Below, piece after piece: positions 1 through 64,000 of a stretch of DNA of 64,000 bases. This DNA is from Escherichia phage DT571/2: the sequence record NC_047749.1. The stretch is one strand, 5' to 3'. The position numbers were made by a program, and so were the translations under genes. Numbering within the stretch: the first letter of the stretch is position 1; every line of letters begins with the position of its first letter. The notes under the pieces were generated by a model. That model searched no databases and had not been told where the DNA came from. It saw only the letters and a list, made by a program, of their open reading frames with translations.

Positions 1-73
1 GCTCACCGCCGGAGGCGAAAATACTTAGTCTGCTAACCGCCACCCCCCGTTACTATTACTCTGCTAACTATTT

Positions 74-102
74 CACCTTGCAACCATTTTAATTGCAAGG
101 TG
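74..102. other. stable hairpin (10-bp stem CACCTTGCAA / TTGCAAGGTG, 9-nt loop)
   Basis: perfect inverted repeat read directly; lies just past the dmp stop. Confidence 0.5.
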
Positions 103-123
103 AAACAAATTCAACTGTAATTA

Positions 124-858
124 TTACGCTACTTTTAATTTCTCAATATATTGTTGTGGGCTGCAACTATATTCTGCGCGCTCCTCCTCGGTCATACCTT
201 CCCAACATAATTGCAAGCGGTCGGCTAGGAACTGATAATCATTATCATCTTCAAGAGATTCATCAATAAAGGTTTCGCCGATCAATGTGACGCCTATTGA
301 TAGAATATCGTTAACGGCTTGCGCGTCCAGCGTTTTAAATCCATATGCCGCCGCCGCTGATAATACGCCTTTATGATCATCAATCATCGTGAAATCAGCG
401 TTCGGATATAGCTGTTTGAATAGCTCAAAATAATGGCTTTTATATATAGCGTCTTTACTGTGGTATATTTCGCTAACCTTATCAGCCGTAAAATATTTGT
501 GAAGTGTATCGCGGGAAAATACGCGGATATTGCTATTCCCACGCCCTCGCAGACCTTGTTTGCGCAAATAATAATAATCCGACTTACTCATCAGGCGAGC
601 GGTGCAAATAATGTTTAACGTGTTGGCGTCATTCATGCATTGGCGCATATAGGTAACGAGCGGCAAAAGCGTATCCTGCATTATTAACTCATGTTTGCAC
701 GCTTCATTTTTATACTTATTTAAATCTAAATCGCCTTCAATATCAAAGCAAGGCGCTACACGGTGGGCGGAGTTAATGATCGTGCCGTCCAGATCCCAAA
801 TCATTACGCGGGAAATATGCGGGTAATTGCGGGAAATATTCTTTTTATCTTGATTCAT
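124..858 (-). CDS. dmp: 5'-deoxyribonucleotidase, HAD superfamily (T5 Dmp-like)
   Basis: 244-aa ORF; HAD motif I DxDGT (MIWDLDGTII) near N-terminus; first gene at left end as in T5. Confidence 0.8.
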   Translation of the reverse strand: MNQDKKNISRNYPHISRVMIWDLDGTIINSAHRVAPCFDIEGDLDLNKYKNEACKHELIMQDTLLPLVTYMRQCMNDANTLNIICTARLMSKSDYYYLRKQGLRGRGNSNIRVFSRDTLHKYFTADKVSEIYHSKDAIYKSHYFELFKQLYPNADFTMIDDHKGVLSAAAAYGFKTLDAQAVNDILSIGVTLIGETFIDESLEDDNDYQFLADRLQLCWEGMTEEERAEYSCSPQQYIEKLKVA

Positions 859-932
859 TTTGTTACGTTCTCCATTAAAGGGATTAAGTTAATTTAATCC
901 AGCCCATACAGTGGGCTGGAGTATTTCAGTCA

Positions 933-1334
933 TTAAAATACCAGACCATAAGCCAAAGCATCAGCGATAACAGTAATATCCTCGCCAGATACACCGGAAC
1001 GAATACCGGCGCATGTAAATACCTTCGCGCTCATTAACTGATCATCAAGACAAGCGGGGCAAGGCGCGACAACTGCGAAAGCTAAACCAGCTTTTGCGGC
1101 GTCAATAATAGTCGTTTCTTGTTTCATCGTATCAATGTAAACGCCTTTCGCCTTGATGCGGCTAGATAGCTTGCCCGTGGTGTAGGCGAAAGTAGTGATC
1201 TGTAGCGCCTCATTAAATTCGATTAAGTCATCAACAACGTGCCCCGCCTCGACGTGATAGCGCTCACCGGTAGAATAAACTAGGACGATTGCAGACTGCG
1301 CGCGATCGAATGGGATACGGTTGTAAGTAGTCAT
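933..1334 (-). CDS. pre-early protein, A2-like by size and position
   Basis: 133-aa ORF between dmp and A1; no motif recognised. Confidence 0.55.
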   Translation of the reverse strand: MTTYNRIPFDRAQSAIVLVYSTGERYHVEAGHVVDDLIEFNEALQITTFAYTTGKLSSRIKAKGVYIDTMKQETTIIDAAKAGLAFAVVAPCPACLDDQLMSAKVFTCAGIRSGVSGEDITVIADALAYGLVF

Positions 1335-1403
1335 GCGTATAACTCCAATTAATTTAATAAACTTTTATGGCGGCGGTATATTTCGCCCGCCCGCCTGATT
1401 TAT

Positions 1404-3068
1404 TTACGCGAAAAATTTGCCGTTTTTAAAGTCGATTAACGTGCGCTGCCCGTTTGCATATGTAATTACATGCGTTTGCGTCCAGCTTGATGCGCCGACG
1501 TTGTAGCCCATATCGAGGCTGCCCGATACGCCAGCAGTATATACGCCGCCGTAAATGCTGGCGGTATGGGTGTGCCCCGTGTTTAATTTGCCCAACTTTT
1601 TAAATTGCTTCGGATTGCCGCGGCTCCCGTTGATGCCGTTGTGACCGTGTACGCCGCACTCAATGCCTGCAATCTTGAATGATTGATCAGTCGTTAGGAA
1701 TATGGCGTTAAACTCACAGCCTGCAACCTTGCGCAGCGCATAATCCAGCACGTTGAAAGTATCGTCATTTTCTGCAATAGCTCCATAGATCGCGGCGTTG
1801 AGGCGGTGATATAGCTCTGCGTTTGCTGGATCGTCTTTAATGTTAGCGTTGCGATCATCCAGCCAACGGGATAACGCCAGATCGTGGTTTGACTCAACAA
1901 TGATTGTTTGCGAGAAATCGCGCTCCATTGATTCCAATACACGCCCCGTGTCGATAAGATCATCTAAAACCTTATCACGTCCGGCGGCGTACTGTTTTGC
2001 TAGGAATACGCCAGATGCGCGATTGTGGTGGTTGCGTGATGTAAAGTCATGCACATCATGCACGAACTGATATTTAGGTTTAAGAATATCAAGCAAACTA
2101 TTTTCGCCCGCCCATGACGCTTCAGCACACGCCTTATCTAATTTTTCAGCGTGCACGTCGCCATACTGTAAACCTAAAACATGCCCCGATGTTTCATAAC
2201 ATCCGGCGGGAGTGGCGCAAATATTCAAATCATAAAAAACGCCGGTTTCATCCATCGTCTCAAGCTGGCGAACAAAAAATGCCCCGTCCTCGTCAAACTC
2301 GACAATCAGCGCGCCAAAGTTATGTAACGCTTCGGCCTTTTGCCCTGCTTTCTGCTGAATGTAGTTTTTTAGCGTTGCCGCTCCCGTTGAGTACATACGG
2401 CGCACTACTTCACCTTTGAGCGCTGGAACGCTTTCTGCGGTGATTTTAGCTGCTCCAATTGCCAAACCTTCAAGATCAAGCGCTGTTGCAGTCTCAGCGA
2501 ATCCAGAAAGCGGGTAGTCTGCCGTTGGCAAAACATTAATCTCAGCCATGAAAGCAAAGCGGCGACTATTTAAAAACACGTTTTTATTACAGATATATTT
2601 ATCAAAAGCGGAATCATATTTGATCCCGTCCGCACCTTCTCCATTCTGGAATCCTTTTTTGTTATAAATGAACTTGCTAACCAGCAAATCAGCGCCGATA
2701 AATTGGGCGTAATGTTCAAGTGAGGCTAAAAAGTTTTTATGCGGGAACGTGTTGTTCTGGATTGATGTTATAATGAAGCGTTTGCCCTGCTTTACTTCCC
2801 ACTGTTCAACCGTGCTAGAAATAATTCCCGCCGCCTCTGGGCGCTCGTCGTTTTTAACGGCTTTTGATGCTTTCGCCTCTTTTGGTTTCGCTGGTTTGTT
2901 TGCTTCCAGCCAATCACAAATTGCGGTCGAATGTTTTGCCGTATCGTACACCGCTTTTGATATATCGTCGCAGACTTCCAATCTAGTAGCGCGCAGACGT
3001 TTACCGTAAAAATTAAAATCAGCGGCCAGCTTCAGGATAACGGTTTGTTTTTCTGCGGAAATAACCAT
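1404..3068 (-). CDS. A1: pre-early protein A1-like, calcineurin-type metallophosphoesterase (probable nuclease)
   Basis: 554-aa ORF; phosphoesterase motifs GDVHAE, VESNHD, GVHGH, GHTHT; size and position match T5 A1. Confidence 0.8.
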   Translation of the reverse strand: MVISAEKQTVILKLAADFNFYGKRLRATRLEVCDDISKAVYDTAKHSTAICDWLEANKPAKPKEAKASKAVKNDERPEAAGIISSTVEQWEVKQGKRFIITSIQNNTFPHKNFLASLEHYAQFIGADLLVSKFIYNKKGFQNGEGADGIKYDSAFDKYICNKNVFLNSRRFAFMAEINVLPTADYPLSGFAETATALDLEGLAIGAAKITAESVPALKGEVVRRMYSTGAATLKNYIQQKAGQKAEALHNFGALIVEFDEDGAFFVRQLETMDETGVFYDLNICATPAGCYETSGHVLGLQYGDVHAEKLDKACAEASWAGENSLLDILKPKYQFVHDVHDFTSRNHHNRASGVFLAKQYAAGRDKVLDDLIDTGRVLESMERDFSQTIIVESNHDLALSRWLDDRNANIKDDPANAELYHRLNAAIYGAIAENDDTFNVLDYALRKVAGCEFNAIFLTTDQSFKIAGIECGVHGHNGINGSRGNPKQFKKLGKLNTGHTHTASIYGGVYTAGVSGSLDMGYNVGASSWTQTHVITYANGQRTLIDFKNGKFFA

Positions 3069-3165
3069 AATATTAAAACTCCATTAAAGGGATTAAGAAC
3101 GTTTGTTATTGGCAAATATTGCCAAATATAACGCTGCTTATTAACAGCGTTATAATTTGCAATAC

Positions 3166-3411
3166 TTAACTGATCGGCATCAGGCTAGAACTAACACCAC
3201 AAACAACGGCGGTAATAAAACAAAATAAGCCTAAACGCTTTGCTAACTTTGATTTGCGTTTAAAGTAATATGAATCCAGATCATTCTGGAAATAAGCGAA
3301 CAATAATGAGGCCGCTACAATAAATAAACCTAGAATTAACGATTCAGTGGGATAAAAGATCATTTTAATAATTCCAGTTAAAGGGAAATTATAGTGGGGA
3401 ATATTCCCCAC
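3166..3411 (-). CDS. small membrane protein
   Basis: 81-aa ORF with two hydrophobic segments. Confidence 0.5.
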   Translation of the reverse strand: MGNIPHYNFPLTGIIKMIFYPTESLILGLFIVAASLLFAYFQNDLDSYYFKRKSKLAKRLGLFCFITAVVCGVSSSLMPIS

Positions 3412-3420
3412 TAATTAAAT

Positions 3421-3837
3421 TTATTCACCTGCGGATTGTTTTACTTCATCTGCTACGCCTAGTAATTGCGCTACGGCGTCCAGCGTTTCTAATTTTGCGC
3501 TTTCCAGACTTGCCAGATCGTCGGCGTCTTTGATAATGCCGGAATCAATGGCATGTTTAGCAATAACGCGCACATAATGCGCCTTGCGGATTGAACTACC
3601 GCCGCCAACTTTGCGCGGTTTATCGCTTTTCTGATACGCTTTTGCGCTGGTCAATTTTGAGCGAACAGACACAGGGGAAGTAGCGCCCACTGTTTTGGCG
3701 ATCTCTTTCAGGCCGTCGCTGTTTGCGAACTCTAAACCGTTTTCATTGATTAATTGCTGATACATAGAAACGGCTTTTTGGGTATTTTCTTCATTCCATG
3801 CAAATTTTGCGGATTTTTCGGTTTTAACGTTAGTCAT
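3421..3837 (-). CDS. hypothetical pre-early protein
   Basis: 138-aa ORF, tightly packed in leftward operon. Confidence 0.55.
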   Translation of the reverse strand: MTNVKTEKSAKFAWNEENTQKAVSMYQQLINENGLEFANSDGLKEIAKTVGATSPVSVRSKLTSAKAYQKSDKPRKVGGGSSIRKAHYVRVIAKHAIDSGIIKDADDLASLESAKLETLDAVAQLLGVADEVKQSAGE

Positions 3838-3937
3838 GGTATAAACTCCAATTAATTTAATTTAAGGGATAAGATTAACATAATGTTAATCGTTATATTT
3901 CCCCAATAGTTCGGGGAAATATAAAGTTAACACTAAA

Positions 3938-4189
3938 CTATGCTACAGCTTCCAATTTTTCGTTACGTTGAACAACTTTTACAACGTCGCCAGATTTAAC
4001 GCGAACACTAAAAACGGTTTTTCCGTTGTTGCTACGTTCCGTTTCTGCATATACTGCATCAATTACATCGAACGGCATGAGCGCCGCGCCTTTGATGCGT
4101 TCGGCCTTTCCGGTTGCCTCGTCTGTTTTAGTAACGAAAGGGATGAAAACGGATTGACCAATTTTTGGCGCGGTGATAGCGTTTTTCAT
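3938..4189 (-). CDS. hypothetical protein
   Basis: 83-aa ORF. Confidence 0.5.
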   Translation of the reverse strand: MKNAITAPKIGQSVFIPFVTKTDEATGKAERIKGAALMPFDVIDAVYAETERSNNGKTVFSVRVKSGDVVKVVQRNEKLEAVA

Positions 4190-4423
4190 GGTATAAACTC
4201 CAGTTATTTGATGGATTGTTCCGCATTACCTGCTAAAAAATAATAACAGGTAATAAGAAAAAATCCGCTCACCGTTAAAATCAATTTAAGGAACTCCACA
4301 CAGGCCGCTATATCCCGTTAGGGGGCGGGGCACATTATGGCAAGTACCGGCCGTCAAATTTTACCAAGTTATCGCTCTTGTTGAATCGGGTACATTTTAA
4401 AGCCTATCGGCTAGGGCGTCAAA

Positions 4424-4594
4424 TTATTTTTCGTTTTCTTTTAAATTAGAATTCTCCCAACTGAATTGCATCTCGCAAAATATTTTCCCATCTTTATGAT
4501 GGTAAGCGATCTCGCTCCCGTGGTTAGCACAGAAAGCGATCACTGCCTCAGCTTGTTCTACCGTGATATTGTTGGCCGTTTCTTTGATTTTCAT
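4424..4594 (-). CDS. small hypothetical protein (56 aa, not in ORF track)
   Basis: manual translation MKIKETANNITVEQ...; AAGGAG Shine-Dalgarno 8 nt upstream of ATG. Confidence 0.45.
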   Translation of the reverse strand: MKIKETANNITVEQAEAVIAFCANHGSEIAYHHKDGKIFCEMQFSWENSNLKENEK

Positions 4595-5220
4595 ATCGTC
4601 GTCTCCTTATAAGGTTAATAAGTTTGCCGCCGATGGGCTTTAAAATGCACCTGATTTTTAAAGAGCGCGGCGGTAAACTTTCCGCCGTGTAGTTCGTCAT
4701 TGCCGCCCTACGAGATAAATAATAGGGAATACCCAAAAAAGGTGCAACCTTAATTTTGTAAAGAAATGTAAAGAAAGCAAATACCCGCACCGCGTCCGGC
4801 GATCGCCCAAGTTTAAAGGAAACAGGCGCGCGGATACCATAAAACCGAGCTGATTGGCAAGTAATTTTTTCATTTTTATTTGCCTTGCCCTACTTGACAA
4901 AACTTAAAAAGCTCGTGGTGACGATAAACGGGCTATCCCTTTATGATGGGATACCTGAAAAATTTACCGCGTTGTAGGACGTTTTAGGCCGCTTATCTTC
5001 GATTTAACAAATATTTAACAAAAGCAAAATTGAAAAATAGTTTGAGAAGGTATTGACTTTTTAAAATCAAGACTAAACGAGTTATTTTAAAAAATTAATT
5101 AATTGACTTTTATTTGTTGTTGTGTAGTAGAAAGATAGCAGACTAATAATTGCTAGAATGATAATCATGCTGGTGATTGTAACAGACTGAACTATTAGCA
5201 GACTACTGATCCCGGAAAAT

Positions 5221-5260
5221 CTCATTAGCCAACTAACTATCTCATTAGCCAACTAACTAT
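5221..5260. repeat. 20-bp direct repeat x2 (CTCATTAGCCAACTAACTAT)
   Basis: two identical adjacent copies. Confidence 0.9.
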
Positions 5261-5270
5261 TTCATAAGTT

Positions 5271-5450
5271 ATAATAACTATAAAAATAATCACCGTTAAA
5301 ATAATCACTATAAAAATAATCACCATTAAAATAATAACTATAGAAATAATCACCATTATAATAATCACCATTAAAATAATCACTATAAAAATAATCACCA
5401 TTAAAATAATCACTATAAAAATAATCACCATTATTATAATCACTATAAGA
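5271..5450. repeat. 15-bp tandem repeat, about 12 copies (ATAATCACYRTTAAA)
   Basis: read directly; the 68-aa ORF 5237..5443 is its translation artefact. Confidence 0.9.
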
Positions 5451-5486
5451 AACTATCGGCTTAAGTGAGAACCACTATCATTTAAG

Positions 5487-5568
5487 TTATCCACAACGTT
5501 ATCCACAGCACAAAATGATTTGACACGATAGGCGGCGATATAAAGATTTATCCACAGACTTATCCACA
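5487..5568. promoter_or_regulatory. DnaA-box cluster, 4 perfect TTATCCACA in direct orientation
   Basis: boxes at 5487, 5499, 5548, 5560; two imperfect boxes follow to about 5600. Confidence 0.7.
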
Positions 5569-5872
5569 GGTTATCCTACTGTATATTTATCCAGGGTAAA
5601 AAGATAGTGTTTACAACTGCAATCAATTTTGAGCGGCCTAAAACGCTTTCTAACGAGCTGATCGCTGTAGGGTAATATTAAAGTAAAGCCTTTACCCGTC
5701 GGCCTAGAGGCTTCGCCGTGTTTTGCTCTTTACTGCACCGCTGCGCGGTTAGCATAAAACTAGGTGTTAGGCAAGAAAAATAAAAAGTAAAGTAAACGTT
5801 GCCCCTAGAAAGAAAATAATTTTACCGGTAACATCGAAAGCGGGTAATAATTAACCTAATGTAAAGTTTTGT

Positions 5873-5901
5873 AAGGCCCGCCATAATCAGCGGCCTTTTT
5901 T
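5873..5901 (+). terminator. putative rho-independent terminator
   Basis: stem AAGGCC/GGCCTT with 13-nt loop followed by TTTTTT. Confidence 0.45.
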
Positions 5902-5965
5902 GTTATACTGCCCTTACACCGTTTAAGGACGGTTAAAAATTTCCCGAAAAATTTGGAGGCTTAAA

Positions 5966-6145
5966 ATGGTTATTTTTCGATCTATTCTGGCGGGTATCTT
6001 GGGCGCTATTTTAACTCTATTTGCTACCGCTTACGGTATTCAAGATTCTTATTGCGGTTTAGTAAATACTAAACCTATGGTTATTATTGGCGCGGGTATC
6101 GCTGTTTTTTCTTATTTGCTGGGCTGCATGAATAAAGGAGAATAA
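5966..6145 (+). CDS. small membrane protein (59 aa, not in ORF track)
   Basis: GGAGG SD then ATG; hydrophobic translation MVIFRSILAGILGAILTLFATAYG... Confidence 0.45.
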   Translation: MVIFRSILAGILGAILTLFATAYGIQDSYCGLVNTKPMVIIGAGIAVFSYLLGCMNKGE

Positions 6146-6147
6146 AA

Positions 6148-6360
6148 ATGATCCGCAACGTTTCTCTTGCTCGTTCCAAAGGTTTTAAGCTGGTGGATGT
6201 AAACACGTTCGAGCGTCCTGGTTGTAAAATCGAATATATAGCGCGGAATAAAAACGCTTTCCGCGTTACAGAAAAGAGATTCGATAAACGCGGCAACGTG
6301 ATAGCTGAAACGGTTAAATATTTTGCCACCTTTTACGCGGCCTTTCGTGGGGTATTATGA
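6148..6360 (+). CDS. hypothetical protein
   Basis: 70-aa ORF with AGGAG SD. Confidence 0.5.
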   Translation: MIRNVSLARSKGFKLVDVNTFERPGCKIEYIARNKNAFRVTEKRFDKRGNVIAETVKYFATFYAAFRGVL

Positions 6361-6482
6361 AGAGCGTTGTTATTGTTATCCTTGCAATGGTTGGCGGTTT
6401 TACCACCACCTTGTTTAGAAATGATCCTCTTTTGCTAGGGATCTTTATGCTTTTATCTGGTTATCTGATCGGGAGGTTATAA
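6357..6482 (+). CDS. small membrane peptide (41 aa)
   Basis: ATGA start/stop overlap with upstream ORF; hydrophobic. Confidence 0.35.
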   Translation: MKSVVIVILAMVGGFTTTLFRNDPLLLGIFMLLSGYLIGRL

Positions 6483-6483
6483 A

Positions 6484-6828
6484 ATGGTGATTTATGAAGG
6501 TGATCGCCTTGTTGCTGATTGCCGTCCGGCATTGTTAGCAAACTACTTAAACCAGCTTTCGCCAGTATATAAAGGCGTTATAAATATTTATGAAGGCGGG
6601 GCGCATTATAAGATTAATGCGGTCGTTGCCCGTGAACTAGCGTTTCAATTTTTAACCTTTTCATCTTGCAATATTCAGGTCATGGGTGAGGCGTTAATTG
6701 CAGAAAATGAAGATGATTTTATTAATATCTTTCGCAAGATATGCACCGAGCGCCTGATAATGAAAGGGGCATATATTCAATCCACTGCGGATAGTATTGA
6801 AACGGCTTTTCGAAAGGTGGCACAATGA
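6484..6828 (+). CDS. hypothetical protein
   Basis: 114-aa ORF with GGGAGG SD. Confidence 0.5.
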   Translation: MVIYEGDRLVADCRPALLANYLNQLSPVYKGVINIYEGGAHYKINAVVARELAFQFLTFSSCNIQVMGEALIAENEDDFINIFRKICTERLIMKGAYIQSTADSIETAFRKVAQ

Positions 6829-6966
6829 AGCTATATATTTTCGCGGGTAATGTTGAGGCTGCAAATGATTCCGCTGGTGGCGATAGCGTTCGCCATTATT
6901 GGCAAAATTATATTTACTAGGCGTAATGATCACGGGGCACAACTATCAGGGAGTGCCCCTGATTCT

Positions 6967-6991
6967 CAAATGAGAATCATTCTCATTTGAC
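6967..6991. repeat. 25-bp perfect palindrome TCAAATGAGAAT-C-ATTCTCATTTGA
   Basis: read directly; shares the AATGAGAATCATT core with the downstream 22-bp repeats. Confidence 0.85.
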
Positions 6992-7209
6992 CGCGCCCGC
7001 GATGGTTAGCACACTAATGATTAGGGTGTTACGTGTCGCCTTGTGTGATCGTTAGCGGGCTAACTAATTTTCAAGCCTCCTCCAGATTTGCCCTTGTTTT
7101 AGTATCCCCATCAAAATAAAACGCGTTAGAAAGCGATTCAGGGCGTTTTAGGCCTATATTAGAATTATTCACTGCGTAGGAATACTGTATATTTATACAG
7201 TAGAATAAC

Positions 7210-7292
7210 CTGGGGATAAGTCGGTGGATAACGCTTCAAAATGGCTAGAATTTTGTCAAGGCAAATCGTGCTGTTGATAAGTCTGTGGATAA
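7210..7292. promoter_or_regulatory. DnaA-box cluster in opposite orientation to 5487..5568
   Basis: GTGGATAAC at 7224 and TGTGGATAA at 7284, plus imperfect TGGGGATAA at 7210. Confidence 0.6.
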
Positions 7293-7299
7293 CTTAAAT

Positions 7300-7590
7300 A
7301 ACAGTGTTTCTCACTTCCGTTTTTAAATGCGAATCATTATCATTTGCATTCCACTTCTTAAATGAGAATCATTTCACTTCTTGAATAGTTCTCATTCCCT
7401 TTCTTAAATGAGAATCATTTCACTTCTTGAATAGTTCTCATTTCACTTCTTGAATAGTTCTCATTCCACTTCTTAAATGAGAATCATTCCACTTCTTAAA
7501 TGAGAATCATTCCACCTCTTAAATGAGAATGATTATCATTCGCATTCCACTTCTTAAATGCGAATGATAATCATTCTCATTCGCATTCCG
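7300..7590. repeat. about 10 tandem copies of a 22-bp unit (CACTTCTTAAATGAGAATCATT / CACTTCTTGAATAGTTCTCATT) with flanking short inverted repeats
   Basis: read directly. Confidence 0.85.
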
Positions 7591-7617
7591 GCGAGCAGGG
7601 CAATTGCCCTGCGCTTA

Positions 7618-8350
7618 TGTGCAAATCCGACAATTGCTCCAAGGGTTACGCGAGGGCATGTATGTGCAAATCCGACCCATTTTTTGGTAGTGTGCAAATC
7701 CGACCCCAAAAATTTATAAATTCGTGAGAGTGACAAATCTGTCTCCCAAAAACTCCAGCAATCACGAACTGCGTTCGAATCCTGTGGGGTATGTGCAAAT
7801 CCGACACGGTTTTTCTAGGATTAAGATGTGCGAATCCGATGAAATTTTTGTGACTTCGATGAGAGGGTGTGTGATTGTATAGGTTTGAGGAGAAGATGAG
7901 AGAGCGAGAAAAATTTTGGGGCTAGAAGTGTATGGGCGCAGGATTGGTGCGGAGCACCTGATTTGCGGGGGTTTTGGGGGATAGTGGAGATAATTTGGGG
8001 AAATTTGAGATAGGTGCAGAAAAAGTAAAATTTTATTAGCTAAAGGGGGCAATATAGCTTGACAATTGAAAATTCTTGTGGCTCTAAAAACTCAGGCAAT
8101 CATGGGCCTTCGGCCCGAAATAATGCTGCTATTTTCAGGAGATTATATGTTCCTAAAAACTTAGGCGTTTGTGCAAATCCGACCATAAATTTCTAGAAAC
8201 ACAATGTGCAAATCCGACAGTAATTCCTGGAAATGTGTTTTCAAAAAATGTCTCCTAGAAATAACCGCCCTCCCTATAACCGCCCTCCCTATAACCGGCC
8301 TAGGTATGTAACGTTGGAGGGAAACTGCCCTAGAATATGTGCAAATCCGA
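7618..8350 (+). repeat. dispersed co-oriented 14-mer TGTGCAAATCCGAC, 8 copies
   Basis: copies at 7618, 7663, 7691, 7792, 7827 (variant), 8170, 8205, 8338; several preceded by CTAGAA. Confidence 0.85.
8261..8297. repeat. 15-bp tandem repeat x2.5 (ATAACCGCCCTCCCT)
   Basis: read directly. Confidence 0.85.
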
Positions 8351-8725
8351 TTAATATTTTTGTGTGATCCCTAGAATTTGTGCTTATCAATTTCCTAGAA
8401 ACTTAGGAGTCTGCTAGAAAGTGTTGAGCCATCCTAGCAGATGAGCGGCAACCGGTGTATCATCTTGAACACAGATATTGCCTTTAAATTTTTATCAGTT
8501 ATTTAAAAGTAAATAGTCCCCCATTTCATGTGAGATTCCTCGTGGGGCGCGTGAGTATTACGGAAGACTTAGTAATTAGATCTATACTCGTGCTGTCGCA
8601 ACGTATAGACGTAATACTAAGTGTAATAATCATCGCCCCTAGAGTTCAAAACAAGAGTTGTTTTTAATCTATGAGATTATTATAACATGTTTGGGTATGA
8701 GAATGCAAGAACTTTTTGTTAACGT

Positions 8726-9082
8726 TTATACTTCCTCCTCGAGATTGGTATTAGGATCGTAAATTTTCTTGGCTCCTGTATTTAATAGGAATCGCTCTGC
8801 AAGTAGTGGGTGAATATCAAAGAACTCTGTGCATCCTTCGAATCCCTTTAAATTACAGCGGTATTTCTTAAAGTAGATATGAGCAGCGGCTTCTAGATCT
8901 CTAGGATTATGGGTTTCATAAATCCCATACACGTATAAATCGTCAAAACCACGATAAACTATATTATCTAAGTTTAGTGTTTGAATCCTATTATGTGGAT
9001 TCACACTGATACCGATCTTTGTTCTTTTAGGGATCTTCGTCAGATCCCTATTTGCAAGAATATATGCTTTATATAGTGACAT
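8726..9082 (-). CDS. T5orf172 / GIY-YIG-like domain protein
   Basis: 118 aa; KIGIS.NPHNRI motif and C-terminal EFF resemble the T5orf172 domain. Confidence 0.6.
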   Translation of the reverse strand: MSLYKAYILANRDLTKIPKRTKIGISVNPHNRIQTLNLDNIVYRGFDDLYVYGIYETHNPRDLEAAAHIYFKKYRCNLKGFEGCTEFFDIHPLLAERFLLNTGAKKIYDPNTNLEEEV

Positions 9083-9809
9083 TCTTTCTAGCCTTTAGAT
9101 AGATTCCTTTAGATGCTAGATAGATATATGTAGCAAGGAATGAAGATGTAGATCCTGTTTCTTCAAGAGTAATAGATCCTTTTGCATAACGCTTAGTTCT
9201 AGGAGCCTGGTTAAGCACAAGTGCAGTGAGACTACCTAATCCTAGCGCATCCATTAAACGTTTGAAGGAGTCCTTTTCATCGTGGATAGCATATAGAATG
9301 TAATCTTCCGCTGTAGTTAGTTCTATATCGCGATGATGTGCCACTGCAATCCGTGCTACTACAGCTCCAATCGTTCTATAAATATCTTCAAACGTAATGC
9401 TAGTTTCAAAAGCTAATGCTGGAAGATGATCGAACTTACATTTCTTAGGCGGAATAAGAAGTTGTTCAGGATAAGCTTCTAGTGCCTGACGAACGTTTGC
9501 TTCTGGGTATGTTGGCAAAGGTTCATCTATAATAACATGTAAGAAATTAGCTCTGTGTCCTTTAGCAGTTGGATCTAAAGACTTCAATACTTTGTTCATA
9601 TCTACGTATGAATACGCTAGATCTGCTTGTGGGGCATTAATATCAAACTTAATCTTCTTACCCTCCCATTTAGCAGGGAACATCTCACAAACAAACATTA
9701 CTGCATGTTTAACCTCTGGCTCCAGCTCTGATAGACATTTGTGATCTGCTGTTACTGCTAGAGCGAGAATATTCTTAAATTTATTAGCTTCTTCAATCAT
9801 ATATCCCAT
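9069..9809 (-). CDS. hypothetical protein
   Basis: 246-aa ORF. Confidence 0.55.
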   Translation of the reverse strand: MGYMIEEANKFKNILALAVTADHKCLSELEPEVKHAVMFVCEMFPAKWEGKKIKFDINAPQADLAYSYVDMNKVLKSLDPTAKGHRANFLHVIIDEPLPTYPEANVRQALEAYPEQLLIPPKKCKFDHLPALAFETSITFEDIYRTIGAVVARIAVAHHRDIELTTAEDYILYAIHDEKDSFKRLMDALGLGSLTALVLNQAPRTKRYAKGSITLEETGSTSSFLATYIYLASKGIYLKARKNVTI

Positions 9810-10138
9810 GCCTGCTGACTATTATCACTAACTTGTGTCTTTTTCTCTCTTCGTGGTTTAAAAGTTCCTGTAGTATTACTTTTACTAGGTTCTAATTTAT
9901 ACCACAGCATTCCTAGCTGGTTAACCATATGAGCAACATTTCTAGGGGTCAATGGCGGTAGGGATTCACAGTTTGATATCTCCCTTAATATATTAAATAG
10001 TTCTGCCTCTTTAGCTTTATTGTTTACTACCACCACGTACTCTAATGTTTCTACCTCAGAATCCTCATCCTTATAGTAGAGGCTAAGAGTAATTAAATTC
10101 TCCCCAGCAGGGGCTATTTTTGTTTTACCAAATATCAT
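9797..10138 (-). CDS. hypothetical protein
   Basis: 113-aa ORF. Confidence 0.5.
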   Translation of the reverse strand: MIFGKTKIAPAGENLITLSLYYKDEDSEVETLEYVVVVNNKAKEAELFNILREISNCESLPPLTPRNVAHMVNQLGMLWYKLEPSKSNTTGTFKPRREKKTQVSDNSQQAWDI

Positions 10139-10734
10139 TAACTACCTCTCTTATCTTCGTTAAGAGCAGCTCCTAGTGCTTCCATAATTGCATCTTCTAT
10201 ACTTCCATGCTTACTAGGATTGCTTAAGTGAATAGTATATGAGTTCCTAGAAACTCCAGAGTCCACAGGTGCTGCGCTTTTCCTATCAGACTCAAAAGCT
10301 TCTTGGGTATGTTTCAACTGTACAGAAGGCCCATAGTCTTCCCCAACTCGATAGGACTGATTAGACGACAGCGTACCACCGCAGGGAACATTGTGCAAAT
10401 CCGATGGATTATTTAATAGTGCAATACCACCTCTTGGCCACGAGTCACTAACATGAGTACTAGGACGGTTAACCTCAGTCTTCACGAGTTTATAACCAGC
10501 ATCTATTAATGCATTAATAAGGTTATCAGCTGGAATGCGAGCCTTGCCAAAAATCTCACGAGCGTTGTTGAGCCTACCTTCAAAACCTTTACATGCTCTA
10601 ATATTAGTGTGTGCAAAGGTTAGCTTCATAGATTTGAATTGTACAGTAGCAGTTAAATCTTTAAAGCTATAATCCCACGTATTCAGTTCATGATCTGGTA
10701 CTACTTGAATAGATTGCTGTGCATATAAAGTCAT
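10138..10734 (-). CDS. hypothetical protein
   Basis: 198-aa ORF; contains one copy of the 14-mer at 10393. Confidence 0.55.
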   Translation of the reverse strand: MTLYAQQSIQVVPDHELNTWDYSFKDLTATVQFKSMKLTFAHTNIRACKGFEGRLNNAREIFGKARIPADNLINALIDAGYKLVKTEVNRPSTHVSDSWPRGGIALLNNPSDLHNVPCGGTLSSNQSYRVGEDYGPSVQLKHTQEAFESDRKSAAPVDSGVSRNSYTIHLSNPSKHGSIEDAIMEALGAALNEDKRGS

Positions 10735-10919
10735 TATTTATTCTCCAGTTTGTCTAACAGCTTATGAGCTGCTAGATTATATTGTTTAAGCTCACGGTTA
10801 AGGCTTTGGTTCTCACTATTTAATTCTAGATTCTCTTTATTAAGAAGATTGCAAATAAATAGAAGTGCTAGTATAACTAGCAGGGAACCTACAAGCATTA
10901 AAAGAAAAAGACTTTCCAT
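10734..10919 (-). CDS. small membrane protein
   Basis: 61 aa with N-terminal hydrophobic helix. Confidence 0.5.
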   Translation of the reverse strand: MESLFLLMLVGSLLVILALLFICNLLNKENLELNSENQSLNRELKQYNLAAHKLLDKLENK

Positions 10920-11461
10920 TATTTTATCTCCAGTCTTAGCTTTGAAAACTTATTATACCAAACTATATGATTATCGTCAATTACAAATTTATGATAACAT
11001 GCTGGTACGGTATAAGTTCCATAATCCGTGACACGCTGCACAACCTTGTGTGCACACAGTCGACATCCATGCCCTTCTAAATGAGATCTAGCAGTCTGCC
11101 AGTAATAGCCCTCGTGATCTGGGCAATAGATTTCGACTTGCTGTTGCATTGTCTTATAATTTACACGTTCATACCCGAAGAAAGCCCCGTGAGCTGCAAT
11201 GGCTTTCTTGATAAATATAAGGTTTAGCGCTTCTTGTTGAAAATCGGGATGTAGCTGCTTAATCTTAGTTCTATTAATAGATCCATCCGATTTGATGAAC
11301 CTATTTATTGGAAAGTTGTTAGCTTCCTCGATTAATAATCCATTTACTTTCTCTCTCATATTAGATACTCTCACAACTAAGATGGAAACATTCGTAAGCA
11401 TCCCCAGTAAACTCTTTATCTTGTAACAAACACTTAGCCTGGTCTTCTGGTACTCCAGCAT
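10919..11461 (-). CDS. Cys/His-rich protein, possible zinc-binding nuclease-like; true start probably internal Met near 11359
   Basis: CPDHEGYYWQTARSHLEGHGCRLCAH cluster; N-terminal 34 aa of ORF look non-coding. Confidence 0.5.
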   Translation of the reverse strand: MLEYQKTRLSVCYKIKSLLGMLTNVSILVVRVSNMREKVNGLLIEEANNFPINRFIKSDGSINRTKIKQLHPDFQQEALNLIFIKKAIAAHGAFFGYERVNYKTMQQQVEIYCPDHEGYYWQTARSHLEGHGCRLCAHKVVQRVTDYGTYTVPACYHKFVIDDNHIVWYNKFSKLRLEIK

Positions 11462-11564
11462 CTAATAATTGTTGTTTACTTGGCTTTTCAGCGAATACTT
11501 TTACAAAATACTCGCCATCCTGATTATACTCATTTATATCTCTAGTAAGGACATATACTTGCAT
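11361..11564 (-). CDS. hypothetical protein
   Basis: 67-aa ORF. Confidence 0.5.
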   Translation of the reverse strand: MQVYVLTRDINEYNQDGEYFVKVFAEKPSKQQLLDAGVPEDQAKCLLQDKEFTGDAYECFHLSCESI

Positions 11565-11620
11565 TTGAAGTTCCTTGAAAACATAAAAGGCCAGAACAAT
11601 TAAGTCCTGGCCTCCTAAAA

Positions 11621-12058
11621 TTAATGAAGTTGTTTACCACTTCTTAACATAGTGGCCGTTTCCATAAGACCTAGCGTAGTATCACGCTTACTGATCTGTT
11701 TACCAAGTTCATCAGTACGTTTACTGATGTAAGCATTAATAGCCATATTCATAGCGGTAGCGAGATCTTCTTTGGTTATCTCTTCATCGTCTAAAGCTAG
11801 TTTAGCTAAAGAATCAAATGTGCTAGAGAGTCCTATAAGGTCTGAGGTTTCTCCAGCCAAAATAGGATTAATATTATCTACTGTTACTTCTAGCATGGAG
11901 TTAACAATATCTTCACCGTCTATTAGACCAAATTCAATATTACTCTCCCACTCCTTCATCTGTTCCAGCAATGGATTTTTCTTTTCTGTCATGATAGAGG
12001 TTTCCTGTGTCAGTTGGTAAGAAGGATGATTGTGTCTTAGGAGGATGTTGTTTAGCAA
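11621..12058 (-). CDS. hypothetical acidic protein (start possibly 11982)
   Basis: 145-aa ORF overlapping upstream gene. Confidence 0.5.
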   Translation of the reverse strand: MLNNILLRHNHPSYQLTQETSIMTEKKNPLLEQMKEWESNIEFGLIDGEDIVNSMLEVTVDNINPILAGETSDLIGLSSTFDSLAKLALDDEEITKEDLATAMNMAINAYISKRTDELGKQISKRDTTLGLMETATMLRSGKQLH

Positions 12059-12401
12059 TCCAGTTAAGAATCAGCACGCGACTAGGAACAATATCGGTAT
12101 TATACCAAAAATCGTGAACCCATTGACGAGCATCTTCAAACTTACCAAATTTATACGCTTTCTTAAACAATTCAAATCCAAAACAATCTGGTGTAAAGTC
12201 TACTTCGCGATATTGAATTACTTTAGAACCAGTTAGGTCTTGGATCGCTGCATTAATTTCTGTATGTGAGAATTTTGTTTCATGAAACTTATTAAAGAAT
12301 CGGTAGTTGAAGCGTCCGTTCGTTTCGACAAATAACTGGATAAAGAGATCGTTAAATTGGTTATCAAACCAGTAATTCTGTAGTTGTTGTAGTGCTGTCA
12401 T
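11940..12401 (-). CDS. hypothetical protein
   Basis: 153-aa ORF. Confidence 0.5.
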   Translation of the reverse strand: MTALQQLQNYWFDNQFNDLFIQLFVETNGRFNYRFFNKFHETKFSHTEINAAIQDLTGSKVIQYREVDFTPDCFGFELFKKAYKFGKFEDARQWVHDFWYNTDIVPSRVLILNWIAKQHPPKTQSSFLPTDTGNLYHDRKEKSIAGTDEGVGE

Positions 12402-12598
12402 TTACGAACCCCGTTAATTGCCACAATGATGCCTTCGTACATAAAAGGAAGTAACCCAGAAGTATAGAATATATTTTCCGTTATTCCTAGATGTCGAAAA
12501 AGTATATTAAATAATGCTGTTAGAAATACAATCTGAGGAAGTAATACAAAATACTCAGTTACAATCTTTGGTGCTTGATAAACAAGACGTTTTATCAT
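12398..12598 (-). CDS. small membrane protein
   Basis: 66 aa, hydrophobic. Confidence 0.45.
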   Translation of the reverse strand: MIKRLVYQAPKIVTEYFVLLPQIVFLTALFNILFRHLGITENIFYTSGLLPFMYEGIIVAINGVRK

Positions 12599-12697
12599 TG
12601 TTTTTAAGTCTCCTTATTACTTTGGCCTGCTCCACAATAATGAAAACTGCGAGCACTAATAGTGCTATTAGCCCCGCAGTAATTGGTACTAAATCAA

Positions 12698-13042
12698 TCA
12701 TGGGAGACGCCATACGTAATTAGCTGTCTGTAGAACTTCGGAAACATCATCATGTTGCATCACTACAGACGTTGGAGAGTAACTATCCGCCAGTTCTGTA
12801 CGAACCATCTCACGTTCTTCTCCAGTATCAATATTTTTAACAATCACTTTCATACTAAGAGGTGTTAATGCAGAAAGTGGTTTCCAAGAATCCTCAAGTT
12901 CAACCCCTACCTTTTTCTCGATTAACATGAGAACTTCTAGTGTATCATCTGGAATACTAATATTATTATTTACAAACTGTAACAGCTCATGCAAAGTATT
13001 TAACTCATTGAAATTAAGTTTCATCTTTAATAATATCCTCAA
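12698..13042 (-). CDS. hypothetical protein
   Basis: 114-aa ORF. Confidence 0.5.
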   Translation of the reverse strand: MRILLKMKLNFNELNTLHELLQFVNNNISIPDDTLEVLMLIEKKVGVELEDSWKPLSALTPLSMKVIVKNIDTGEEREMVRTELADSYSPTSVVMQHDDVSEVLQTANYVWRLP

Positions 13043-13259
13043 TCATATCACAGGACTGTTGCAATTCGTCAGCAATGCGCTTAACATCGGTCTTCGTCAC
13101 TTTACCAATTAACATCACCAGTAACATAGAAAGTATAATAAGTGGTACTGGGATAACAAATAATGCTACCTTAGCTATATTCTTTGGTGTCCAAGTGCGG
13201 TACTTAGTAACTAGAACTCCCACCACGACTAGATAAAATGCTAGAATAAACATTATCAT
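13014..13259 (-). CDS. small membrane protein
   Basis: 81 aa with two predicted TM helices. Confidence 0.5.
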   Translation of the reverse strand: MIMFILAFYLVVVGVLVTKYRTWTPKNIAKVALFVIPVPLIILSMLLVMLIGKVTKTDVKRIADELQQSCDMIEDIIKDET

Positions 13260-13537
13260 TTTTTAATCTCCGTGATTATCTGTGTACGCATTACTTTAGC
13301 AGGTAATTTATTATTCCCAACTATTGCTTCTATATTATTTAATTTTTCTTTAAGAATATCCGAGCGTCTTTGTGCTATTTCAATATCTTGTTCTTGCTCT
13401 ATTAACCGGTGGTGTAGTCCATCATTAGTAATAAGCATACTTTCCATGTTTTTCCGTGCGTTTACAATCCCAATAACTCCACCAATCGCTACTAGCGTAG
13501 TAAGGACCAGTAACCCAATAAGAATTTCAATCAACAT
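13256..13537 (-). CDS. membrane-anchored coiled-coil protein
   Basis: 93 aa; N-terminal TM helix. Confidence 0.5.
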   Translation of the reverse strand: MLIEILIGLLVLTTLVAIGGVIGIVNARKNMESMLITNDGLHHRLIEQEQDIEIAQRRSDILKEKLNNIEAIVGNNKLPAKVMRTQIITEIKK

Positions 13538-13559
13538 TAATTATATACTCCCCTAGCCC

Positions 13560-13829
13560 TTATTTCTTACCTTTCAGTTGCTTAACTTCACGCTCAAAAG
13601 ATGCTGCACGACGTTCGGCGGTTGCCTGATGCTCTTTAGCAAAACGTGCTTCTTGTTTTGCAAGGTTGAATGCCATAGCGTTCTTATTAAGAGAATCGTA
13701 CATCTTTTTCATTGCTGGGATGGACATTTTCATCAGTTGCCCCTCAAATCCTTGCATATCGAGGAGAATTGCCAGAACGTTAGCCATTTCATTTTTAGTC
13801 ATGTTTTCCATTATAATTTCCTCTCTCAT
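13560..13829 (-). CDS. hypothetical protein (real start probably the third in-frame ATG)
   Basis: 89-aa ORF; first ATG lies inside the GAGAGG leader. Confidence 0.55.
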   Translation of the reverse strand: MREEIIMENMTKNEMANVLAILLDMQGFEGQLMKMSIPAMKKMYDSLNKNAMAFNLAKQEARFAKEHQATAERRAASFEREVKQLKGKK

Positions 13830-13842
13830 TAATTTATGAACT

Positions 13843-13872
13843 TATTATACAGAATTTTGAGGTTTAAAGCAA
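13843..13872 (-). promoter_or_regulatory. T5-early-type promoter
   Basis: reverse complement of TTGCTT-spacer-TATAAT followed by conserved leader. Confidence 0.55.
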
Positions 13873-13889
13873 CTGAATTTTTTAATTAC

Positions 13890-14318
13890 TTACCAATCGT
13901 TAACGAAACCTGAGAACTCAGAAGTTAATACTTGTTCAAATTTCTCTGCAATTTCAGGATGATCTTTGCAGATCAGCTCAATACATGCTTCTGGAGTCAT
14001 TCCTTCATCTTCAGGATCACCATAATACTTGTCCCAAAGATCATCAGGGATGATGTGCTCTGCCAAATCTTGGAAATAGACTGCCTGATAACGTGGGGCT
14101 TCTTCAGCAAAGAGTTCTTCGATCTCTTCATCTGCCTCACCTTTGTAATCTGCCATTAATAGGGCATCAGTTGCGTAACACTCCCAAACCATCAAGCGTT
14201 CAGAAATAGGATTAGACTTATCCTGAACGTAAGACTGAAACAGGGTTCGGAAAGTTGCCTTAACTTGTTCAAATTTATCTGCTGCTGCGAAAACTAGAGC
14301 TTTATCAACTTTGTTCAT
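13890..14318 (-). CDS. hypothetical acidic protein
   Basis: 142-aa ORF. Confidence 0.55.
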   Translation of the reverse strand: MNKVDKALVFAAADKFEQVKATFRTLFQSYVQDKSNPISERLMVWECYATDALLMADYKGEADEEIEELFAEEAPRYQAVYFQDLAEHIIPDDLWDKYYGDPEDEGMTPEACIELICKDHPEIAEKFEQVLTSEFSGFVNDW

Positions 14319-14348
14319 TTTTATTCCTTCTCATCAATTTATAAAGTA

Positions 14349-14377
14349 ATTATACAGAAACTTAGGCATTTTAGCAA
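14349..14377 (-). promoter_or_regulatory. T5-early-type promoter
   Basis: RC of TTGCTA-17-TATAAT. Confidence 0.55.
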
Positions 14378-14485
14378 ATAAAACTTTTAATTAAAATGCC
14401 TAGTCCTGTACCAACAGCAATACAAATGATTATAAGTATTGCTACTGCTTGTATGATTCGTTTAATAATAACCTCAGCTATACAC

Positions 14486-15007
14486 TTAGACATTTAACAT
14501 CCAGCTAGTTTTATCCTGAGAAGTATACTTACCACTCATGATGTCTTCCAGGCGTACTGGTGATTTTGCATACTCTACACAAACGTTAATATAACGAGGG
14601 TCTCCCATTAACTCAAAATGGGTATGCCCGTGTAAGTTCTTCTTGCCCCTTAGCTCTCCTGGATGTACTGGAGCGTGGGAAAGCCAAAAGTTTTTATACT
14701 TAACTAGGGATTGTACATTATCTACAATTCCCACTAAGTCTTTGAAAGATAACCCTTCTCGTTCTAAGTCGTGGTTCCCCAAAACTAATGTAGTTCTAAC
14801 ATTGCTAAAGAGTTTTTCGAACTTCTCCAAACCATTTCTAGATACAAATGCATCTCCTAAAATATAAAATACTGTACGCTTATCTTTCATGGATGTAATA
14901 GTATCCATGATAAATTCATCATGCTCTTCCATAGTAGAGAAGATTGGTCTGAATTTAGTAATATTTGCATGTCCTAAATGGAGATCACTCCAAAAGCAGA
15001 CTTTCAT
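14486..15007 (-). CDS. calcineurin-like metallophosphoesterase
   Basis: 173 aa; motifs DLHLGH, GNHD, HGHTH. Confidence 0.7.
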   Translation of the reverse strand: MKVCFWSDLHLGHANITKFRPIFSTMEEHDEFIMDTITSMKDKRTVFYILGDAFVSRNGLEKFEKLFSNVRTTLVLGNHDLEREGLSFKDLVGIVDNVQSLVKYKNFWLSHAPVHPGELRGKKNLHGHTHFELMGDPRYINVCVEYAKSPVRLEDIMSGKYTSQDKTSWMLNV

Positions 15008-15882
15008 TAAAGAATCCTCTGTATGCCACAGCTATCTTCTCGAAGCGTGGTAAATGTTGTGATTTTGCCAGTTTCATCATTAACTTGCGCAACCGTCAAC
15101 TGCCCGTTGAAGACACCGCCAGTATCTAGGTAAACACGATTCTGGTATAAAATAGGGTAAGGTACTCCAGTATGCCCATGAAACACAAAGTCTACTCCAT
15201 TAACTGGAGGTACTTCTACCATGTATTTTTCTTTAAATCCTGCATAACGCTGGAAGTACGGGTGTTCCTCACTATTTTTGGACAAATGGAAGCCTATTTC
15301 TTGTATTACATCTCGATCCCATAAGTATGGTTCAACATGGTATTCAGGATGGTCATGTGGGTCTTCCTTAGCTGCTTCTACTTGTGCAATAAGGCTATCC
15401 CATACTGGGGTTTCTACTTCGTTACCGCATTCTTTGTACGTAAAAGGTACACCACCATGAACAACACCATATTTCTTGCCACGATGCAGCACAGTCAGAA
15501 ATACTGGAAGTTTTTCAGCCATGTCTTCGGCAATATTTTTAATGGTATCTGTATCTAGTTCATTCATAGCCCACATACCACCGTTATACATCCAGTTAGT
15601 CCAATCTCCTCCAATCATAAACTGGTCGTGGTTTCCACGAACGCTACAGAAACGTGGATTATACAGGAATTTGGCTAAAACTTGCAGATTCTGTGTGCCT
15701 CGATCAATTAAATCTCCCACGCATACAACGCAATCTTTCTTGCCGTTATAGCCAGCTAATTGTAGTGCATCTTCTAGCAAATCGTTGCATCCATGAATAT
15801 CACCAACAAAGAATAAGTTAACATCATCAGGTACTACTAGTGTTTTATGTACATTAAATTCTTTTTTCATAATTATTCCCAA
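15007..15882 (-). CDS. serine/threonine protein phosphatase (PPP family)
   Basis: 291 aa; GDIHGC, GDLIDRG, GNHD motifs. Confidence 0.8.
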   Translation of the reverse strand: MGIIMKKEFNVHKTLVVPDDVNLFFVGDIHGCNDLLEDALQLAGYNGKKDCVVCVGDLIDRGTQNLQVLAKFLYNPRFCSVRGNHDQFMIGGDWTNWMYNGGMWAMNELDTDTIKNIAEDMAEKLPVFLTVLHRGKKYGVVHGGVPFTYKECGNEVETPVWDSLIAQVEAAKEDPHDHPEYHVEPYLWDRDVIQEIGFHLSKNSEEHPYFQRYAGFKEKYMVEVPPVNGVDFVFHGHTGVPYPILYQNRVYLDTGGVFNGQLTVAQVNDETGKITTFTTLREDSCGIQRIL

Positions 15883-16118
15883 ATAACATTTAAAATAGTT
15901 GTACCATAGTTATTAGATAGTTTGAGAGTATAACCCTCTTTATAAATGGCTTTCATAGCTTCATAACTAATTTCATCACGGTTAAACTGCACATAAGAAC
16001 CACCAATCTCCACAGAAGAAACTATTCTCTTTTTAACATACTTATATGGTTTCTTTCTACTCTTGAGAAGAGTAGCTCTATTAACCCTAGCTAAATGTTT
16101 TGCTTGTTCCGCTAACAT
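15873..16118 (-). CDS. hypothetical protein
   Basis: 81-aa ORF. Confidence 0.45.
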   Translation of the reverse strand: MLAEQAKHLARVNRATLLKSRKKPYKYVKKRIVSSVEIGGSYVQFNRDEISYEAMKAIYKEGYTLKLSNNYGTTILNVIWE

Positions 16119-16145
16119 TTAATCCTCCTATCAATCTATACAAAT

Positions 16146-16174
16146 ATTATACCAAAATTTTTAGCTGAAAGCAA
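16146..16174 (-). promoter_or_regulatory. T5-early-type promoter
   Basis: RC of TTGCTT-17-TATAAT. Confidence 0.55.
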
Positions 16175-16215
16175 GTAAAATAAAAGCCTGATCCGCTAAG
16201 ATCAGGCTTAATTTA

Positions 16216-16506
16216 TTAATCTTCTGGACTATCATCCAGGAAATTTTTAATGGCTTCGTGCATAGTTTCCTTACGAAGCTGACGTCCAATCAAAATATGA
16301 TTAGCTTCTATTCGACCATTAGGTAAGCGATCTGCCAGAACTACTACAGGTACTTGGCGCACACCAAATTTCTGCATTAATTCTGCATTATCAGTCTCTT
16401 TATGGACTTCCAAATTATAGTCATTGACTACTTTATCAAATACTGGCTCAAACATTTTGCAAGGATTGCAAGTGGAACCTTTTAATAGATATACTAATTT
16501 ACTCAT
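16216..16506 (-). CDS. thioredoxin/glutaredoxin-like protein
   Basis: 96 aa; CxxC active site CNPC. Confidence 0.65.
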   Translation of the reverse strand: MSKLVYLLKGSTCNPCKMFEPVFDKVVNDYNLEVHKETDNAELMQKFGVRQVPVVVLADRLPNGRIEANHILIGRQLRKETMHEAIKNFLDDSPED

Positions 16507-16930
16507 AGTTATTAATGGCCTCTAAGAAGTTTTTCATAGTTTTTACTGTTGCGGTGCTCAGATCAAGATTTACACCCAAACACTCGGTTAGTGCTTCCTG
16601 ATAAGGAGCCTTTAATCTGCCTTCTGGGACTTCTACCTTTTTATATTCTTTATTTTTGACCTTTTTAATCATAGTCTCTAGTACAAGAAGTGGTAATTTA
16701 GCACCTTCAATATCAGTACCCAAAAGTTCAGTTAAAATTTTATTAAGATCAAGACGAGTTAACTTTTTGCCCTTAGACATAGATGCACCTACCTTTGTAC
16801 CAATAGATTTTTCCGCTTTCTTTTCGAGCTTTTTGTACTCAGGAGAGTCATGATCACGGAGTGCAATGTTTAGCTCGTAATGTGGTATACGAAAATGTTC
16901 CGCCATTTGAGTGTAGAAACGATCAGACAT
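16499..16930 (-). CDS. hypothetical protein
   Basis: 143-aa ORF. Confidence 0.5.
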   Translation of the reverse strand: MSDRFYTQMAEHFRIPHYELNIALRDHDSPEYKKLEKKAEKSIGTKVGASMSKGKKLTRLDLNKILTELLGTDIEGAKLPLLVLETMIKKVKNKEYKKVEVPEGRLKAPYQEALTECLGVNLDLSTATVKTMKNFLEAINNYE

Positions 16931-17005
16931 AATATATACCTCTCTTAACTAATTTATGTATATATTATATAATAACTAGGGCTAAAAGTCAACTACTTTT
17001 TTATC

Positions 17006-17422
17006 TTAATCTACTGTATGTATACATCTTTTCCTAACTAGATACATAGTTATTGGGTAAATTGAGTACATAAGTATCGGGGAGAAAAGAGTGAAATATG
17101 CTGTAACTCCCCCAGCTAACATCAAAGGTATTAATGCTAGAGTAAGGGCCATAAGAATCATACCGAATGAAACAGCCAAAGCTATGGATATAGGATTCTC
17201 TAGTTCCACCCATAACCAACAATATTTCGAGTCTCTATGGCAATTGCATTTACAAACGCCGAATGAGCCCATAATTATATACTCTAGTCCGTGAATAACC
17301 TTTATTAATAAGCTATTTCGGGTAGTTAATGCAATGATAGTAAAGACTATCATTAAAACGAATACTACTAGACTTATTTTCCAGATACCTAGCAGTATCA
17401 TAATGAATAGTTCTGCAAACAT
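17006..17422 (-). CDS. membrane protein
   Basis: 138 aa, multiple hydrophobic helices. Confidence 0.5.
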   Translation of the reverse strand: MFAELFIMILLGIWKISLVVFVLMIVFTIIALTTRNSLLIKVIHGLEYIIMGSFGVCKCNCHRDSKYCWLWVELENPISIALAVSFGMILMALTLALIPLMLAGGVTAYFTLFSPILMYSIYPITMYLVRKRCIHTVD

Positions 17423-17500
17423 GTCTTTCTCCTATCTTCAAGAAAAAATTATTAAAGCCCCCTTGACTAAAAGCGGGAATATTCCCGCCTAAGTTATTAC

Positions 17501-17914
17501 TTAAACTAGTTCGACATGACCGCCATCATAGGTACCACGTTTTATTTCGTCGTGATAGTCTCCCGAAGCATTCCAATCAGCACCAAAACGAAGTTTAATG
17601 CCTAGTTCTTTACCAGCTTGTTCAAAAGCCTTTTTAATTGCCCAAAATGCTTCTAAATCATTCCAATCAATTTTGCCATTAATATATGGAGCAAAATCGA
17701 TAGCATCCCCAGTAATATGTTTGCTTTTACTAGGATCTTTTAGAAATGAAGTACCATTAGCAATGTTCTGGGCACTTTGTGCTACTGTACGAATACCTTG
17801 CACGATTGTGAAATCGTACGGAGATAATTCTAAAGCCCTACGAGCTACTTTTTGTAGTTCAGGCTTAACGGTTGCTAATTGTTTTTCGCTATTTTTACCA
17901 AATTTAAAACTCAT
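17501..17914 (-). CDS. endolysin, L-alanyl-D-glutamate peptidase (M15-type, EndoT5-like)
   Basis: 137 aa; LAS/M15 zinc-peptidase motif SKHITGDAID and C-terminal His. Confidence 0.8.
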   Translation of the reverse strand: MSFKFGKNSEKQLATVKPELQKVARRALELSPYDFTIVQGIRTVAQSAQNIANGTSFLKDPSKSKHITGDAIDFAPYINGKIDWNDLEAFWAIKKAFEQAGKELGIKLRFGADWNASGDYHDEIKRGTYDGGHVELV

Positions 17915-18594
17915 ATTGACCTACCTAAAGATCTCTGTTGTGGGGAACAGAGCTTTGCTAAATATTCCTTGAACTGTTCAGAATCGGCTGTATCTACCGG
18001 ATTATCTTTCCAAGCAATACCAATGTACCCAGCATAGATATTATTTAGATTGAAGTATGGACAAGTGTATATGTACTTAAAAGTAACGTTTTTAAACGCA
18101 GGTATATTTAACCCCATATATTTATTTACTCTTACACGTAAATCCGATACGTAGTTAAAGCCCTCTAAATGACGTCTGTATAATTCAGACGTTTTATTTA
18201 CCGCTTTATCGGCCAAGTCAGCCCTATCTAATTGCGCATTACTTTCCCATGCAATAATATTGGAATAATCATTGATAGCATCTGGTTTATACTTGACTAC
18301 AAAAACAGCATCTGCACCCGTCTGAGAGAAGAGAACCATGCTCTTTTCCCTCGCCACATTAGGGAAGTTATCTATCCTCTGGGTTTGTAAATCTTGTAAA
18401 ACTGCAGACGTGGAAAAAGTCTTTAAGAATGACATCACTTCACTAGTATGACTAACAAATAAGAAAATAATGACAGCAACTAAGATAGTTAGCAGACGTT
18501 TAAGAAGCGATGCTGGGTCTTTCGCTTCTTGGAGCAGTACTGTTAATAATTGTAAGAACTTTTCCAATTTGTAACCTCCTCTAACCATTACCAT
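17911..18594 (-). CDS. holin-like membrane protein
   Basis: 227 aa with TM helix, immediately upstream of endolysin. Confidence 0.55.
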   Translation of the reverse strand: MVMVRGGYKLEKFLQLLTVLLQEAKDPASLLKRLLTILVAVIIFLFVSHTSEVMSFLKTFSTSAVLQDLQTQRIDNFPNVAREKSMVLFSQTGADAVFVVKYKPDAINDYSNIIAWESNAQLDRADLADKAVNKTSELYRRHLEGFNYVSDLRVRVNKYMGLNIPAFKNVTFKYIYTCPYFNLNNIYAGYIGIAWKDNPVDTADSEQFKEYLAKLCSPQQRSLGRSI

Positions 18595-18724
18595 TATACT
18601 AATTTTGGAGGAAAATTACAATGTGTTTTTAAAGATTTTCTTTGGAGCACAAAATTATGTCGTTGTCAAGAAGAATTTTAGATAAAAGAAAAGCCAGAGT
18701 CGTTAAACCCTGGCTTAAAATTAC

Positions 18725-19324
18725 TTACTCTTCGTTGTGCTCCTCGGATTGAGGTAACTGAGCTTTATTATATTGCTCAGATCGATATTTTGCCAAGATT
18801 TCAATACGCTTATGGATTTCCTCGCTATCTAGATAGATGTTTTTGTTGTCTTTTACCATCTCGTCGATTTCATCTATTGAGAAGAACGGATAGTAGACAT
18901 CTAGCATCATATCTTCTACGAACTTGTTATAAGATTCATAGGCTTTCTTGATTTCTTGACCTTTCTCACAGAACCCGCCAGAGAACGTGTGTCCCATTAG
19001 CGTAGCATGTGGATGTACTACCCATCCATGACAAGATAAGAAAATTGTGCAGTAAGCAGAAGCACTAGGACCAATCAGGTGTCCTATAACTGTTCCACGG
19101 CAATTAGCAATTAAGTTAGATAACTGTGCAGCGGTATCAACATAGCCCCCAGGGCCATTAATCATCAGATTAATTTCGTCGTCCTCATTTGCCTGCATAA
19201 GTACCATTGATAAATCACGGTATTCATCCGGCGGACCAAGTTCTTCATCAAAGAAAAAGGTATACTCGTTAGATTGGCGAATGGAGTGAAACAGGTTAGT
19301 CTTTTCTTCTTTTTTATTAGTCAT
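18725..19324 (-). CDS. ClpP-like serine protease
   Basis: 199 aa; INGPGG and GPSASAY...HPHATLMGH align with ClpP Ser and His motifs. Confidence 0.65.
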   Translation of the reverse strand: MTNKKEEKTNLFHSIRQSNEYTFFFDEELGPPDEYRDLSMVLMQANEDDEINLMINGPGGYVDTAAQLSNLIANCRGTVIGHLIGPSASAYCTIFLSCHGWVVHPHATLMGHTFSGGFCEKGQEIKKAYESYNKFVEDMMLDVYYPFFSIDEIDEMVKDNKNIYLDSEEIHKRIEILAKYRSEQYNKAQLPQSEEHNEE

Positions 19325-19336
19325 AGCAATCCTTGA

Positions 19337-20089
19337 TTATCCAACTAGTGGTTCTAGCTCTAAGTCACAGAAGTTATATACTTCTAGTTTAAGGTTATTG
19401 ATACCATTGAATTTATTAACTAATTCGTGAGTAATATATTTTGCAGGAATACCACTTTCAGATGAATGATCTGATTTAATAGTGAACTTCTGCTCAGCGG
19501 GCACTATATTTACTAGTAAAGAATCCATATCTAAATGGTTCGTTTCTCTGAGTAATTCTCCTTCATTGGGGAATCTCACATCTGTTATTACGGCGACATC
19601 TGGGTCGTCTTTAGCGATGGATTGCTCCAGAATTATGAGCCAAATGCGTTCATGTACCAGCTGCCTTCCTAGCTCTGTTCCTACGAGCTGTAACATTTTT
19701 CTCGGAGAAATAAATAAACTATAAAGTCCGTCTTCTTTATTCTCTGAGATAAGTTGCTGAGGATTAAGATATTTTTCCTCAAAAATCGGCCAAACGTACG
19801 AGAAGTCTTCAAACTTATTGATACCGTACTTAGACCATACGTCTCTAGCTCGCTCCAATTGAGATTGTGTGATCGTAAACCATTGGTCAATCTCTTTTCC
19901 CCTGCGCTCTCCTAGAAACTCTGGAGTTACACCGAGGATTACGGATGCAAGTTCATAAACGGGCTTAGCAAAACTATAACGACGGGGTAAACACGTTGGG
20001 TACATATCATTACACCAATCGATAATTAATTTTGCAACAGTGTCTTTTCCAGAACCAGCCCCGCCATGTAAACCTACTAATACTGACAT
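19337..20089 (-). CDS. dnk: deoxynucleoside monophosphate kinase
   Basis: 250 aa; P-loop GGAGSGKDT; size matches T5 dNMP kinase. Confidence 0.75.
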   Translation of the reverse strand: MSVLVGLHGGAGSGKDTVAKLIIDWCNDMYPTCLPRRYSFAKPVYELASVILGVTPEFLGERRGKEIDQWFTITQSQLERARDVWSKYGINKFEDFSYVWPIFEEKYLNPQQLISENKEDGLYSLFISPRKMLQLVGTELGRQLVHERIWLIILEQSIAKDDPDVAVITDVRFPNEGELLRETNHLDMDSLLVNIVPAEQKFTIKSDHSSESGIPAKYITHELVNKFNGINNLKLEVYNFCDLELEPLVG

Positions 20090-20442
20090 TAATCTTTCCT
20101 ATTGTTAATTGGTGGATAGTAAACTAAGCAACGTTTTTCTTGTAAATCTTGGCGGTAGAAGCAAACCATACTAGTCAATCGTGAGATATATGAATATTCT
20201 GCCTCCCGGCATTTTGCTAACATATTCCAATCTTTATATGGTACAACAACGACTACGCCATCTTCCCCATTTGTAGCTAATTTCTTTTCAAACTTAAAGT
20301 CAAAGCTACAAGGCTGAAGTCCTTTAGGCCAATCCACATGGGCTGTTGGTAGCTCATGTGATGGCTCTGATACTACCGTTTCTGCACAGCCTGTGATTGT
20401 GATTGCGGCTGCGAGCAGTATTCCACGCTTCCAGAAAGACAT
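20089..20442 (-). CDS. lipoprotein, o-spanin-like
   Basis: 117 aa; signal peptide with lipobox ITGC; overlaps upstream gene end. Confidence 0.55.
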   Translation of the reverse strand: MSFWKRGILLAAAITITGCAETVVSEPSHELPTAHVDWPKGLQPCSFDFKFEKKLATNGEDGVVVVVPYKDWNMLAKCREAEYSYISRLTSMVCFYRQDLQEKRCLVYYPPINNRKD

Positions 20443-20816
20443 GCTAATCTCTCCTCAAATTCTTTACTCTGCTTTTTAGCAATTAATGTAACCAATCCAG
20501 GCTTTGCAGCTATAATATCTTGACGACTAAGTGCTTTATCAAGCTGACTAATTTTCTTGTCTAGATCTGCTTGCGAAACATTATTCATAGTGAAATACTG
20601 ATTCATTCTAGTCTCACGAAGTTCACTCTCAGCCCTCACATTATTAAGGGAGGTTTCTAGAGTAGAGATCTTTTTAGTAGCTACTGCAAGATCACCTGAT
20701 AGAGTCTCAACCTTATTAAGTAAGTGATAAGCACCGAATCCGATGCCTATCGCTAGACCTGCTCCCAGGATAAACCATTTACCTTGCCATAGAGAACTAA
20801 TAAAGTTTTTTATCAT
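20373..20816 (-). CDS. i-spanin-like protein
   Basis: 147 aa; N-terminal TM helix then coiled coil. Confidence 0.55.
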   Translation of the reverse strand: MIKNFISSLWQGKWFILGAGLAIGIGFGAYHLLNKVETLSGDLAVATKKISTLETSLNNVRAESELRETRMNQYFTMNNVSQADLDKKISQLDKALSRQDIIAAKPGLVTLIAKKQSKEFEERLACLSGSVEYCSQPQSQSQAVQKR

Positions 20817-21493
20817 CTTTTCATATTCCTAAAAGAAGTAACAGTATCAAATCCATGTGCTGCTAGGCGGTCTTTATCTGATACAGTAATCATATCAGGC
20901 TCACCAGTACCTAGTACTCCCCAAATATACTGTTCTATAACCTGATGTAAACGGTATAGGTTAGGTTCCACACTCTGCCACGGAATACCTGATAGGTGTA
21001 GACGCGGATTAGTTATAACCTTGAAGTATTTATTGTTATCTTTATCATTTGGAACTAATGAATCTAGAATCGCTAACGGTACTCTTATCTCAGATAATGC
21101 TTCTTTAGCTTTCGGGGTAACTTCCTCTTGCCATGCTAGGATAGACTCTTTTGGCTTCTCCCTATTTATGTCTAGTAAAGAAAATCCTGCTGACCATCCA
21201 TTCTCTTCCAGAACTTCTAATGCTTCATCCAGACTGAAGGTTTTTACTTGGGTATCCAGTACATCAATGTGGTATAACCAGTAAATCTCTCCGGCTAGGA
21301 AGAAAGGCAAAATTTTAAAGTAGCCAATCTTTCCCTCAATACGAGCGACCATACGTTCCTGCATGATCATATAGTTGCCATCATCTGGGGCTTTTATTGT
21401 TAGCTCTTCAGTTTTACGCTCCCAAACACGATCTGAGTCAAATAAACTGTTCTGCAAATCATACACATCTGCAAATTTAGAAATGATTCTCAT
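20813..21493 (-). CDS. hypothetical protein
   Basis: 226-aa ORF. Confidence 0.55.
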   Translation of the reverse strand: MRIISKFADVYDLQNSLFDSDRVWERKTEELTIKAPDDGNYMIMQERMVARIEGKIGYFKILPFFLAGEIYWLYHIDVLDTQVKTFSLDEALEVLEENGWSAGFSLLDINREKPKESILAWQEEVTPKAKEALSEIRVPLAILDSLVPNDKDNNKYFKVITNPRLHLSGIPWQSVEPNLYRLHQVIEQYIWGVLGTGEPDMITVSDKDRLAAHGFDTVTSFRNMKR

Positions 21494-21524
21494 ATTTAAT
21501 CCTCTTGCCTCAATCTATGAATAT

Positions 21525-21553
21525 ATTATACAAAAGTTTGGGCATCTATGCAA
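21525..21553 (-). promoter_or_regulatory. T5-early-type promoter
   Basis: RC of TTGCAT-17-TATAAT. Confidence 0.55.
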
Positions 21554-21647
21554 CTAAAATTTTATCACAAAAATAGCCCAGTCGCAAAAGTGCAAGCTGG
21601 GCTTTGTCATTATTTGCTTTTGCTAGTAAGTTGACTTAGCGTCAATC

Positions 21648-22028
21648 TTATGTAATATTAGTTTCTCTAGCTTTGCGTAGTACCCCTGCATTTCTCCATA
21701 ATTTGATGTTAGCAACTGTTTCTTTATACGGAGCAATAGTAGAACCAATTGGGCCAGCAATTAATAACCCCAAGAACCCTATAATACGTAGGTAGAATAA
21801 ACATTCTTTGGCTGTTAGTTTCTCTATTGCCTTTTTCTGTTTTTCATCCTTAAATTCACGTTCCTGATCATCAATACGAAGGTGTTTGATGAACCATTCA
21901 GCAGAATATTCATCTAAGTGTCTAAGTATGGCTACTGCATACCCAGCACCAATTAAAAACCAGGTGGTAATAAGAATTAATACTATAGTCATATCATCTC
22001 CAGTTAGGGCTAGCAGCCACCTCACCAC
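21648..22028 (-). CDS. membrane protein
   Basis: 126 aa, hydrophobic segments. Confidence 0.5.
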   Translation of the reverse strand: MVRWLLALTGDDMTIVLILITTWFLIGAGYAVAILRHLDEYSAEWFIKHLRIDDQEREFKDEKQKKAIEKLTAKECLFYLRIIGFLGLLIAGPIGSTIAPYKETVANIKLWRNAGVLRKARETNIT

Positions 22029-22102
22029 TCACCGCACTAAGGGGCACGACTCCCTTATCCGTAACAGTTGCAGGTGACGCAACTCGGTCCTACGCGAGTT
22101 CT

Positions 22103-22387
22103 TTAAGTATTCTGCATTTTTGCTCTAAGTCTTTTCATATTACGAGTTTTTCGGTAATAGAAAAATACAGATGCTGGTCCTAGCAGAATATCTATAATAA
22201 ATAGCATAGACATACCACATCTTAGCAGCGTTTTATCATAAAGAGGTGCCAGGTCGGGTGGGCATGTTTTATGTATAATATATAAAAGTACGTCTTTGTT
22301 CTTGGAGATGAATAAATCATCTATTAGATTATAAATAGCAACCACAGAGCCGATGACGAACCAAAGAGCAAATGGAGAGATACTCAT
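22103..22387 (-). CDS. membrane protein
   Basis: 94 aa, hydrophobic segments. Confidence 0.5.
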   Translation of the reverse strand: MSISPFALWFVIGSVVAIYNLIDDLFISKNKDVLLYIIHKTCPPDLAPLYDKTLLRCGMSMLFIIDILLGPASVFFYYRKTRNMKRLRAKMQNT

Positions 22388-22540
22388 TTCAGATCCTTTT
22401 CATTAATTAGAATATCAGTAAACAGAGGGGCAAATTCTAAACTCATAGTAGGTCCAAATGTTTTCATAACTACAGAGTAATCATGCCATCTTTAATTTCT
22501 AGATCATATATCAGCAATTCTTTTAACCTTTCTTGTGTAA

Positions 22541-22948
22541 TCATTCTTCCACCTCAATATCACAATCGTAACGACAAGTAAAAGAACTAGAGCTATTAGT
22601 ACGTTGAGTAGTTATCTCACCACGTTTGCTAACAGTAACAGCCGGAGTAGAGAAGTTTTTGTTAGTATATATCTCTACTTTACCATTACGTTCTTTAACA
22701 TCACGAACTTTACCATATTCGGTAATAATGCCGTTCTGTTGTATCCTAACACTACCGTTTTTCATAAAAACTTTGGTAGATGCTAGAGAACCGAAACTAA
22801 CTGCGGAGATCATCAGTGCAATAATAAACTTATTCATCTTCATCCTCCCCACTACAATCACGACATACATCATAATCGTTGAAGGAATGTTCGTGAGCTT
22901 CACACCACCAGGAGCAGGAATCACAGAGGAATATTTCTGTTTTCTCAA
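22541..22948 (-). CDS. secreted protein (start probably near 22843)
   Basis: internal Met followed by signal peptide MKMNKFIIALMISAVSFGSLAST. Confidence 0.5.
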   Translation of the reverse strand: MRKQKYSSVIPAPGGVKLTNIPSTIMMYVVIVVGRMKMNKFIIALMISAVSFGSLASTKVFMKNGSVRIQQNGIITEYGKVRDVKERNGKVEIYTNKNFSTPAVTVSKRGEITTQRTNSSSSFTCRYDCDIEVEE

Positions 22949-23111
22949 GTGCTTGACCTAAAAGATCATCAGCTTCATCAGCAGTAATCTTCAATCCACA
23001 TACATCTGCCACACGTTCTTTGATTAAGCGACCTGCTTCATGGTAAGACATACAGGTTCCAACAACACTATGCTCGACAACGTGAATAGCACAGTCTAGA
23101 CGATTTTTCAT
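22830..23111 (-). CDS. small Cys-rich protein
   Basis: 93-aa ORF with 7 Cys. Confidence 0.5.
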   Translation of the reverse strand: MKNRLDCAIHVVEHSVVGTCMSYHEAGRLIKERVADVCGLKITADEADDLLGQALEKTEIFLCDSCSWWCEAHEHSFNDYDVCRDCSGEDEDE

Positions 23112-23141
23112 TTCAAACCCCTCTCATCAATTTATATAAAT

Positions 23142-23170
23142 ATTATAACAAGAAAAGAGAGGTTTAGCAA
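23142..23170 (-). promoter_or_regulatory. T5-early-type promoter
   Basis: RC of TTGCTA-17-TATAAT. Confidence 0.55.
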
Positions 23171-23187
23171 ATGAATTATTTCAGAAG

Positions 23188-23535
23188 TTAATCATATGCC
23201 CACCATAACCCACGCTTACGCATGTCATGATCGCGATTATAGTCGTAATTTTCTGGATCTTTCATCACGCGGTGGAGTTCTTGACGATTCCCTTGACGAA
23301 CCATTTTATTAGAATGCCACTTAACATTCTTACTAACAGAATTCCAGTTATAACCATCCTTTTTCTCATTACGAATGGTTGCTTCTTCCATTTCCTGTTC
23401 TACCACATCCCAGGATTTAGCATAAGTAACACGAATCCAGCAGCCACTTGCTTTGAGGAAAGTATATCCCTGGGTGTAATTAGCTTTAGACTTCCACCAC
23501 TGATCACCAGATTGTTTGCGATAAGTACGGCTCAT
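23188..23535 (-). CDS. hypothetical Trp-rich protein
   Basis: 115-aa ORF. Confidence 0.5.
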   Translation of the reverse strand: MSRTYRKQSGDQWWKSKANYTQGYTFLKASGCWIRVTYAKSWDVVEQEMEEATIRNEKKDGYNWNSVSKNVKWHSNKMVRQGNRQELHRVMKDPENYDYNRDHDMRKRGLWWAYD

Positions 23536-23656
23536 ATTACCTCCATTAAGTCTTTTGAATTAACCTAATGTGGATGAATTTTATTATACATAAATTATTT
23601 ACCTGTATACAGAAAAACCCCAGACTACTTATTCAATAGCTGGGGTTTGTTATTAA

Positions 23657-23971
23657 TCACAGATCGGGGTACTTATCTTCTAAACAGTCCGAGCTAATAT
23701 ATTCTTCGAGTCCTACAAAGCCATCAAATTCATCATTTGAAATATCCGTAATCAGTGCTTCCATTTTCCTAATTTCCGAGGTTTTCATGCCTGCTTTACT
23801 ATTCTTAAAGTATTTGCGAGGATTCCCGCACATCCAACAAGAACAGATGCAAGGAGTAGTAGCGATAATACCTAACCGCGTAGGACTTTCTTCATGAGGG
23901 AAGACTGTCCAATACTTCTTGCGGTTGTTCTTTACACGTTGCCGGTGATGACGTCTTAATGCTCGATCCAC
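23657..23971 (-). CDS. small Cys-rich (zinc-binding?) protein
   Basis: 104 aa; CICSCWMCGNPRKYF cluster. Confidence 0.5.
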   Translation of the reverse strand: MDRALRRHHRQRVKNNRKKYWTVFPHEESPTRLGIIATTPCICSCWMCGNPRKYFKNSKAGMKTSEIRKMEALITDISNDEFDGFVGLEEYISSDCLEDKYPDL

Positions 23972-24052
23972 ACATTTCTCCTAAAACTTGGGAGATAAAT
24001 GGAGTTTGCTCGACTACCTTACGTAGTTCGTAGAAACCGTATCCAAGCCCCA

Positions 24053-24421
24053 TTACATCGCCTGAGTAAATGTACGACTAATAACATCGTTCTGCTGTTC
24101 ACGCGTCAGTGCGTTAAAACGTACAGCGTACCCTGAAACACGGATAGTTAATTGAGGGTATTTTTCAGGATGTTTCTGTGCATCCAAAAGCTGATCACGA
24201 CTTAACACATTGACATTTAGGTGTTGACCCCCTTCAATTTGAGGGGCGACTTCCACCTTGACTTCACGAAAGGATTCAGAGTCAAAGTGAGGTGTGATAC
24301 CTTCTAGATCTTCAACTAGAACTTTCTGCTTAAGTTCGCCATCTTTAGAGTACAGTTGAATAATCTGATTATTATGAACAATATTAATCACGCCAGATTT
24401 AAGATTTTGGTACGCTTTCAT
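24053..24421 (-). CDS. autonomous glycyl-radical cofactor (GrcA/YfiD-like)
   Basis: 122 aa; C-terminal glycyl-radical motif RVSGYAVRF. Confidence 0.75.
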
Positions 24422-24528
24422 TAGATCTCCCCGATGTTAGAATTTGGTAGTTAGTAGTGGGTTTGAGTCGCTGTAGTCGTTCCGAGTGCCTTAGATCGCT
24501 GGGCTATCGAAGCATTAGAATATCTACA

Positions 24529-24819
24529 TCATACACTGTCTAAGTAAGAAGTATAATGGAATTTAGTTTCTCCAGTCTTATCTACTTCTACCTCAGTTCG
24601 TGGTACTTGACGAACCACACCATGAATCATCTTATAGCGAGTGCCTTTAGCTGGTTCATAATCTTTTGAGAATACTTGTTTAACCGTTACTACTTTATAC
24701 CCTTCACGCGGTGTTAGCACTACTACTTGATCACCTTCTTTGATTCTCCAAGAAGATGGAAATTCATAGGTGTATCTTTGATCACCAGTTTGGAATACTA
24801 CAGAAAGATAACGTTTCAT
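24529..24819 (-). CDS. hypothetical protein
   Basis: 96-aa ORF. Confidence 0.55.
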   Translation of the reverse strand: MKRYLSVVFQTGDQRYTYEFPSSWRIKEGDQVVVLTPREGYKVVTVKQVFSKDYEPAKGTRYKMIHGVVRQVPRTEVEVDKTGETKFHYTSYLDSV

Positions 24820-24849
24820 TTGGTTTCCATCTCATTAATTTATATAAAT

Positions 24850-24878
24850 ATTATAGCAATAAATAAGAGAGAAAGCAA
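24850..24878 (-). promoter_or_regulatory. T5-early-type promoter
   Basis: RC of TTGCTT-17-TATAAT. Confidence 0.55.
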
Positions 24879-24893
24879 ATGAATTTTTAAATT

Positions 24894-24968
24894 TGGTGCG
24901 GGATACGAGAGTCGAACTCGTGTCTACTGGTTGGAAGCCAGTTATTCTAGCCGCTGAACTAATCACGC
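24894..24968 (-). tRNA. tRNA-Gly (anticodon UCC)
   Basis: hand fold: encoded CCA, perfect T-arm ACGAG/TTCGACT/CTCGT, anticodon arm ACTGG-CTTCCAA-CCAGT. Confidence 0.7.
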
Positions 24969-24979
24969 ATTAATTTGGT

Positions 24980-25057
24980 TGGCAGGGGATATTGGATTTG
25001 AACCAATGATCTCGACTTCAAATGCCGTAGCTTTAGGCCAAGCTAAGCTAATCCCCA
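24980..25057 (-). tRNA. tRNA-Gln (anticodon UUG), U1-U72 mismatch
   Basis: hand fold: CCA, G73, T-arm ATTGG/TTCAAAT/CCAAT, anticodon loop ATTTGAA. Confidence 0.55.
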
Positions 25058-25063
25058 ATTGTT

Positions 25064-25139
25064 TGGCAGAAGGTAGTGGATTTGAACCACTGATCAGGGT
25101 TTCAGAGACCCCAGCCTTAACCGACTTGGCTCAGGTTCT
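25064..25139 (-). tRNA. tRNA-Gln (anticodon CUG), imperfect acceptor stem
   Basis: hand fold: CCA, G73, D-arm resembling E. coli tRNA-Gln, anticodon loop CTCTGAA; 5' boundary uncertain. Confidence 0.5.
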
Positions 25140-25303
25140 TCAAGGCGCTTACCTTCATGATCTACTCGAATGAGTCCACATCCTTCGCAAACCACAACTG
25201 CACCATAACCTTCTTTGACCTCAGCTTCTGTAATCAGACCAGAAAGATCACCAGTATCTCTGCCCCACATATCAATGGAGCATTGTTTGCAGAAATCAGC
25301 CAT
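25094..25303 (-). CDS. small zinc-ribbon-like protein; 3' end overlaps tRNA-Gln
   Basis: 69 aa; CxxC...CxxC (CKQC, CEGC). Confidence 0.4.
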   Translation of the reverse strand: MADFCKQCSIDMWGRDTGDLSGLITEAEVKEGYGAVVVCEGCGLIRVDHEGKRLEEPEPSRLRLGSLKP

Positions 25304-25305
25304 AA

Positions 25306-25533
25306 TTAATCCTTATTACAAGTGGTAGAGAGGATGGTACGATCGGAGATCCAACCGCCAGTGTAAGCACCATTGACTTTATATTCAGTCAAAGTACCGT
25401 GACCACGAATAGCGAAAACTGTTAGGGTTTTCGTGCCCCCATAACCATCTTTAACAGTTACGGTACAATCTAATGATGTGCCGATAGTGCAGCCAGCTAA
25501 AGTCAGAGCAGCAATCAATACTAAGTATTTCAT
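25306..25533 (-). CDS. lipoprotein
   Basis: 75 aa; signal peptide with lipobox LAGC. Confidence 0.55.
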   Translation of the reverse strand: MKYLVLIAALTLAGCTIGTSLDCTVTVKDGYGGTKTLTVFAIRGHGTLTEYKVNGAYTGGWISDRTILSTTCNKD

Positions 25534-25556
25534 GTTGTTATCCTTGTTAAGTTAAT

Positions 25557-25631
25557 TGGTGCATCCTCAGGGAATCGAACCCCAATCGTAAAGTTCGTGG
25601 CTTTACATTCTTTCCATTGAAATAAGGACGC
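25557..25631 (-). tRNA. tRNA-Arg (anticodon ACG)
   Basis: hand fold: CCA, perfect anticodon stem TAAAG/CTTTA, loop CCACGAA (C at position 33). Confidence 0.65.
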
Positions 25632-25637
25632 AATATT

Positions 25638-25714
25638 TGGGGTGGCTAGTGGAATTCGAATCCACATAGGCCTGATTCACAATCAGGATCATTAACCAAT
25701 TATGATATAGCCAC
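25638..25714 (-). tRNA. tRNA-His (anticodon GUG)
   Basis: hand fold: perfect acceptor GTGGCTA/TAGCCAC, T-arm GTGGA/TTCGAAT/TCCAC, anticodon loop TTGTGAA, CCA encoded. Confidence 0.8.
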
Positions 25715-25938
25715 AATTGAAAACTCGCAGGGTTAGCGAAACCATCCTCAATTAGCATGTTCTAGAATACTAATCAAGTTATCTCCTATTGCACGCAGCT
25801 CAAGACGAGTACGAATTTTCAATTGTGGCGGCTCTCAGAAACTCTTCTATTCTAGCCTCAGAAGCTTACCCCCGAACGCATGTCGGGAAAGTCTTTCCAA
25901 GAGCATCAAATAGCACCGTTACACTTTGAGCCATTATT

Positions 25939-26033
25939 TGGAGGTAGGTAAGGGGATCGAACCCTTACACCGTATCACTACGATCAACCGATTTCAAGTC
26001 GGAGTCCAGCGCCAGCCGTTGGATTGACCTACC
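25939..26033 (-). tRNA. tRNA-Ser (anticodon UGA), class II
   Basis: hand fold: perfect acceptor and T-arm, anticodon loop CTTGAAA, long variable arm. Confidence 0.7.
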
Positions 26034-26045
26034 ATATAAATTGTT

Positions 26046-26136
26046 TGGCGGAAGAGGAGAGATTTGAACTCTCAAGCCGTTTTACCAGTCAGCCACTTTC
26101 CAAGCGGTTTTCGTCGCCAATTCGATTTGCTCTTCC
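26046..26136 (-). tRNA. tRNA-Ser (anticodon GGA), class II
   Basis: hand fold: perfect acceptor GGAAGAG/CTCTTCC, T-arm GAGAG/TTCAAAT/CTCTC, loop TTGGAAA. Confidence 0.65.
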
Positions 26137-26172
26137 AATAATAAGATGATGCCTCTATCACGCCAGGCAGTT

Positions 26173-26245
26173 ACGCCTCGCTGGGATTCGAACCCATTAA
26201 AACAGCTCAACCGAGATAGTAGGTTTAATTTACTCTGACCATCAA
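26173..26245 (-). tRNA. tRNA-like element (T-arm only, no acceptor pairing found)
   Basis: canonical T-arm TGGG/TTCGAAT/CCCA at 26181..26197 but no complementary 5' acceptor located. Confidence 0.3.
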
Positions 26246-26248
26246 ATT

Positions 26249-26325
26249 TGGTGCGTGACAAGGGATTCGAACCCTCAAAACCCGACTTCTAGGGACGGTA
26301 TGTATGCCAATTCCATCAATCACGC
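26249..26325 (-). tRNA. tRNA, anticodon not confidently assigned (loop CCTAGAA would give UAG)
   Basis: hand fold: CCA, good acceptor and T-arm, anticodon stem with one U-U mismatch, D-arm unclear. Confidence 0.55.
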
Positions 26326-26330
26326 GTATT

Positions 26331-26405
26331 TGGTGGAGAAAGAGGGAGTTGAACCCTCGTCTTCTGCGTGCAAAGCAGATGTTCTACCATTAAACTATAT
26401 CCCCA
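26331..26405 (-). tRNA. tRNA-Ala (anticodon UGC)
   Basis: hand fold: CCA, T-arm GAGGG/TTCAACT/CCCTC, perfect anticodon arm TCTGC-TTTGCAC-GCAGA. Confidence 0.65.
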
Positions 26406-26642
26406 AATTCTTTAGTTTACTAAGGCTATTAGCTCGGCGTAACTACAGCACCTTCACTTCGAGCGGAAGGAACCGCGTCATCTCGCAAACCCGATACACT
26501 ATTCAGTTGCCGCTGAATCTAGTGGACTAATCTAGAACCTCCCCCAAATTGTAGGGATCGTGCTTTTTGGCAGCCAGTCCTAGGTCGAGCTAATACCTTA
26601 GTGAACTATGATGAGGATTTCTCCCCATCAATTTATATAAAT

Positions 26643-26671
26643 ATTATAACAAGAAATTAAGCATCAAGCAA
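26643..26671 (-). promoter_or_regulatory. T5-early-type promoter driving the tRNA cluster
   Basis: RC of TTGCTT-17-TATAAT; no ORF downstream, leads into tRNAs. Confidence 0.55.
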
Positions 26672-26772
26672 ATGAGTTTTTCCTTGAAATTGGTAGCGGG
26701 TTCCAGTACTGCCCTGGACTTACTTAGCTTATGAGACTAAGAAGAACTCTATGCCTTCCACCCGCAATTGTT

Positions 26773-26836
26773 TGGTCAGTGCGGCAGGACTCGAACCTGC
26801 GACCTGAAGCATCCAAGGCTCCCACGCTACGCACTG
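26773..26836 (-). tRNA. atypical 64-nt tRNA-like element (no room for a D-arm)
   Basis: CCA, perfect 7-bp acceptor CAGTGCG/CGCACTG and perfect T-arm GCAGG/TTCGAGT/CCTGC, only 29 nt between them. Confidence 0.4.
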
Positions 26837-26844
26837 AAAGTTTA

Positions 26845-27192
26845 TTAGTTTAACCGTAAAGTATTATCTACTTCACCATTAATTGTTCGGCATTCCTCTG
26901 GGATTGTCGGAGTGGCCTTGTATTCCCACCACTCAGCACCGTCATATTCCCCACGTTCTAGCCAAGTTCCATCGGCAAACCATACATTACCATAAAGTAA
27001 TTGTCCACCGTATCCAGAATCATATTCAAAGTCTAGGTTATTAAGAAAATCCTCAATATCTTCTTCTGTATAACCTAAAGGTAATACCCAGACTTTTTTA
27101 TCCCCATAATACCCGAATTCTATTTTAATACACTTAACTTTAGAATTGGTATTTTTTAAGGCGAGTAATAGCTCTTCTTTAGCATTACGCAT
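26845..27192 (-). CDS. hypothetical protein
   Basis: 115-aa ORF. Confidence 0.55.
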   Translation of the reverse strand: MRNAKEELLLALKNTNSKVKCIKIEFGYYGDKKVWVLPLGYTEEDIEDFLNNLDFEYDSGYGGQLLYGNVWFADGTWLERGEYDGAEWWEYKATPTIPEECRTINGEVDNTLRLN

Positions 27193-27217
27193 AGTATATT
27201 CTCATACTGAGTTAATT

Positions 27218-27291
27218 TGGCGCGACCGATGGGATTTGAACCCACATTCCCCGTGACAGGGGAGTACCATTACCAAGCCAGCCCCTGTCGC
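27218..27291 (-). tRNA. tRNA-Asp (anticodon GUC)
   Basis: hand fold: CCA, T-arm, anticodon loop CTGTCAC. Confidence 0.7.
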
Positions 27292-27300
27292 ATAATTCAT

Positions 27301-27486
27301 TTACTCATATTTGAGTTTTTCAATAGCTGCATTAAGTTCTTTTAGAGCTTCACGACGTTCTACCTGACCTTGAAGTTCTTCAAGAAGTTCCGCTTTCAGA
27401 GTCTCAATAATTTTACCACGAACCTTGATATTATTAATCAGATTATCACGATCAGCTTCTAGTCGAGCAATTGCATGAGTTGTCAT
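27301..27486 (-). CDS. small coiled-coil protein
   Basis: 61-aa ORF. Confidence 0.45.
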   Translation of the reverse strand: MTTHAIARLEADRDNLINNIKVRGKIIETLKAELLEELQGQVERREALKELNAAIEKLKYE

Positions 27487-27513
27487 ATCTATTTCCTCAG
27501 TTATTAATGAAAA

Positions 27514-27586
27514 TGGTATCTGTGGCTGAATTCGATGTCAGCAATGATAGCTGGTTGGCTACCGGTTTACTTAACTCTACACAGAA
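27514..27586 (-). tRNA. tRNA-like element with non-canonical loops (possible pseudo-tRNA)
   Basis: CCA plus 6/7 acceptor pairing, but T-loop and anticodon loop are 8 nt. Confidence 0.3.
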
Positions 27587-27588
27587 TT

Positions 27589-27666
27589 TGGCGGGCCGTG
27601 TAGGATTCGAACCACCAACCCCGAAGGGCACGGATTTACAGACCGCTGCAATAGCCATTCTGCCAA
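27589..27666 (-). tRNA. tRNA-like element with Tyr-like anticodon loop CTGTAAA (degenerate)
   Basis: CCA, weak T-stem, variable-arm hairpin CCC-TTCG-GGG, no acceptor pairing found. Confidence 0.35.
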
Positions 27667-27750
27667 CGATGTATATTTAAAAGTATTCAAATACTTGTTT
27701 AAACACTTTTAAATATGTTTCCAACTTAGATAACTATTATATCTAGGTTT

Positions 27751-27792
27751 AAGGCACTGAGCAAGTCAGATTTTGAAGAATTTGCTCAGTGC
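27751..27792. other. stable hairpin (11-bp stem GCACTGAGCAA / TTGCTCAGTGC)
   Basis: read directly; lies in leader between promoter at 27868 and tRNAs. Confidence 0.6.
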
Positions 27793-27867
27793 TATATTAG
27801 TTAGTCGAACTTAGGAGTAACAATTAAAGAGAATGGGAGTTCGAAAACTTCATCAATTTATATAACT

Positions 27868-27897
27868 ATTATATCAGAAATTTAAAGCAAAAGGCAA
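27868..27897 (-). promoter_or_regulatory. T5-early-type promoter (tRNA leader)
   Basis: RC of TTGCCT-18-TATAAT with conserved leader. Confidence 0.45.
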
Positions 27898-27927
27898 GTA
27901 CTTTTTTAAAAATTCTGTTTGGAGGAG

Positions 27928-28134
27928 CTAAACTCCAGATTCTTCAGCCAAGTCTAGACTAATAAGAGTTATAGCCATAATTGCCGCACCGTGTTCTTTT
28001 TCTCCGGTGTTTTTAGCAGAGTCTATAATACCCTTAATCTGTTCGTAATAACTTTTTACTTCTTGTTCAATGCCGGCCTCGGCTATCATGCCTTTAGTCA
28101 TGAGTCGTTGCATGGTAATTTCACGGTTAGCCAT
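27928..28134 (-). CDS. hypothetical protein
   Basis: 68-aa ORF. Confidence 0.45.
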   Translation of the reverse strand: MANREITMQRLMTKGMIAEAGIEQEVKSYYEQIKGIIDSAKNTGEKEHGAAIMAITLISLDLAEESGV

Positions 28135-28309
28135 GATGTTTCTCCAGTTTCATCTTTAATAGTTTACAAATGAAGTCAATATCTTCATCCGTGCCTAGAT
28201 CTCTATCTTCAAGAGTTGCCTTGAAGTTTTTAGTCAACTCCATAAGGATGACTTCCCTAGAACGACGTGTTGGCGGAGGTGGATGTCTATACATCTTATT
28301 TCCTTAATT

Positions 28310-28384
28310 TGGTGGGTCGGAGGAGAATCTAACTCCTACTCGTTAGCTTATGAGGCCACCGCTTTAACTTTAAGCTACCGACCC
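28310..28384 (-). tRNA. tRNA-Met (anticodon CAU)
   Basis: hand fold: perfect acceptor GGGTCGG/CCGACCC, perfect T-arm, D-stem GCTT/AAGC, loop CTCATAA. Confidence 0.75.
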
Positions 28385-28390
28385 TATGTT

Positions 28391-28479
28391 TGGCGGAAGA
28401 AGCGGGAATCGAACCCACAAGGCTATATTTCAAACCGACAGATTAGCAATCTGCTGCAATACCGTTATGCTATTCTTCC
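28391..28479 (-). tRNA. tRNA-Ser (anticodon GCU), class II
   Basis: hand fold: perfect acceptor GGAAGAA/TTCTTCC, anticodon arm GCAGA-TTGCTAA-TCTGT, long variable arm. Confidence 0.7.
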
Positions 28480-28500
28480 GAATTTATAAGATATATTATA

Positions 28501-29037
28501 TTAGAAATTTAGCTTCATAGCAAGAAAATTTTTCAAGTTTTCGGTAGACATCTCATCCACATCTACAGGAGAAACAAACCCATCTAATTGTCTAGCAAAT
28601 TTTTCACCGGCAGGATCATTATCCCCAACAGCTACCAATTTAAAAGGTAGTAATTTCAATTGCTTTAACAACGCTTTTCCGGGGGAAGAACCCAACATTG
28701 CTAGGGCAGGATAACCAGCATTATGTAATGCTACAGCCTTAAATACAGATTCAGCAATCAATACTACTTTTTCATCCCCATTGAGAGTTTCTAGCCCCCA
28801 TACACACTGTGTGGTAGAATAAGTAAAATATCTAGCTTCAGAGGGGCACTTACCATGACCTTTTGGAGCAGAAGGATTATAAATCTGATAGCCTCTCAGC
28901 ATCCCAGAGAAGTCGTACAATGGGACTGTTAGCCATCCCTCCGGGCTTAACCAGCAATGATATTTATCTGTATCAAACCCTCTGGATAAGAGATGTTCTG
29001 TTAGTTCATCAACAGTCATATTAGATTCCTCTCTCAA
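28501..29037 (-). CDS. small Toprim-like domain protein
   Basis: 178 aa; LIAESVFKA and VAVGDNDPAGEKFA resemble Toprim E and DxD motifs. Confidence 0.5.
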   Translation of the reverse strand: MREESNMTVDELTEHLLSRGFDTDKYHCWLSPEGWLTVPLYDFSGMLRGYQIYNPSAPKGHGKCPSEARYFTYSTTQCVWGLETLNGDEKVVLIAESVFKAVALHNAGYPALAMLGSSPGKALLKQLKLLPFKLVAVGDNDPAGEKFARQLDGFVSPVDVDEMSTENLKNFLAMKLNF

Positions 29038-29048
29038 ATTATAAATAT

Positions 29049-29077
29049 ATTATACAGAGAATTTAGCATTCAAGCAA
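29049..29077 (-). promoter_or_regulatory. T5-early-type promoter
   Basis: RC of TTGCTT-17-TATAAT. Confidence 0.55.
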
Positions 29078-29163
29078 TTGAATTTTTAAACTTTTTAGTG
29101 GAAAATCTCAAGACATTTAATGGCAGCACGTTGTTGCTGTAATAAGAGTATATGGTTCTAAAG

Positions 29164-29206
29164 AACCAAACAATAAAGCCCTGCGCTCTCCAGGGAACGC
29201 AGGGCT
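29164..29206 (-). terminator. rho-independent terminator
   Basis: 9-bp GC-rich stem AGCCCTGCG/CGCAGGGCT followed on the minus strand by a U-rich tract. Confidence 0.65.
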
Positions 29207-29230
29207 TACTTCAGAGATTACATGCGGGTG

Positions 29231-30178
29231 TTATTTGTTACGCATGTCCATGATCATCTGGCCATCGTAACCAGTTCCCACAACTGTTTGCGGTACACCA
29301 CCTTGATACTTCTGAGCACGAATCATTTCAACTTCTAGTTGTTTCCAACGAATCATCTCAGGAGTAATGGTACGTTGCAGAGCGGCGTTAGCCTCAGCTT
29401 CTTTCTTAGCTGCGTACAGTTTAGCATCTGCATCACGTTCGTTTGCAATAGCTTGGTTGTTACGAGCTTCACGATCTGCTTCTGCTTGTTTAACCTTCTG
29501 CTGTGCTTCTTGTTCAACACGAGCCAACTCAGCTTTCGCAGCATTAACTTGTTCTTCACGAACTTTGGTATTCTGTACCTGTTCCATGATTACAGGCGGC
29601 AAAGTAATATCCTGAAGGAACACTTGCTTAACTGTGTAACCATAAGGGCGTGCATACTCTTCAACTTCCTGTTGAATTGCAGTTTGTAATTGAGCCTGAA
29701 TTTTAGCATCAAACAAATCTTGTGCTTTAGGAACAGACTTGCCGAACTCACGAATAGTAGACAGTAATTTTTCAGTTACATATTTGTCTAACGCTTGATC
29801 CTGAGTACCTGCATTAATACGGTTAATCGGTGCCTTAGAACCATCAAATTGTAACATAACAGTCAGGTCAACAGTGGATTTAAACTTATCCTGACTAGGA
29901 ACCTGAAGTTTATCTAATTTTACAGCAATATCTTTTGTACTAAAAGTATCGAAAGATGCAAAGGGGTTTACAAGATGGAAGCCAGGTAATACTGGGTTAG
30001 GATCTACTTTACCAAGAAATGTTTGGGTTTTAACCGTACCATCGGAAACAATAGTATATGAATTAAAAGCTAGGATTAAACCTGCTAAACCAACTACAGC
30101 ACCAATACCCCAACGTTTAATAGTGCGCATTACTTTTTGCTCAGAAGTCAGTTCTTTCATATTTTTAGTATTAAACAT
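29231..30178 (-). CDS. SPFH/band-7 (HflC/prohibitin-like) membrane protein
   Basis: 315 aa; N-terminal TM helix, SPFH-like core, Ala/Glu/Lys-rich coiled-coil tail. Confidence 0.7.
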   Translation of the reverse strand: MFNTKNMKELTSEQKVMRTIKRWGIGAVVGLAGLILAFNSYTIVSDGTVKTQTFLGKVDPNPVLPGFHLVNPFASFDTFSTKDIAVKLDKLQVPSQDKFKSTVDLTVMLQFDGSKAPINRINAGTQDQALDKYVTEKLLSTIREFGKSVPKAQDLFDAKIQAQLQTAIQQEVEEYARPYGYTVKQVFLQDITLPPVIMEQVQNTKVREEQVNAAKAELARVEQEAQQKVKQAEADREARNNQAIANERDADAKLYAAKKEAEANAALQRTITPEMIRWKQLEVEMIRAQKYQGGVPQTVVGTGYDGQMIMDMRNK

Positions 30179-30212
30179 GTATTTCCTTTGTTTTAGTTAC
30201 AGTTAATAAAAT

Positions 30213-30287
30213 TGGCCGAGGTGACAGGATTCGAACCTGCATAAAGGAATTTAGAAGACTCCTGCCTCTCCCTTAGACTACACCCCG
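30213..30287 (-). tRNA. tRNA-Arg (anticodon UCU)
   Basis: hand fold: CCA, acceptor with one G-U, T-arm, anticodon arm GGAGT-CTTCTAA-ATTCC. Confidence 0.65.
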
Positions 30288-30788
30288 TTTAAGTATTTTT
30301 AAGAACTCTCGTAAAAACTCTTAAAAATACAGACGATACCGGGAGAGTCATAAGTCTCACTCATTAAGTATTTCAAGACAAAATACAGTAACGTCTATTA
30401 TTTTCCAGTTTAAGTCAAGGTGACTTAGTGGTTATGCCCTGCGGTATACTGAGGACTCGGTTAGGCTAGGGTCATGACTCCCCGCTTTTTGCTGCTACTC
30501 AACAGGAATTATCGCGAATTACCTGTGCTATTGTGCACCATTAGTGGCATCTCTCATGCCAGCATTTCCCACTTTGTGGATAGTTTGAAAAACTACTCCG
30601 ATATGGAGGGAGAACTTCACTATCCTAGAATACCTTCTAAAGTTCTTCTTTAGCCTGGACATAGTTAAATCGTAATAAAACTATTCAGCAGACTGGTTGG
30701 TTAGCCTGGAACCAACTACCGCGTGGTTTAGGCAGTGCGCAACTAACCTCGGAAGCTTTTACGTTAAAAGCACCAGTTATCCAGTTCT

Positions 30789-30860
30789 TACCGATCGTAG
30801 GATTCGAACCTACATCTTCCACCAGTTACGGCTTGATAATACCGTTTATACTAGATCGGC
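30789..30860 (-). tRNA. tRNA, CCA not encoded, anticodon undetermined
   Basis: perfect T-arm GTAGG/TTCGAAT/CCTAC and 7-bp acceptor with one G-U. Confidence 0.5.
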
Positions 30861-30935
30861 AGTGTTACTACATAAGTGATTTCCACACCCCACTATCAAT
30901 AAATTAGGGAAGAATTACTCTCTAATTTATGAATA

Positions 30936-30964
30936 TATTATACAGAATATATAAGCATTTAGCA
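30936..30964 (-). promoter_or_regulatory. T5-early-type promoter (leads into tRNA at 30789)
   Basis: RC of TTGCTA-17-TATAAT. Confidence 0.55.
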
Positions 30965-30973
30965 AATGAATTT

Positions 30974-31408
30974 TTAGAAAAATTCACTAGCAATCAGAGC
31001 GGCTGTTTTACCATCATAACGCCCTGGAAACTCTGCCTTAACAGTTTTCATTAAGAGAGCTTTGGTAATACCTGGGTTTAGCTTAACCAATTCTGCAAAA
31101 TATTTACGAATTTCAGTTTCAGTCAGTTGACTTGGCTGATACTCTTGCAGCATGAAATAAAGCAGTTGCTCGTAGTCTACATCAGTAGGAACTTTCGTAC
31201 CAACTTTAATAGCACGCTGCTTTGCAGTTTCTAGAGCTTTAATCTGGGCTTTCAGATAAGCTACGAACTCGGTTCGAGTAACAACGTCTTTATTAATGCG
31301 TTGCAAGTCACCAATCATAGTCTGGAGATTGATTGCCCGCTCTTTGTCACCGTGGATACGTGCTAGACTAAGCAGTCCACGAAGGGTCATTAGAATATTT
31401 TCACCCAT
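30974..31408 (-). CDS. hypothetical protein
   Basis: 144-aa ORF. Confidence 0.55.
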   Translation of the reverse strand: MGENILMTLRGLLSLARIHGDKERAINLQTMIGDLQRINKDVVTRTEFVAYLKAQIKALETAKQRAIKVGTKVPTDVDYEQLLYFMLQEYQPSQLTETEIRKYFAELVKLNPGITKALLMKTVKAEFPGRYDGKTAALIASEFF

Positions 31409-31578
31409 TATTTCATCCCCAATGCTTGGTTGAAAGATTGTTCTGTCATAACTGCTGAGACTTTGGCGAAATCAAACTTTTTAGGGTTCGTAGTGATCTC
31501 AGCAACGTTGGAAGTTTTAACAGTTTTCGTAGTACGAATACCGCGAGTGTTAACACCAATAATTACAACTGATTTCAT
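31408..31578 (-). CDS. small hypothetical protein (56 aa, not in ORF track)
   Basis: manual translation MKSVVIIGVNTRGIRTT...; GAGAGG SD; TAATG overlap with downstream gene. Confidence 0.45.
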   Translation of the reverse strand: MKSVVIIGVNTRGIRTTKTVKTSNVAEITTNPKKFDFAKVSAVMTEQSFNQALGMK

Positions 31579-31609
31579 ATTTCGCTTCCTCTCATTAATT
31601 TATGAAAGT

Positions 31610-31638
31610 ATTATACAGAAGTTTAAGTATTTAAGCAA
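31610..31638 (-). promoter_or_regulatory. T5-early-type promoter
   Basis: RC of TTGCTT-17-TATAAT. Confidence 0.55.
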
Positions 31639-31646
31639 ATAAATTT

Positions 31647-32096
31647 TTAAGTTTTAGTGACAGCAGGCTTATAAAATGTATGTCCCTTAATCTTGGTTGT
31701 TTTCTTAAACTTCTTTGTCCAGTATGGTTTATCTTTACCACTATGGAAGTATAAGGCCCCATGTGTAGGATCTTGTGGTAAATCAACGTAGTATATCACT
31801 CTAGCTAAATTCTTGGCGGTTTGCCAAGCCTCATCGGTTTTATCAACTTTTGGTCTCTTAGATACCCAAGAGAACTGGTTAGACTGATATACTACTTTAC
31901 AGTAGGAATCTGGGAATTTACCGGAGTTTACACGGTTTTTAGTAACGTGTGCAATCGCCGTCATTCCCTTTATGCCCTCACCACGACTTTCGAAATAGAT
32001 ATTTTTAGCAATGCAATCTATTTCTTTTGCATCGTGCGATGCTTGACTACTAAAGCTGAAGGTAAGGGCAGCTACTAAAAGCAAAGCTGCCTTCAT
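31647..32096 (-). CDS. secreted cell-wall hydrolase (SleB/CwlJ-like)
   Basis: 149 aa; signal peptide; NIYFESRGE and VTKNR motifs. Confidence 0.6.
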   Translation of the reverse strand: MKAALLLVAALTFSFSSQASHDAKEIDCIAKNIYFESRGEGIKGMTAIAHVTKNRVNSGKFPDSYCKVVYQSNQFSWVSKRPKVDKTDEAWQTAKNLARVIYYVDLPQDPTHGALYFHSGKDKPYWTKKFKKTTKIKGHTFYKPAVTKT

Positions 32097-32102
32097 TCTT
32101 TT

Positions 32103-32420
32103 TTACTCCTGCCAATCGTATTCAATACGATTGGGGTTTTCTTTGTATCCCAAGTCAAGCAAATCATTACGCATAGTTTGCTTAGCTACGGGATTCGAGG
32201 TTACTAGTACCACTTTCTTTGGTCTCTGCCCAAATTCTAAGAGTAAACGAAGAATTTGATAACCTTCCATACCATCTACAGCCAAATCGTTGTCGAAATA
32301 AACAAAATGGCCAGTGGTATCAGTCTTATTCAGAAACTCAACAGCGGCTTCTGGGGTTCGAATGATAATGTCCATTCCGTGAAGATTACGCACATCATCA
32401 ATCAAAATATGAAAAGTCAT
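32103..32420 (-). CDS. hypothetical protein
   Basis: 105-aa ORF. Confidence 0.55.
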   Translation of the reverse strand: MTFHILIDDVRNLHGMDIIIRTPEAAVEFLNKTDTTGHFVYFDNDLAVDGMEGYQILRLLLEFGQRPKKVVLVTSNPVAKQTMRNDLLDLGYKENPNRIEYDWQE

Positions 32421-32450
32421 AATAGCCTCGTTTCATCAATTTAAAAATAT

Positions 32451-32479
32451 ATTATACAGAGAACTTAATAAATTAGCAA
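32451..32479 (-). promoter_or_regulatory. T5-early-type promoter
   Basis: RC of TTGCTA-17-TATAAT. Confidence 0.55.
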
Positions 32480-32862
32480 ATACATTTTTAAATTGTGAAA
32501 CTAGTAAACCGATAAACAGCCTAGGGGCGCCACAGGCCATATCTTACGAGCCATGTACCTTTGATCTAGGGTTTGAATCATCAACGAATACTTTGCATCT
32601 TTTAGCTTTAGAAGTTTAGAAGTTTGAGTTCTTTAAACTTTTCAGCTTTCATACTTAAATGTTGATCTTTGAAGTTGTGTCGGTAATATCAACGACTCTT
32701 TGTTTTTACGTGTCAGATTAAATGTCCGATGTAATAAACATAATCTCCAATAGATTATACTTTATAGTATGGTCAGCGGTCTTATTTAACCTCGTATTTC
32801 AACCGCTGCTGCGAGGTAAGATGCTTGGGCTTTCGTCTACCGATTTACTAGCTTTTAAATTA

Positions 32863-33501
32863 TTACTCTACTTCAATGAAAGTAGAGGCGTTAGACTCGG
32901 ACAGAACAAAGTCAACATTAGTTGCAAAGTCCTGATATTCCTCGTCATGTTGTTTAATCAGCTTCTCCAGTTCCAGCGGATCAATCAAGAATGGGGTATT
33001 CTTGAGTTCCAACAGGTTGAGCTGCATTTTAACTTCATCTTCGGAAGTTTTCTTATCGCGGGTAGCCATGCTATCCTGCAAACGCTCATATTTAGCATCA
33101 AACTGTGCTTTCTGCGTATTAAACTTAACCGTAGCGGCATGGAACTGCTTACGCATATTAGCCAGCAACTGAGCTTTAAGCTCCATAGAACGCTTAGCTT
33201 CAATTGCTTCTGCAACAGTCATTTTACGAGAGCCAATCTCAACGATTGTTTCCGCATTGCTCTTAATCAATGCTGCTTTGATACGATCACGCTGGGACAT
33301 CATATCCAGCAGAGACTGGAAATCTGTCTTAATACGATTAGACAGATCTTCTACTTCGATTGCAGCGCCAACTACAACCTTATTTTTATCCTTACCTTCA
33401 CCAACAGCGATCAGAAGCTGTTGTTCAGTAGCTTTACGGATTTTAGCTTCCAGAGATTTGATGGTTGCCAGAGCACGAGTTTTAGAGATACGAGCGGGCA
33501 T
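32863..33501 (-). CDS. hypothetical coiled-coil protein
   Basis: 212-aa hydrophilic ORF on the strand shared with neighbours. Confidence 0.6.
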   Translation of the reverse strand: MPARISKTRALATIKSLEAKIRKATEQQLLIAVGEGKDKNKVVVGAAIEVEDLSNRIKTDFQSLLDMMSQRDRIKAALIKSNAETIVEIGSRKMTVAEAIEAKRSMELKAQLLANMRKQFHAATVKFNTQKAQFDAKYERLQDSMATRDKKTSEDEVKMQLNLLELKNTPFLIDPLELEKLIKQHDEEYQDFATNVDFVLSESNASTFIEVE

Positions 33502-33553
33502 TGTTTATTCCTTACATGAAGTTTAAGATTTGAATTTGTTTAAAGTTGGTCTA

Positions 33554-33736
33554 TTACAGACCCATTGCCAGTAAGGTACGCAGAACAGTATCTTTACTGT
33601 TATCAATTTTAGGATTAACACGATTTAGCAGATCAAAGATTTTCTGGACACCTGATTGACGTTCAGCCATACGACGGATACCCAGATTACGAGTAGCTTT
33701 CTTACCATTTTTACGGACATTTTTAGATACTGGCAT
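33554..33736 (-). CDS. small basic protein
   Basis: 60-aa ORF rich in Lys/Arg. Confidence 0.5.
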   Translation of the reverse strand: MPVSKNVRKNGKKATRNLGIRRMAERQSGVQKIFDLLNRVNPKIDNSKDTVLRTLLAMGL

Positions 33737-33763
33737 ATTTGTTTTCCTTTTGTTGTTTTCTCA

Positions 33764-33815
33764 AATTTATGAATATATTATACAGAATTTATGAATATAT
33801 TATACAGAATTTTGG
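33764..33815. repeat. 26-bp tandem duplication (ATTTATGAATATATTATACAGAATTT x2)
   Basis: read directly; duplicates the -10/leader part of the promoter. Confidence 0.85.
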
Positions 33816-33827
33816 AGCCGGAAGCAA
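33799..33827 (-). promoter_or_regulatory. T5-early-type promoter
   Basis: RC of TTGCTT-17-TATAAT. Confidence 0.55.
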
Positions 33828-33828
33828 A

Positions 33829-34530
33829 TCAAATTTTCATTTTTTCGATCATAGCTGCAACACAATAGCTCTCAACTAAGGCATCGAATGCTGGGTCGTG
33901 CTTAACCGGATATATCCCGTAACGAATGGTGTCCATCTTCTCCATCTTGGCTTTTGCCCAGCTAATACCTTCGGTCTCTAGAGCCTTATAACTGTATCCA
34001 GCTTGCATCCAGAGATTACGAAGAGATCGAACATTACCCAAATTCCAGAATTTCCACGGAACTATTTCTTCATTGGTTCCAGCATGGAAAGTGTTTGCAG
34101 AGTAGATAGTCATATCAAACTCTGGGCCATTGCCGTAATATAAAGCATTTTCGCCTAGAGCCAACTCCATAATATTTTGGGTCATAGAGAAGGCAGCATG
34201 GTTAGAGCCGAGCTTATTAGTACAGTGATGTTTACCATCTCGAAAAGCAATCAGCTTTGGATTATGCTCATTCATAGCTTCCATAATGTGGAGAGCAGAC
34301 GGACTATTTTTAGCTTGATCCATCCAGAATGCTAGAGTAGATGCCGTAACTTTAGCTCCAGAATTAAGCTGGTCTTGCACATCCAAAGTAACAAACACTA
34401 GATCAGGGTCTTTATCAATTCCATGCATAGCCACAAAAGCGAAGGAAGGCATTGCGATATGAGTAGTACCACAATCTCCTGGAGTTCCTAGAGATTCAAT
34501 ATCTAACATACCAAATGGTTTTACTTTCAT
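33829..34530 (-). CDS. putative DnaQ-like 3'-5' exonuclease
   Basis: 233 aa; N-terminal Exo I-like motif MLDIESLG. Confidence 0.5.
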   Translation of the reverse strand: MKVKPFGMLDIESLGTPGDCGTTHIAMPSFAFVAMHGIDKDPDLVFVTLDVQDQLNSGAKVTASTLAFWMDQAKNSPSALHIMEAMNEHNPKLIAFRDGKHHCTNKLGSNHAAFSMTQNIMELALGENALYYGNGPEFDMTIYSANTFHAGTNEEIVPWKFWNLGNVRSLRNLWMQAGYSYKALETEGISWAKAKMEKMDTIRYGIYPVKHDPAFDALVESYCVAAMIEKMKI

Positions 34531-34558
34531 AACTTATCCTTTATTGTGTAGAAAACTA

Positions 34559-34795
34559 TTAAAGAGCTGTCTCTTTAATAGACTCCCACTTCTTGGGGTC
34601 TTTAAAACCAGGAAGCATATCTTCACTAACATCCCAGTTTTCTTCCGTAGAAAAGTCTGGCCATTCATTCCAGTTACCTTCCAGCTCTTCATACCAGGTA
34701 TCCATTACCTCGCGATTAGAAAGTCGTGTATAGTCTCTAGCGGACTTATGAGTGCTAGCACGGTTAAAATCATTCTTTGCTACAAAATTACGCAT
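34559..34795 (-). CDS. hypothetical protein
   Basis: 78-aa ORF. Confidence 0.5.
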   Translation of the reverse strand: MRNFVAKNDFNRASTHKSARDYTRLSNREVMDTWYEELEGNWNEWPDFSTEENWDVSEDMLPGFKDPKKWESIKETAL

Positions 34796-34837
34796 AGTTT
34801 CTCCAAAAATATGAGGGGCTTTCGCCCCTCTTATCTA

Positions 34838-35353
34838 TTACTTCGCTTTACGTTTACGAGCTGGTTTAGCAGATTTACGAGCAGAATCACCCGTAAATTT
34901 AATACCCACACCATAGCACAGAGCACGAACGTTATCTTTGCTATATTCTACGCCGAAGATATTTGGCTTAACAGAACCAAACTGGCCACGAGTATCACGC
35001 AGTACATCTGCCGTTGGTTTACGCTTCTGGTTAACTGCTTTTTCGTAATCTTTCATGGCCATGCCATTACGAGGGAACAATTCAGCTCCAGCATTGAAAC
35101 TCAGTGTTACTGGAACAGATTTGTGACCGTAACCCTGTACATAGGTTACGAGGCGGACTACAGAACGAGTAGCATTCTTAGCCTTCGGCTTTTGACGAAT
35201 CGGAGCCGGACGATTCAGTGCCTGTGCAGCTTGAGCATCAGTAGGATGCTTGCGCAGGTGGCGTTCCAGACGAGCTTTGCGGTTAGCCTCAGTCTGTGGG
35301 AAAGTTTTAACTGCCGGAGCTGCTTGAGTTTTTGCGTTTTTCTGCTTAGCCAT
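34838..35353 (-). CDS. basic hypothetical protein
   Basis: 171 aa, Lys/Arg-rich termini. Confidence 0.55.
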   Translation of the reverse strand: MAKQKNAKTQAAPAVKTFPQTEANRKARLERHLRKHPTDAQAAQALNRPAPIRQKPKAKNATRSVVRLVTYVQGYGHKSVPVTLSFNAGAELFPRNGMAMKDYEKAVNQKRKPTADVLRDTRGQFGSVKPNIFGVEYSKDNVRALCYGVGIKFTGDSARKSAKPARKRKAK

Positions 35354-35391
35354 TATTTGTTTTCCTTTTTGTTTATCAATTTATGAAGTAT

Positions 35392-35420
35392 ATTATACGA
35401 GAATTTGAAGCGTTCAGCAA
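35392..35420 (-). promoter_or_regulatory. T5-early-type promoter
   Basis: RC of TTGCTG-17-TATAAT. Confidence 0.5.
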
Positions 35421-35436
35421 ATGAATTTTTTAAAAA

Positions 35437-35715
35437 TTATCTGCCAACCATCTTAGCTTGTTCGGCATCTGAGACATATTGATACGCTCCTTTATTATAC
35501 GCTGGAGCAGTACACATTTTCTTACGCTCAATCTCTTCTTGAGCTTTTCTTTCGCGTTCAGCTAATTCTTCATCCAGATAAACTAAACGTTGTTCTGGAG
35601 GAGGTGGAAGACGTGTTTCTGGCTCACCAATATTAGCCTTTCTTATTTGACGAGGTGATTGTGCACGTTTTCTCAACGGTTTAAATCCTAATGAATTTGA
35701 GTTATAAATTCGCAT
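35437..35715 (-). CDS. hypothetical protein
   Basis: 92-aa ORF. Confidence 0.5.
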   Translation of the reverse strand: MRIYNSNSLGFKPLRKRAQSPRQIRKANIGEPETRLPPPPEQRLVYLDEELAERERKAQEEIERKKMCTAPAYNKGAYQYVSDAEQAKMVGR

Positions 35716-35742
35716 AAAGCCCTCCTCACTTTCAATACGAAT

Positions 35743-35771
35743 ATTATACTAAATTAGAGGGCTTTAAGCAA
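35743..35771 (-). promoter_or_regulatory. T5-early-type promoter
   Basis: RC of TTGCTT-17-TATAAT. Confidence 0.55.
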
Positions 35772-35791
35772 CTGAATTTTTAAATTATTTA

Positions 35792-36280
35792 TTACATCTC
35801 CGCAAGTTCTTGCTCAGTAATAACTGTATTACACAGTGCATCTACAGCTTCATTACCACTAATACCAGAATGTCCTTTAACCTTAATAAAGGTAGGATTA
35901 GTATTGTGAAAGTTGATATACTGCTGTGTTAATTTAAATGCTTCCTGCCAAAGTTCTAGATTAAGAGGAACCTCACCATCTGCTTTCTTCCAGCCTTTCC
36001 TTTGCCAAGAAAACATCCAGCTTTCCATGCCATTTTTGCAATAAGCAGAGTCAGTATAGATAACAATTGGTCTATTATCCTTTTTAACGGACCAACGTAG
36101 AGCTTCTACAATAGCTGTGAGTTCCATCTCATTATTTGTAGTTTTAGGACTATAGCCAGATTTAGAGCCTAGACGATCGTCATTATCATCATAGACAATA
36201 AAACCCCAAGCACCGGGACCTGGGTTGGACTTACAAGCACCATCTGTGTAAATGTGGAAAACCGACATTATTTGCTCCAA
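35792..36280 (-). CDS. rnh: ribonuclease H
   Basis: 162 aa; RNase HI motifs YTDGAC, TNNEMELTA, YTDS, GHSG. Confidence 0.85.
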   Translation of the reverse strand: MEQIMSVFHIYTDGACKSNPGPGAWGFIVYDDNDDRLGSKSGYSPKTTNNEMELTAIVEALRWSVKKDNRPIVIYTDSAYCKNGMESWMFSWQRKGWKKADGEVPLNLELWQEAFKLTQQYINFHNTNPTFIKVKGHSGISGNEAVDALCNTVITEQELAEM

Positions 36281-36328
36281 TTAATAGTTACCCAATAGCC
36301 TTCACGCTAATTACGATCAAGTAAAATA

Positions 36329-36358
36329 TATTATATTTGAAATTATACCTAATAAGCA
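36329..36358 (-). promoter_or_regulatory. T5-early-type promoter within a 20-bp inverted repeat
   Basis: RC of TTGCTT-18-TATAAT. Confidence 0.45.
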
Positions 36359-36378
36359 AGTATAATTTCAAATATAAT

Positions 36379-36395
36379 AGCCCCGAAGGGCTATT
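36379..36395 (-). terminator. hairpin after thyA (AGCCC-CGAA-GGGCT)
   Basis: GC stem with tetraloop, AT-rich flank. Confidence 0.4.
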
Positions 36396-36399
36396 TAAG

Positions 36400-37239
36400 T
36401 TAAGAGGACATTTTAGCTTTAAGAGCTGGATGAGGATCGTACCCCTCTAAGTGGAATGACCAGGCTGCTGTATTATTTTCTAATAAGTCGTAAAGATCTA
36501 CAAATTCTGGCATTACTAGAGTTGGTAAAGAACGAGGTTTACGTTTTACCTGTTCTTCTACCTGTTCCATGTGGTCATTATAGATATGAGTATCACCGCC
36601 ACTAAAGATAAGATAACGAGGTTTTAATCCTGTCAGTTTTGCTAATATATGCGTTAATAAAGCATAACTAGCGATATTGAAAGGTAAACCGAGGAAACAA
36701 TCCACAGAGCGTTGTGTCCATTTAAGATCTAAGTACCCATCATTACTTACATAGCACTGGAAGCCGTAGTGACAGGGTGGTAATGCCATTTTATCAAGTT
36801 CAGCTACGTTCCATGCAGAAACTAGATGTCTGCGGCCATGTGGATTATTCTTGAGTCCTTCAATAAGTTCTAGAATCTGATCTCGCCCACCAAAGTTACG
36901 CCACTGTTTACCATATACTGGTCCTAGATTACCATTATCATATCCCATACTTATAGCTTGGTCTTCATAATTTGGAGTCCAGATGGTCCACTGTCCTTCG
37001 TCACGACCAAATGTGAATACACGTAGATCATGAAGATTTGTGGAACCAGACAAGAACCATAAAAGTTCTCCAACTACCGATTTCCAAGCTAGACGTTTAG
37101 TAGTTACAGCCGGGAACCCGTCACGTAGATCGAACTTAGCATAGGAATCAAAAATTGAAACTGTGCCTGTTCCTGTACGGTCATTACGGGGTTCACCTAG
37201 TAAAATTACATCTGTCAAAATTTTTAAGTATTGTTGCAT
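36400..37239 (-). CDS. thyA: thymidylate synthase
   Basis: 279 aa; active-site LPPCH motif and other ThyA blocks. Confidence 0.9.
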   Translation of the reverse strand: MQQYLKILTDVILLGEPRNDRTGTGTVSIFDSYAKFDLRDGFPAVTTKRLAWKSVVGELLWFLSGSTNLHDLRVFTFGRDEGQWTIWTPNYEDQAISMGYDNGNLGPVYGKQWRNFGGRDQILELIEGLKNNPHGRRHLVSAWNVAELDKMALPPCHYGFQCYVSNDGYLDLKWTQRSVDCFLGLPFNIASYALLTHILAKLTGLKPRYLIFSGGDTHIYNDHMEQVEEQVKRKPRSLPTLVMPEFVDLYDLLENNTAAWSFHLEGYDPHPALKAKMSS

Positions 37240-37772
37240 TAATAAGTAACCAATTCCTGTACAAATCGCAGGCTGTTATCACTGTTTGCGCCAGTTGCGT
37301 AAACTAATCGAGTAGATTCATAGTTGTAATCTAGAATCGTATTATCCAGATGTACATCTGCCTCTAGCTTCTGTTCGCTAAAGATTGTAGATACAAAAGC
37401 ACTTTCTATATGCCCATGTTGGTACATCTCTAGAAGAAGATTAGCTCCGCCTAGAACTACTGTTTGCTGATCTTTTAAGAACGTGGGCAATGTATCCCCA
37501 ATCTTAGAAATTGGGGTGTAAATATCATGTGTAATATCGTCTGGCAATGGACGATCAGCACGAATAAATAGGTCAGAAGTTCCAATCATACGTTCCCTAA
37601 CGGCGTATGGAAGAGCTAAATAAGTACCAGCACCAATAATAATATTATTAGGATTTAGTACATCTAATTGTGAATAAAAAGCACCTAGTTCTTCTTTAAA
37701 AGAACCCCAGGGAAGCTTACCTCGGAGGCCGAACTCCCCATTCGGCCCAACTGCATACATTGCTGTAATCAC
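37239..37772 (-). CDS. frd: dihydrofolate reductase
   Basis: 177 aa; DHFR-like N-terminus; adjacent to thyA as in T5. Confidence 0.75.
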   Translation of the reverse strand: MITAMYAVGPNGEFGLRGKLPWGSFKEELGAFYSQLDVLNPNNIIIGAGTYLALPYAVRERMIGTSDLFIRADRPLPDDITHDIYTPISKIGDTLPTFLKDQQTVVLGGANLLLEMYQHGHIESAFVSTIFSEQKLEADVHLDNTILDYNYESTRLVYATGANSDNSLRFVQELVTY

Positions 37773-38914
37773 AGGAAATCTCCAAATTCATTGCCCAGAT
37801 CTTTCAGAGTATCAGTAGAAGTCTCAGTTACCTGACCTACACGATAGGCTGCACCAATCTGGATTTCTTGTGGAGCAGGCTGTAGAGAAGTAGTATCCAA
37901 CCAGTTCATGATCCACGGAATAGGGTTTTTAGTGATTACTGGTAAGTGACTAGGCCATTCTACGCCAATGTGCATAAACGCGTTGCGTCCTACAAAGTAC
38001 AGGTACTCTTCTAACAGTTCTGCATTCAAACCAATCAGGCTACGACCGTTGAAAATGAAATGACCCCATTCAATTTCAGTTTTCAGAGTTTTCAGGAGCT
38101 GTGCTGGTGCTTTAGCCACTGCTTCATCTACCAGATCTTTGTCAAACTGCTGGAACATAATCTGGATGATTGTTTTAGACATCTGAGTATGTAAGGCTTC
38201 ATCTTTAGCAATCAATTGCAGATTTTTAGCAATACCTTGCAGAATATCGTTCTCTGCTAACGCAAAGGTACATGCAAAGGATGCGTAAAACTGCATTGCT
38301 TCCAGACCGTAGATTGCAAAATAAGCATCTAACAGTTTAGCCTGAGTTTCACGCTTAACTTCAGGGAACTCAGTTTCTGGATACGTATTGTCACCACGAT
38401 GATCACGTACTGCGATGAAATACTGACCTAACTGGTACAGTTCATCAAACAGTTCAACAGAATCTGCGATACGTGCGAATGCTTCTTGGTTTTTGGTTAC
38501 AGAATCAATAAATTCTGCTGGATCAGTCAGCACATTACGAATAATATTACTATATGCACGGCTATGCAGATCTTCGAAGTAGCTCCACTGCTTGAGCATA
38601 CCTTCCAATTCTGGACGGCTTACCAGCGGCATAATAGCTGCTTCAGGCGCTCGACTGATAAAGGAATCAGTTTGAGTCTGCCATGCTAAGTTCAGGAGTG
38701 TGATTTCCTGAATTTCACGTGGGAGATTGGGCCATTGTTTCTTATCGGCTTCTAAACTGATTTCTGTCTCAGTCCAAAATTGAGAGCGAGCTAATAACGC
38801 CAGCCTTTCCAGCTCTGGATGGGCTACTCGTACATAATCTGCGATACCTAGAGAATCACCGAGAAATAGATCTTTATTGGTATGATCCCAGTTTAAGTTA
38901 AGTAAAGTTGTCAT
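37769..38914 (-). CDS. nrdB: ribonucleotide reductase class Ia beta subunit
   Basis: 381 aa; di-iron ligand blocks including EALHT. Confidence 0.9.
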   Translation of the reverse strand: MTTLLNLNWDHTNKDLFLGDSLGIADYVRVAHPELERLALLARSQFWTETEISLEADKKQWPNLPREIQEITLLNLAWQTQTDSFISRAPEAAIMPLVSRPELEGMLKQWSYFEDLHSRAYSNIIRNVLTDPAEFIDSVTKNQEAFARIADSVELFDELYQLGQYFIAVRDHRGDNTYPETEFPEVKRETQAKLLDAYFAIYGLEAMQFYASFACTFALAENDILQGIAKNLQLIAKDEALHTQMSKTIIQIMFQQFDKDLVDEAVAKAPAQLLKTLKTEIEWGHFIFNGRSLIGLNAELLEEYLYFVGRNAFMHIGVEWPSHLPVITKNPIPWIMNWLDTTSLQPAPQEIQIGAAYRVGQVTETSTDTLKDLGNEFGDFL

Positions 38915-38922
38915 TAGTTCTC

Positions 38923-39438
38923 CTATTTATCTGTGTTTCTAAGTAGTGTTGGATCTTTGGTTATAGAGAGGATTAAAGAATCTCGATACTCTATCGCCTC
39001 TTCTAGAGTTGGAAGAGTTTTCACGTATTCTTTTCCGTTAATGGATTTTCTAACTTGAAATCCAGACCCTTTCTTCCGAATATTCTTAGTACCCAATATA
39101 TTGTTTTTACTGGTTTTTCTATTTTGACTATTTAACTGCCAGTCTGCTTCTCTTAGATTAGTCCACTTATAGTTTAGTGGATCTCCATCTATATGGTCAA
39201 CCATAACTTTGGGTAAGTTTCCTGTCATGTACAGAAAAGCAATATTTTGTGCAGGGTACTTCTTACCCTTGATTTGTATTACTAAGTCTTTTCGGTTAGG
39301 ATCTACTGAGTGTGGTTTTAAACAACCAGCAGGTAGTCCTCTTACTTTATTGTGTACTTCTTGGTTATTTAACCAAGTAAATGTTCCTTCATCTGGATTA
39401 TACTCCAGAATCCTTTTTAATTCATCTTGTGTTATCAA
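38923..39438 (-). CDS. HNH homing endonuclease
   Basis: 171 aa; HNH motif VDHIDGDPLNYKWTNLR followed by AP2-like region; sits between nrdB and nrdA. Confidence 0.8.
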   Translation of the reverse strand: MITQDELKRILEYNPDEGTFTWLNNQEVHNKVRGLPAGCLKPHSVDPNRKDLVIQIKGKKYPAQNIAFLYMTGNLPKVMVDHIDGDPLNYKWTNLREADWQLNSQNRKTSKNNILGTKNIRKKGSGFQVRKSINGKEYVKTLPTLEEAIEYRDSLILSITKDPTLLRNTDK

Positions 39439-39539
39439 AACTAATCTCCTTAACTAATAGAGATATTATAGCAAATCAGATAGCGATTAGCAAGTAAAAT
39501 TTCAAAGAAAAAGGAGACCCGAAGATCTCCTTGTTTTTA

Positions 39540-41975
39540 TTAAATAGTACAACCGCCTGATGCACAACCGGCTGCTTCTTCACCAGCCCCACCACCATTT
39601 GCAGTGTTGAAGTTAGCATAATACCAAGTTTTCCACCCGTATTTAACAGCAGTCATGAAATCACGAACTACTACTGGGCCAGGAATAATTTCATTCTCAA
39701 ACTTGGTGTAGTCATAGTACATATTCGTACTGATAGACTGACTGAAGAATTTCTGCATAGTTGCTACCCATTTGATCCATTCAATACGATCCACATCGTA
39801 AGCCAGTTTATAGCTCATGAGAGTATCCCAATCAGTTGCACCTGGAGCGATTGCAATTACTTTATTCACTGCACTACCCTTAATAGATACAATCTTACGG
39901 GGTGGTTCAATAGAGTTAGTAACCCCTAACAGAACGGAAGAACTTTCTCCTGGCATCTGAGCAGTCAGAACAGAGTTACGCATACCGTATTTCAGAATAT
40001 CTGCACGCAGAGATTCCCAATCCATTTCTAGACCTACTGATACCAGCTCATCAACAGTTTTCTTGTACGTGTCGATTACCAGAGTTCCTTTGGATGGTTT
40101 AGTACGATTAAACCATTCACATGCACCTTGCTCTTTGGCTAGACGTACAGAGGCTTTATGCAGGAAGTAAGACAGTTTTTCAGCTTCACGATGAATCCAG
40201 TTACGTGCTTCAACGCCTTCATAAGCCAAACCTTCCGCCGCCATTGCACCTGCTGCGTTCATCAGACCAATACCAACGTTACGACGTTTCTTAGCTGTAT
40301 ATTCCATAGTTGGGAACGGATAATCCTGAATTTCAATAATTGTATCAACGAATTTCAGGAGGATGTAGCAAGTTTTTTCCCACTCAGCCAGAGATTCCAT
40401 GCGTCCAAGTACAACACCACCTAAGTTACACAGAGATACTTCACCAATATCCTCCGGCTTCATTTGATCAAGTTGTTCTTTTGTTTTATACAGCTCTGTA
40501 ATGTGGTGGAATGGGCGTGTAGGCTGATTAATTTCAAGGCATAAATTACTCATACGGATTGGATCAAGGAAGTTACCGTGACGATTAGATTCCCCGATGT
40601 GGTGCGCATACATACGTCCTGTTTCCATTCTGATACGTAGCCAAGTATCTAGGATTTCTTTTGCAGAGACTTTAGGAGCTGCTGGAACTGTTTTTCCTTC
40701 ATGGTCGATCTTTGTAAGAGATGCCACACGTTTCTCCGCTGCCACATAGATTTCTTCAAATTTAGCCTCGTCATCACTATAAAACGCTTCATGAACTTCT
40801 GGAGCATAGAAGTATGACATTAGCGTAATATCTTCATTTTTCAGATAACGTTTTAACAAAAGATTATTAAAGTTCAGAGAATAATCCATCTTATCGATTT
40901 TATTCTCGTCTGTAGCACGTTGCTGCTTAACCTGCATCAATTGGATGATTTCAGGGTCAAAGTAAGGATAGGATACAGTAGCAGAACCACCACGAGTTTG
41001 CTGAGTATTAGCCTTTACTGATCGGTCAATGTGTCGATAATATGGCAGTTTTCCGGAATGCGGGAATGCCCCGTTTCGCACCGGATCAGCAATTGATCGG
41101 CTTTCAAGATGATACCCGATTCCCGCTCTGGCTGCAACCATTTTGAAGACGATGTGTTCGGCTGTGTCGATTGAATCCAATGTGTCAGTGGAATCAACGA
41201 GGCAACAACTAGCAAATCCACGGTCACTAGAGCGCAAGCCAACCAATGGCGGCGTAGGAACGTTGATCTTGTGGAGCGACATTGCATTGTAGAGATCGAT
41301 TGCATCTAGAATTGTCCAATTAGGTTGAGATAACATCGCCATTGCCATACCCATATAGGCAAATTGCGGGGTTTCGTAAATTTCGCCAGTTGCGATATTA
41401 CGACGGGAATACTTATCAAAGAATTGTTTCAGTCCTCCACTAGTGAAAAGACGGTCGCGATCATGGTCGATAACCTGATTCAGAGCTTCAAATTGCTCAT
41501 CGGTAATCCATGCACTCATGTCTTCCCATGCACCTACACTAACCATATGATCGTGGAAGAAGCGTAGGGAAGGTGGTTCGAAGGAATCATAAAGACGTTT
41601 ACGCATCTGCGCAAGACGTAATTCCTTTGCGGGCACGTCGTATGCTGGGTTATCTTTGATAAGACTTTCAGCAGCTTTAATTAACGCATCCATCAGAGTA
41701 TCGGAATCTACAACCCCTTTAGGTAGAGTTTTTTGAGCAGCCATAGTAATGGCTGACCAACTTACATCAACTGTTTTGCAACCATACTCTGCCCAACCAT
41801 TGAGTTTTTCAGGAGCAAAGTCTTCTACAGTACCGTCACGTTTAATTACTTTTTCAATGCGATGGCTCATTTGGTTTTCCTTTTTATGGTTATCAGGATT
41901 TAGGAAATAGTTTACTTTATTCTCAGTCATTTGGCAAATAAAATTTTCTGATAGAAAAGGCCCGAGTATTTTCAT
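39540..41975 (-). CDS. nrdA: ribonucleotide reductase class Ia alpha subunit (start may be an internal Met)
   Basis: 811 aa; ATP-cone VIKRDGT, catalytic Cys blocks, C-terminal CxxC tail. Confidence 0.9.
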   Translation of the reverse strand: MKILGPFLSENFICQMTENKVNYFLNPDNHKKENQMSHRIEKVIKRDGTVEDFAPEKLNGWAEYGCKTVDVSWSAITMAAQKTLPKGVVDSDTLMDALIKAAESLIKDNPAYDVPAKELRLAQMRKRLYDSFEPPSLRFFHDHMVSVGAWEDMSAWITDEQFEALNQVIDHDRDRLFTSGGLKQFFDKYSRRNIATGEIYETPQFAYMGMAMAMLSQPNWTILDAIDLYNAMSLHKINVPTPPLVGLRSSDRGFASCCLVDSTDTLDSIDTAEHIVFKMVAARAGIGYHLESRSIADPVRNGAFPHSGKLPYYRHIDRSVKANTQQTRGGSATVSYPYFDPEIIQLMQVKQQRATDENKIDKMDYSLNFNNLLLKRYLKNEDITLMSYFYAPEVHEAFYSDDEAKFEEIYVAAEKRVASLTKIDHEGKTVPAAPKVSAKEILDTWLRIRMETGRMYAHHIGESNRHGNFLDPIRMSNLCLEINQPTRPFHHITELYKTKEQLDQMKPEDIGEVSLCNLGGVVLGRMESLAEWEKTCYILLKFVDTIIEIQDYPFPTMEYTAKKRRNVGIGLMNAAGAMAAEGLAYEGVEARNWIHREAEKLSYFLHKASVRLAKEQGACEWFNRTKPSKGTLVIDTYKKTVDELVSVGLEMDWESLRADILKYGMRNSVLTAQMPGESSSVLLGVTNSIEPPRKIVSIKGSAVNKVIAIAPGATDWDTLMSYKLAYDVDRIEWIKWVATMQKFFSQSISTNMYYDYTKFENEIIPGPVVVRDFMTAVKYGWKTWYYANFNTANGGGAGEEAAGCASGGCTI

Positions 41976-42014
41976 ACCCAGGCCTTCTGTGTTGTCAGTC
42001 TAGTTTTTGGCCAC

Positions 42015-42212
42015 TTAAGTTCTCAGCAGAATATCTATTGAGGTACTTAGTTCATTATAATTGAAGGGCCGATTTGGATTTGAGGTTACAATTTTCCACG
42101 CTAGGGTAGTCTTAGGACTATCTTCCCCTTCCTTACGTGTAATCATATTAGCAGCACTCAATGAGGTATGATGAATTTTAGTTTTTCGGCGTAGATGTAC
42201 AACGTTTCCCAT
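42015..42212 (-). CDS. small hypothetical protein
   Basis: ATG immediately after phoH stop; the longer track ORF 42015..42281 overlaps phoH. Confidence 0.4.
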   Translation of the reverse strand: MGNVVHLRRKTKIHHTSLSAANMITRKEGEDSPKTTLAWKIVTSNPNRPFNYNELSTSIDILLRT

Positions 42213-42213
42213 A

Positions 42214-42975
42214 CTACACCTTCCCCATGTCTTTAAAAATATCGTAGAATGCTTTAGACTCAGCAGAACGAACGTTATCAATCAATTCGATCATTGAGAA
42301 TGGGGCATTTTCATACTTCTCATAAACTTCCATAAGAAGTGCTAGACCTGAGTCACCTTTAATGTCTTTTTGGGCTATATCTCCGCAGATAATTAAACGG
42401 CAGTCTTGTCCTACACGAGTTAGGAGACAAACCATTGCCTCAACGGAAATATTCTGAGCTTCATCGACAATTACATAGGAGTTGTTGAAAGTTCTGCCAC
42501 GAGCATGTTCTATAGCCAAAAATTTAATTTTCTGACGTTCGACATATCCCTTATAGGCGTGATCACCGATGGCCCATTTCATACCATCAGCTATTGGCTC
42601 CAACCAAGGCTCTAGCTTTTCTGCTAGATCACCAGGAAGCATACCAAGAGACTTACCTAGAGGTTCATTAGGACGGACGAGAATCACTTGCTCAATATCT
42701 GAGTGAATGTCTACGAGTTCCTGAGCTGCAAGAACGGACGGAATAAAGGTTTTGCCAGTACCTGGCTCACCGATACCCACAGTCACTGTGTTGTTCTTGA
42801 TCATATTGATATATGATTTTTGCTCGCGGTTTTTACCTACTAGGGATTTAGCAACTGGGTTGACGTAATCATTAGAAAAATCAGCCTGAATTACGTTACT
42901 CTCATATTTGTTGCCACGCTTTCTTGAACCATTGCGGTTCTCTCTTTTTTGACGTGCTTTTCCCATAAATAACAC
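42214..42975 (-). CDS. phoH: PhoH-like ATPase
   Basis: 253 aa; Walker A GEPGTGKT and PhoH blocks. Confidence 0.85.
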   Translation of the reverse strand: MLFMGKARQKRENRNGSRKRGNKYESNVIQADFSNDYVNPVAKSLVGKNREQKSYINMIKNNTVTVGIGEPGTGKTFIPSVLAAQELVDIHSDIEQVILVRPNEPLGKSLGMLPGDLAEKLEPWLEPIADGMKWAIGDHAYKGYVERQKIKFLAIEHARGRTFNNSYVIVDEAQNISVEAMVCLLTRVGQDCRLIICGDIAQKDIKGDSGLALLMEVYEKYENAPFSMIELIDNVRSAESKAFYDIFKDMGKV

Positions 42976-43041
42976 TCCTATAGTGTACTTTGCTTCTAAC
43001 AGAGGATCAACAAAAGATCTTGTTTATCAACTTACAAATAT

Positions 43042-43070
43042 ATTATACCAGTATATACAGTAAAAAGCAA
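43042..43070 (-). promoter_or_regulatory. T5-early-type promoter for the phoH-nrdA operon
   Basis: RC of TTGCTT-17-TATAAT. Confidence 0.55.
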
Positions 43071-43207
43071 CTACAATTTTAAATAAGCCTATGATATTGC
43101 ATTTAAATAAAAAATTTGCTTGCTTATAAAGGTAAAAGTATGATACTAGATAATCATTTATTTATACGCGAAATACTACAGTATTAGATGGCGAAAGAAA
43201 AATTTAA

Positions 43208-43236
43208 TTGACATAGTGGGTAATATTTAGTATAAT
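43208..43236 (+). promoter_or_regulatory. consensus sigma70 promoter TTGACA-17-TATAAT
   Basis: perfect -35 and -10 hexamers with 17-bp spacer upstream of nrdD. Confidence 0.65.
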
Positions 43237-43370
43237 AAGTGTAAAAATTCTGAGGAGAAAACTAACCCACAGTAACTACTGTAAAGAGTAGAACTGTCAG
43301 TACAGAAGTTTTAACGGGGGTATAGAGGTCCTCGGTACTGTAGCTACAAAATTTATAGAGGAAATAATTA

Positions 43371-45197
43371 ATGACAGAGAATGAATTAATTGAGAATTGC
43401 AAAGGTCTGCTCACTCTAACTGCGGATAAAGACTTACAACATAATAATGCTAATAAGCCTAGTGAGATGTTCCATACTCAAAGAGACTTATTGGCCGGAG
43501 AAATCAACAAGTATCTAGTATCGCAGGAATTACCCAAACATCTATTAGACGCCCATAATCTAGGTAAGATACACATTCATGATATGGATTACAGAGCACA
43601 GGGGTACACTAACTGTTGCTTAGTAGACCTTGGTGGCATGCTGAAGAATGGTACTAAAATTGGTAATGCAAATATTGAAACTCCTAAATCCATAACTACT
43701 GCATGTGCAATCACTGCTCAGATTATTGCACAAGTATCTGGTGCTCAGTATGGTGGCACCTCTATTGATCGTATCGACGAGGTTCTAGCCCCGTATGTCA
43801 GAAAGTCTTACAATAAACATCTGGGTCGTGGTCTACGTTGGCTCAAGGATGAAAGAAAAGCTGCCGTGTACGCTACTGAGCTTACTGAAAAAGAGTGTTA
43901 TGATGCATTCCAAGCCCTAGAGTATGAAACTAATTCATTATTTAACTCTAACGGACAGACTCCTTTTGTTACGCTTGGCTTTGGGCTAGGACAGGGGTGG
44001 GAGGAAAGGATGATTCAGAAAGCCATCCTCCAAAATCGTATTAAAGGTTTAGGTGCTGCTGAGTCAACCCCTATCTTCCCTAAACTAGTATTCTCAGTTA
44101 AAGAAGGATTAAATAAAAATCCAGGCGATCCTAACTACGATATAAAACAGCTAGCACTTGAGTGTTCTGCTACCCGTATGTACCCGGACTATTTAAGTTA
44201 CGAGAAAGTTGTAGCTGTTACTGGTGATTTTAAAGCTCCTATGGGTTGTCGTAGTTTTTTATCTGCTATCCCCTCTGGAGAAATTGCAGGGCGTAATAAT
44301 TTAGGTGTAGTGTCTATCAATCTACCTATGGTTGCTGCTGAGGCAGATGGAGTTTTTGAAGATTTCTGGGATATTCTAGACAAATATGTGGATGAGGCTT
44401 TTGAAGCACATGACTTCTTCTTAAACAGACTGAAGAAAGTTAAGGCTAAACAAGCCCCTATTCTTTATATGCACGGTGGTTTTGGTGTACGTTTAGATGG
44501 GGAAGAGTATGTATGGCCTATTTTTGAAGGTAGATCCTCTGTATCTCTTGGGTATATTGGGGTCTATGAGATGTGTCAAATAATGTTTAGTTTACCACAG
44601 ACTCATAGGGACTGTATTGAATTTACAGAGGAGGTTCTCACTCACCTAAAAAATCGTTGCGAAGTTAAAGCTAATGAGACTAATCTTGGGTTTAGCTTGT
44701 ATGCAACTCCTAGTGAGTCTCTATGTAATCGCTTTAATAAACTACTGGAACGTAGGTTCCCTGAGTATTCTTGGCTAACAGATAAAGGTTATCTCACTAA
44801 TAGTCATCATTTGGACGTAAGGGAGAAGGTAGCTCCAGATACTAAATTTGAGTATGAAGCTCATTTCACCAAAATAGCTAATGGTGGTAATATATCATTT
44901 GTGGAACTACCACAAATGAAAAAGTTCCATAAAGCTCTTGAATACGTAGTAGATAAGGGACTAGAATGTAGCCATTATATTGGTGTTAATATACCGATTG
45001 ATGAGTGCTTCAACTGTGGGTATATGGGTGAATCTGTTGCCTCTGAACGTGGGTTTGTATGTCCGAGTTGTGGATCTGAAGAAATAGAGGTTACACGTAG
45101 GGTTTGCGGGTACCTGGGGTCCCCGGGCAGTAGGCCTTTCAATTCTGGGAAACAAAAAGAAGTGCTTGGTAGAGTAAAACACTTAAATCTTAAGTAA
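43371..45197 (+). CDS. nrdD: anaerobic ribonucleoside-triphosphate reductase
   Basis: 608 aa; C-terminal glycyl-radical motif RVCGYLG and zinc ribbon CFNCGY...CPSCGS. Confidence 0.9.
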   Translation: MTENELIENCKGLLTLTADKDLQHNNANKPSEMFHTQRDLLAGEINKYLVSQELPKHLLDAHNLGKIHIHDMDYRAQGYTNCCLVDLGGMLKNGTKIGNANIETPKSITTACAITAQIIAQVSGAQYGGTSIDRIDEVLAPYVRKSYNKHLGRGLRWLKDERKAAVYATELTEKECYDAFQALEYETNSLFNSNGQTPFVTLGFGLGQGWEERMIQKAILQNRIKGLGAAESTPIFPKLVFSVKEGLNKNPGDPNYDIKQLALECSATRMYPDYLSYEKVVAVTGDFKAPMGCRSFLSAIPSGEIAGRNNLGVVSINLPMVAAEADGVFEDFWDILDKYVDEAFEAHDFFLNRLKKVKAKQAPILYMHGGFGVRLDGEEYVWPIFEGRSSVSLGYIGVYEMCQIMFSLPQTHRDCIEFTEEVLTHLKNRCEVKANETNLGFSLYATPSESLCNRFNKLLERRFPEYSWLTDKGYLTNSHHLDVREKVAPDTKFEYEAHFTKIANGGNISFVELPQMKKFHKALEYVVDKGLECSHYIGVNIPIDECFNCGYMGESVASERGFVCPSCGSEEIEVTRRVCGYLGSPGSRPFNSGKQKEVLGRVKHLNLK

Positions 45198-45204
45198 GCT
45201 AATC

Positions 45205-45240
45205 AGCCAGGTTGCTAGTCGACCTGGCTTTTATTTTATT
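45205..45240 (+). terminator. rho-independent terminator after nrdD
   Basis: 8-bp stem AGCCAGGT/ACCTGGCT then TTTTATTTTATT. Confidence 0.7.
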
Positions 45241-45268
45241 TGCTTTCAGCCAAAAATTTATATATAAT
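45240..45268 (+). promoter_or_regulatory. T5-early-type promoter
   Basis: TTGCTT-17-TATAAT then GAGAGG leader. Confidence 0.6.
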
Positions 45269-45296
45269 AGATTTGTAAATTTGAGAGGAGAAAGCT

Positions 45297-45509
45297 ATGA
45301 GGATTCATAAGGTAGATAAAGATCGTATCTATTTTGTTATGGACTCCGGAGCATATGGATCTATTCTAAGAGAAGATGTTACTAAATTTTGCTTAATAAA
45401 TACTTGGATGGATAAGGAGAAGATTGACCCTAGATCAGGCATATGCTTATCGGAACCAGCTCTTTTAATTGCAAATGCAGAAATTGAATTGTTTGAGGAC
45501 ATAGAATGA
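45297..45509 (+). CDS. hypothetical protein
   Basis: 70-aa ORF. Confidence 0.5.
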   Translation: MRIHKVDKDRIYFVMDSGAYGSILREDVTKFCLINTWMDKEKIDPRSGICLSEPALLIANAEIELFEDIE

Positions 45510-45736
45510 AAAACGTAAAACACCTTAAATATCGCTTAATTTATAACGGACGTATGGAAACAGAAGAGCTAGCTCAATTAGCTATTAACTCTAATGAGGT
45601 TATGGTGCGTGCGCTAGCAATTGAAAAGTTGCGTGCTTCTTATGAAAGCCGTATTATGCGGCTGGAGGAAACCCTTTATGGACTTCTTGAATCAGAAGCT
45701 AGAAGCAACCCAGAGGACAGGCCTACTAAGCAATAG
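45506..45736 (+). CDS. hypothetical protein
   Basis: 76-aa ORF. Confidence 0.5.
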   Translation: MKNVKHLKYRLIYNGRMETEELAQLAINSNEVMVRALAIEKLRASYESRIMRLEETLYGLLESEARSNPEDRPTKQ

Positions 45737-45789
45737 AAGGTATGTATATAGGGAGTAATTTTACCTCAAAACATTATCGAAGGATTTAA

Positions 45790-46629
45790 GTGAGGAATTG
45801 TACAGTGCGTAGATTAATTATTATTAGCGGTGCAGGTTTGAGTGTTGAAAGTGGTGTACGAGCCTTCCGTACTGATACTGCTAGTGGTAAAGCATTGTGG
45901 GATGATTATGATCTAGAAGAAGTATGTAATATTCATGCCTTTCGGGGTAATTTTTACCATAAAACCCACACGTTTTACAACAAACGTCGTGAAGAGTTAG
46001 AAACTGTTGAACCCAATCTTGCACACTTGCGTATTGGTGAATGGTATAAGAAATACCCAGGTCAAGTAGTAAACTTGACTACTAACGTTGATGATCTTAT
46101 TGAGCGTGCTGGCGTTCCACATAGTGACATTCTGCACATTCATGGATACTTAAAGGAGGTTGTTGTAGCTGATAGCTACAACAGTAGTAATAAACGAATT
46201 ATTGATGTTGGGTATAACTCTATTGACCCAGATGATTATAAATGGGTTAAACCTAATGTAGTCTTCTTTGGTGAGCATGCTCCAGCGTACGCAGAAATGT
46301 ATAATATTTTTGATGGTATTACCAGTCAAGATATGATCATTATGGTTGGTTGCTCTAACCAAGTAATTAACTTCTACTGGGAATTATTCCCTGTTCTTAA
46401 TCTGACTGCTGCAAAACTTATGGTGGTTAACTACTACGATAGTGCTCTAGCGGTGGGACCAGGCTATCAAGGTATGACTCGTAGTGAGATGTACCAACTG
46501 GAAGAACGGGGTATTCCTTACTGGGGTAAAGGTGCGGTAGATGCTTTCAGTGACCCTGATTTTATTGCTCGTGTGGAAGCCCATCTAGAGGGTAGACCTT
46601 ATATGCCGGGAAAACAGATATGTCCATAG
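45790..46629 (+). CDS. Sir2-family (sirtuin-like) NAD-binding protein
   Basis: 279 aa; GAGLSVESGVRAFR, TTNVDDL, HIHGYL, VVFFGE; no zinc-ribbon Cys. Confidence 0.75.
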   Translation: MRNCTVRRLIIISGAGLSVESGVRAFRTDTASGKALWDDYDLEEVCNIHAFRGNFYHKTHTFYNKRREELETVEPNLAHLRIGEWYKKYPGQVVNLTTNVDDLIERAGVPHSDILHIHGYLKEVVVADSYNSSNKRIIDVGYNSIDPDDYKWVKPNVVFFGEHAPAYAEMYNIFDGITSQDMIIMVGCSNQVINFYWELFPVLNLTAAKLMVVNYYDSALAVGPGYQGMTRSEMYQLEERGIPYWGKGAVDAFSDPDFIARVEAHLEGRPYMPGKQICP

Positions 46630-46802
46630 TTAAATCTGTGTATACACATCCCGATGATATATTTGTATGGGCGGATGGTAGTTGGTGTTATCGATGTGAG
46701 TTATGGGAAATGGACTATAAATCCGATGACTATGGTGTCATATATGTTGATACGGTTGAGTATGATATGTTCTTAGAAAGGAACAAAAATGGAAATAAGT
46801 AA
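46620..46802 (+). CDS. hypothetical protein
   Basis: 60-aa ORF. Confidence 0.45.
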   Translation: MSIVKSVYTHPDDIFVWADGSWCYRCELWEMDYKSDDYGVIYVDTVEYDMFLERNKNGNK

Positions 46803-47295
46803 TACTCCAATTATTTTTCTAGACATTGATGGGGTGCTCAACTCGAGCATCTCCCATCACCATGCACCTGATGATGAAAAGATTTTCTTTGGAAGTGACT
46901 GGGTTTTTAAACCGCTTCTCAAGGCTTTTCAGGACTTTATTCGTCCTTCTCCAATAATGATTGTTGGGGTATCTTCATGGTTCTCTGTCAGGAATGAGGT
47001 GGAGAACGTTCAGATTATGACCAGATTAGATCTTATCGATCGTTTTCTTGGTATAACGGATTTTACTGGTGGTGGGCTATCTAGGGGTAATTCTGTTCTT
47101 CGCTTCGTCGAAAAGCATAAGCTCAAACATTGGTGTGTGCTGGATGATGCTGGTGCTATGATGTATCAGTATCCAACAGTTATAGTCAACGGTAGAACTG
47201 GAATAAATCTTCAAGACTTAAGAGCTGTTAGCTATATGTTAGAATTTAGTCCAGATCTTGAAATGTGTAAAGCCCTACAACAATTTAAGGTGTAA
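46789..47295 (+). CDS. HAD-like hydrolase
   Basis: 168 aa; motif I FLDIDGVLN, later VLDDAG. Confidence 0.6.
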   Translation: MEISNTPIIFLDIDGVLNSSISHHHAPDDEKIFFGSDWVFKPLLKAFQDFIRPSPIMIVGVSSWFSVRNEVENVQIMTRLDLIDRFLGITDFTGGGLSRGNSVLRFVEKHKLKHWCVLDDAGAMMYQYPTVIVNGRTGINLQDLRAVSYMLEFSPDLEMCKALQQFKV

Positions 47296-47297
47296 AT

Positions 47298-47726
47298 ATG
47301 TTCAATAATGTATTCTCTAAAGAAGCTAACCCAATATTGGTTAATTTTTGGCGTACTCTTCCAGCCAACCTGTACAATGAGGCTATTAATGCTCTGAAAA
47401 TATGGTGTGAGAATAATGAAATCTCCTTTGCTTTTAAGGATGAGATTGAAGAAGCTCCCTGTATTGGTTTAATTGTGCAGGTAGAGGATGGCTTTGAAGA
47501 GATTATCGGATGGAAAGAGCTGGATGAAATGGGATTGGTTTTTGCATTAAACTATAAGCTATTTATGCCCAATAAACACCGTATTGTTGTTAATTATAAA
47601 ACCAGTGAATCTCCGGGCTTTCAAGTTAATGAACATTACGGTTGGTCTTACTCACCGGAAGAAGTAAATGATGGTATCCAAAGACTTCGTCGTTTTGGTT
47701 ATCAAATTCCGGGTTTAACCGCCTAA
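47298..47726 (+). CDS. hypothetical protein, tandem paralog A
   Basis: 142 aa; shares blocks with the next ORF. Confidence 0.55.
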   Translation: MFNNVFSKEANPILVNFWRTLPANLYNEAINALKIWCENNEISFAFKDEIEEAPCIGLIVQVEDGFEEIIGWKELDEMGLVFALNYKLFMPNKHRIVVNYKTSESPGFQVNEHYGWSYSPEEVNDGIQRLRRFGYQIPGLTA

Positions 47727-47735
47727 GGGGACACA

Positions 47736-48128
47736 ATGGAACAAGTATATTGGCGTCAGATTGATCCTAGTTTGGTGAAGAGTGCGGAGAAGCTGCTACA
47801 ACGTTGGTTGGGGGTAAGACAAGCCTCCTTCACTTTTCCGGAGCAGCAAATAGACGATCCCTGTGTTGGTGTTTTCCTATCAGGCTACGCTAGGGAAGTG
47901 GAATTGGATTGGAATGAATTGTCTGCTATGGGTTTAATTGTTGCACTAAATTTCTCTTTGTTCCATCCACGTGGGTTGGCAATATGTCGTGTGCCTGATG
48001 ACGGTTGTTCGCCCCATCTTTTACAGGTGGAAGATGATATTTGGGAGTACCCTCCAGATATTCTCAAAGAAGCTAAAGAACAATTAAATCGTGTTGGGAT
48101 TTATGTTCCAGGCCTGAATGATGAATGA
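47736..48128 (+). CDS. hypothetical protein, tandem paralog B
   Basis: 130 aa; similar to upstream ORF. Confidence 0.55.
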   Translation: MEQVYWRQIDPSLVKSAEKLLQRWLGVRQASFTFPEQQIDDPCVGVFLSGYAREVELDWNELSAMGLIVALNFSLFHPRGLAICRVPDDGCSPHLLQVEDDIWEYPPDILKEAKEQLNRVGIYVPGLNDE

Positions 48129-48219
48129 TTTTTATTAGCTGAACTCTGATTACCGAGTCATTTTGGCTCGGTTTTCTCTATGCTCAAAGACACTGGTAGC
48201 AGCCCCTGGAAAAATTTAC

Positions 48220-48248
48220 TTGCTTGATGCTCAAAATCTTGATATAAT
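48220..48248 (+). promoter_or_regulatory. T5-early-type promoter with no ORF for about 600 nt
   Basis: TTGCTT-17-TATAAT plus leader AATTGAGAGAC but no start codon. Confidence 0.6.
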
Positions 48249-48842
48249 ATTTATATTGAATTGAGAGACATTAGTAAAAATTGATTTTGCTAATTTTTCT
48301 TAGTGAAGCTGACAAGGGATTTACGGCGAGAGGAATCGATGACCCGTAAATAGCTGCATAAGGTACGTTGCTAGAGCTTTACGAAAAAGTTTTTTCTTGT
48401 TTACAATCCGCGATACGGAACAGTTAGGCTGCCCCATTAAGGGTTGTTTTAACTATTACTAGTGTTTATATTGCATTAGTTAACCTTCAATTAAGTGATC
48501 TGTGTACCCTGAATTCGGAAAGGTAAATCCAAACCGTGCATATTTAGCTCGTTATATAGGCAGAGCTTTATATGGGGGTGCGAACGAAAAGAGCAGCGAA
48601 TGGCGGCACGTACAGTAGTCACCTACCAATAGGATAGTGAGGACAAGTAGAATCGGCTTAGCGGCCAATGACCTAGGTTCTATTCTGTATAAGAGCGAAG
48701 AGAGCACAGCACTGAGATATGATAACTTATTCATATTGTTTGATGATAATTGATGTTTACGTAAATAGTAGTAATAGTTGTTCTATTCTTTCTGAATAGT
48801 CCTAAAGAAAAGATTTCGATTAACCAACACAGGAGTATTATT

Positions 48843-51632
48843 GTGTTTTCTATCCTCCAAGGTCACGCCGGGTTTTCTCGTGATTTAGCAACAGGTATTT
48901 GGCGAGAAATCAAAGCGGGAGATTATACCTTTGCCAAGCGATTCTCGAAAGAGCATCCAGAAGGTAAACCAGCTTCTATGCCCTTCAAATTTGATGTAAT
49001 AGAAGAGCACGACCCACAAAGCCTTGCAGAAATGTTACCACTTATGAGACGTTTAACGTCTGACCCTCATATCGTTGCGGTACGAGGTCGATGTCTTGCA
49101 CCTAAAAATAATGTGCGACGTAAGAAAGATAACTTTAATGTATCTAATCCTAGTAATATTATTGCTATGGACGTGGATGGTATCCTAGATACCGGTGGGT
49201 ACGACAAATTTAATCTTGTTGGTATGGCCCGCCACATTATTAAGATGTTGAATAGTATTAGTGAGGATATGTTTCCTCTTGATGCAGGCTTTATAGCTCA
49301 TGCATCATCTTCGGCTGGGCTAAAACCAGGTATCCGAATGCACTTAATACTAGAATCTAACGTCAAGGTAACTCAGGGTCAGCTAAAGTTCTTATTTACA
49401 TCTATCAATGATAGTAGTAAGCAAAAATTTGGTTTTGATATTGCCGACCTAGCTTATTACTCATCTGTCCAGCTCCACTATTTTGCCGACCCCTTATTTA
49501 GCGATGGTATTGTTGATCCGTTTAAAGCGGAGAGTAAGCCACGTCTGGTGTATGTTAAAGGCTCAAAAGTAAACTTACCTAATAATCTAGTTGACTATGA
49601 AACAACTAGAGGAGAGTTTAAAGAGGAATTCTACTCTTTACTCGATCAAATTAAAGGCAAAAAGATTGCTTCTGATAAAGTAGAAGAAACCATCAGCGAG
49701 TTAGAAGAGGCTGATGATGGAGTGTACTTGCGTATTATCCCCAAACTATACCATAGAGCATTAGAGGATGGTGTTGATTTTGAATGGCTAGAACGTGAGA
49801 TTAAACCAGCTTTATCTGAATATATTGCAACTAAAGATAACAGTCGTAATATTCAAGATTACTTTAATAACGGTCGCAAGCAGGCTCTCAAAGCGTTTGT
49901 TAATAATTCTAAACGTGAGATTCCACCAAATCTGAAAGGTGTTCCACTTAAGAAATTAGAAGTGGATTCTCCACCAGAAGTTCCGTACCTGAAGATTAAC
50001 ATTGTGCCCCCAAAAGGTCATATAACATTTGTTAAGGCAAGTCTTGGTACGGGTAAAACTACGGCAGTAACTAAATGGCTGGACGCAGGTGTTCTTCCGG
50101 GCAACTTTTTAGCAGTTACAAATACTAGAGCACTGGTATCTTCAAATGCCAAGAAATTTAGTGCAGGACAATACGATAAGTCTGTAGATATGCTCAACTT
50201 TAAACGTGGGGCTATTGATCGTATGTCCACAACTATTCACTCTTTGCATAAGTTCAAAAGTTTTATTGGGCAAATAGACACCATTTTTATTGATGAATGT
50301 GACGCTGTAATGAATGACCTATTATTCGCCCCTGTTGTTAAACAACGTCGCGAGTGTATTCAAGTTCTACGTGACATCCTCATGACAGCTAAGACTGTAA
50401 TCTTATCCGATGGTGATATTAGTGCGGAAACAATTGAAGCATATGGTTCTTTGATTGAGTTCGATAAACCAGTTGCATTTTACAATCACCACCGTAAAAT
50501 GTTATCAAAGGCTCATGCTTATGAATTCCCTGATGAATCCAGTATTTGGGTTGCACTTCAGACTTCTCTAGAGATGGGTGAGAAATCTATTCTAGTATCT
50601 GATTGTGGTCCTGATGAGCTGAATGAGAAGGGTATGGCACTACGTCGTAATACTGGTGCATTAGTTAAAGAAATCCATTCAAACTCCACTTCAGATGTGG
50701 ATATTCGACGTATTCTGGATTATACAACTAATGAGCTAATTGATCAACAAATTGATTGCTTATTATGTAGTCCATCCGTAACGAGTGGAGTTGACTTTAA
50801 CTATTTTGATAACGTATTTGTTATTACTAGAACCAGTAATCAGGCGCCAAACATGCGTTTTCAAGCAATCAGGCGCGACCGTGGTGCTCAGAATATCTAT
50901 TATTTTATTGATAAATCCACTAGTGGATTCTCTGCGGGTTCTGAACAATATAATATCGATGAAGGTTGGCTGGAGTTAGCACAGCAATTATATGCACGTC
51001 GCAGGGAGCTGGAGTCTAGGAACTATACTAGTACTTTACGTTATTACTTGCTTGATCAGGGTGCAACTATTGATATTTTCAGTGAAAGCTGGGGAACTAT
51101 TGAAGGTGCTGGTAAAGAATACACAGAAGAGCGAATCAAAGCTATTCTACATTCAACTCCTGATTATTGTGCTCCACGTCATGCGGATGCGTATGAGGCT
51201 AAACTACTTATTGTTCGCTATTATCATCTTGAGTCTATTAAAGATGTAACAGTTGAGCATGTTGAACAATATATCAAAGATAAGCCGAATGATCGAGCTG
51301 CATTCTTCCATAAGATGCACGAGATGTTCTGGGAAGATATTAAGAAGTGTTCAAATGTGACCATTAAACCATTCATAGAAGCTCTGAAAGGTAAGAAGAA
51401 AGATTTCTTCCTTAAAACAGGTCAGAGTGCTAACCCAAAATATGCTAGAATGTATCTTGGTATGATGGGTATTGGTAAAGATATGAACACGGAGAATATC
51501 GTAGACTGGTATAGAACCTACTGCAAAATCGAATGTATGCCAATCCCTCTCAAATTCATGACTGAAGAAGAGAAGGCTATGGCAGAAGAAGCAATGTCAG
51601 AACTAGGTGCTAGAAATGACAGTGAAGAATAA
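48843..51632 (+). CDS. large P-loop NTPase, helicase or origin-binding-like (GTG start)
   Basis: 929 aa; Walker A GTGKTT, Walker B IDECD; AGGAG SD before GTG. Confidence 0.7.
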   Translation: MFSILQGHAGFSRDLATGIWREIKAGDYTFAKRFSKEHPEGKPASMPFKFDVIEEHDPQSLAEMLPLMRRLTSDPHIVAVRGRCLAPKNNVRRKKDNFNVSNPSNIIAMDVDGILDTGGYDKFNLVGMARHIIKMLNSISEDMFPLDAGFIAHASSSAGLKPGIRMHLILESNVKVTQGQLKFLFTSINDSSKQKFGFDIADLAYYSSVQLHYFADPLFSDGIVDPFKAESKPRLVYVKGSKVNLPNNLVDYETTRGEFKEEFYSLLDQIKGKKIASDKVEETISELEEADDGVYLRIIPKLYHRALEDGVDFEWLEREIKPALSEYIATKDNSRNIQDYFNNGRKQALKAFVNNSKREIPPNLKGVPLKKLEVDSPPEVPYLKINIVPPKGHITFVKASLGTGKTTAVTKWLDAGVLPGNFLAVTNTRALVSSNAKKFSAGQYDKSVDMLNFKRGAIDRMSTTIHSLHKFKSFIGQIDTIFIDECDAVMNDLLFAPVVKQRRECIQVLRDILMTAKTVILSDGDISAETIEAYGSLIEFDKPVAFYNHHRKMLSKAHAYEFPDESSIWVALQTSLEMGEKSILVSDCGPDELNEKGMALRRNTGALVKEIHSNSTSDVDIRRILDYTTNELIDQQIDCLLCSPSVTSGVDFNYFDNVFVITRTSNQAPNMRFQAIRRDRGAQNIYYFIDKSTSGFSAGSEQYNIDEGWLELAQQLYARRRELESRNYTSTLRYYLLDQGATIDIFSESWGTIEGAGKEYTEERIKAILHSTPDYCAPRHADAYEAKLLIVRYYHLESIKDVTVEHVEQYIKDKPNDRAAFFHKMHEMFWEDIKKCSNVTIKPFIEALKGKKKDFFLKTGQSANPKYARMYLGMMGIGKDMNTENIVDWYRTYCKIECMPIPLKFMTEEEKAMAEEAMSELGARNDSEE

Positions 51633-51849
51633 AAAATGGGAAACAAGGAAGTTTCCAGTAAAAGAACGTAAAGTTCCTGTTTATGATACTTCGGAGAAGC
51701 TATGTAGGGTGGTTCCTGCTAGACTAGCAGGTATCCCTAACATATCCGAGTGGTTACTTAAACAACGGAGGACTAGCGTATCCCTTCGCATAGGGTTTGA
51801 GTTGGATAAAGTATATGCTGAACTTTCTTCTTTGCTCAAGGAATCATAA
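51607..51849 (+). CDS. hypothetical protein
   Basis: 80-aa ORF overlapping upstream gene end. Confidence 0.4.
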   Translation: MLEMTVKNKKWETRKFPVKERKVPVYDTSEKLCRVVPARLAGIPNISEWLLKQRRTSVSLRIGFELDKVYAELSSLLKES

Positions 51850-51858
51850 AAAATTTAC

Positions 51859-51887
51859 TTGCATAGTTCAAAAAATTTCTGTATAAT
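51859..51887 (+). promoter_or_regulatory. T5 PN25-like promoter
   Basis: TTGCAT-17-TATAAT in a context matching the T5 PN25 sequence as recalled. Confidence 0.7.
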
Positions 51888-51918
51888 AGATTCATAAATT
51901 TGAGAGAGGAGTTTAAAT

Positions 51919-52623
51919 ATGGCTGGTTCTCGCAGAAAGAAACATATCCATGAAATCCCGGATGAAGTCTTTAAAAAAGTTATAGAGCATCTGGAGAACG
52001 GTGGTACTAAGAAAGCAGCATGTGAGATGCTCGGCGTATCATCCAATCCGACTATGGAAAGGATGATAGAAGAGTGGCAAGATCGCCAAATTCAAGTTGC
52101 CGAGATGAAGAAAAAGAAACGTGGTACACTCATTGAAGGCATCGAGTTAGCTAACGTTATTGAACAGTATTTATCCGGTGATTCTTTTGAAGAGATTGCC
52201 GATCGTAATTATCGCTCTGTAGCAATGGTTAAATCTGTTCTGGAACGATATGGTGCTCTACTTCGTTTGAACGATATTGTAGACCCGTTGAATCCACCAA
52301 TTATTCCTGATGATGCTGTAGCAGAAGAATTTGAAGTAGGTGAGCTAGTTTGGGTTCCTGGATACCAGTGTATCGGTGAAATCAAAAAAGCAATGGATAA
52401 CCCTGTTGGTTGTTACCGTGTATGGCTTCTATCAGAAGGCAAACAACAGAATGTTCATTATATGAATTATGAATTAGCTTCTGTAAAGCATTTAGAAAAG
52501 CTAGGGGTTGACGTAAAATCTCTGGGGTATAAATGGTCCCGGGAAGAAGTTATCACACTGATTAACGAAGCTGTTAAGGCTGCCTTGAAACTTGATAAAG
52601 AAAAAGGAAAACGCCGTGAGTAA
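51919..52623 (+). CDS. putative DNA-binding regulator (HTH-like)
   Basis: 234 aa; HTH-like segments, basic termini. Confidence 0.55.
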   Translation: MAGSRRKKHIHEIPDEVFKKVIEHLENGGTKKAACEMLGVSSNPTMERMIEEWQDRQIQVAEMKKKKRGTLIEGIELANVIEQYLSGDSFEEIADRNYRSVAMVKSVLERYGALLRLNDIVDPLNPPIIPDDAVAEEFEVGELVWVPGYQCIGEIKKAMDNPVGCYRVWLLSEGKQQNVHYMNYELASVKHLEKLGVDVKSLGYKWSREEVITLINEAVKAALKLDKEKGKRRE

Positions 52624-52867
52624 ACTAACTGATTTGCTTAAAGATGGGGAAGTAAAAACACTATATCGTAGAAGCTGGGATAACGATAATAACGGCTTAG
52701 TGTTACTAACTTTAGATGCTGACTCGGATGTAGCTACTCAACATACCTGGGTAGCGGGCAACTATCCATATAGCGAAGTTGTTTCATTAACAGTATGCGA
52801 AGCTGTTGCAGACGATTGGGAGATTGCCAGCATTGATGATATGCTCGCTGTTGGCCTGGTGGAGTAA
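52592..52867 (+). CDS. hypothetical protein
   Basis: 91-aa ORF. Confidence 0.5.
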   Translation: MIKKKENAVSKLTDLLKDGEVKTLYRRSWDNDNNGLVLLTLDADSDVATQHTWVAGNYPYSEVVSLTVCEAVADDWEIASIDDMLAVGLVE

Positions 52868-52884
52868 CTACTTAAAAATTTCAG

Positions 52885-52913
52885 TTGCTTAATCCTACAA
52901 TTCTTGATATAAT
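52885..52913 (+). promoter_or_regulatory. T5-early-type promoter
   Basis: TTGCTT-17-TATAAT. Confidence 0.6.
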
Positions 52914-52970
52914 ATTCTCATAGTTTGAAAGAACTATTCTGTTTAATTCTTAATTAAGGAAATATAAAAT

Positions 52971-53381
52971 ATGACTACTCCAACTCAGTGGACTGATGAA
53001 CTGTTCGAAAAAATGTCTTCCGAATACGTTGCTCGTATGGAGCAATTCCCAGAGGATGAACGTCCGAGTGTTAGCATGGAAATTGTTAGTGAAATTGCCC
53101 AGGAAAATGGTGTAACTCCGAACGGTTTTCGTATGAAGCTGACTAAAGCAGGTTTGTATATTAAGAAAGCTGCTGGCTCTGCTTCTAAATCTAGTGCATC
53201 TACTGGAGAAAAAGCTTCCGGTGGTTCTCGTACCTCCAAAGCCCAGGCTCATGCCGACCTTCGTTCAGCGTTCTCTGATGCTGGCTTAGCACCAGATTTT
53301 CTGGATGATGCAATTATCGACAAACTGACCGGTAAAGCGGCTGCTCATCTGGCAGAAGCAATCCGAGCTATCACTAAGTAA
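52971..53381 (+). CDS. hypothetical protein
   Basis: 136-aa ORF. Confidence 0.55.
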   Translation: MTTPTQWTDELFEKMSSEYVARMEQFPEDERPSVSMEIVSEIAQENGVTPNGFRMKLTKAGLYIKKAAGSASKSSASTGEKASGGSRTSKAQAHADLRSAFSDAGLAPDFLDDAIIDKLTGKAAAHLAEAIRAITK

Positions 53382-53395
53382 TAGGGAGATTATAC

Positions 53396-53683
53396 ATGAA
53401 TAAACAAGAAATTATCTCCGCATGTGAAGCCCATAATGAGTTCTACCTTCATTATGAGAAACTACGCCAAAAGGGTACTACATACCTTCAGGGTACTATG
53501 GATTTTTCTGATAAGTACCTAAGTAAACGTTTTGCTCAGGAGCGTATCCGTCAACCAAAAGATGACGAAATTCTAGTGTTTAGTCGCACTAATGACAGCT
53601 TCCGATTTATTCCTGTTGCGAAAGTTCGTCGCATTACGAGCCTTCAGTCAGAGTTAGATCGTGCTTCTCCAGTAGGCCGATAA
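53396..53683 (+). CDS. hypothetical protein
   Basis: 95-aa ORF. Confidence 0.5.
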   Translation: MNKQEIISACEAHNEFYLHYEKLRQKGTTYLQGTMDFSDKYLSKRFAQERIRQPKDDEILVFSRTNDSFRFIPVAKVRRITSLQSELDRASPVGR

Positions 53684-53733
53684 GAAACCAATTAGCCCCT
53701 ATATGGGGCTTTTTGTGTATTTGAGAAACGTAA

Positions 53734-54042
53734 ATGAGCGATCAGGTAAACCAAAACTATGAAGGACACGTTGATGATCAGTCAATCCTTCTATGGGAAA
53801 GAGAAGGGGAACAAATAAGATTGACAGTATCTGAATTTCGTGGGAATCTATACATGGGAATTAGGTATTGGCTCCAGGATATTACTGGAGAATGGTTTCC
53901 AACGAAATCCGGCTTCTCTTTTCCGTACACTCTAGAAACTACTTCACAGCTATTCTATGCTTTTACGCAAATCCTTAGTGAATCTGAGGTTTTACATGAA
54001 GTACAGAAACGAGCTGAAGAACTCAAAGCCAAGAATGCCTAG
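53734..54042 (+). CDS. hypothetical protein
   Basis: 102-aa ORF. Confidence 0.55.
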   Translation: MSDQVNQNYEGHVDDQSILLWEREGEQIRLTVSEFRGNLYMGIRYWLQDITGEWFPTKSGFSFPYTLETTSQLFYAFTQILSESEVLHEVQKRAEELKAKNA

Positions 54043-54069
54043 TTCTTGGCTTTTTCTTTATAAATGTAT

Positions 54070-54098
54070 TTGCTTTCAACTCAGTTTTGTTATATAAT
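54070..54098 (+). promoter_or_regulatory. T5-early-type promoter
   Basis: TTGCTT-17-TATAAT then leader. Confidence 0.6.
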
Positions 54099-54112
54099 AT
54101 TTATATAAATTA

Positions 54113-54328
54113 ATGAGAGGATCAATCATGGCAATGACAATAACACTTCCCAAGATTCAAGCAAAACTTAATCTACTTTCCACAGCACGCATTAATTATC
54201 AAGATAACATAGGCACAGTAAATCAAAAGGCGTACAAAGATGCGTTTCTGAAAGAATCTGCTGATTTGATGGATATGGTTACACAATATAATAAAGAACT
54301 CAAGATGGAAATCGCCGATGATGACTAA
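54113..54328 (+). CDS. hypothetical protein (true start probably ATG at 54128)
   Basis: first ATG lies inside the RBS-like TAATGAGAGG leader. Confidence 0.5.
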   Translation: MRGSIMAMTITLPKIQAKLNLLSTARINYQDNIGTVNQKAYKDAFLKESADLMDMVTQYNKELKMEIADDD

Positions 54329-55292
54329 TGTAAAAGAATTTATTAAACGCTGTCAAGAAGCATATTATCAAGGCATGTCTTTAATCTCTGATGAAGAATA
54401 TGATCGCCTGGTAAAACGCTTCCCGTTAGAGGAAGAGATCGGGCCTAAGGGTGATATTCCACATCTATACCGTATGTATTCTTTACAGAAAGTTTATTAT
54501 AATCGTGGAGATAAACCCCCATTTAACCCGTTAGGTCAAGTAGAAACTGATAAGTTAGATGGTTGTGCAATTTCCCTGCTATATATTAATGGCGAATTTG
54601 TTCAAGCACTAACTCGTGGTAATGGTATTCTGGGAAATGATGTCACAAGCAACGTAAGATTGCTGAACATCCCTAAAAAGATTTCTCAAAAAGTACCTAC
54701 TCAAATCACTGGTGAAGTTCTAATTACAAAAGAAGTAGAAAATAAACGTAACTTTGCCTCTGGTGCTATTAACCTCAAAGATAGTGATGATTTCGTACAG
54801 CGTATCGGGGAAGGTGGTTTAATCTTCGTTGCATACGGTATCCAGTGTTCTGCTGAATCTGTAGGTATTACAGAAGCGTATTTAAAAGATATGCTTTGGC
54901 TAGAGAATGAGAACTTCTTAACAGTTGTTAATGTACGTTCCTTCTTTAAATGGATTCCAACGGACGGTAAAGTTGTTCGTATTAATGATAACAACAAATT
55001 CTTCCGTGAAGGCTGGACTAATAAATTTCCTCGCGGTGCATTTGCTATTAAAGAGGATGAAGAAGGTGAGACTACAACTCTTACTAAAGTTGAATGGAAT
55101 GTAGGGGCTTCTGGTAAAGTAACTCCAGTCGGTTATTTTGAACCAGTAATTATTGATGATGCTACAATTGTTAAAGCGACTCTTAATAACGTTGATTATA
55201 TTAACTCTCTCGATCTAGAGATCGGTTGCCAGATTCGAGTGATTCGTGCTGGTGGTGTAATCCCGTGCATAGTAGAACGAGTATACGATTAA
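54318..55292 (+). CDS. NAD-dependent DNA ligase, N-terminal adenylation part
   Basis: 324 aa; adenylation motif KxDG (ETDKLDGCAIS). Confidence 0.8.
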   Translation: MMTNVKEFIKRCQEAYYQGMSLISDEEYDRLVKRFPLEEEIGPKGDIPHLYRMYSLQKVYYNRGDKPPFNPLGQVETDKLDGCAISLLYINGEFVQALTRGNGILGNDVTSNVRLLNIPKKISQKVPTQITGEVLITKEVENKRNFASGAINLKDSDDFVQRIGEGGLIFVAYGIQCSAESVGITEAYLKDMLWLENENFLTVVNVRSFFKWIPTDGKVVRINDNNKFFREGWTNKFPRGAFAIKEDEEGETTTLTKVEWNVGASGKVTPVGYFEPVIIDDATIVKATLNNVDYINSLDLEIGCQIRVIRAGGVIPCIVERVYD

Positions 55293-55435
55293 TACATAAC
55301 CCTTTGCTACCCATTTACCATATCGGAATTATAAAGTGGTTATTGACATTTTCGCCGCTTAGGTATATACTATTATCATTCAGTTGAGGGATAGAAAGTT
55401 ATGGCGAGGGTAAGCAAAGTTAGTTAAAATTGTAG

Positions 55436-55474
55436 TTGCTAAATGCTTAAATACTTGCTATAATATTTATATAA
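55436..55474 (+). promoter_or_regulatory. promoter with extended -10 (TGCTATAAT) inside the ligase split
   Basis: read directly, followed by consensus leader and ATG at 55492. Confidence 0.5.
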
Positions 55475-55491
55475 ATTGATAAGGAAGAAAT

Positions 55492-56274
55492 TTGATGAAA
55501 ATCGAAATTCCAACACAATGTCCCTCTTGTGGTTCTAAGCTAGATCTTGTCAACGGACAATTATTCTGTCGTAATAAGTCCAACTGTCCAGCGCAATCAA
55601 GTAAGTTAATTGAGAACTTCTGTACAAAAATGAAGTTAAAGGGCTTTGGCCCGAAAACTATTGAGAAGCTGGAGCTGACGAAGATTTCAGAACTATTTTA
55701 CCTAACCGAAGAAGATTTGGTTAGAGCCGTGGGTAGCAAGGTTGCCGCTAAGTTAATTAGCGAATTAAATACTAAAGTTCGCGGAGACATTGACTTTGGT
55801 TCAGTTCTCGGTTCTTTAGGAATCCCTCTAATTGGAGAGGTTGCAGCAAAGAAATTATCCCAAAATTGCACTAGCTTCCACGATGTGAAGGCTGACGGCA
55901 AGGCTGGAGAAAACTATAAAGCCTGGCTAAATTCCCCACAAGGCAAGGATGTTATCGAATTACCGTGGAAATTCTCAAATGGTATTAAAGGTGCTAAAGC
56001 TGACATCATCATTACAGATGAATTAGTTGCCCCGCCAAATGGAATCACGGTGTGTATTACCGGATCTTTGCAAGATTTTGCAAATCGAACGGATGCAACA
56101 AACTATCTAGAAGGTCTAGGGTATACTGTTAAAAAATCAGTTACCAAAGACGTTAAATACCTCATCTGTGAGGATGAATCTAAGCGTTCTTCCTCATCTT
56201 ATAAGAAAGCCGAAACGAATGGGATAGAAATCCTGTCGATTAAAGAACTATTGGAGAAAAATAATAATGTCTAA
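55492..56274 (+). CDS. NAD-dependent DNA ligase, C-terminal part (Zn finger, HhH, BRCT-like)
   Basis: 260 aa; four-Cys zinc finger CPSCGS...CRNKSNC. Confidence 0.8.
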   Translation: MMKIEIPTQCPSCGSKLDLVNGQLFCRNKSNCPAQSSKLIENFCTKMKLKGFGPKTIEKLELTKISELFYLTEEDLVRAVGSKVAAKLISELNTKVRGDIDFGSVLGSLGIPLIGEVAAKKLSQNCTSFHDVKADGKAGENYKAWLNSPQGKDVIELPWKFSNGIKGAKADIIITDELVAPPNGITVCITGSLQDFANRTDATNYLEGLGYTVKKSVTKDVKYLICEDESKRSSSSYKKAETNGIEILSIKELLEKNNNV

Positions 56275-57034
56275 ACTGAACTGGAACGTAGAAGGTGTAA
56301 CCGAGTCTCTGAAAGCAAAAGCCACTGCTCTGGGTGTTGCTGTAATCTCTCAAGAACAAGTAGCTGCTATCGCTGCTGAACTGGCTGCTGAAACTGGCAA
56401 AGACGTTACCGCTCGCTCTGTTGGCTCTAAGCTGCGTAAAGAAGGTTTCGAAGTACAGAAAGCTAACGAAGTACAGAAATCCCCGTGGACTCCTGAGCAG
56501 GAAGCTGAACTGGTTGATTTCCTGAACTCTCATGCTGGTCAGTATACTTATGCTGAAATCGCTGCTGCTGTAGCTGGTGGTCAGTTCGGTGCTAAACAGG
56601 TACAGGGTAAGATCCTGAGTCTGGAAATGACCGCTTCTGTTAAACCAACTGAAAAAGCTGCTGCTGTTCGTTCCTTCACTCCGGATGAAGAAACTGATTT
56701 TGTTAATCAGGTTGTTGCTGGTGCTACTATTGAAGCTATCGCTGCCCACTTCGGTCGCAATATTAAGCAGATCCGTGGTAAAGCTCTGAGTCTGCTTCGT
56801 GAAGGTCGTATCGCTGCTATGCCGGTACAGGAAACTTCAAGTGCTAAAACTCGTGAAGATCTGCTAGAAGGTCTGGATCTGGCTAACATGACTGTTGCTG
56901 AGATCGCTGAGAAAACTGGTAAGTCTGAGCGCGGTGTTAAATCTATGCTGTCTCGTCGTGGTCTGGTTGCTAAGGACTATGATGGTGCCGCTAAGCGTGC
57001 TAAACTGGATGCAAAAGCTGCGGCTGCTGAATAA
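56267..57034 (+). CDS. Ala-rich abundant protein, possibly T5 D5-like DNA-binding protein
   Basis: 255 aa; strongly biased codon usage; followed by terminator. Confidence 0.55.
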   Translation: MSKLNWNVEGVTESLKAKATALGVAVISQEQVAAIAAELAAETGKDVTARSVGSKLRKEGFEVQKANEVQKSPWTPEQEAELVDFLNSHAGQYTYAEIAAAVAGGQFGAKQVQGKILSLEMTASVKPTEKAAAVRSFTPDEETDFVNQVVAGATIEAIAAHFGRNIKQIRGKALSLLREGRIAAMPVQETSSAKTREDLLEGLDLANMTVAEIAEKTGKSERGVKSMLSRRGLVAKDYDGAAKRAKLDAKAAAAE

Positions 57035-57051
57035 TCTGGTAAATTAAACCT

Positions 57052-57084
57052 AAGGGGAGGGGGCTATGCTCCTTCCCCTTTTTG
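57052..57084 (+). terminator. rho-independent terminator
   Basis: stem AAGGGGA/TCCCCTT then TTTTT. Confidence 0.6.
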
Positions 57085-58589
57085 CATTTAGAAGGCACGA
57101 AAGCGTGCAAAGGAGAATGACCTTGTTTAACGTGCAAGCTGTAGTGTTGAAGATGCTTCTAGCTTCAGAACAGAAGCAAATAGCATTGGAAACATTCTCA
57201 AAACTGCATAAAGATCATTTTAATGACGCTTTCTCCTCAATTTACCAAGCCGTCCAGAATTATTATAAAAAGTATAACACAATGCCGTCCATTGACGCAC
57301 TGATGCTTGAGGCTAATAGGAACGCCCGCCTTTCTCAAGCTCTAGTCGTTTTAGCTAACACTCAAATTCCAGAAGTTAGCATGGAACAGGCACTTGAAGT
57401 CCTAGAGGCCGAGTATACACAGGATTTATTCCTGAAGCTTCTAGAAACAGACGTGCTTCAAGATTTAACAATGCTGGATCAGGGAGAAATTCTTAACCGA
57501 GTTGCCTCCCTTCACTTAAAATTAGAAGAGAAAGTAACGAATACTGGAAAAGTATTCAACGCAGATAACATGCGTATTTTCCAGAGAGAAGAAGATACCA
57601 AACTGAACTTAATCGCTCTTGGTATTTGTAATGAGTTCGACGCTCAAATTGGTTTAGCTCGCACAGAAACGTTACTGCTTGGTGGTTGGCGTGGTACTGG
57701 TAAATCCATTATCTGTTCAAACATACAGGTTCAGCAATATTTGAATGGAGATATTGCTCCATACTTCTCAATTGAGATGAAAGAACATGAAGTATTTAGA
57801 CGTAATCTAGCTATGTTAGCTGGTGTATCAGCACTAGCAATGCGTAATAATACTCTAGAAGGTGCAGCTCTGTTGAGATTAGCCAGAACTAGAGCTAGGA
57901 TGTTTAACGGTGGTGAAGAGCTTTTCGATAACTTCGTTAAACAGTATACAATGGCTAAGATGTGTGATTTCTACGATATGGAAAGTAAGCTAATAGAAGG
58001 GTATGAGCTACATACTCCTATGATTATTGTTTATGATCCTGAGCTGTCTATTACAACAGTTGACGTAGAATTAAATAAATTAGTTGCTAGATACGGGGAT
58101 AAAGTTACAGTAGCTTTACTAGACTATATTAACCAAACCCGACTTCCAGACTCTAAAACCATTGATATGTATGACTGGAAAGAACAGATGGTTGTTAGCT
58201 CGTCTTTCAAATCTATCTGCCAGAAACATAACGTGGCTGGTGTAGCTCCTTACCAGATCGATCAAGATGGTAGAACACGTATGTCGAAGGGGATTCTTGA
58301 TTCCGCAGACATGGCTGCTAATCTTAATGCTGCAAAAGCTGATAATGGTCAAGGTGCTATTATGTTTGACTTCGTTAAGACTCGGTCTTCTGATAGCGTG
58401 AAGTTTATGCCTAAAATGAACTGGGAAACCCTGCGGATGGATAACACTACCAACCTAGCAATGGAAGATATATCTCAAATGGAAGCTGAGTTCGTTATCC
58501 CTATTGAGAAGGATAAGCCGGCTCAATCCAAACGTGCTAAGAAAGACAAAGCTGAAAATTCAACAGGTGAACAGGCCAGCGATATATGA
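57066..58589 (+). CDS. DnaB-like replicative helicase (true start probably ATG at 57117)
   Basis: Walker A GGWRGTGKS; track start lies inside terminator hairpin; AGGAGA SD precedes 57117. Confidence 0.8.
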   Translation: MLLPLFAFRRHESVQRRMTLFNVQAVVLKMLLASEQKQIALETFSKLHKDHFNDAFSSIYQAVQNYYKKYNTMPSIDALMLEANRNARLSQALVVLANTQIPEVSMEQALEVLEAEYTQDLFLKLLETDVLQDLTMLDQGEILNRVASLHLKLEEKVTNTGKVFNADNMRIFQREEDTKLNLIALGICNEFDAQIGLARTETLLLGGWRGTGKSIICSNIQVQQYLNGDIAPYFSIEMKEHEVFRRNLAMLAGVSALAMRNNTLEGAALLRLARTRARMFNGGEELFDNFVKQYTMAKMCDFYDMESKLIEGYELHTPMIIVYDPELSITTVDVELNKLVARYGDKVTVALLDYINQTRLPDSKTIDMYDWKEQMVVSSSFKSICQKHNVAGVAPYQIDQDGRTRMSKGILDSADMAANLNAAKADNGQGAIMFDFVKTRSSDSVKFMPKMNWETLRMDNTTNLAMEDISQMEAEFVIPIEKDKPAQSKRAKKDKAENSTGEQASDI

Positions 58590-59476
58590 GTAGAATAACA
58601 GAACTACTTGATCTGAAAGGCATTGAGTATAAAGACACAGGTGGGGACATCCTCATCTGTTGTCTCAACCCAGATCATGATGATAAACACCCAAGTTTGC
58701 GTATTGACCCTGAAACAGGTATTATGCACTGCTTGAGTTGTGGCTTCGGTAAAGGTATACCGAGCATTTACCATTATTTTAATGAGACTCAGTACCGACA
58801 GTCCCCAAGACTATCCCAAGTACGTAAAAAGATTTCAGAGATTAGAAATGGATCTACAAATCTTGCAATCCCAGAATCTGCTTTTCTTTTTGAAGGTGAT
58901 TTCCGGGGTATCAGTTCTAAGACCTTAAAGAAATATTTTGCTTTCCAACACCAAGAGGACTGGGAGGGCAGAATTGTATTCCCAATCACAGATGCTGTTG
59001 GACGCAATATCCTATTTTTGGGTCGTTCTATAAACAGTTCTGCCCCTCCTAAATACTTAGTAAAACCAAAACAAGTTTCACCACCAATTTTCCCTGTACG
59101 ATATAATACTCCAGTTCTTATTCTAGTTGAAGGCATCTTTGATATGCTGAAGCTAGAGGATAATGGTATAGACTATGCTTCCTGCTGCTTTGGTACACAT
59201 CAGTTTACTTCTGATAACATTGCAGATAAGTTCAGTCCTTATATTATTGCCGGCGTAAAAGTTGTTGTTATCTTACTAGATAATGATGCTTCTGGTAATA
59301 AAGCTGCACAAGCACTGGCCAAGCTAATTCGTACAAAAACGCGTTTAACACCTGTAGTTGCTAACTTTCTTCTGCCTGAAGGTAAAGACCCTGGTGATTT
59401 AAATAAAGAAGAAGTCGATACGTTAGCAAAACGTATTGAAATTTTAGTTGCTGAATCACTTAAAGATTTGGTATAA
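58586..59476 (+). CDS. DNA primase (zinc finger plus Toprim)
   Basis: 296 aa; CCLNPDH...CLSCGFG zinc finger; Toprim EGIFDMLKL and LDNDASGNKAA. Confidence 0.8.
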   Translation: MSRITELLDLKGIEYKDTGGDILICCLNPDHDDKHPSLRIDPETGIMHCLSCGFGKGIPSIYHYFNETQYRQSPRLSQVRKKISEIRNGSTNLAIPESAFLFEGDFRGISSKTLKKYFAFQHQEDWEGRIVFPITDAVGRNILFLGRSINSSAPPKYLVKPKQVSPPIFPVRYNTPVLILVEGIFDMLKLEDNGIDYASCCFGTHQFTSDNIADKFSPYIIAGVKVVVILLDNDASGNKAAQALAKLIRTKTRLTPVVANFLLPEGKDPGDLNKEEVDTLAKRIEILVAESLKDLV

Positions 59477-59477
59477 T
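59448..59477 (+). promoter_or_regulatory. promoter with extended -10 (TGGTATAAT) for the polymerase gene
   Basis: TTGCTG-18-TATAAT overlapping end of primase gene. Confidence 0.5.
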
Positions 59478-59538
59478 ATATTGGTAAGTTAGAGAAGAAA
59501 CACTGAAGTTATACTTACTTACCAAGAGGAGATTAAAT

Positions 59539-62106
59539 TTGAAAATCGCAGTAGTTGATAAAGCTCTAAACAACACTCGTTACGATAAACATTTCCAGCT
59601 ATACGGCGAGGAAGTTGATGTATTCCATATGTGTAACGAGAAGTTGTCCGGTCGTTTGCTCAAAAAGCATATTACTATCGGGACCCCGGAAAACCCATTT
59701 GACCCGAATGATTATGATTTTGTTATACTGGTAGGTGCCGAACCTTTCCTGTACTTTGCGGGTAAGAAAGGTATTGGTGATTATACTGGTAAACGTGTAG
59801 AGTATAATGGATATGCTAACTGGATTGCTAGTATCAGCCCAGCCCAGCTACACTTTAAACCTGAAATGAAACCAGTTTTTGATGCAACAGTAGAGAATAT
59901 CCACGATATTATCAATGGTCGTGAGAAGATTGCAAAAGCTGGTGATTACCGTCCTATTACTGACCCCGACAAGGCAGAAGAATATATCAAGATGGTGTAT
60001 AATATGGTTATCGGACCTGTCGCATTCGACTCCGAAACCTCAGCACTATACTGTCGAGATGGTTATCTGCTTGGTGTTTCTATGTCTCACCAAGAGTATC
60101 AGGGTGTATATATCGATTCTGATTGTCTTACAGAAGTTGCAGTATATTATCTCCAGAAAATTCTGGATAGTGAAAACCATACTATTGTTTTTCACAACTT
60201 GAAGTTTGATATGCACTTTTATAAGTACCATCTGGGACTTACTTTTGATAAAGCACATAAAGAACACAGGCTCCATGATACCATGTTGCAGCATTATGTT
60301 CTAGATGAACGTCGTGGTACTCATGGCTTGAAATCTCTAGCAATGAAGTATACCGATATGGGTGACTATGACTTCGAACTAGATAAGTTCAAAGATGATT
60401 ACTGCAAAGCACATAAAATCAAGAAAGAAGATTTCACCTATGATTTGATTCCATTTGATATTATGTGGCCTTACGCTGCAAAAGATACAGATGCTACCCT
60501 ACGTTTACACAACTTCTTTTTACCAAAAATTGAGAAGAATGAAAAACTTTGCAGTCTGTATTACGATGTTCTAATGCCTGGTTGTGTATTCCTACAGCGT
60601 GTCGAAGATCGTGGCGTACCTATCTCTATTGATCGTTTGAAAGAAGCTCAGTATCAATTGACTCATAATTTGAATAAAGCCCGTGAGAAACTGTACACTT
60701 ATCCAGAAGTTAAACAGCTAGAACAAGATCAGAATGTAGCATTTAACCCGAACTCTGTTAAACAACTTCGTGTTCTTCTATTCGATTATGTTGGTTTGAC
60801 TCCAACTGGTAAGTTAACGGATACTGGTGCAGATTCTACAAACGCAGAAGCTCTGAATGAACTGGCAACCCAGCATCCGATTGCTAAAACTCTTCTAGAG
60901 ATTCGTAAGCTGACTAAGCTGATCTCTACTTACGTTGAGAAGATTCTACTGAGTATTGATGCAGATGGTTGCATTCGTACTGGTTTCCATGAACATATGA
61001 CTACTTCTGGTCGTCTGAGTTCTTCTGGTAAACTGAACCTGCAACAGCTACCTCGTGATGAATCTATCATTAAGGGTTGTGTAGTTGCACCACCTGGATA
61101 CCGTGTAATCGCATGGGACTTAACAACTGCGGAAGTTTATTATGCTGCTGTTCTATCTGGTGATAGAAATATGCAACAAGTATTTATTAACATGAGAAAT
61201 GAACCTGATAAATACCCTGACTTCCACTCTAACATCGCCCACATGGTATTTAAATTGCAATGTGAACCTCGTGATGTTAAAAAGTTATTCCCAGCTCTGC
61301 GTCAAGCAGCTAAGGCAATTACCTTTGGTATTTTGTACGGTTCTGGCCCGGCTAAAGTAGCACATTCTGTTAACGAAGCATTGCTAGAACAAGCAGCCAA
61401 AACTGGGGAACCATTTGTTGAATGTACTGTTGCAGATGCTAAAGAGTACATTGAGACTTACTTTGGTCAATTCCCACAGCTTAAGCGTTGGATTGATAAG
61501 TGCCACGATCAGATCAAGAATCATGGATTTATCTATAGTCACTTTGGTCGTAAACGTCGTCTGCATAATATCCACTCCGAAGACCGTGGTGTTCAGGGTG
61601 AAGAAATCCGTTCTGGATTTAACGCAATCATTCAGTCTGCTTCTTCTGATAGTCTCCTTTTAGGTGCTGTAGATGCAGATAATGAGATCATTTCTCTTGG
61701 CCTAGAACAAGAGATGAAGATTGTTATGCTGGTTCATGACTCCGTAGTTGCTATTGTTCGTGAAGACTTGATTGATCAATACAATGAGATCCTGATTCGT
61801 AATATTCAGAAAGACCGTGGTATCAGTATTCCTGGCTGTCCAATTGGTATTGATTCAGATTCTGAAGCTGGAGGTTCTCGTGACTATTCTTGTGGTAAGA
61901 TGAAGAAACAGCACCCATCAATCGCTTGTATTGATGATGACGAATATACTCGTTACGTTAAAGAAATGCTTCTTGATTCTGAATTCGAGTATAAGAAATT
62001 AGCTGCAATGGATAAAGAGCATCCAGACCACAGCAAGTACAAGGATGATAAGTTTATTGCTGTATGTAAAGATCTGGATAACGTGAAAAGGGTTCTCGGT
62101 GCTTAA
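59539..62106 (+). CDS. family A DNA polymerase (T5 DNA polymerase-like, TTG start)
   Basis: 855 aa, the size of T5 Pol; 3'-5' exo motif FDSETSAL and Pol A motifs. Confidence 0.9.
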   Translation: MKIAVVDKALNNTRYDKHFQLYGEEVDVFHMCNEKLSGRLLKKHITIGTPENPFDPNDYDFVILVGAEPFLYFAGKKGIGDYTGKRVEYNGYANWIASISPAQLHFKPEMKPVFDATVENIHDIINGREKIAKAGDYRPITDPDKAEEYIKMVYNMVIGPVAFDSETSALYCRDGYLLGVSMSHQEYQGVYIDSDCLTEVAVYYLQKILDSENHTIVFHNLKFDMHFYKYHLGLTFDKAHKEHRLHDTMLQHYVLDERRGTHGLKSLAMKYTDMGDYDFELDKFKDDYCKAHKIKKEDFTYDLIPFDIMWPYAAKDTDATLRLHNFFLPKIEKNEKLCSLYYDVLMPGCVFLQRVEDRGVPISIDRLKEAQYQLTHNLNKAREKLYTYPEVKQLEQDQNVAFNPNSVKQLRVLLFDYVGLTPTGKLTDTGADSTNAEALNELATQHPIAKTLLEIRKLTKLISTYVEKILLSIDADGCIRTGFHEHMTTSGRLSSSGKLNLQQLPRDESIIKGCVVAPPGYRVIAWDLTTAEVYYAAVLSGDRNMQQVFINMRNEPDKYPDFHSNIAHMVFKLQCEPRDVKKLFPALRQAAKAITFGILYGSGPAKVAHSVNEALLEQAAKTGEPFVECTVADAKEYIETYFGQFPQLKRWIDKCHDQIKNHGFIYSHFGRKRRLHNIHSEDRGVQGEEIRSGFNAIIQSASSDSLLLGAVDADNEIISLGLEQEMKIVMLVHDSVVAIVREDLIDQYNEILIRNIQKDRGISIPGCPIGIDSDSEAGGSRDYSCGKMKKQHPSIACIDDDEYTRYVKEMLLDSEFEYKKLAAMDKEHPDHSKYKDDKFIAVCKDLDNVKRVLGA

Positions 62107-62596
62107 TTTCAAATTGCCCGTCTATGCGTTACGGGCGTTTGTATCAATTGAGCAAGAAGGTGATTATTCCGTAATTACAACAAGATATAATAAATATGTG
62201 CTAGATAACAGGAAGTTGCCTGGCACGTTTTCTCAACGTAGGCTTATTCTATTTGAGAAACGGAAAGAATTACCATATAAGCTCTATCCTATTAGAGGTA
62301 GAATATCAATGTTGTCTCAATTAGTTGGGTCAAAGCGTAACCAATTTGTAGATTCTGATGGAAATCTTATTAATTGGAAGAAAACTACGTTCTATGATGT
62401 TGTCACCTCTAAAGTTTTGCATTCAGCTAGAATTTACAATGGAAAATACCAATGCTATGTGGCTAAAGTCCCTTATCCATTTGTATTATCCTATGTTCCA
62501 GCTTATATAAGCTATATTCTGGTAAATAATAGCCCTGTTATTTATCAAGTCCATCAAGAGGAGCCTGAAATTCCTAGACTTAGAATAAAATTATGA
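62099..62596 (+). CDS. hypothetical protein
   Basis: 165-aa ORF between polymerase and helicase. Confidence 0.5.
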   Translation: MLNFKLPVYALRAFVSIEQEGDYSVITTRYNKYVLDNRKLPGTFSQRRLILFEKRKELPYKLYPIRGRISMLSQLVGSKRNQFVDSDGNLINWKKTTFYDVVTSKVLHSARIYNGKYQCYVAKVPYPFVLSYVPAYISYILVNNSPVIYQVHQEEPEIPRLRIKL

Positions 62597-63945
62597 AGGT
62601 TGTTATATCTAATAAAGCCTATTTCAAGCCCGATGATGAACTTTGGGATTATTGTAGTAAGCAAACCACTTACCACATAGAGACAATGACTAGTAAATAC
62701 CCTATTATGTATAAGAATAGTGGTGTTGTTGCCAAAGAGATTAAGTGGATTCCTATTACACGTCTGGATTTACTAGATGCTAAAGGAATAAAATACGAAT
62801 TAGTTGATAAACGCACGTTAGCTCCGGTAGATATACCAAAACCGTCGTTTAAACTGCGTGAAGAAGATCAGCTTCCAATATATGAAGAATGCGATGATAC
62901 CTGCATTATTAATGGTAAGCCTGGGTTTGGTAAAACTATCCTAGCCCTTGCACTTGCGTATAAATTTGGCCAGAAAACTTTGGTAATCTGTACGAATACA
63001 TCCATTCGTGAAATGTGGGCAGCAGAAGTTCGTAAATGGTTTGGGTTTGAACCGGGCATCATAGGTTCTGGGAAATACAATATCGATCCACCAATTGTAG
63101 TCAGTAATATTCAAACAGTGAATAAACATGCGAATAATCTTTCTAAAGTATTCGGTACTGTTATAGTTGATGAAGTTCACCATTGTGTGGCTACAACTTT
63201 CACTAACTTCCTAGAAATATCATGTGCTCGCTATAAAATTGGACTATCTGGTACGTTAAAACGTAAGGATGGCTTGCAAGTTATGTTCAAAGATTTCTTT
63301 GGATATAAAATATTTAGCCCGCCGGTTAATAATACTGTTGCACCTACAATCCATAGGTACTCCGTACCAGTTGAATTGTCTGGAAACCAAAACGTACCGT
63401 GGGCATTACGTGCTAACGATGTGTATAACCACCCTGAATATCGAGGAGCTATTATAAACCTAGCACATTTATATGTGAATATGGGACATAAAGTACTCAT
63501 TGTAAGTGATAGAACAGAGTTAATCCAAACAGTACTAGAAGCTCTTACGCAGCGGGGTGTCACAACATATGAAATTATAGGGGCAACCCACTTAGATGAC
63601 CGATTAAAAATTCAGGAAGATATAGCAAAAGGTGGGCCTTGTGTACTTGCAGCAGCTCAAAGTATCTTCTCTGAGGGTATTTCCCTTAATGAGCTATCTT
63701 GTTTAATAATGGGAAGCCTCATTAATAATGAATCTCTCATTGAACAGCTTGCAGGCCGTGTTCAACGTATTGTCGATGGTAAACTCGACCCTATTGTTGT
63801 AGATCTAATTATGAAGGGGGGCACTGGACTAAGACAGGCTTCTGGACGTATGGCAGTATATCGTAACAACGGGTGGAAAACTATTACTATGACTCCAGAG
63901 AAAGCAGTTCAATTAGCTAAAATTGCATTTGGCAACAGCTCATAA
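62593..63945 (+). CDS. SF2 helicase (T5 D10-like)
   Basis: 450 aa; Walker A GKPGFGKT, DEVHH box. Confidence 0.8.
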   Translation: MKVVISNKAYFKPDDELWDYCSKQTTYHIETMTSKYPIMYKNSGVVAKEIKWIPITRLDLLDAKGIKYELVDKRTLAPVDIPKPSFKLREEDQLPIYEECDDTCIINGKPGFGKTILALALAYKFGQKTLVICTNTSIREMWAAEVRKWFGFEPGIIGSGKYNIDPPIVVSNIQTVNKHANNLSKVFGTVIVDEVHHCVATTFTNFLEISCARYKIGLSGTLKRKDGLQVMFKDFFGYKIFSPPVNNTVAPTIHRYSVPVELSGNQNVPWALRANDVYNHPEYRGAIINLAHLYVNMGHKVLIVSDRTELIQTVLEALTQRGVTTYEIIGATHLDDRLKIQEDIAKGGPCVLAAAQSIFSEGISLNELSCLIMGSLINNESLIEQLAGRVQRIVDGKLDPIVVDLIMKGGTGLRQASGRMAVYRNNGWKTITMTPEKAVQLAKIAFGNSS

Positions 63946-64000
63946 ATGATGTATAATATATACATAAATTTGAGAGAGAAAGTTTCGGATTGATAAGAAA

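Follow-up and report, generated by a model that had tools for sequence, protein, structure and literature searches.

The window analysed here is a stretch of 64,000 nucleotides from Escherichia phage DT571/2. On its minus strand, between the two genes of ribonucleotide reductase, lies an intergenic ORF (38923..39438) of 171 aa with a TTG start codon and a TAG stop codon. This is a homing endonuclease gene, the orthologue of hegH (P-TflVIII) of phage T5, as judged from the ORF list, a 100% match to the annotation of phage DT57C (DT57C_000073), the Pfam family HNH_3, PHROG 99 and dN/dS. The upstream neighbour is nrdA, which encodes the large subunit (39540..41975, minus strand), and the downstream neighbour is nrdB, which encodes the small subunit (37769..38914, minus strand). 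Both are identified by Pfam and by annotation and both are intact. A first-pass annotation of the letters alone had proposed a free-standing HNH homing endonuclease between these genes. The ORF list, the Pfam matches of the neighbours and the DT57C annotation agree that the ORF is real and so placed, and it is free-standing, being part of no intron or intein and carrying a ribosome-binding site of its own. No paralogue of the endonuclease gene was found elsewhere in the 64-kb window.

The intergenic region carries a compact set of expression signals, all on the minus strand. An intrinsic terminator follows nrdA (39511..39532, AAGGAGATCTTCGGGTCTCCTT then a T-run); it was found by a terminator scan and is annotated in the BF23 and T5 records. 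Next comes an early sigma-70 promoter (39465..39493, TTGCTA-17 nt-TATAAT with an extended -10 TG), which matches at 10 of 12 positions in a promoter scan. The T5 and BF23 records also annotate a promoter here, and it is nearly invariant across all 16 empty-site loci that lack a nuclease gene. A Shine-Dalgarno sequence, AAGGAG (39446..39451), can be read directly 7 nt upstream of the TTG and is absent from the empty-site phages. At the other end of the gene the TAG stop overlaps the AGGAG ribosome-binding site of nrdB, and the nrdB ATG is at 38914, 8 nt past the TAG. The promoter drives nrdB directly in the empty-site phages, while here the endonuclease gene intervenes; nrdB is probably co-transcribed with it.

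Two annotation matters concern this region. The longest ORF of nrdA encodes 811 aa and is the form annotated in T5 (AY543070), while DT57C and several relatives annotate 776 aa from an internal Met (MSHRIEKV...), so that the GenBank start is 35 codons later, at 41870. A weak ATP-cone match in nrdA begins at this internal Met. On the plus strand, an ORF at 39209-39457 was considered and rejected as an antisense artefact: its translation contains no HNH motif, and the pattern of substitutions is the one expected of the minus-strand frame. GenBank DT57C_000074 (approximately 39227-39457, plus strand), which lies antisense inside the endonuclease gene and is labelled 'putative H-N-H-endonuclease P-TflVIII', looks like an annotation artefact from its sequence.

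The gene itself is already known. Over a region of 4.3 kb the identity is 99.9% with Escherichia phage DT57C and 95.6% with T5. In the DT57C record DT57C_000073 is labelled 'family HNH nicking homing endonuclease F-TflVIII', and the three T5 records read 'hegH, putative H-N-H-endonuclease P-TflVIII', 'putative endonuclease' and 'putative HNH endonuclease' (T5.095 / AAS77141; AAX12027; AAU05232). The T5 copy shares the site, the promoter and the neighbours; the gene-plus-spacer DNA is 97.4% identical and the protein 98-99% identical. It differs at the 3' end, where the DT57C TAG is CAG in T5, so that the T5 ORF is three codons longer (174 aa) and its TAA overlaps the nrdB ATG (TAATG). Niu et al. 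2012 discussed a T5-like nuclease gene between nrdA and nrdB, likened it to T4 mobE and called the region a hotspot (PMC3326045). In a literature search for F-TflVIII, P-TflVIII and hegH no assay was found; F-TflVIII occurred in none of the papers searched, and P-TflVIII was named only in that genome paper (PMC3326045). What is added here beyond annotation is a quantified distribution and a linked block of nrdB nt 1-126 with the target that it implies. The consequences for annotation are small, and genes of this class are very common. What the locus offers is a clean and data-rich natural case of intronless homing, with hundreds of T5-like genomes, a sharp empty site and competing lineages.

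The protein has three parts: an N-terminal beta-rich domain (aa 1-62, 39253..39438), an HNH (beta-beta-alpha-metal) catalytic core (aa 79-111, 39106..39204) and a C-terminal domain of three strands and a helix with a predicted AP2/ERF fold (aa 117-160, 38959..39090), all encoded on the minus strand. The HNH motif named in the first-pass annotation is confirmed by a match to Pfam HNH_3 (PF13392) of 34 bits, above the 24.8-bit cutoff (E 2.3e-8), and by a match to PHROG 99 'HNH endonuclease' (E 3e-46). The closest solved relative is I-HmuI (PDB 1U3E), with an E of 0.11 from the single sequence and 3.8e-6 from the family profile. Residues D81, H82, N94 and N103 align with D74, H75, N87 and N96 of I-HmuI, so that the Asp-His general base pair, the structural Asn and the metal-ligand Asn are all present, on a beta-beta-alpha fold. 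In the homologue alignment (A1) D81, H82, D84, G85 and N89 are invariant and N94 is nearly invariant. In the AlphaFold model (pLDDT 82) a beta domain at the N-terminus is followed by the beta-beta-alpha core and then, after a linker of low confidence (residues 107-113), by three strands and a helix. By analogy with I-HmuI the N-terminal beta domain is probably DNA-contacting. I-HmuI, a nicking HNH endonuclease, differs in being intron-encoded (SPO1) and in having helical or helix-turn-helix modules at the C-terminus, whereas the present gene is free-standing and its C-terminal domain is predicted to have an AP2 fold. The family is very large: an exhaustive search returned 28,890 cluster representatives at E<=1e-3, although a word-indexed protein search had recovered only 11 relatives.

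The AP2-like DNA-binding region, also part of the first-pass annotation, stands in the predicted fold and fails in the profile. In the model the C-terminal domain is a three-stranded antiparallel sheet packed on one helix, the arrangement that defines the AP2/ERF fold. The Pfam AP2 profile (PF00847) gave no match to the whole protein at E<=0.1 or to the isolated C-terminus at E<=10, nor did the isolated C-terminal domains of the nuclease lineages A to D described below match it. One relative (P0008, 40% identical) does match AP2 weakly, at 28.5 bits where the cutoff is 33.3 bits, in the part that lines up with the C-terminal region. The term AP2-like is correct at fold level only, on the strength of the predicted fold and this one relative.

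HNH_3 with AP2 is a known homing-endonuclease architecture (PMC5714182; PMC10448857), and HNH-AP2 genes often adjoin ribonucleotide reductase genes (PMC10448857; PMC5714182). The described members of the class (Magnani et al. 2004; the IPA-HNH of ICP1-like phages, Barth et al. 2023) are likewise free-standing, with an N-terminal HNH and a C-terminal AP2. The present protein differs from them in that its AP2 module is visible at fold level only. In addition, the nuclease domains of IPA-HNH are described as too divergent for Pfam HNH_3 (PMC10448857), whereas the present protein matches HNH_3 directly. The T5 HNH endonucleases of a 2004 paper are site-specific, come from the same phage group and belong to the same naming series as P-TflVIII; they lie in the region of the tRNA genes and were biochemically tested, while P-TflVIII is putative. 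F-TflIV is placed in the classical HNH group (PMC5714182).

The proposal that this is a homing-type gene was borne out by the nrdA-nrdB junctions of relatives. Rather than being present at the identical site in all of them, the gene was found in 73 of about 445 T5-like records, a count by sequence match in which the genomic position is confirmed for part of the copies, and many sites are empty. A DNA search with the gene and its spacers matched 440 records, only 73 of which contain the gene region; the others match a stretch of approximately 77 nt with the terminator and promoter. The tblastn results are bimodal, with 73 phage records at 80% identity or more and every other match below 60%. 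The site is empty in BF23 and in 15 of 26 T5-like loci from IMG/VR, which have a spacer of 106-107 bp; the other 11 are occupied.

The empty site defines the insertion sharply. The spacer is 625 nt in the occupied DT57C against 106-107 nt when empty, and the empty form is nearly invariant in the 16 empty-site loci: the terminator, the promoter with its TATAAT, 'attcct' and then 'gaaatagtgagaaagaggaaaatca' before the ATG. When DT57C and T5 are aligned to BF23, and the spacer lengths and upstream sequences of all loci are compared, an insertion of approximately 518 nt is placed at 38940..39458 (minus strand). It begins a few bases past the -10 element and ends approximately 25 nt before the nrdB ATG, each boundary being accurate to within a few nt. 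The 25 nt left before the ATG (38915-38939) correspond to the nrdB 5' UTR in diverged form. Because the insertion starts just after the -10 element and spans the ribosome-binding site, the nuclease gene lies behind the early promoter of nrdB and brought its own ribosome-binding site. A gene that some close relatives have and others lack, at a single site that is cleanly empty in the latter, behaves as a free-standing mobile gene does.

Other nucleases also occur in this gap. Among the occupied loci several lineages can be told apart, with 31-44% identity to each other, at least four of them in addition to the lineage of the present gene (lineage A), and all have the layout of an HNH core and a C-terminal domain. 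Lineage A comprises the present gene, T5, phiAPCEc03, NR01, SHSML-45 and others (73 records). The remainder are lineage B (SB13 type, 29 records), B2 (phiLLS type, 7 records), C (FFH_1 / SP01 / mar003J3 type, 44 records), C2 (H8 type, 4 records) and D (locus L026 of IMG/VR, also IrmaTschudi and S116, 34 records). Together some lineage occupies roughly 43% of T5-like records, with position confirmed for part of the copies. Lineage C is inserted approximately 60 nt further upstream, where the terminator is replaced and the promoter and leader are intact. Lineages B, C and D have nrdB 5' haplotypes of their own, which end at approximately nt 135-138.

Several of these loci show further peculiarities. 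An SP01-type locus (L031) combines a type C nuclease and an empty-type promoter and leader with an nrdB 5' haplotype that otherwise occurs only with nuclease A; one nuclease may have displaced another there, or the haplotype may be a nuclease-free resistant allele. In an H8-type locus (L027), whose record carries no annotation, the type C2 ORF is truncated (145 aa against 168 aa) and nrdB appears frameshifted near nt 57, which may be sequencing errors or real decay. In vB_Eco_mar003J3 an extra HNH gene, 'hegJ_1, P-TflX', lies between frd and nrdB (positions 314-826 of locus L006) besides the type C nuclease, so that nrdB is flanked by two nuclease genes.

Within lineage A the carriers are scattered on a backbone tree built from nrdA and nrdB with the junction left out. 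Their distribution is patchy and polyphyletic, and the nearest neighbours of carriers are often empty, as in the carrier/empty pairs L010 (NR01 type) and L018 (98.6%), T5 and BF23 (97.2%), and DT57C and L009 (95.7%). The gene region of DT57C is 96-98% identical to that of eight of the nine other carriers examined, while the flank bins are mostly 85-96% identical, with extremes of 77% and 98%. For T5 and phiAPCEc03 the similarity to DT57C is in some bins of the flanks as high as in the gene region, and in the NR01/JNwz02 sub-lineage (A2) the gene region is approximately 92% identical to DT57C, no better than the flanks. Part of the patchiness could come from ordinary recombination and loss, as T5-like phages recombine heavily.

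The gene is under purifying selection: dN/dS is 0.02-0.09 in seven pairwise comparisons and stays very low along the entire ORF. Of ten copies, nine are intact. The tenth, from Salmonella phage 8sent65 (MT653145, locus L035), is frameshifted by two indels and stops at codon 139; it is either a decaying gene or poor sequence. The MT653145 record annotates neither the nuclease gene nor nrdA.

Linkage between the gene and its flanks is confined to the start of nrdB. A site-by-site display and an association scan of 10 carriers against 16 empty-site phages define a haplotype block of nrdB nt 1-126 (38789..38914, minus strand). It contains all 26 flank sites with an allele-frequency difference of at least 0.8, 13 of which are fixed. 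Neither the rest of nrdB (nt 127-1146) nor the final 1000 nt of nrdA contains a strongly associated site, although they hold 252 and 268 polymorphic sites, respectively. The core of the linkage is at approximately nt 87-126: SHSML-45 and SLGBLB0002 are mosaic at nt 18-54 and A-type from approximately nt 88 to 126. As a population signature this is the pattern of co-conversion. Intronless homing always co-converts the stretch that separates the nuclease gene from its cut. With linkage complete up to nt 126 and lost abruptly there, a target near nt 87-130 is therefore consistent with the data, and the site is predicted to lie in the 5' end of nrdB. The end of the block at nt 126 may, however, mark the first invariant stretch (nt ~127-146, FW motif), where recombination resolves, and not the cleavage site.

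Very probably, then, the free-standing gene encodes a functional homing endonuclease that belongs to the I-HmuI-like HNH_3 group, and the mechanism that we propose is as follows. An element of approximately 518 nt, made up of a ribosome-binding site and an ORF, would have come to lie between the early sigma-70 promoter and the start codon of nrdB. Because the gene lies directly behind an early promoter, the nuclease should be made early, its ORF being the first on the nrdB transcript. A long DNA site would be read by the beta domain at the N-terminus and the AP2-fold domain at the C-terminus, and the single HNH active site (D81, H82, N94, N103) would cut one strand. When a carrier and a T5-like phage without the gene infect the same cell, the rival's nrdB would be cut in its 5' end, with approximately nt 87-130 as the most likely place. 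Recombination-dependent repair on the carrier's DNA would then transfer the endonuclease gene together with nrdB nt 1-126 beside it; the nrdB 5' haplotype of the carrier itself would be the cleavage-resistant allele. The 126-nt linked flank gives a precise prediction of the position of the cut. If the prediction is true, this would be a second, independent nrdA-nrdB nuclease that attacks the same nrdB codons, and the HNH-AP2 nickases that have been characterised and have a long recognition site would gain a further member.

Other roles for the nuclease have to be weighed against homing. It could serve as a weapon of exclusion between phages that damages the nrd region of co-infecting T5-like phages, its spread being a by-product. 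Expression from an early promoter and the competition at one locus of several nuclease lineages with private nrdB 5' haplotypes are in keeping with such a role, and the low dN/dS suggests a function maintained over long periods. Mechanistically, however, this is the same as homing and is inseparable from it by sequence, and the tight linkage to a short flank together with the polyphyletic distribution show that the gene moves. We consider exclusion as the primary role unlikely. Less likely by a good margin is a domesticated or decaying relic that no longer cuts and is kept for the ribosome-binding site of nrdB, for translational coupling or as an AP2-type regulator of nrd. The overlap of the stop codon with the nrdB AGGAG, the T5 ORF that runs into the nrdB ATG, the weak TTG start codon, the frameshifted 8sent65 copy and the lack of published activity in the literature search all point that way. 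Against a relic, the catalytic residues are all conserved and dN/dS is very low over the whole ORF. More than half of the T5-like phages have no gene at this site and possess an nrdB ribosome-binding site of their own. The recent spread implied by the identities (96-98% in the gene region, mostly 85-96% in the flanks) would take an active drive or recombination at a very high frequency.

An enzyme that makes the natural single-strand interruptions (nicks) of T5 virion DNA was also considered, since I-HmuI-like HNH enzymes and T4 MobE nick one strand (PMC2790892) and the DT57C record itself uses the label 'nicking homing endonuclease F-TflVIII'. Most T5-like phages are without the gene, and BF23 is reported to have multiple specific nicks like T5 (PMC10644984), yet its nrdA-nrdB site is empty. 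This idea was rejected as hardly credible. A homing endonuclease remains the preferred reading.

The closest parallel in niche is T4 MobE, whose gene also lies in an nrdA-nrdB gap. Wilson and Edgell showed that the nick made by MobE in T2 nrdB falls in the non-coding strand, at nt 122-126, with recombination points within the first 189 nt of nrdB (PMC2790892). An alignment of the T4 and DT57C NrdB proteins, with an offset of one codon and collinearity of T2 and T4 at the 5' end assumed, puts the MobE nick at nt ~119-123 of DT57C nrdB, close to the end of the linked block at nt 126. In both systems the target would thus lie in the 5' end of the neighbouring nrdB, away from the insertion point, which for the present gene is a prediction. 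The differences are considerable. MobE has no detectable sequence similarity to the present protein (BLASTP E 9.9), it belongs to the classical HNH group and not to the HNH_3 / I-HmuI group (PMC5714182), and no AP2 match is on record for it. The mobE gene is promoterless and read through from nrdA, while the present gene lies behind a terminator and directly after a strong promoter. Membership in the T4 Mob family (MobA-E) was rejected on the BLASTP result and the different His-Me finger groups; the analogy is one of niche. Because the two proteins are unrelated in sequence and belong to different groups, any shared target region would be a convergence.

A broader reading of the locus can be offered tentatively. 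The nrdA-nrdB gap of T5-like phages might be a contested landing site, where at least five distantly related HNH-AP2 lineages replace each other, with private nrdB 5' haplotypes that all end at approximately nt 126-138, before the invariant FW-coding stretch and at the position homologous to the MobE nick. We regard this as possible but doubtful. If true, two HNH groups in two unrelated phage families would have arrived by convergence at the same few nrdB codons, and the SP01-type genomes, with their type C nuclease, empty-type UTR and A-type nrdB haplotype, would be footprints of nuclease displacement.

A separate observation concerns nrdA. In Salmonella phage vB_SLGBLB0002 (positions 4627-7974 of locus L037) this gene has an in-frame insertion of 304 aa after Q326 of the 811-aa NrdA. 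The same extra stretch of approximately 910 nt is present in nrdA of SHSML-45, Shivani and vB_Sen_SG_WM_RUS_R2, and DT57C is without it. Pfam gave no name to the insertion of vB_SLGBLB0002. It starts with a Cys (CYSEDTEVLT...), ends in ...VCGN followed by a Ser and contains a LAGLIDADG-like stretch (RIALQADGS); from its sequence it looks like an intein with a homing endonuclease.

Follow-up and report, generated by a model that had tools for sequence, protein, structure and literature searches.

Organisation of the locus

The window analysed here is a stretch of 64,000 nt from Escherichia phage DT571/2 (NC_047749.1), a T5-like phage whose DNA is ~94% identical to that of T5. In the interval from nrdD to the gene for the origin-binding helicase, positions 45790-48128 are the counterpart of T5 genes T5.102-T5.107, encoding a sirtuin, a 60-aa protein, a HAD phosphatase and two DUF7415 paralogs. 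These genes lie in a single promoter-to-terminator unit with the following features:

45205..45229, + strand: terminator-like hairpin at the end of the upstream nrdD transcript (10-bp GC-rich stem, then a T-run)
45240..45268, + strand: T5-type sigma-70 promoter driving the operon, TTGCTT-17 nt-TATAAT, read from the sequence
45297..45509, + strand: 70-aa ORF, first gene of the operon, counterpart of the T5.100 region (phrog_20147, E = 6e-45)
45506..45736, + strand: 76-aa ORF, T5.101 homologue (phrog_5236, E = 3e-44)
45805..46629, + strand: phage-clade sirtuin, class III/CobB-like, without the zinc module (listed ORF start 45790)
46620..46802, + strand: 60-aa protein, T5.104 homologue, translationally coupled to the sirtuin (phrog_5116, E = 1e-29)
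46789..47295, + strand: HAD-superfamily phosphatase of the 'Swiss-army-knife' type, HAD_SAK_2 (PF18143, E = 2e-20)
47298..47726, + strand: DUF7415 paralog A, 142 aa (PF24187, 113 bits)
47736..48128, + strand: DUF7415 paralog B, 130 aa (PF24187, 107 bits)
48152..48172, + strand: terminator-like hairpin at the operon end (9-bp stem, then a T-run)

A sequence-only reading of this DNA had placed a Sir2-family protein, a HAD-like hydrolase and a tandem paralog pair together in a co-transcribed early cluster. The ORFs it listed are all present where it placed them, the catalytic motifs of the HAD are intact, and homologues in hundreds of phage records (992 for the sirtuin, 512 for the HAD and 522 for DUF7415) indicate that the ORFs are real rather than chance. 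Co-transcription is borne out by the bracketing hairpins, the promoter, and ORFs that overlap or abut one another. Two further small ORFs (45297-45509 and 45506-45736), the second of which overlaps the stop codon of the first, are also members of the sirtuin transcription unit; a Pfam search of the 70-aa ORF returned no family. The T5 record has an annotated promoter at the position homologous to 45240-45268, and T5 annotation places terminators at the sites homologous to both hairpins. A consensus scan overlooked this promoter because its -35 element matches at only 3/6 positions. An Rfam search of 45100-49000 gave one weak match, at chance level.

The sirtuin gene had been read as an ORF of 279 aa. 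The gene exists; its start, however, is most likely the GTG at 45805, giving a protein of 274 aa that begins MRRLI, since every homologue begins MRRL and a Shine-Dalgarno sequence (GAGGAA) lies upstream at 45792-45797. Residue numbers used below (e.g. H118, Y63 and R66) follow the 279-aa ORF. The 60-aa ORF (46620-46802) had gone unmentioned in the earlier reading; its homologues lie directly 3' of the sirtuin gene in T5, in Sugarland (E = 5e-14) and in a metagenomic locus, L006 (E = 6e-4).

The suggestion that the cluster might be an undescribed system does not hold, since the T5 records already annotate it and an interpretation of it has been published. T5 genome records carry T5.102-T5.107 and label the sirtuin gene Sir2-like. 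The neighbourhood of sirtuin and 'Swiss-army-knife' HAD was described by Iyer, Burroughs, Anantharaman and Aravind (2022; Viruses 14:1977; PMC9503650), with the T5-like Escherichia phage SP15 as the type example, and a Tpt1/KptA-like removal of RNA 2'-phosphate was predicted there on purely computational grounds. SP15 has the same sirtuin and HAD arrangement, its HAD being 97.6% identical to that of the window, and a Pfam search found no Macro domain in the window operon, matching the arrangement in SP15. Our locus thus shares the neighbourhood described by these authors, its sirtuin has orthologs in the V5/Mydo groups that they name, and we see no difference in kind. The 60-aa protein, the DUF7415 pair, an unlinked cREC protein and a linkage between the HAD family and NARP1 genes (see below) are absent from the text of that paper.

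A phage sirtuin clade without the zinc module

The sirtuin is a single-domain protein that matches Pfam SIR2 (PF02146) over profile positions 1-178 of 180 (87.9 bits, cut-off 24; E = 1e-24). The motifs quoted in the sequence-only reading were all found, namely GAGLSVESG..FR, TNVDDL, HIHG and VVFFGE in the sirtuin and FLDIDGVL in the HAD. In 24 homologues, residues G14-A15-G16, S18, F26-R27, Y63/R66/R67, N99, D101 and H118-G119 are invariant, and the NAD motifs and catalytic His align to the corresponding residues of CobB. The profile HMM and structure-based searches that this reading had proposed were run, and they assign the protein to the classical SIR2 family, with CobB as the best fold match. 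Indeed, E. coli CobB and SIRT5 are its nearest relatives by both sequence and fold: CobB (1s5p) ranks first in the sequence comparison (E = 1e-17) and again in a Foldseek search with the AlphaFold model (E = 6.5e-18, TMt 0.85; model pLDDT 87.6), and all 50 of the 50 best structural neighbours are lysine-deacylase sirtuins. The only NCBIfam models to match were of the CobB-deacylase type, all below threshold (NF001753, 100.3 bits against a cut-off of 243; NF040867, 89.3 bits against 320). Identity as a CobB orthologue was rejected, as these scores lie far under the equivalog/subfamily cut-offs.

The absence of the zinc-ribbon cysteines, remarked on in the earlier reading, is real: the RCSQS...CHCCQF segment of CobB has no counterpart in the phage protein. 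These cysteines are missing from all 24 homologues and from 7 further phage sirtuins that we aligned, and their loss is a feature of the whole clade, members of which were seen only in phages and phage-like contigs. In contrast, the Y-x-x-R motif, which binds the acidic acyl group in CobB and SIRT5, is retained, FY63NKR66R aligning with FY92NAR95R of CobB. It is invariant in the 24-sequence alignment, and among the 7 further sirtuins the sole exception is that of GAP32 (R to M). Thus the phage protein shares with CobB and SIRT5 the Rossmann fold (TM 0.85 to 1s5p), the GAGxS and FR motifs, the catalytic His and Y-x-x-R, but differs from them in lacking the four zinc cysteines, in scoring below the CobB cut-offs, in its structural-alignment identity of ~25%, in its restriction to phages and in its genomic partners. 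Retention of Y-x-x-R, the catalytic His and the NAD motifs would fit an anionic substrate. A literature search for experimental work on T5 or other phage sirtuins of this clade found none.

RNA-end enzymes beside orthologous sirtuins

The sirtuin is 57-59% identical over ~95% of its length to proteins of the Vequintavirus EmilHeitz and the Mydovirus Ro1. In these phages and in the Henunavirus pEp_SNUABM_01, the orthologous sirtuins share operons with a T4-type RNA ligase 1 (PF09511), a cREC protein (PF20274), a P-loop kinase (AAA_33) and a calcineurin-like phosphoesterase. In the jumbo phage GAP32, the sirtuin gene lies between a Nudix gene and a 148-aa gene annotated 'RNA ligase', which we take to encode a 2H-type enzyme. 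A tblastn search with the cREC of EmilHeitz, which is encoded between the RNA ligase and sirtuin genes, identified a homologue in the window:

32103..32420, - strand: unlinked cREC protein (cyclic-phosphate processing receiver domain), 105 aa (PF20274, E = 9e-15)

This gene (55.5 bits against PF20274, cut-off 27) lies 13 kb from the operon, beside the tRNA gene region, the window having eleven tRNA genes. It is possible that its product is a pathway partner of the sirtuin and HAD. No homologues of the RNA ligase, kinase or phosphoesterase of the V5-type operon were found within the window, and T5-like phages appear, from organism tallies, to be essentially absent from 814 phage records with an Rnl1 ligase. 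The window, in which we found neither an RNA ligase nor a polynucleotide kinase, therefore does not encode a full heal-and-seal pathway.

The gene content of the locus varies among T5-like phages. In two divergent contigs, L006 and L007, the gene order is nrdD-HAD-small ORF(s)-sirtuin, so that the linkage of HAD and sirtuin survives a reversal of gene order. The Sugarland locus has the sirtuin, a 54-aa ORF and two DUF7415 genes without a HAD; a third contig, L009, has the sirtuin and one DUF7415, again without a HAD; and L006 has HAD and sirtuin without DUF7415. The partnership of sirtuin and HAD is therefore a loose one, as Sugarland, L009, ChuuTotoro and T4-like phages show. Moreover, the T5-like cases all come from a single syntenic locus, so that inheritance rather than selection may explain part of the linkage.

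The HAD family adjoins NAD+-rebuilding genes

The HAD gene lies 160 nt downstream of the sirtuin gene in the same operon, and its product matches HAD_SAK_2 (PF18143) with 73.8 bits (cut-off 27.5). The motifs DxDG (FLDIDGVLN), VSSW, GGGxxRG and (I/L)(D/E)D are conserved in 8 homologues; a PDB sequence search revealed no solved relative. Members of the same family (36-43% identical, with the same motifs) are encoded directly upstream of Adps-Namat (NARP1) in ABPH49, ChuuTotoro, Kashira and contig L010, and in ABPH49 and ChuuTotoro the HAD gene overlaps Adps by 4 nt. This arrangement, which occurs in Serratia and Acinetobacter phages that have no sirtuin, appears to be a new observation. The position next to these NAD+-rebuilding genes favours a role for the HAD as a putative ADP-ribose-phosphate phosphatase.

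Such a role has a precedent in NARP1-AP operons, which include a gene for a phosphatase dedicated to ADPR-1''-phosphate (Osterman et al, 2026, preprint). Like the window operon, NARP1-AP (Adps-Adpp-Namat) thus has a phage phosphatase inside an NAD+/ADP-ribose operon. However, Adpp is a Macro-domain protein whereas the window phosphatase is a HAD, and in T5-like phages the HAD is partnered with a sirtuin rather than with Adps and Namat. Indeed, tblastn with Adps and Namat of ABPH49 over the 64-kb window found nothing. The family also occurs in other settings: ChuuTotoro has the HAD without a sirtuin, cREC or DUF7415, and T4-like phages place it among unrelated genes (no Pfam families were found in the HAD neighbours of Rgz1 and Aeromonas phage 25).

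The DUF7415 paralogs

The two paralogs match PF24187 well above its cut-off of 27 bits, with two matched stretches per protein, and are 31% identical to each other (E = 6e-20). Pfam hints at an internal repeat, which BLASTP of the two halves did not confirm. A fold search in BFVD returned other DUF7415 proteins only, with no recognisable fold relative, and the 'exonuclease' label of some records is backed by no profile or fold result. An exhaustive profile search yielded 55 clusters only, one of which carries a fusion to a thymidylate-kinase-like domain. Single-unit DUF7415 proteins are found in 834 phage records, among them records of T4-like phages in which the gene adjoins nrdD or rnlA. We considered DUF7415 as an RNA-repair adaptor, a single-unit copy adjoining rnlA in Aeh1, and set the idea aside because such copies are widespread and also stand beside nrdD in T4-like Klebsiella phages. 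Compared by hhalign with the unannotated proteins encoded near the V5-type sirtuin, DUF7415 reached a probability of 0.2%. The 60-aa protein and the DUF7415 pair would be best regarded as lineage-specific accessories with no assignable activity.

A predicted RNA 2'-phosphate/ADP-ribose pathway

NAD+/ADP-ribose chemistry, proposed in the sequence-only reading, is a sensible theme for the cluster. The identities of the genes, their neighbourhoods, the structure of the operon, the intact catalytic motifs and the loss of zinc ligands throughout the clade are observed; the substrate, the reaction and any link to defence are what we infer. The reading that we tentatively prefer, holding it at somewhat less than even confidence, is that of an early T5-like operon whose central member is a zinc-less, class III-like sirtuin specific to phages and which serves a predicted RNA 2'-phosphate/ADP-ribose pathway. 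An RNA-end or ADP-ribose role for the sirtuin is suggested by the operons of its orthologs, the GAP32 neighbourhood, the analysis of Iyer et al (2022), the linkage to the HAD, the presence of cREC and the Y-x-x-R motif. In such a pathway, the sirtuin would transfer ADP-ribose from NAD+ onto a negatively charged group, most likely an RNA 2'-phosphate at a cleaved and re-joined tRNA or other RNA, and the phosphate would depart as ADP-ribose 1'',2''-cyclic phosphate, as with Tpt1/KptA. A cyclic phosphodiesterase such as the phage cREC would first open the cyclic phosphate ring, after which the HAD would most likely clear the phosphorylated ADP-ribose by-product. Alternatively, the HAD might trim RNA terminal phosphates.

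The logic proposed here is that of the Tpt1/KptA, Cpd1 and Poa1p route in yeast tRNA splicing, with NAD+-dependent removal of the 2'-phosphate, opening of the cyclic phosphate and dephosphorylation of ADPR-1''-phosphate, and the phage candidates for these steps are the sirtuin, cREC and the HAD, respectively. The two sets of proteins are non-homologous (ART, 2H and Macro folds in yeast), and the likeness is one of proposed function only. In particular, since the phage protein has the sirtuin Rossmann fold and not the ADP-ribosyltransferase (ART) fold of KptA/Tpt1, any similarity to the latter would be one of mechanism, not of family membership. The incomplete heal-and-seal set of the window and the loose, perhaps partly inherited, partnership of sirtuin and HAD tell against this pathway, as do two further points. 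The closest characterised relatives of the sirtuin are protein lysine deacylases, and ligation by E. coli RtcB leaves no 2'-phosphate, which puts the source of the proposed substrate in doubt.

Alternative explanations

The sirtuin might instead be a protein lysine deacylase, probably a desuccinylase/demalonylase like CobB and SIRT5, that reprograms proteins of the host or of the phage at an early stage of infection, with the HAD and the remaining genes as functionally unrelated neighbours. We regard this as rather unlikely, even though CobB and SIRT5 are the best sequence and fold matches, CobB-type deacylase models are the only NCBIfam matches, the acidic-acyl motif and catalytic His are conserved, and the gene is so annotated in the T5 record and many other phage records. 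The zinc module of classical sirtuins helps to form the peptide-binding cleft, and all four of its cysteines have been lost across the whole clade; the CobB equivalog cut-offs are missed by a long way (100 versus 243 bits and 89 versus 320 bits); and deacylation leaves unexplained the RNA-end and ADP-ribose enzyme neighbourhoods in at least four phage groups. These neighbourhoods also bear on the notion that there is no functional module at all, the genes being independent accessories that chance has brought together in the plastic early region separating nrdD from the gene for the origin-binding helicase. This would account for the varying gene content of Sugarland, L009 and L006, the unequal numbers of sirtuin and HAD records (992 versus 512) and the single-unit DUF7415 proteins in 834 records, including those of T4-like phages beside nrdD or rnlA. 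However, the linkage of HAD and sirtuin outlasts a change of gene order and persists down to ~40% HAD identity, the ORFs overlap, as translational coupling predicts, and in other phage families the sirtuin and the HAD each have independent links to enzymes of NAD/ADP-ribose or RNA-end processing. We therefore consider the absence of a module unlikely.

The sequence-only reading had likened the sirtuin to the SIR2 NADases of bacterial defence systems, a comparison that we dropped when a PADLOC scan of five cluster proteins gave no matches. A sirtuin that acts as a defence-like NADase, or as a free ADP-ribosyltransferase, in taking over the host or in weakening NAD-dependent defences, with the HAD processing its products, might be expected from the loss of the zinc site, the early expression of the gene, the linkage of the HAD family elsewhere to NAD+ reconstitution genes, and the standing of NAD+ as a central battleground between phages and bacteria. 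ThsA, DSR1/2, SIR2-HerA and SIR2-pAgo do share with the phage sirtuin both superfamily and NAD+ as substrate. Nevertheless, none of the 5027 PADLOC defence models was matched by the sirtuin at E <= 0.01, and PF02146, which is not the Pfam family of the defence proteins, was the only SIR2-type family to match at E <= 1. No defence SIR2 appears among the top 50 structural neighbours, all of them deacylases, and the Y-x-x-R motif is kept. No sensor or partner domain (SLOG, HerA, pAgo, TIR or a large C-terminal sensor) is fused or adjacent to the sirtuin. Furthermore, the DNA ligase that this lytic phage encodes (54318-56274) depends on NAD+, so that a drain on NAD+ would hurt the phage, which argues against wholesale NAD+ destruction, and genes for rebuilding NAD+ were not found within the 64-kb window. 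Taken together, these points make the NADase or free transferase very improbable.

Implications

Returning to the predicted RNA 2'-phosphate/ADP-ribose pathway, its most far-reaching form is that the sirtuin, alone so far in its superfamily, acts on a phosphate instead of an acyl group, as a non-homologous stand-in for Tpt1/KptA, and that HAD_SAK_2 is a second, non-Macro ADP-ribose-phosphate phosphatase serving sirtuin and NARP1 pathways. We put this forward as a rather doubtful proposition. If it were true, the removal of RNA 2'-phosphates by a sirtuin would add a reaction of a new class to an enzyme family that has been studied intensively, and would give phages a novel means of answering defences that cut tRNA, which T5-like phages counter with tRNA genes of their own. 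The HAD_SAK_2 protein would be plugged into a sirtuin pathway in T5-like phages or into NARP1 in the Vequintavirinae-like phages of Serratia and Acinetobacter, and would turn phosphorylated ADP-ribose from RNA repair or RES-type defences back into usable ADP-ribose. The position of the HAD directly upstream of NARP1 suggests that a second kind of ADP-ribose-phosphate phosphatase takes part in the NAD+ arms race between phages and bacteria.

A known T5 gene cluster encodes the sirtuin and its partners

The 3.7-kb stretch around the sirtuin gene shares 94-95% DNA identity with T5, Bf23 and many Salmonella and Escherichia Tequintavirus genomes. Its counterparts in the T5 reference record are T5.100 to T5.107, a set bounded by nrdD on one side and the origin-binding helicase gene on the other. 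The record marks a promoter and a terminator around this set and labels T5.102 'Sir2 (NAD-dependent deacetylase)'. Since the T5 record annotates the matching genes, this is a known T5 gene cluster. The sequence-only reading had called it an undescribed system; that description does not hold, and a functional prediction has also been published (Iyer et al. 2022, PMC9503650). The cluster itself had been read correctly: the four ORFs described were found where that reading placed them, each with a Pfam family, and the two DUF7415 paralogs share 31% identity (E = 6e-20).

Features of the operon
45205-45229: terminator-like hairpin
45240-45268: T5-style promoter (TTGCTT-17 nt-TATAAT); the T5 record also has a promoter at the matching position
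45297-45509 and 45506-45736: two small ORFs, the first genes of the operon
45790-46629: sirtuin ORF as listed, 279 aa; SIR2, PF02146, E = 1e-24 (Pfam)
46620-46802: 60-aa ORF, overlapping the genes on both sides, the sirtuin upstream and the HAD downstream
Following ORF: HAD, 168 aa; HAD_SAK_2, PF18143 ('HAD domain in Swiss Army Knife RNA repair proteins'), E = 2e-20
47298-48128: DUF7415 paralogs, 142 aa and 130 aa; PF24187, E = 7e-33 and 5e-31 (Pfam)
48152-48172: terminator-like hairpin

The listed sirtuin ORF begins at GTG 45790. Because all homologues begin MRRL, the true start is probably GTG 45805, which is preceded by a GAGGAA Shine-Dalgarno sequence and would give a protein of 274 aa rather than 279. 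After the sirtuin gene the window has a single small ORF; T5 has two in tandem, T5.103 and T5.104 (5556-5914 of the T5 locus, L001), with weak similarity to each other. Downstream of the operon terminator, 670 nt with no convincing ORF (48173-48842) precede the origin-binding helicase gene; at about 48220-48250 they contain a T5-type promoter (TTGCTT-17-TATAAT). The interval matched no Rfam family and may serve as replication-origin sequence, as a long leader or as an RNA gene. Several GenBank records name the DUF7415 proteins 'exonuclease', 'tail protein' or 'tail tube protein', and many RefSeq records name the HAD 'Sir2 (NAD-dependent deacetylase)'. No profile or fold result obtained here supports these names, which look like propagated annotation errors.

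The sirtuin is CobB-like in fold and belongs to a phage-specific clade

By sequence, the closest solved structure was E. coli CobB (1s5p, E = 1e-17); archaeal Sir2-Af and SIRT5 came next. The predicted model (pLDDT 87.6) likewise had CobB as its top fold match (TM 0.85, normalised to CobB), and all 50 of its top structural matches were lysine-deacylase sirtuins. The NAD-binding GAGxS and FR motifs, N99/D101, the catalytic H118 and the stretch FY63-N-K-R66-R67 are invariant. This last stretch aligns with FY92-N-A-R95-R of CobB, in a residue numbering that we assume and that agrees with mutation names in PDB titles at A76, Y92, I131 and V187 but not at V162. CobB and SIRT5 use the Tyr/Arg pair to bind the carboxylate group of a succinylated or malonylated lysine, and the phage pocket looks suited to an anionic group.

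As originally noted, the zinc-ribbon cysteines are missing: neither the window protein nor any of 24 aligned phage homologues has a cysteine opposite those of CobB, and they are also absent from the distant sirtuins of Sugarland, contig L009, V5-like phages, Henunavirus, GAP32 and Vibrio phages. On this point the protein had been likened to the SIR2 NADases of bacterial defence systems. The profile and fold searches went against that likeness, since the sirtuin matched no PADLOC defence model and its best fold match is CobB. Moreover, the phage encodes its own NAD+-dependent DNA ligase, split into two ORFs about 200 nt apart and located 6-8 kb downstream of the operon:

54318-55292 (+): DNA ligase, adenylation and OB domains
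55492-56274 (+): DNA ligase, HhH/BRCT part

With this ligase and no NAD+ rebuilding genes found in the window, draining NAD+ would harm the phage's own replication. The likeness to defence-type NADases does not hold; what stands of the earlier proposal is NAD+/ADP-ribose chemistry in an early operon. The sirtuin also scored far below the NCBIfam CobB cut-offs and is thus neither a housekeeping CobB nor a defence-type SIR2, but a member of a phage-specific clade. This clade is found in 992 phage records, with T5-like, V5-like, Mydo-like, phi92-like, KVP40-like Vibrio and jumbo phages among its carriers.

Sirtuin neighbourhoods and the predicted role in RNA repair

Iyer et al. (2022, PMC9503650) predicted that these sirtuins strip 2'-phosphates from RNA in the manner of KptA, with partners that prepare RNA ends or process ADP-ribose cyclic phosphate. 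The neighbours they described are 2H, Nudix, cREC and PIN in jumbo phages, and, in V5/Mydo phages, a T4-like RNA ligase, cREC, nucleotide kinase, MazG and calcineurin-like phosphoesterase. Their type example for a sirtuin paired with a SAK-like HAD is SP15, a T5-like phage with the same cluster as the window, and the name 'RNA repair protein' has already been given to the HAD in some recent records; we found no experimental tests of the predicted sirtuin/HAD function in the literature.

In Vequintavirus EmilHeitz a 57%-identical sirtuin follows an RNA ligase (PF09511) and a cREC (PF20274), with P-loop kinase and metallophosphoesterase genes divergent from the operon. Mydovirus Ro1 has the order phosphoesterase ... 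RNA ligase-cREC-kinase-sirtuin-DNA ligase, and Henunavirus pEp_SNUABM_01 carries the same sirtuin operon back to back with a NARP1 operon. The order in GAP32 is Nampt ... 148-aa gene-small ORF-sirtuin-Nudix, the 148-aa gene being annotated 'RNA ligase' and presumably encoding a 2H-type enzyme. A tblastn search with the EmilHeitz cREC protein detected a cREC gene in the window, a member of the family whose gene, in V5-like phages, is flanked by those for the RNA ligase and the sirtuin:

32103-32420 (-): cREC (cyclic-phosphate processing receiver domain), 105 aa; PF20274, E = 9e-15

It adjoins a cell-wall hydrolase gene just past the tRNA gene region, where 11 tRNA genes cluster at 24894-30861 (-), including a tRNA-Ser call with the unusual anticodon ACT (30788-30861, -). 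The window has no V5-type RNA ligase or kinase and, judging from organism tallies, T5-like phages appear to be essentially absent from the 814 records with a V5-type RNA ligase.

How tightly the module is held together

All compared T5-like genomes have the cluster at one locus, from PhoH/nrdD to the origin-binding helicase gene.

Gene order at the sirtuin locus of T5-like phages
Window and T5: small ORFs - sirtuin - 60 aa - HAD - DUF7415 x 2
Sugarlandvirus: 70 aa - sirtuin - 54 aa - DUF7415 x 2; no HAD
Contig L009 (113 kb): 118 aa - sirtuin - one DUF7415; no HAD
Contigs L006 and L007: HAD - small ORF(s) - sirtuin - about 60 aa; L006 without DUF7415, L007 ending just past the about-60-aa ORF

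In L006 and L007 the HAD-sirtuin order is inverted, and their HAD shares no more than about 40% identity with that of the window. Linkage kept through rearrangement argues for coupling of the two. Against a tight module, each partner is dispensable in some lineage and all cases lie at a single syntenic locus. The most constant companion of the sirtuin is the roughly 60-aa protein, a homologous ORF of roughly 55-60 aa following the sirtuin gene in Sugarland and L006.

For DUF7415, one of five modelling runs gave a good model (pLDDT 85.7; 39-57 in the others), and independent models of family members in BFVD agreed with it (TM 0.8-0.9). The invariant residues of DUF7415 are mainly hydrophobic or glycine, which points away from catalysis and towards a part in binding or as a scaffold. 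Only T5-like phages carry the two-unit form, which is rare (55 clusters in 1.84 billion representatives); the single-unit form is widespread, adjoining rnlA in Aeh1 and nrdD in T4-like Klebsiella phages. The sole multi-domain context found was P0204, a 515-aa protein of metagenomic contig L008 (1230-2777) with an N-terminal DUF7415 unit and a thymidylate-kinase-like P-loop domain. In the T4-like Aeromonas phage Aeh1 (L020 10958-13519), denA and the RNA ligase 1 gene rnlA lie between the genes for the HAD homologue Aeh1p322 and the single-unit DUF7415 protein Aeh1p318, all in one orientation, and an NMN adenylyltransferase/Nudix gene lies 7 kb off.

Relatives of the HAD precede NARP1 genes

HAD homologues 36-43% identical to that of the window, and sharing its DxDG, VSSW, GGGxxRG and (I/L)(D/E)D motifs, lie directly upstream of Prs-like and Nampt-like genes in Acinetobacter phage ABPH49, Serratia phages Kashira and ChuuTotoro, and a metagenomic contig. 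In ABPH49 and ChuuTotoro the HAD and Prs-like (Adps) genes overlap by 4 nt.

HAD-NARP1 loci
L012 4001-7222: ABPH49
L011 7001-10217: ChuuTotoro
L010 7001-10519: metagenomic contig

Such a Prs-like and Nampt-like pair is the signature of NARP1 (Adps and Namat), a pathway that turns ADP-ribose and nicotinamide back into NAD+ (Osterman et al. 2024 preprint). In ChuuTotoro (145.6 of 147.4 kb scanned) there was no homologue of the sirtuin, cREC, DUF7415 or Rnl1, and the HAD therefore works there independently of a sirtuin. Some NARP1 operons carry Adpp, a Macro-domain ADPR-1''-phosphate phosphatase, against RES-type NAD+ phosphorolysis (Osterman et al. 2026 preprint); neither of these two papers mentions the HAD linkage. 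The HAD_SAK_2 phosphatase next to NARP1 may be a HAD-type counterpart of the Macro-type Adpp of NARP1-AP.

Because the HAD is found both with the sirtuin and with NARP1, the role that would most simply fit both contexts is removal of the phosphate from phosphorylated ADP-ribose, which is the second of two possibilities put forward by Iyer et al. (2022, PMC9503650). Activity on NADP+ or on RNA ends is a possible alternative. If the phosphorylated-ADP-ribose role is correct, the sirtuin, cREC and HAD of the T5-like phage would be non-homologous stand-ins for the yeast Tpt1-Cpd1-Poa1p series. The cluster is known as sequence and as a published prediction, to which the link between the HAD and NARP1 adds a concrete, testable hypothesis.

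What the first reader, a model, noticed from the sequence alone, without database searches (positions are those of the whole stretch)
47298..48128. Tandem paralogous genes
Two adjacent ORFs of 142 and 130 aa share blocks (DDPC[IV]G, W.EL..MGL[IV].ALN..LF.P) indicating duplication and divergence.
Basis: seen in the sequence. Interest (0 to 1): 0.45.

Follow-up and report, generated by a model that had tools for sequence, protein, structure and literature searches.

The report
Tandem DUF7415 gene pair, T5-like phage
Two neighbouring small genes in this T5-like phage genome are real, ancient duplicates of one uncharacterised phage protein family (DUF7415); the duplication is ordinary and already catalogued, and the proteins' function is still unknown.

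Summary
ORF A (47298-47726, 142 aa) and ORF B (47736-48128, 130 aa) align over 126 residues at 31% identity (BLASTP E 6e-20; Smith-Waterman z = 27 against shuffles). The window is a T5-like phage (96% identical to Bf23 and T5). The ORFs are the orthologues of T5.106 and T5.107, annotated 'hypothetical', and both fall in Pfam DUF7415 and PHROG 2502. They are the last two genes of an early operon: Sir2, a 60-aa ORF, a HAD phosphatase, A, B, terminator. The duplication is old. A-type and B-type copies sit in tandem in Markadamsvirinae and Sugarlandvirus, while Serratia T5-like phages have one copy directly after Sir2. Both copies are under purifying selection (dN/dS 0.06-0.34). Divergence is asymmetric: B keeps the family's core motif (WNELS..GL..N..LHPxGLA..G.S), and A has lost about half of it. 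The roughly 55-residue core also occurs alone or fused to ASCH/DUF3850, a MazG-like dNTP pyrophosphohydrolase, thymidylate kinase or HTH domains in many phages. It often lies next to replication or ribonucleotide-reductase genes. Confident AF2 models have no relative in the PDB. Function is unknown. My best inference is a small acidic binding or adaptor module, possibly working as an A:B hetero-complex.

The parts
47298..47726 (+). ORF A, 142 aa, the orthologue of T5.106. It is a two-domain DUF7415 protein of the A type, with a degenerate core motif, and is acidic (pI 4.7).
   Evidence: ORF list. 96% identity to T5 and Bf23 and the T5 annotation. Pfam DUF7415 at 113 bits and phrog_2502 at E 3.6e-62. 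AF2 model with pLDDT 87 and pTM 0.82. dN/dS 0.06-0.10. pI.
47736..48128 (+). ORF B, 130 aa, the orthologue of T5.107. It is a two-domain DUF7415 protein of the B type, with an intact core motif, and is acidic (pI 4.5).
   Evidence: ORF list. T5 annotation. Pfam DUF7415 at 107 bits and phrog_2502 at E 5.7e-60. It scores 66.6-68.5 bits against a profile built only from stand-alone core proteins. dN/dS 0.08-0.34.
47493..47654 (+). The C-terminal DUF7415 core of A (residues 66-119). The motif is degenerate: 6 of the 13 nearly invariant family positions are kept. S, H, G, L, A and G of the LS..HPxGLA..G.S pattern are replaced, giving LD..MPNKHR..S.S.
   Evidence: Only 30.5-31.7 bits against the stand-alone core profile. 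Positions were read from alignment A3 and the alignment.
47901..48053 (+). The C-terminal DUF7415 core of B (residues 56-106): LDWNELSAMGLIVALNFSLFHPRGLAICRVPDDGCSPHLLQVEDDIWEY. It keeps 12 of the 13 nearly invariant family positions.
   Evidence: hmmsearch alignment. Invariant and nearly invariant columns of A3.
47287..47292 (+). Shine-Dalgarno-like AAGGTG, 5 nt before the ATG of A. The stop of the HAD gene (47293-47295) lies between them, so the genes are tightly packed.
   Evidence: Read directly from the sequence.
47725..47731 (+). Shine-Dalgarno-like AAGGGGA overlapping the stop codon of A, 4 nt before the ATG of B. The A-B spacer is 9 nt.
   Evidence: Read directly from the sequence.
48152..48180 (+). 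Intrinsic terminator (ACCGAGTCATTTTGGCTCGGT followed by a T-run) that ends the operon 24 nt after B.
   Evidence: Terminator scan. The same site is annotated as a terminator in T5 and Bf23.
46789..47295 (+). The upstream operon gene, a HAD-family phosphatase (HAD_SAK_2), orthologue of T5.105. It is context, not a paralogue.
   Evidence: Pfam PF18143 at E 2.3e-20 over 138 of 139 model positions. It sits directly upstream of A in every Markadamsvirinae locus with enough flank.
45790..46629 (+). The upstream operon gene, a Sir2-family protein, orthologue of T5.102. It is the only neighbour of the DUF7415 gene(s) kept throughout the Demerecviridae examined.
   Evidence: Pfam SIR2 at E 1e-24. Synteny in T5, Bf23, IME260, Slocum and Kamaji and in IMG/VR loci.

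Best explanation
SHOWN. ORFs A and B are the T5.106/T5.107 orthologues of a T5-like phage. They are true paralogues from an ancient tandem duplication of a two-domain DUF7415 gene. They are co-transcribed as the last two cistrons of an early operon (Sir2, 60-aa ORF, HAD phosphatase, A, B, terminator), and both are maintained by purifying selection. Each is a small acidic alpha+beta protein. It has a lineage-specific N-terminal part plus the roughly 55-residue DUF7415 core (helix, helix, beta-hairpin, helix). That core is widespread in phages and prophages and has no solved structural relative. B keeps the ancestral core motif. A has lost about half of the nearly invariant positions, yet evolves even more slowly than B.

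INFERRED. The core is a binding or adaptor module rather than an enzyme. In other phages it is fused to, or replaces, domains that handle nucleotides or nucleic acids. It also sits beside replication-initiator and ribonucleotide-reductase genes. In T5-like phages I infer that the pair has subfunctionalised. The most likely form is an A:B hetero-complex in which B supplies the canonical binding surface and A a diverged one. It would act early in infection in the Sir2/HAD/nucleotide-replication neighbourhood. The target (a nucleic acid, a nucleotide or a host protein) is not known.
For: Paralogy: BLASTP E 6e-20, z = 27, the same Pfam and PHROG families, and the same fold.

Identity: 96% to Bf23 and T5, with the T5.106/T5.107 annotation.

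Operon: terminators after nrdD (45205-45229) and after B (48152-48172), with tight gene spacing and SD sites.

Age of the duplication: both types are in tandem in Sugarlandvirus IME260, where the A-type ORF is under-annotated. The A clade has 87% bootstrap support. Serratia phages Slocum and Kamaji have a single copy.

Constraint: dN/dS is 0.06-0.10 for A and 0.08-0.34 for B. The A-B order is invariant in 22 IMG/VR T5-like loci.

Asymmetry: against a stand-alone core profile, B scores 66.6-68.5 bits and A 30.5-31.7 bits, and the IME260 A-type copy is not detected at all.

Core distribution and fusions: 160 representative clusters. Fusions to thymidylate kinase and dATP/dGTP pyrophosphohydrolase, to DUF3850/ASCH, and to DUF5405 and HTH_37.

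Contexts: directly after replication initiator gpA, in the Orf91 slot of P2-like prophages. Between nrdD and nrdG in a T4-like phage.

Against: No experiment or paper bears on function. The core has conserved polar residues (invariant N, nearly invariant H, S, S and Y), which could equally mark a catalytic or ligand site, so 'not an enzyme' is an inference. Contexts are heterogeneous. In 14 P2-like contigs the core gene sits in the late operon between head-completion gpL and tail gpX, which does not fit a replication or nucleotide role. The position of the single-copy proteins in the tree is unresolved (A+single 38% bootstrap). It is therefore not proven that the ancestor looked like B.
Confidence: 0.5

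Rival explanations
1. A and B are counter-defence (anti-immunity) proteins. They would be small acidic early proteins that bind and inhibit host defence factors, and the duplication would let the phage cover two targets or variants.
For: They are early-operon, small, acidic proteins. The core domain is scattered across unrelated phage groups (T5-like, T4-like, P2-like) and in moron-like positions. Examples are the border of the P2 old/tin defence hotspot and the slot between gpL and gpX. No housekeeping function is assignable.
Against: The pair is present in the same place in every Markadamsvirinae locus examined, in Sugarlandvirus, and as a single copy in Serratia phages. It is under strong purifying selection (dN/dS as low as 0.06). 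This is core-gene behaviour rather than the presence/absence variation and fast evolution typical of arms-race genes. No anti-defence library was available to test against, and PADLOC holds defence proteins only.
Confidence: 0.2
2. The DUF7415 proteins of T5-like phages are dedicated partners, regulators or substrates of the phage sirtuin encoded upstream. An analogy is operon-encoded sirtuins that modify a neighbouring small carrier protein.
For: Sir2 is the one neighbour conserved with the DUF7415 gene(s) in all Demerecviridae lineages examined. In Serratia phages the single DUF7415 gene abuts or overlaps the Sir2 stop codon with nothing in between. The phage Sir2 keeps the sirtuin motifs GAGxSxxSG, TxNxD and HxHG, read from the translation.
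Against: One T5-like contig (L103) has lost Sir2 and a third of HAD but keeps intact A and B. Outside Demerecviridae the core domain occurs without any Sir2 neighbour. Adjacency in a compact phage operon is weak evidence of interaction.
Confidence: 0.2
3. Each protein is itself an internal duplication of the DUF7415 unit, so the locus carries four tandem units (N and C halves of A and of B).
For: The 53-position Pfam DUF7415 model matches the N and C halves separately and well above its 27-bit threshold: A at 64.6 and 52.2 bits, B at 57.4 and 54.0 bits. Both halves have the same order of elements in the AF2 model: Trp, helix, beta-hairpin.
Against: Independent profiles do not link the halves. 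A profile of stand-alone cores gives -1 to -3 bits on the N halves. hhalign of N against C profiles gives 3-22% probability. An N-domain HMM finds only marginal hits (E 0.008-0.1) on core-only proteins, and these fall in two different registers. The Pfam result may simply reflect a mixed seed alignment.
Confidence: 0.3
4. The two genes are not an in-situ duplication. The second copy was acquired horizontally from another phage and happened to land next to the first.
For: The core domain is highly mobile among phages. Neighbouring genes in this region are mosaic: nrdD and Sir2 each occur as two alleles of 50-60% identity among T5-like phages.
Against: A and B share the lineage-specific N-terminal domain and the C-terminal (I/V)PGL tail, which are found only in the two-domain Demerecviridae-type proteins. 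They are adjacent, in the same order and on the same strand, in every two-copy genome examined.
Confidence: 0.08

Closest known systems
Pfam DUF7415 (PF24187) / PHROG 2502, including phage T5 proteins T5.106 (YP_006934) and T5.107 (YP_006935)
   Same: A and B are near-identical orthologues of these T5 proteins (region 96% identical at the DNA level). They score 113 and 107 bits on the Pfam model and E about 1e-60 on phrog_2502.
   Different: Nothing differs in kind. The family has no known function, and I found no paper that mentions it. The paralogy, its age and the asymmetric loss of the motif are not stated in the annotations.
P2 Orf91 slot proteins (DUF3850/ASCH-like, DUF3850+DUF7415 fusions, or DUF7415 alone) in P2-like prophages
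   Same: They carry the same roughly 55-residue core with the WNELS..GL..RIN.E.LHPLGLA..G.S motif that B keeps. They are early-operon genes next to replication functions, directly after initiator gpA.
   Different: They lack the N-terminal domain and the PGL tail of the T5-type proteins, are single-copy, and are often fused to a PUA-like ASCH/DUF3850 domain. P2 Orf91 itself has only DUF3850. Their function is also unknown.
Small ORF between nrdD and nrdG of T4-like Klebsiella and Cronobacter phages (for example Mineola gp067, 77 aa)
   Same: It is a stand-alone DUF7415 core (about 38-41% identical to the core of B) overlapping nucleotide-metabolism genes. In T5-like phages the operon also starts just after nrdD.
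   Different: It has only the core, a single copy, and no Sir2 or HAD neighbours.
Sirtuin-plus-small-substrate operons (for example bacterial SirTM with GcvH-L). This is an analogy from general knowledge and was not tested here.
   Same: A sirtuin gene is directly followed by a gene for a small acidic protein.
   Different: There is no sequence or fold relation to lipoyl-carrier proteins. No macrodomain or lipoate ligase is in the operon. The link is adjacency only.

Membership tests
Pfam DUF7415 (PF24187) | Whole-protein score above the curated gathering threshold (27 bits) | tested here: met
   A scores 113 bits and B 107.2 bits. Each half on its own also scores 52-65 bits.
PHROG 2502 (two-domain T5-type proteins) | Full-length match to the 134-position profile | tested here: met
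   A matches residues 11-142 to profile positions 2-134 at E 3.6e-62. B matches residues 1-129 to positions 4-134 at E 5.7e-60.
DUF7415 core as found in stand-alone proteins | Conservation of the nearly invariant positions S, G, L, I, N, H, P, G, L, A, G, S, Y of the motif WNELS..GL..(R)IN..(I)LHPxGLA....G.S....Y | tested here: met
   This row concerns B, which keeps 12 of 13 positions and scores 66.6-68.5 bits against a core-only profile.
DUF7415 core as found in stand-alone proteins | The same motif positions, tested in ORF A | tested here: not met
   A keeps 6 of 13 positions. S to D, H to M, G to K, L to H, A to R and G to S are the losses. It scores 30.5-31.7 bits. The IME260 A-type orthologue is not detected by the core profile. 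A is still a homologue, but a motif-degenerate one.
'Exonuclease', 'tail tube protein' and 'RNA-binding protein' (names attached to homologues in some records) | Detectable similarity to a nuclease, tail-tube or RNA-binding family or structure | tested here: not met
Known anti-phage defence proteins (PADLOC-DB) | Match to any defence-system HMM | tested here: not met
   No family at E <= 0.01 for A, B, HAD, Sir2 or the small operon ORFs.
Known anti-defence proteins (Acr, Ocr-like and others) | Homology to a characterised inhibitor, or experimental inhibition of a defence system | not testable with these tools
   No anti-defence library is offered. PDB sequence and fold searches return no such protein.
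   9-nt spacer and the same frame. E 6e-20 over 126 of 130 residues. z = 27. TM 0.84-0.91 to a model of a B-type protein.

The most novel reading that the evidence does not exclude
DUF7415 is a new small fold that recognises a nucleotide, a nucleic acid or a host replication/nucleotide-metabolism protein. In T5-like phages the A:B pair would form an obligate pseudo-symmetric heterodimer, with one canonical and one degenerate site. It would work with the phage sirtuin, as its regulator, target or targeting subunit, to reprogramme host metabolism or evade NAD- or nucleotide-based immunity early in infection.
Probability: 0.12. Interest if true: 0.6.

Novelty: already known. Interest (0 to 1): 0.25.

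Why it matters
As a duplication it matters little, because tandem paralogues of small accessory genes are common in large phages. The modest value lies elsewhere. These are conserved genes of unknown function, under purifying selection, in the model phage T5. They belong to a domain family spread over T5-like, T4-like and P2-like phages, with no solved structural relative and no literature. The family is repeatedly fused or adjacent to nucleotide and replication functions. The asymmetric pair, with one canonical and one motif-degenerate copy that are both constrained, gives a concrete and cheap experimental handle: hetero-complex formation, deletion phenotypes and ligand binding. That could assign a function to the whole family. 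The analysis also corrects several misleading database names.

Tried and rejected
1. Looking for a known function by sequence. Pfam, PHROGs, NCBIfam, PADLOC and PDB sequence searches return only DUF7415 and unknown-function PHROGs.

3. Testing an internal repeat. hhalign and HMM tests of the N half against the C half were negative or marginal, although Pfam's model hits both halves. This is left unresolved.

4. Building a pseudo-multimer.

5. Fetching more two-domain loci. The alignment was too divergent for the search for related loci, and P0048 found nothing in viral contigs. A degenerate DNA pattern recovered mainly known T5-like phages.

6. The neighbourhood of the core gene in Aeromonas phage 65.2. 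Ten neighbours had no Pfam hit.

7. Literature. Searches for DUF7415, T5.106, T5.107, T5p10x and orf91 found nothing relevant. Papers on DUF3850, phage Sir2 and Clover defence did not mention these genes.

8. The database names 'exonuclease' and 'tail tube protein' were rejected as unsupported.

Full report
**What is at the coordinates.** The window carries two + strand ORFs in the same frame, 9 nt apart: A at 47298-47726 (142 aa) and B at 47736-48128 (130 aa). Each has a Shine-Dalgarno-like sequence just upstream: AAGGTG at 47287-47292, and AAGGGGA at 47725-47731 overlapping A's stop. BLASTP of A against B gives 31% identity and 48% positives over 126 residues, with E = 6e-20. A Smith-Waterman score of 162 compares with 28 +/- 4.9 for 500 shuffles, so z = 27. 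The block DDPC[IV]G is in B only, because A has EAPCIG. A six-frame scan of the whole window with family HMMs finds only these two copies.

**Where the window comes from.** The 2.2 kb around the pair is 96% identical to Escherichia phages Bf23 and T5, and it matches 524 phage records, nearly all T5-like. A and B are the orthologues of T5.106 (YP_006934) and T5.107 (YP_006935), both annotated 'hypothetical protein'. They close an early operon. It starts after the nrdD terminator (45205-45229) and ends at a terminator 24 nt after B (48152-48172) (the same features are annotated in T5 and Bf23). The operon contains small ORFs, a Sir2-family gene (45790-46629; Pfam E 1e-24), a 60-aa ORF, a HAD phosphatase of the HAD_SAK_2 type (46789-47295; E 2.3e-20), and then A and B. 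The replication-origin-binding/helicase gene follows at 48843.

**Family.** Both proteins hit Pfam DUF7415 (113 and 107 bits against a 27-bit threshold) and PHROG 2502 (E about 1e-60), which is of unknown function. NCBIfam, PADLOC and PDB sequence searches give nothing. No paper in the library mentions DUF7415 or these locus tags. Some records name homologues 'exonuclease', 'tail tube protein' or 'RNA repair protein'. Nothing supports those names.

**Two layers in the family.** An exhaustive profile search found 160 representative clusters (E <= 1e-3). Only about 20 have the full two-domain architecture. The rest match only profile positions of roughly 65-120. This roughly 55-residue core has the consensus idWNelSelGLi.RIN.EiLHPlGLA..Rdp.tG.S.g.lv..DG.WeY. 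It has an invariant N and G, and nearly invariant S, G, L, I, H, P, L, A, G, S and Y.

**Fusions and contexts of the core.** The core occurs alone (62-110 aa) or fused to other domains:
- thymidylate kinase and a dATP/dGTP pyrophosphohydrolase;
- DUF3850/ASCH, in many cases;
- DUF5405 and HTH_37;
- Cox, which lies in deleted P2 remnants and is probably a deletion product.

In P2-like prophages the core occupies the Orf91 slot directly after the replication initiator gpA and before the old/tin hotspot. P2 Orf91 itself is DUF3850 only. In 14 P2-like contigs it lies in the late operon between gpL and gpX. In the T4-like phage Mineola a 77-aa core gene overlaps both nrdD and nrdG. In bacterial genomes, verified hits are mostly Gammaproteobacteria, plus a Campylobacteraceae MAG and a Bacteroidales MAG.

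**History of the duplication.** All 22 IMG/VR T5-like loci that span the site have A then B. HAD is directly upstream wherever the contig reaches. Sir2 is further upstream in all but one: L103 lacks Sir2 and part of HAD but keeps A and B. Klebsiella Sugarlandvirus IME260 seemed to have one copy by tblastn. Reading the ORFs shows an under-annotated 133-aa A-type gene (L004:3588-3989) overlapping the start of the 131-aa B-type gene. Serratia T5-like phages Slocum and Kamaji have a single 163-164-aa two-domain gene that abuts the Sir2 stop, followed by a terminator (annotated in Slocum) and obp. A neighbour-joining tree puts all A-type proteins from both lineages in one clade with 87% bootstrap support. 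B-type and single-copy proteins are less resolved (B+P0060 54%, A+single 38%). The duplication therefore predates the split of Markadamsvirinae and Sugarlandvirus. Consistent with that, synonymous sites between A and B are saturated (pS 0.67).

**Selection and asymmetry.** Against orthologues at 65-97% identity, dN/dS is 0.06-0.10 for A, 0.08-0.34 for B and 0.06-0.10 for HAD. Both are therefore functional genes. Against a profile built only from stand-alone cores, B scores 66.6-68.5 bits and keeps 12 of 13 nearly invariant positions. A scores 30.5-31.7 bits and keeps 6 of 13, with LS..HPRGLA..G.S becoming LD..MPNKHR..S.S. The Sugarlandvirus A-type copy is not detected at all. Single-copy proteins keep the motif. 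After duplication one copy evidently kept the canonical site and the other lost it, yet the latter remains at least as constrained. This is a pattern of subfunctionalisation that often accompanies hetero-oligomers. All members examined are acidic, with pI 4.2-4.9.

**An unresolved point.** The 53-position Pfam model matches the N and C halves of both proteins separately, at 52-65 bits. That would make four units in tandem. My own tests do not support this. A core-only HMM gives negative scores on the N halves. hhalign gives 3-22% probability. An N-domain HMM gives only marginal hits, in two different registers. The order of secondary-structure elements is compatible with a repeat, but I could not superpose the halves. 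The Pfam seed may be mixed.

**Mechanism.** What is shown is this: ancient tandem paralogues, co-transcribed early, both under purifying selection, asymmetric motif retention, a fold with no solved relative, and a promiscuous core domain. What is inferred (about 0.3-0.5) is that the core is a binding or adaptor module. It would act on a nucleic acid, a nucleotide or a host protein tied to replication or nucleotide metabolism, and A and B would work together, probably as a hetero-complex.

**Rivals.** There are four:
- a counter-defence role, which fits small, acidic, early, mobile proteins but is hard to square with core-like conservation and low dN/dS;
- a dedicated partnership with the phage sirtuin, for which adjacency is conserved across Demerecviridae, though L103 keeps A and B without Sir2 and other phages have the core without Sir2;
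- a four-unit internal repeat;
- horizontal acquisition of the second copy, which is unlikely because A and B share the lineage-specific N domain and PGL tail.

**Verdict.** These are the known hypothetical genes T5.106 and T5.107, already grouped by Pfam and PHROGs. What remains of interest is the unknown function and unmatched fold of a widespread phage domain, and the asymmetric paralogue pair as an experimental entry point.

Noticed in passing
window 46789-47295 (orthologue of T5.105): This gene is named 'Sir2 (NAD-dependent deacetylase)' in RefSeq T5 and in the phrog_18062 label. It is in fact a HAD-family phosphatase (Pfam HAD_SAK_2, E 2.3e-20, full-length match). The true Sir2 is the separate gene at 45790-46629. 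The name appears to be a propagated annotation error.
   Followed up: partly
L004:3588-3989 (Klebsiella phage vB_Kpn_IME260, KX845404.2 about 54603-55004): The A-type paralogue is annotated as a 95-aa protein (locus 3702-3989). The ORF extends to a 133-aa protein that aligns full-length with T5.106-type proteins, so the start is mis-called.
   Followed up: yes
window 43371-45197 (nrdD) and 45790-46629 (Sir2), compared with loci L101-L127: Among otherwise closely related T5-like phages, nrdD occurs as two alleles. They are about 98-99% or about 55-60% identical to the window's protein, and T5 itself carries the distant one. Sir2 likewise occurs at about 94% or about 50% identity. This is mosaic allele replacement around the A-B pair.
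   Followed up: no
L103 (IMGVR_UViG_2706796320_000001), locus 5785-6743: This T5-like contig lacks the Sir2 gene and the first third of the HAD gene, but keeps nrdD, A and B intact. It is a natural deletion that separates A/B from Sir2.
   Followed up: partly
window 48173-48842: A roughly 670-bp stretch between the operon terminator and the obp gene has no + strand ORF of 40 aa or more. It contains short direct repeats (TTTCTCTATGCTCAAA / TTGCTTGATGCTCAAA, and two copies of TA.T.TTTATATTG.ATT) and an 18-nt inverted repeat with arms 293 nt apart. T5 and Bf23 annotate an early promoter here. Part of this stretch is where the megablast match to T5 breaks into pieces.
   Followed up: partly
window 24897-30860, minus strand: A cluster of 12 tRNA genes above the Rfam gathering score, as expected for the tRNA region of T5-like phages.
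   Followed up: no
L014-L016 (E. coli contigs next to yegR/yegS): The 129-aa 'Cox + DUF7415' fusion proteins lie in a decayed P2-like prophage: integrase, repressor, the fusion, then portal. The whole early operon between cox and the Orf91 slot is missing. The fusion looks like a deletion product rather than a designed architecture.
   Followed up: partly
P0057, P0070, P0078, P0114 and other large hits: Very large or internally repetitive proteins (for example 13 copies of a 53-aa unit) match profile positions of about 95-134 many times. By inspection these look like spurious repeat-driven hits and were excluded.
   Followed up: partly
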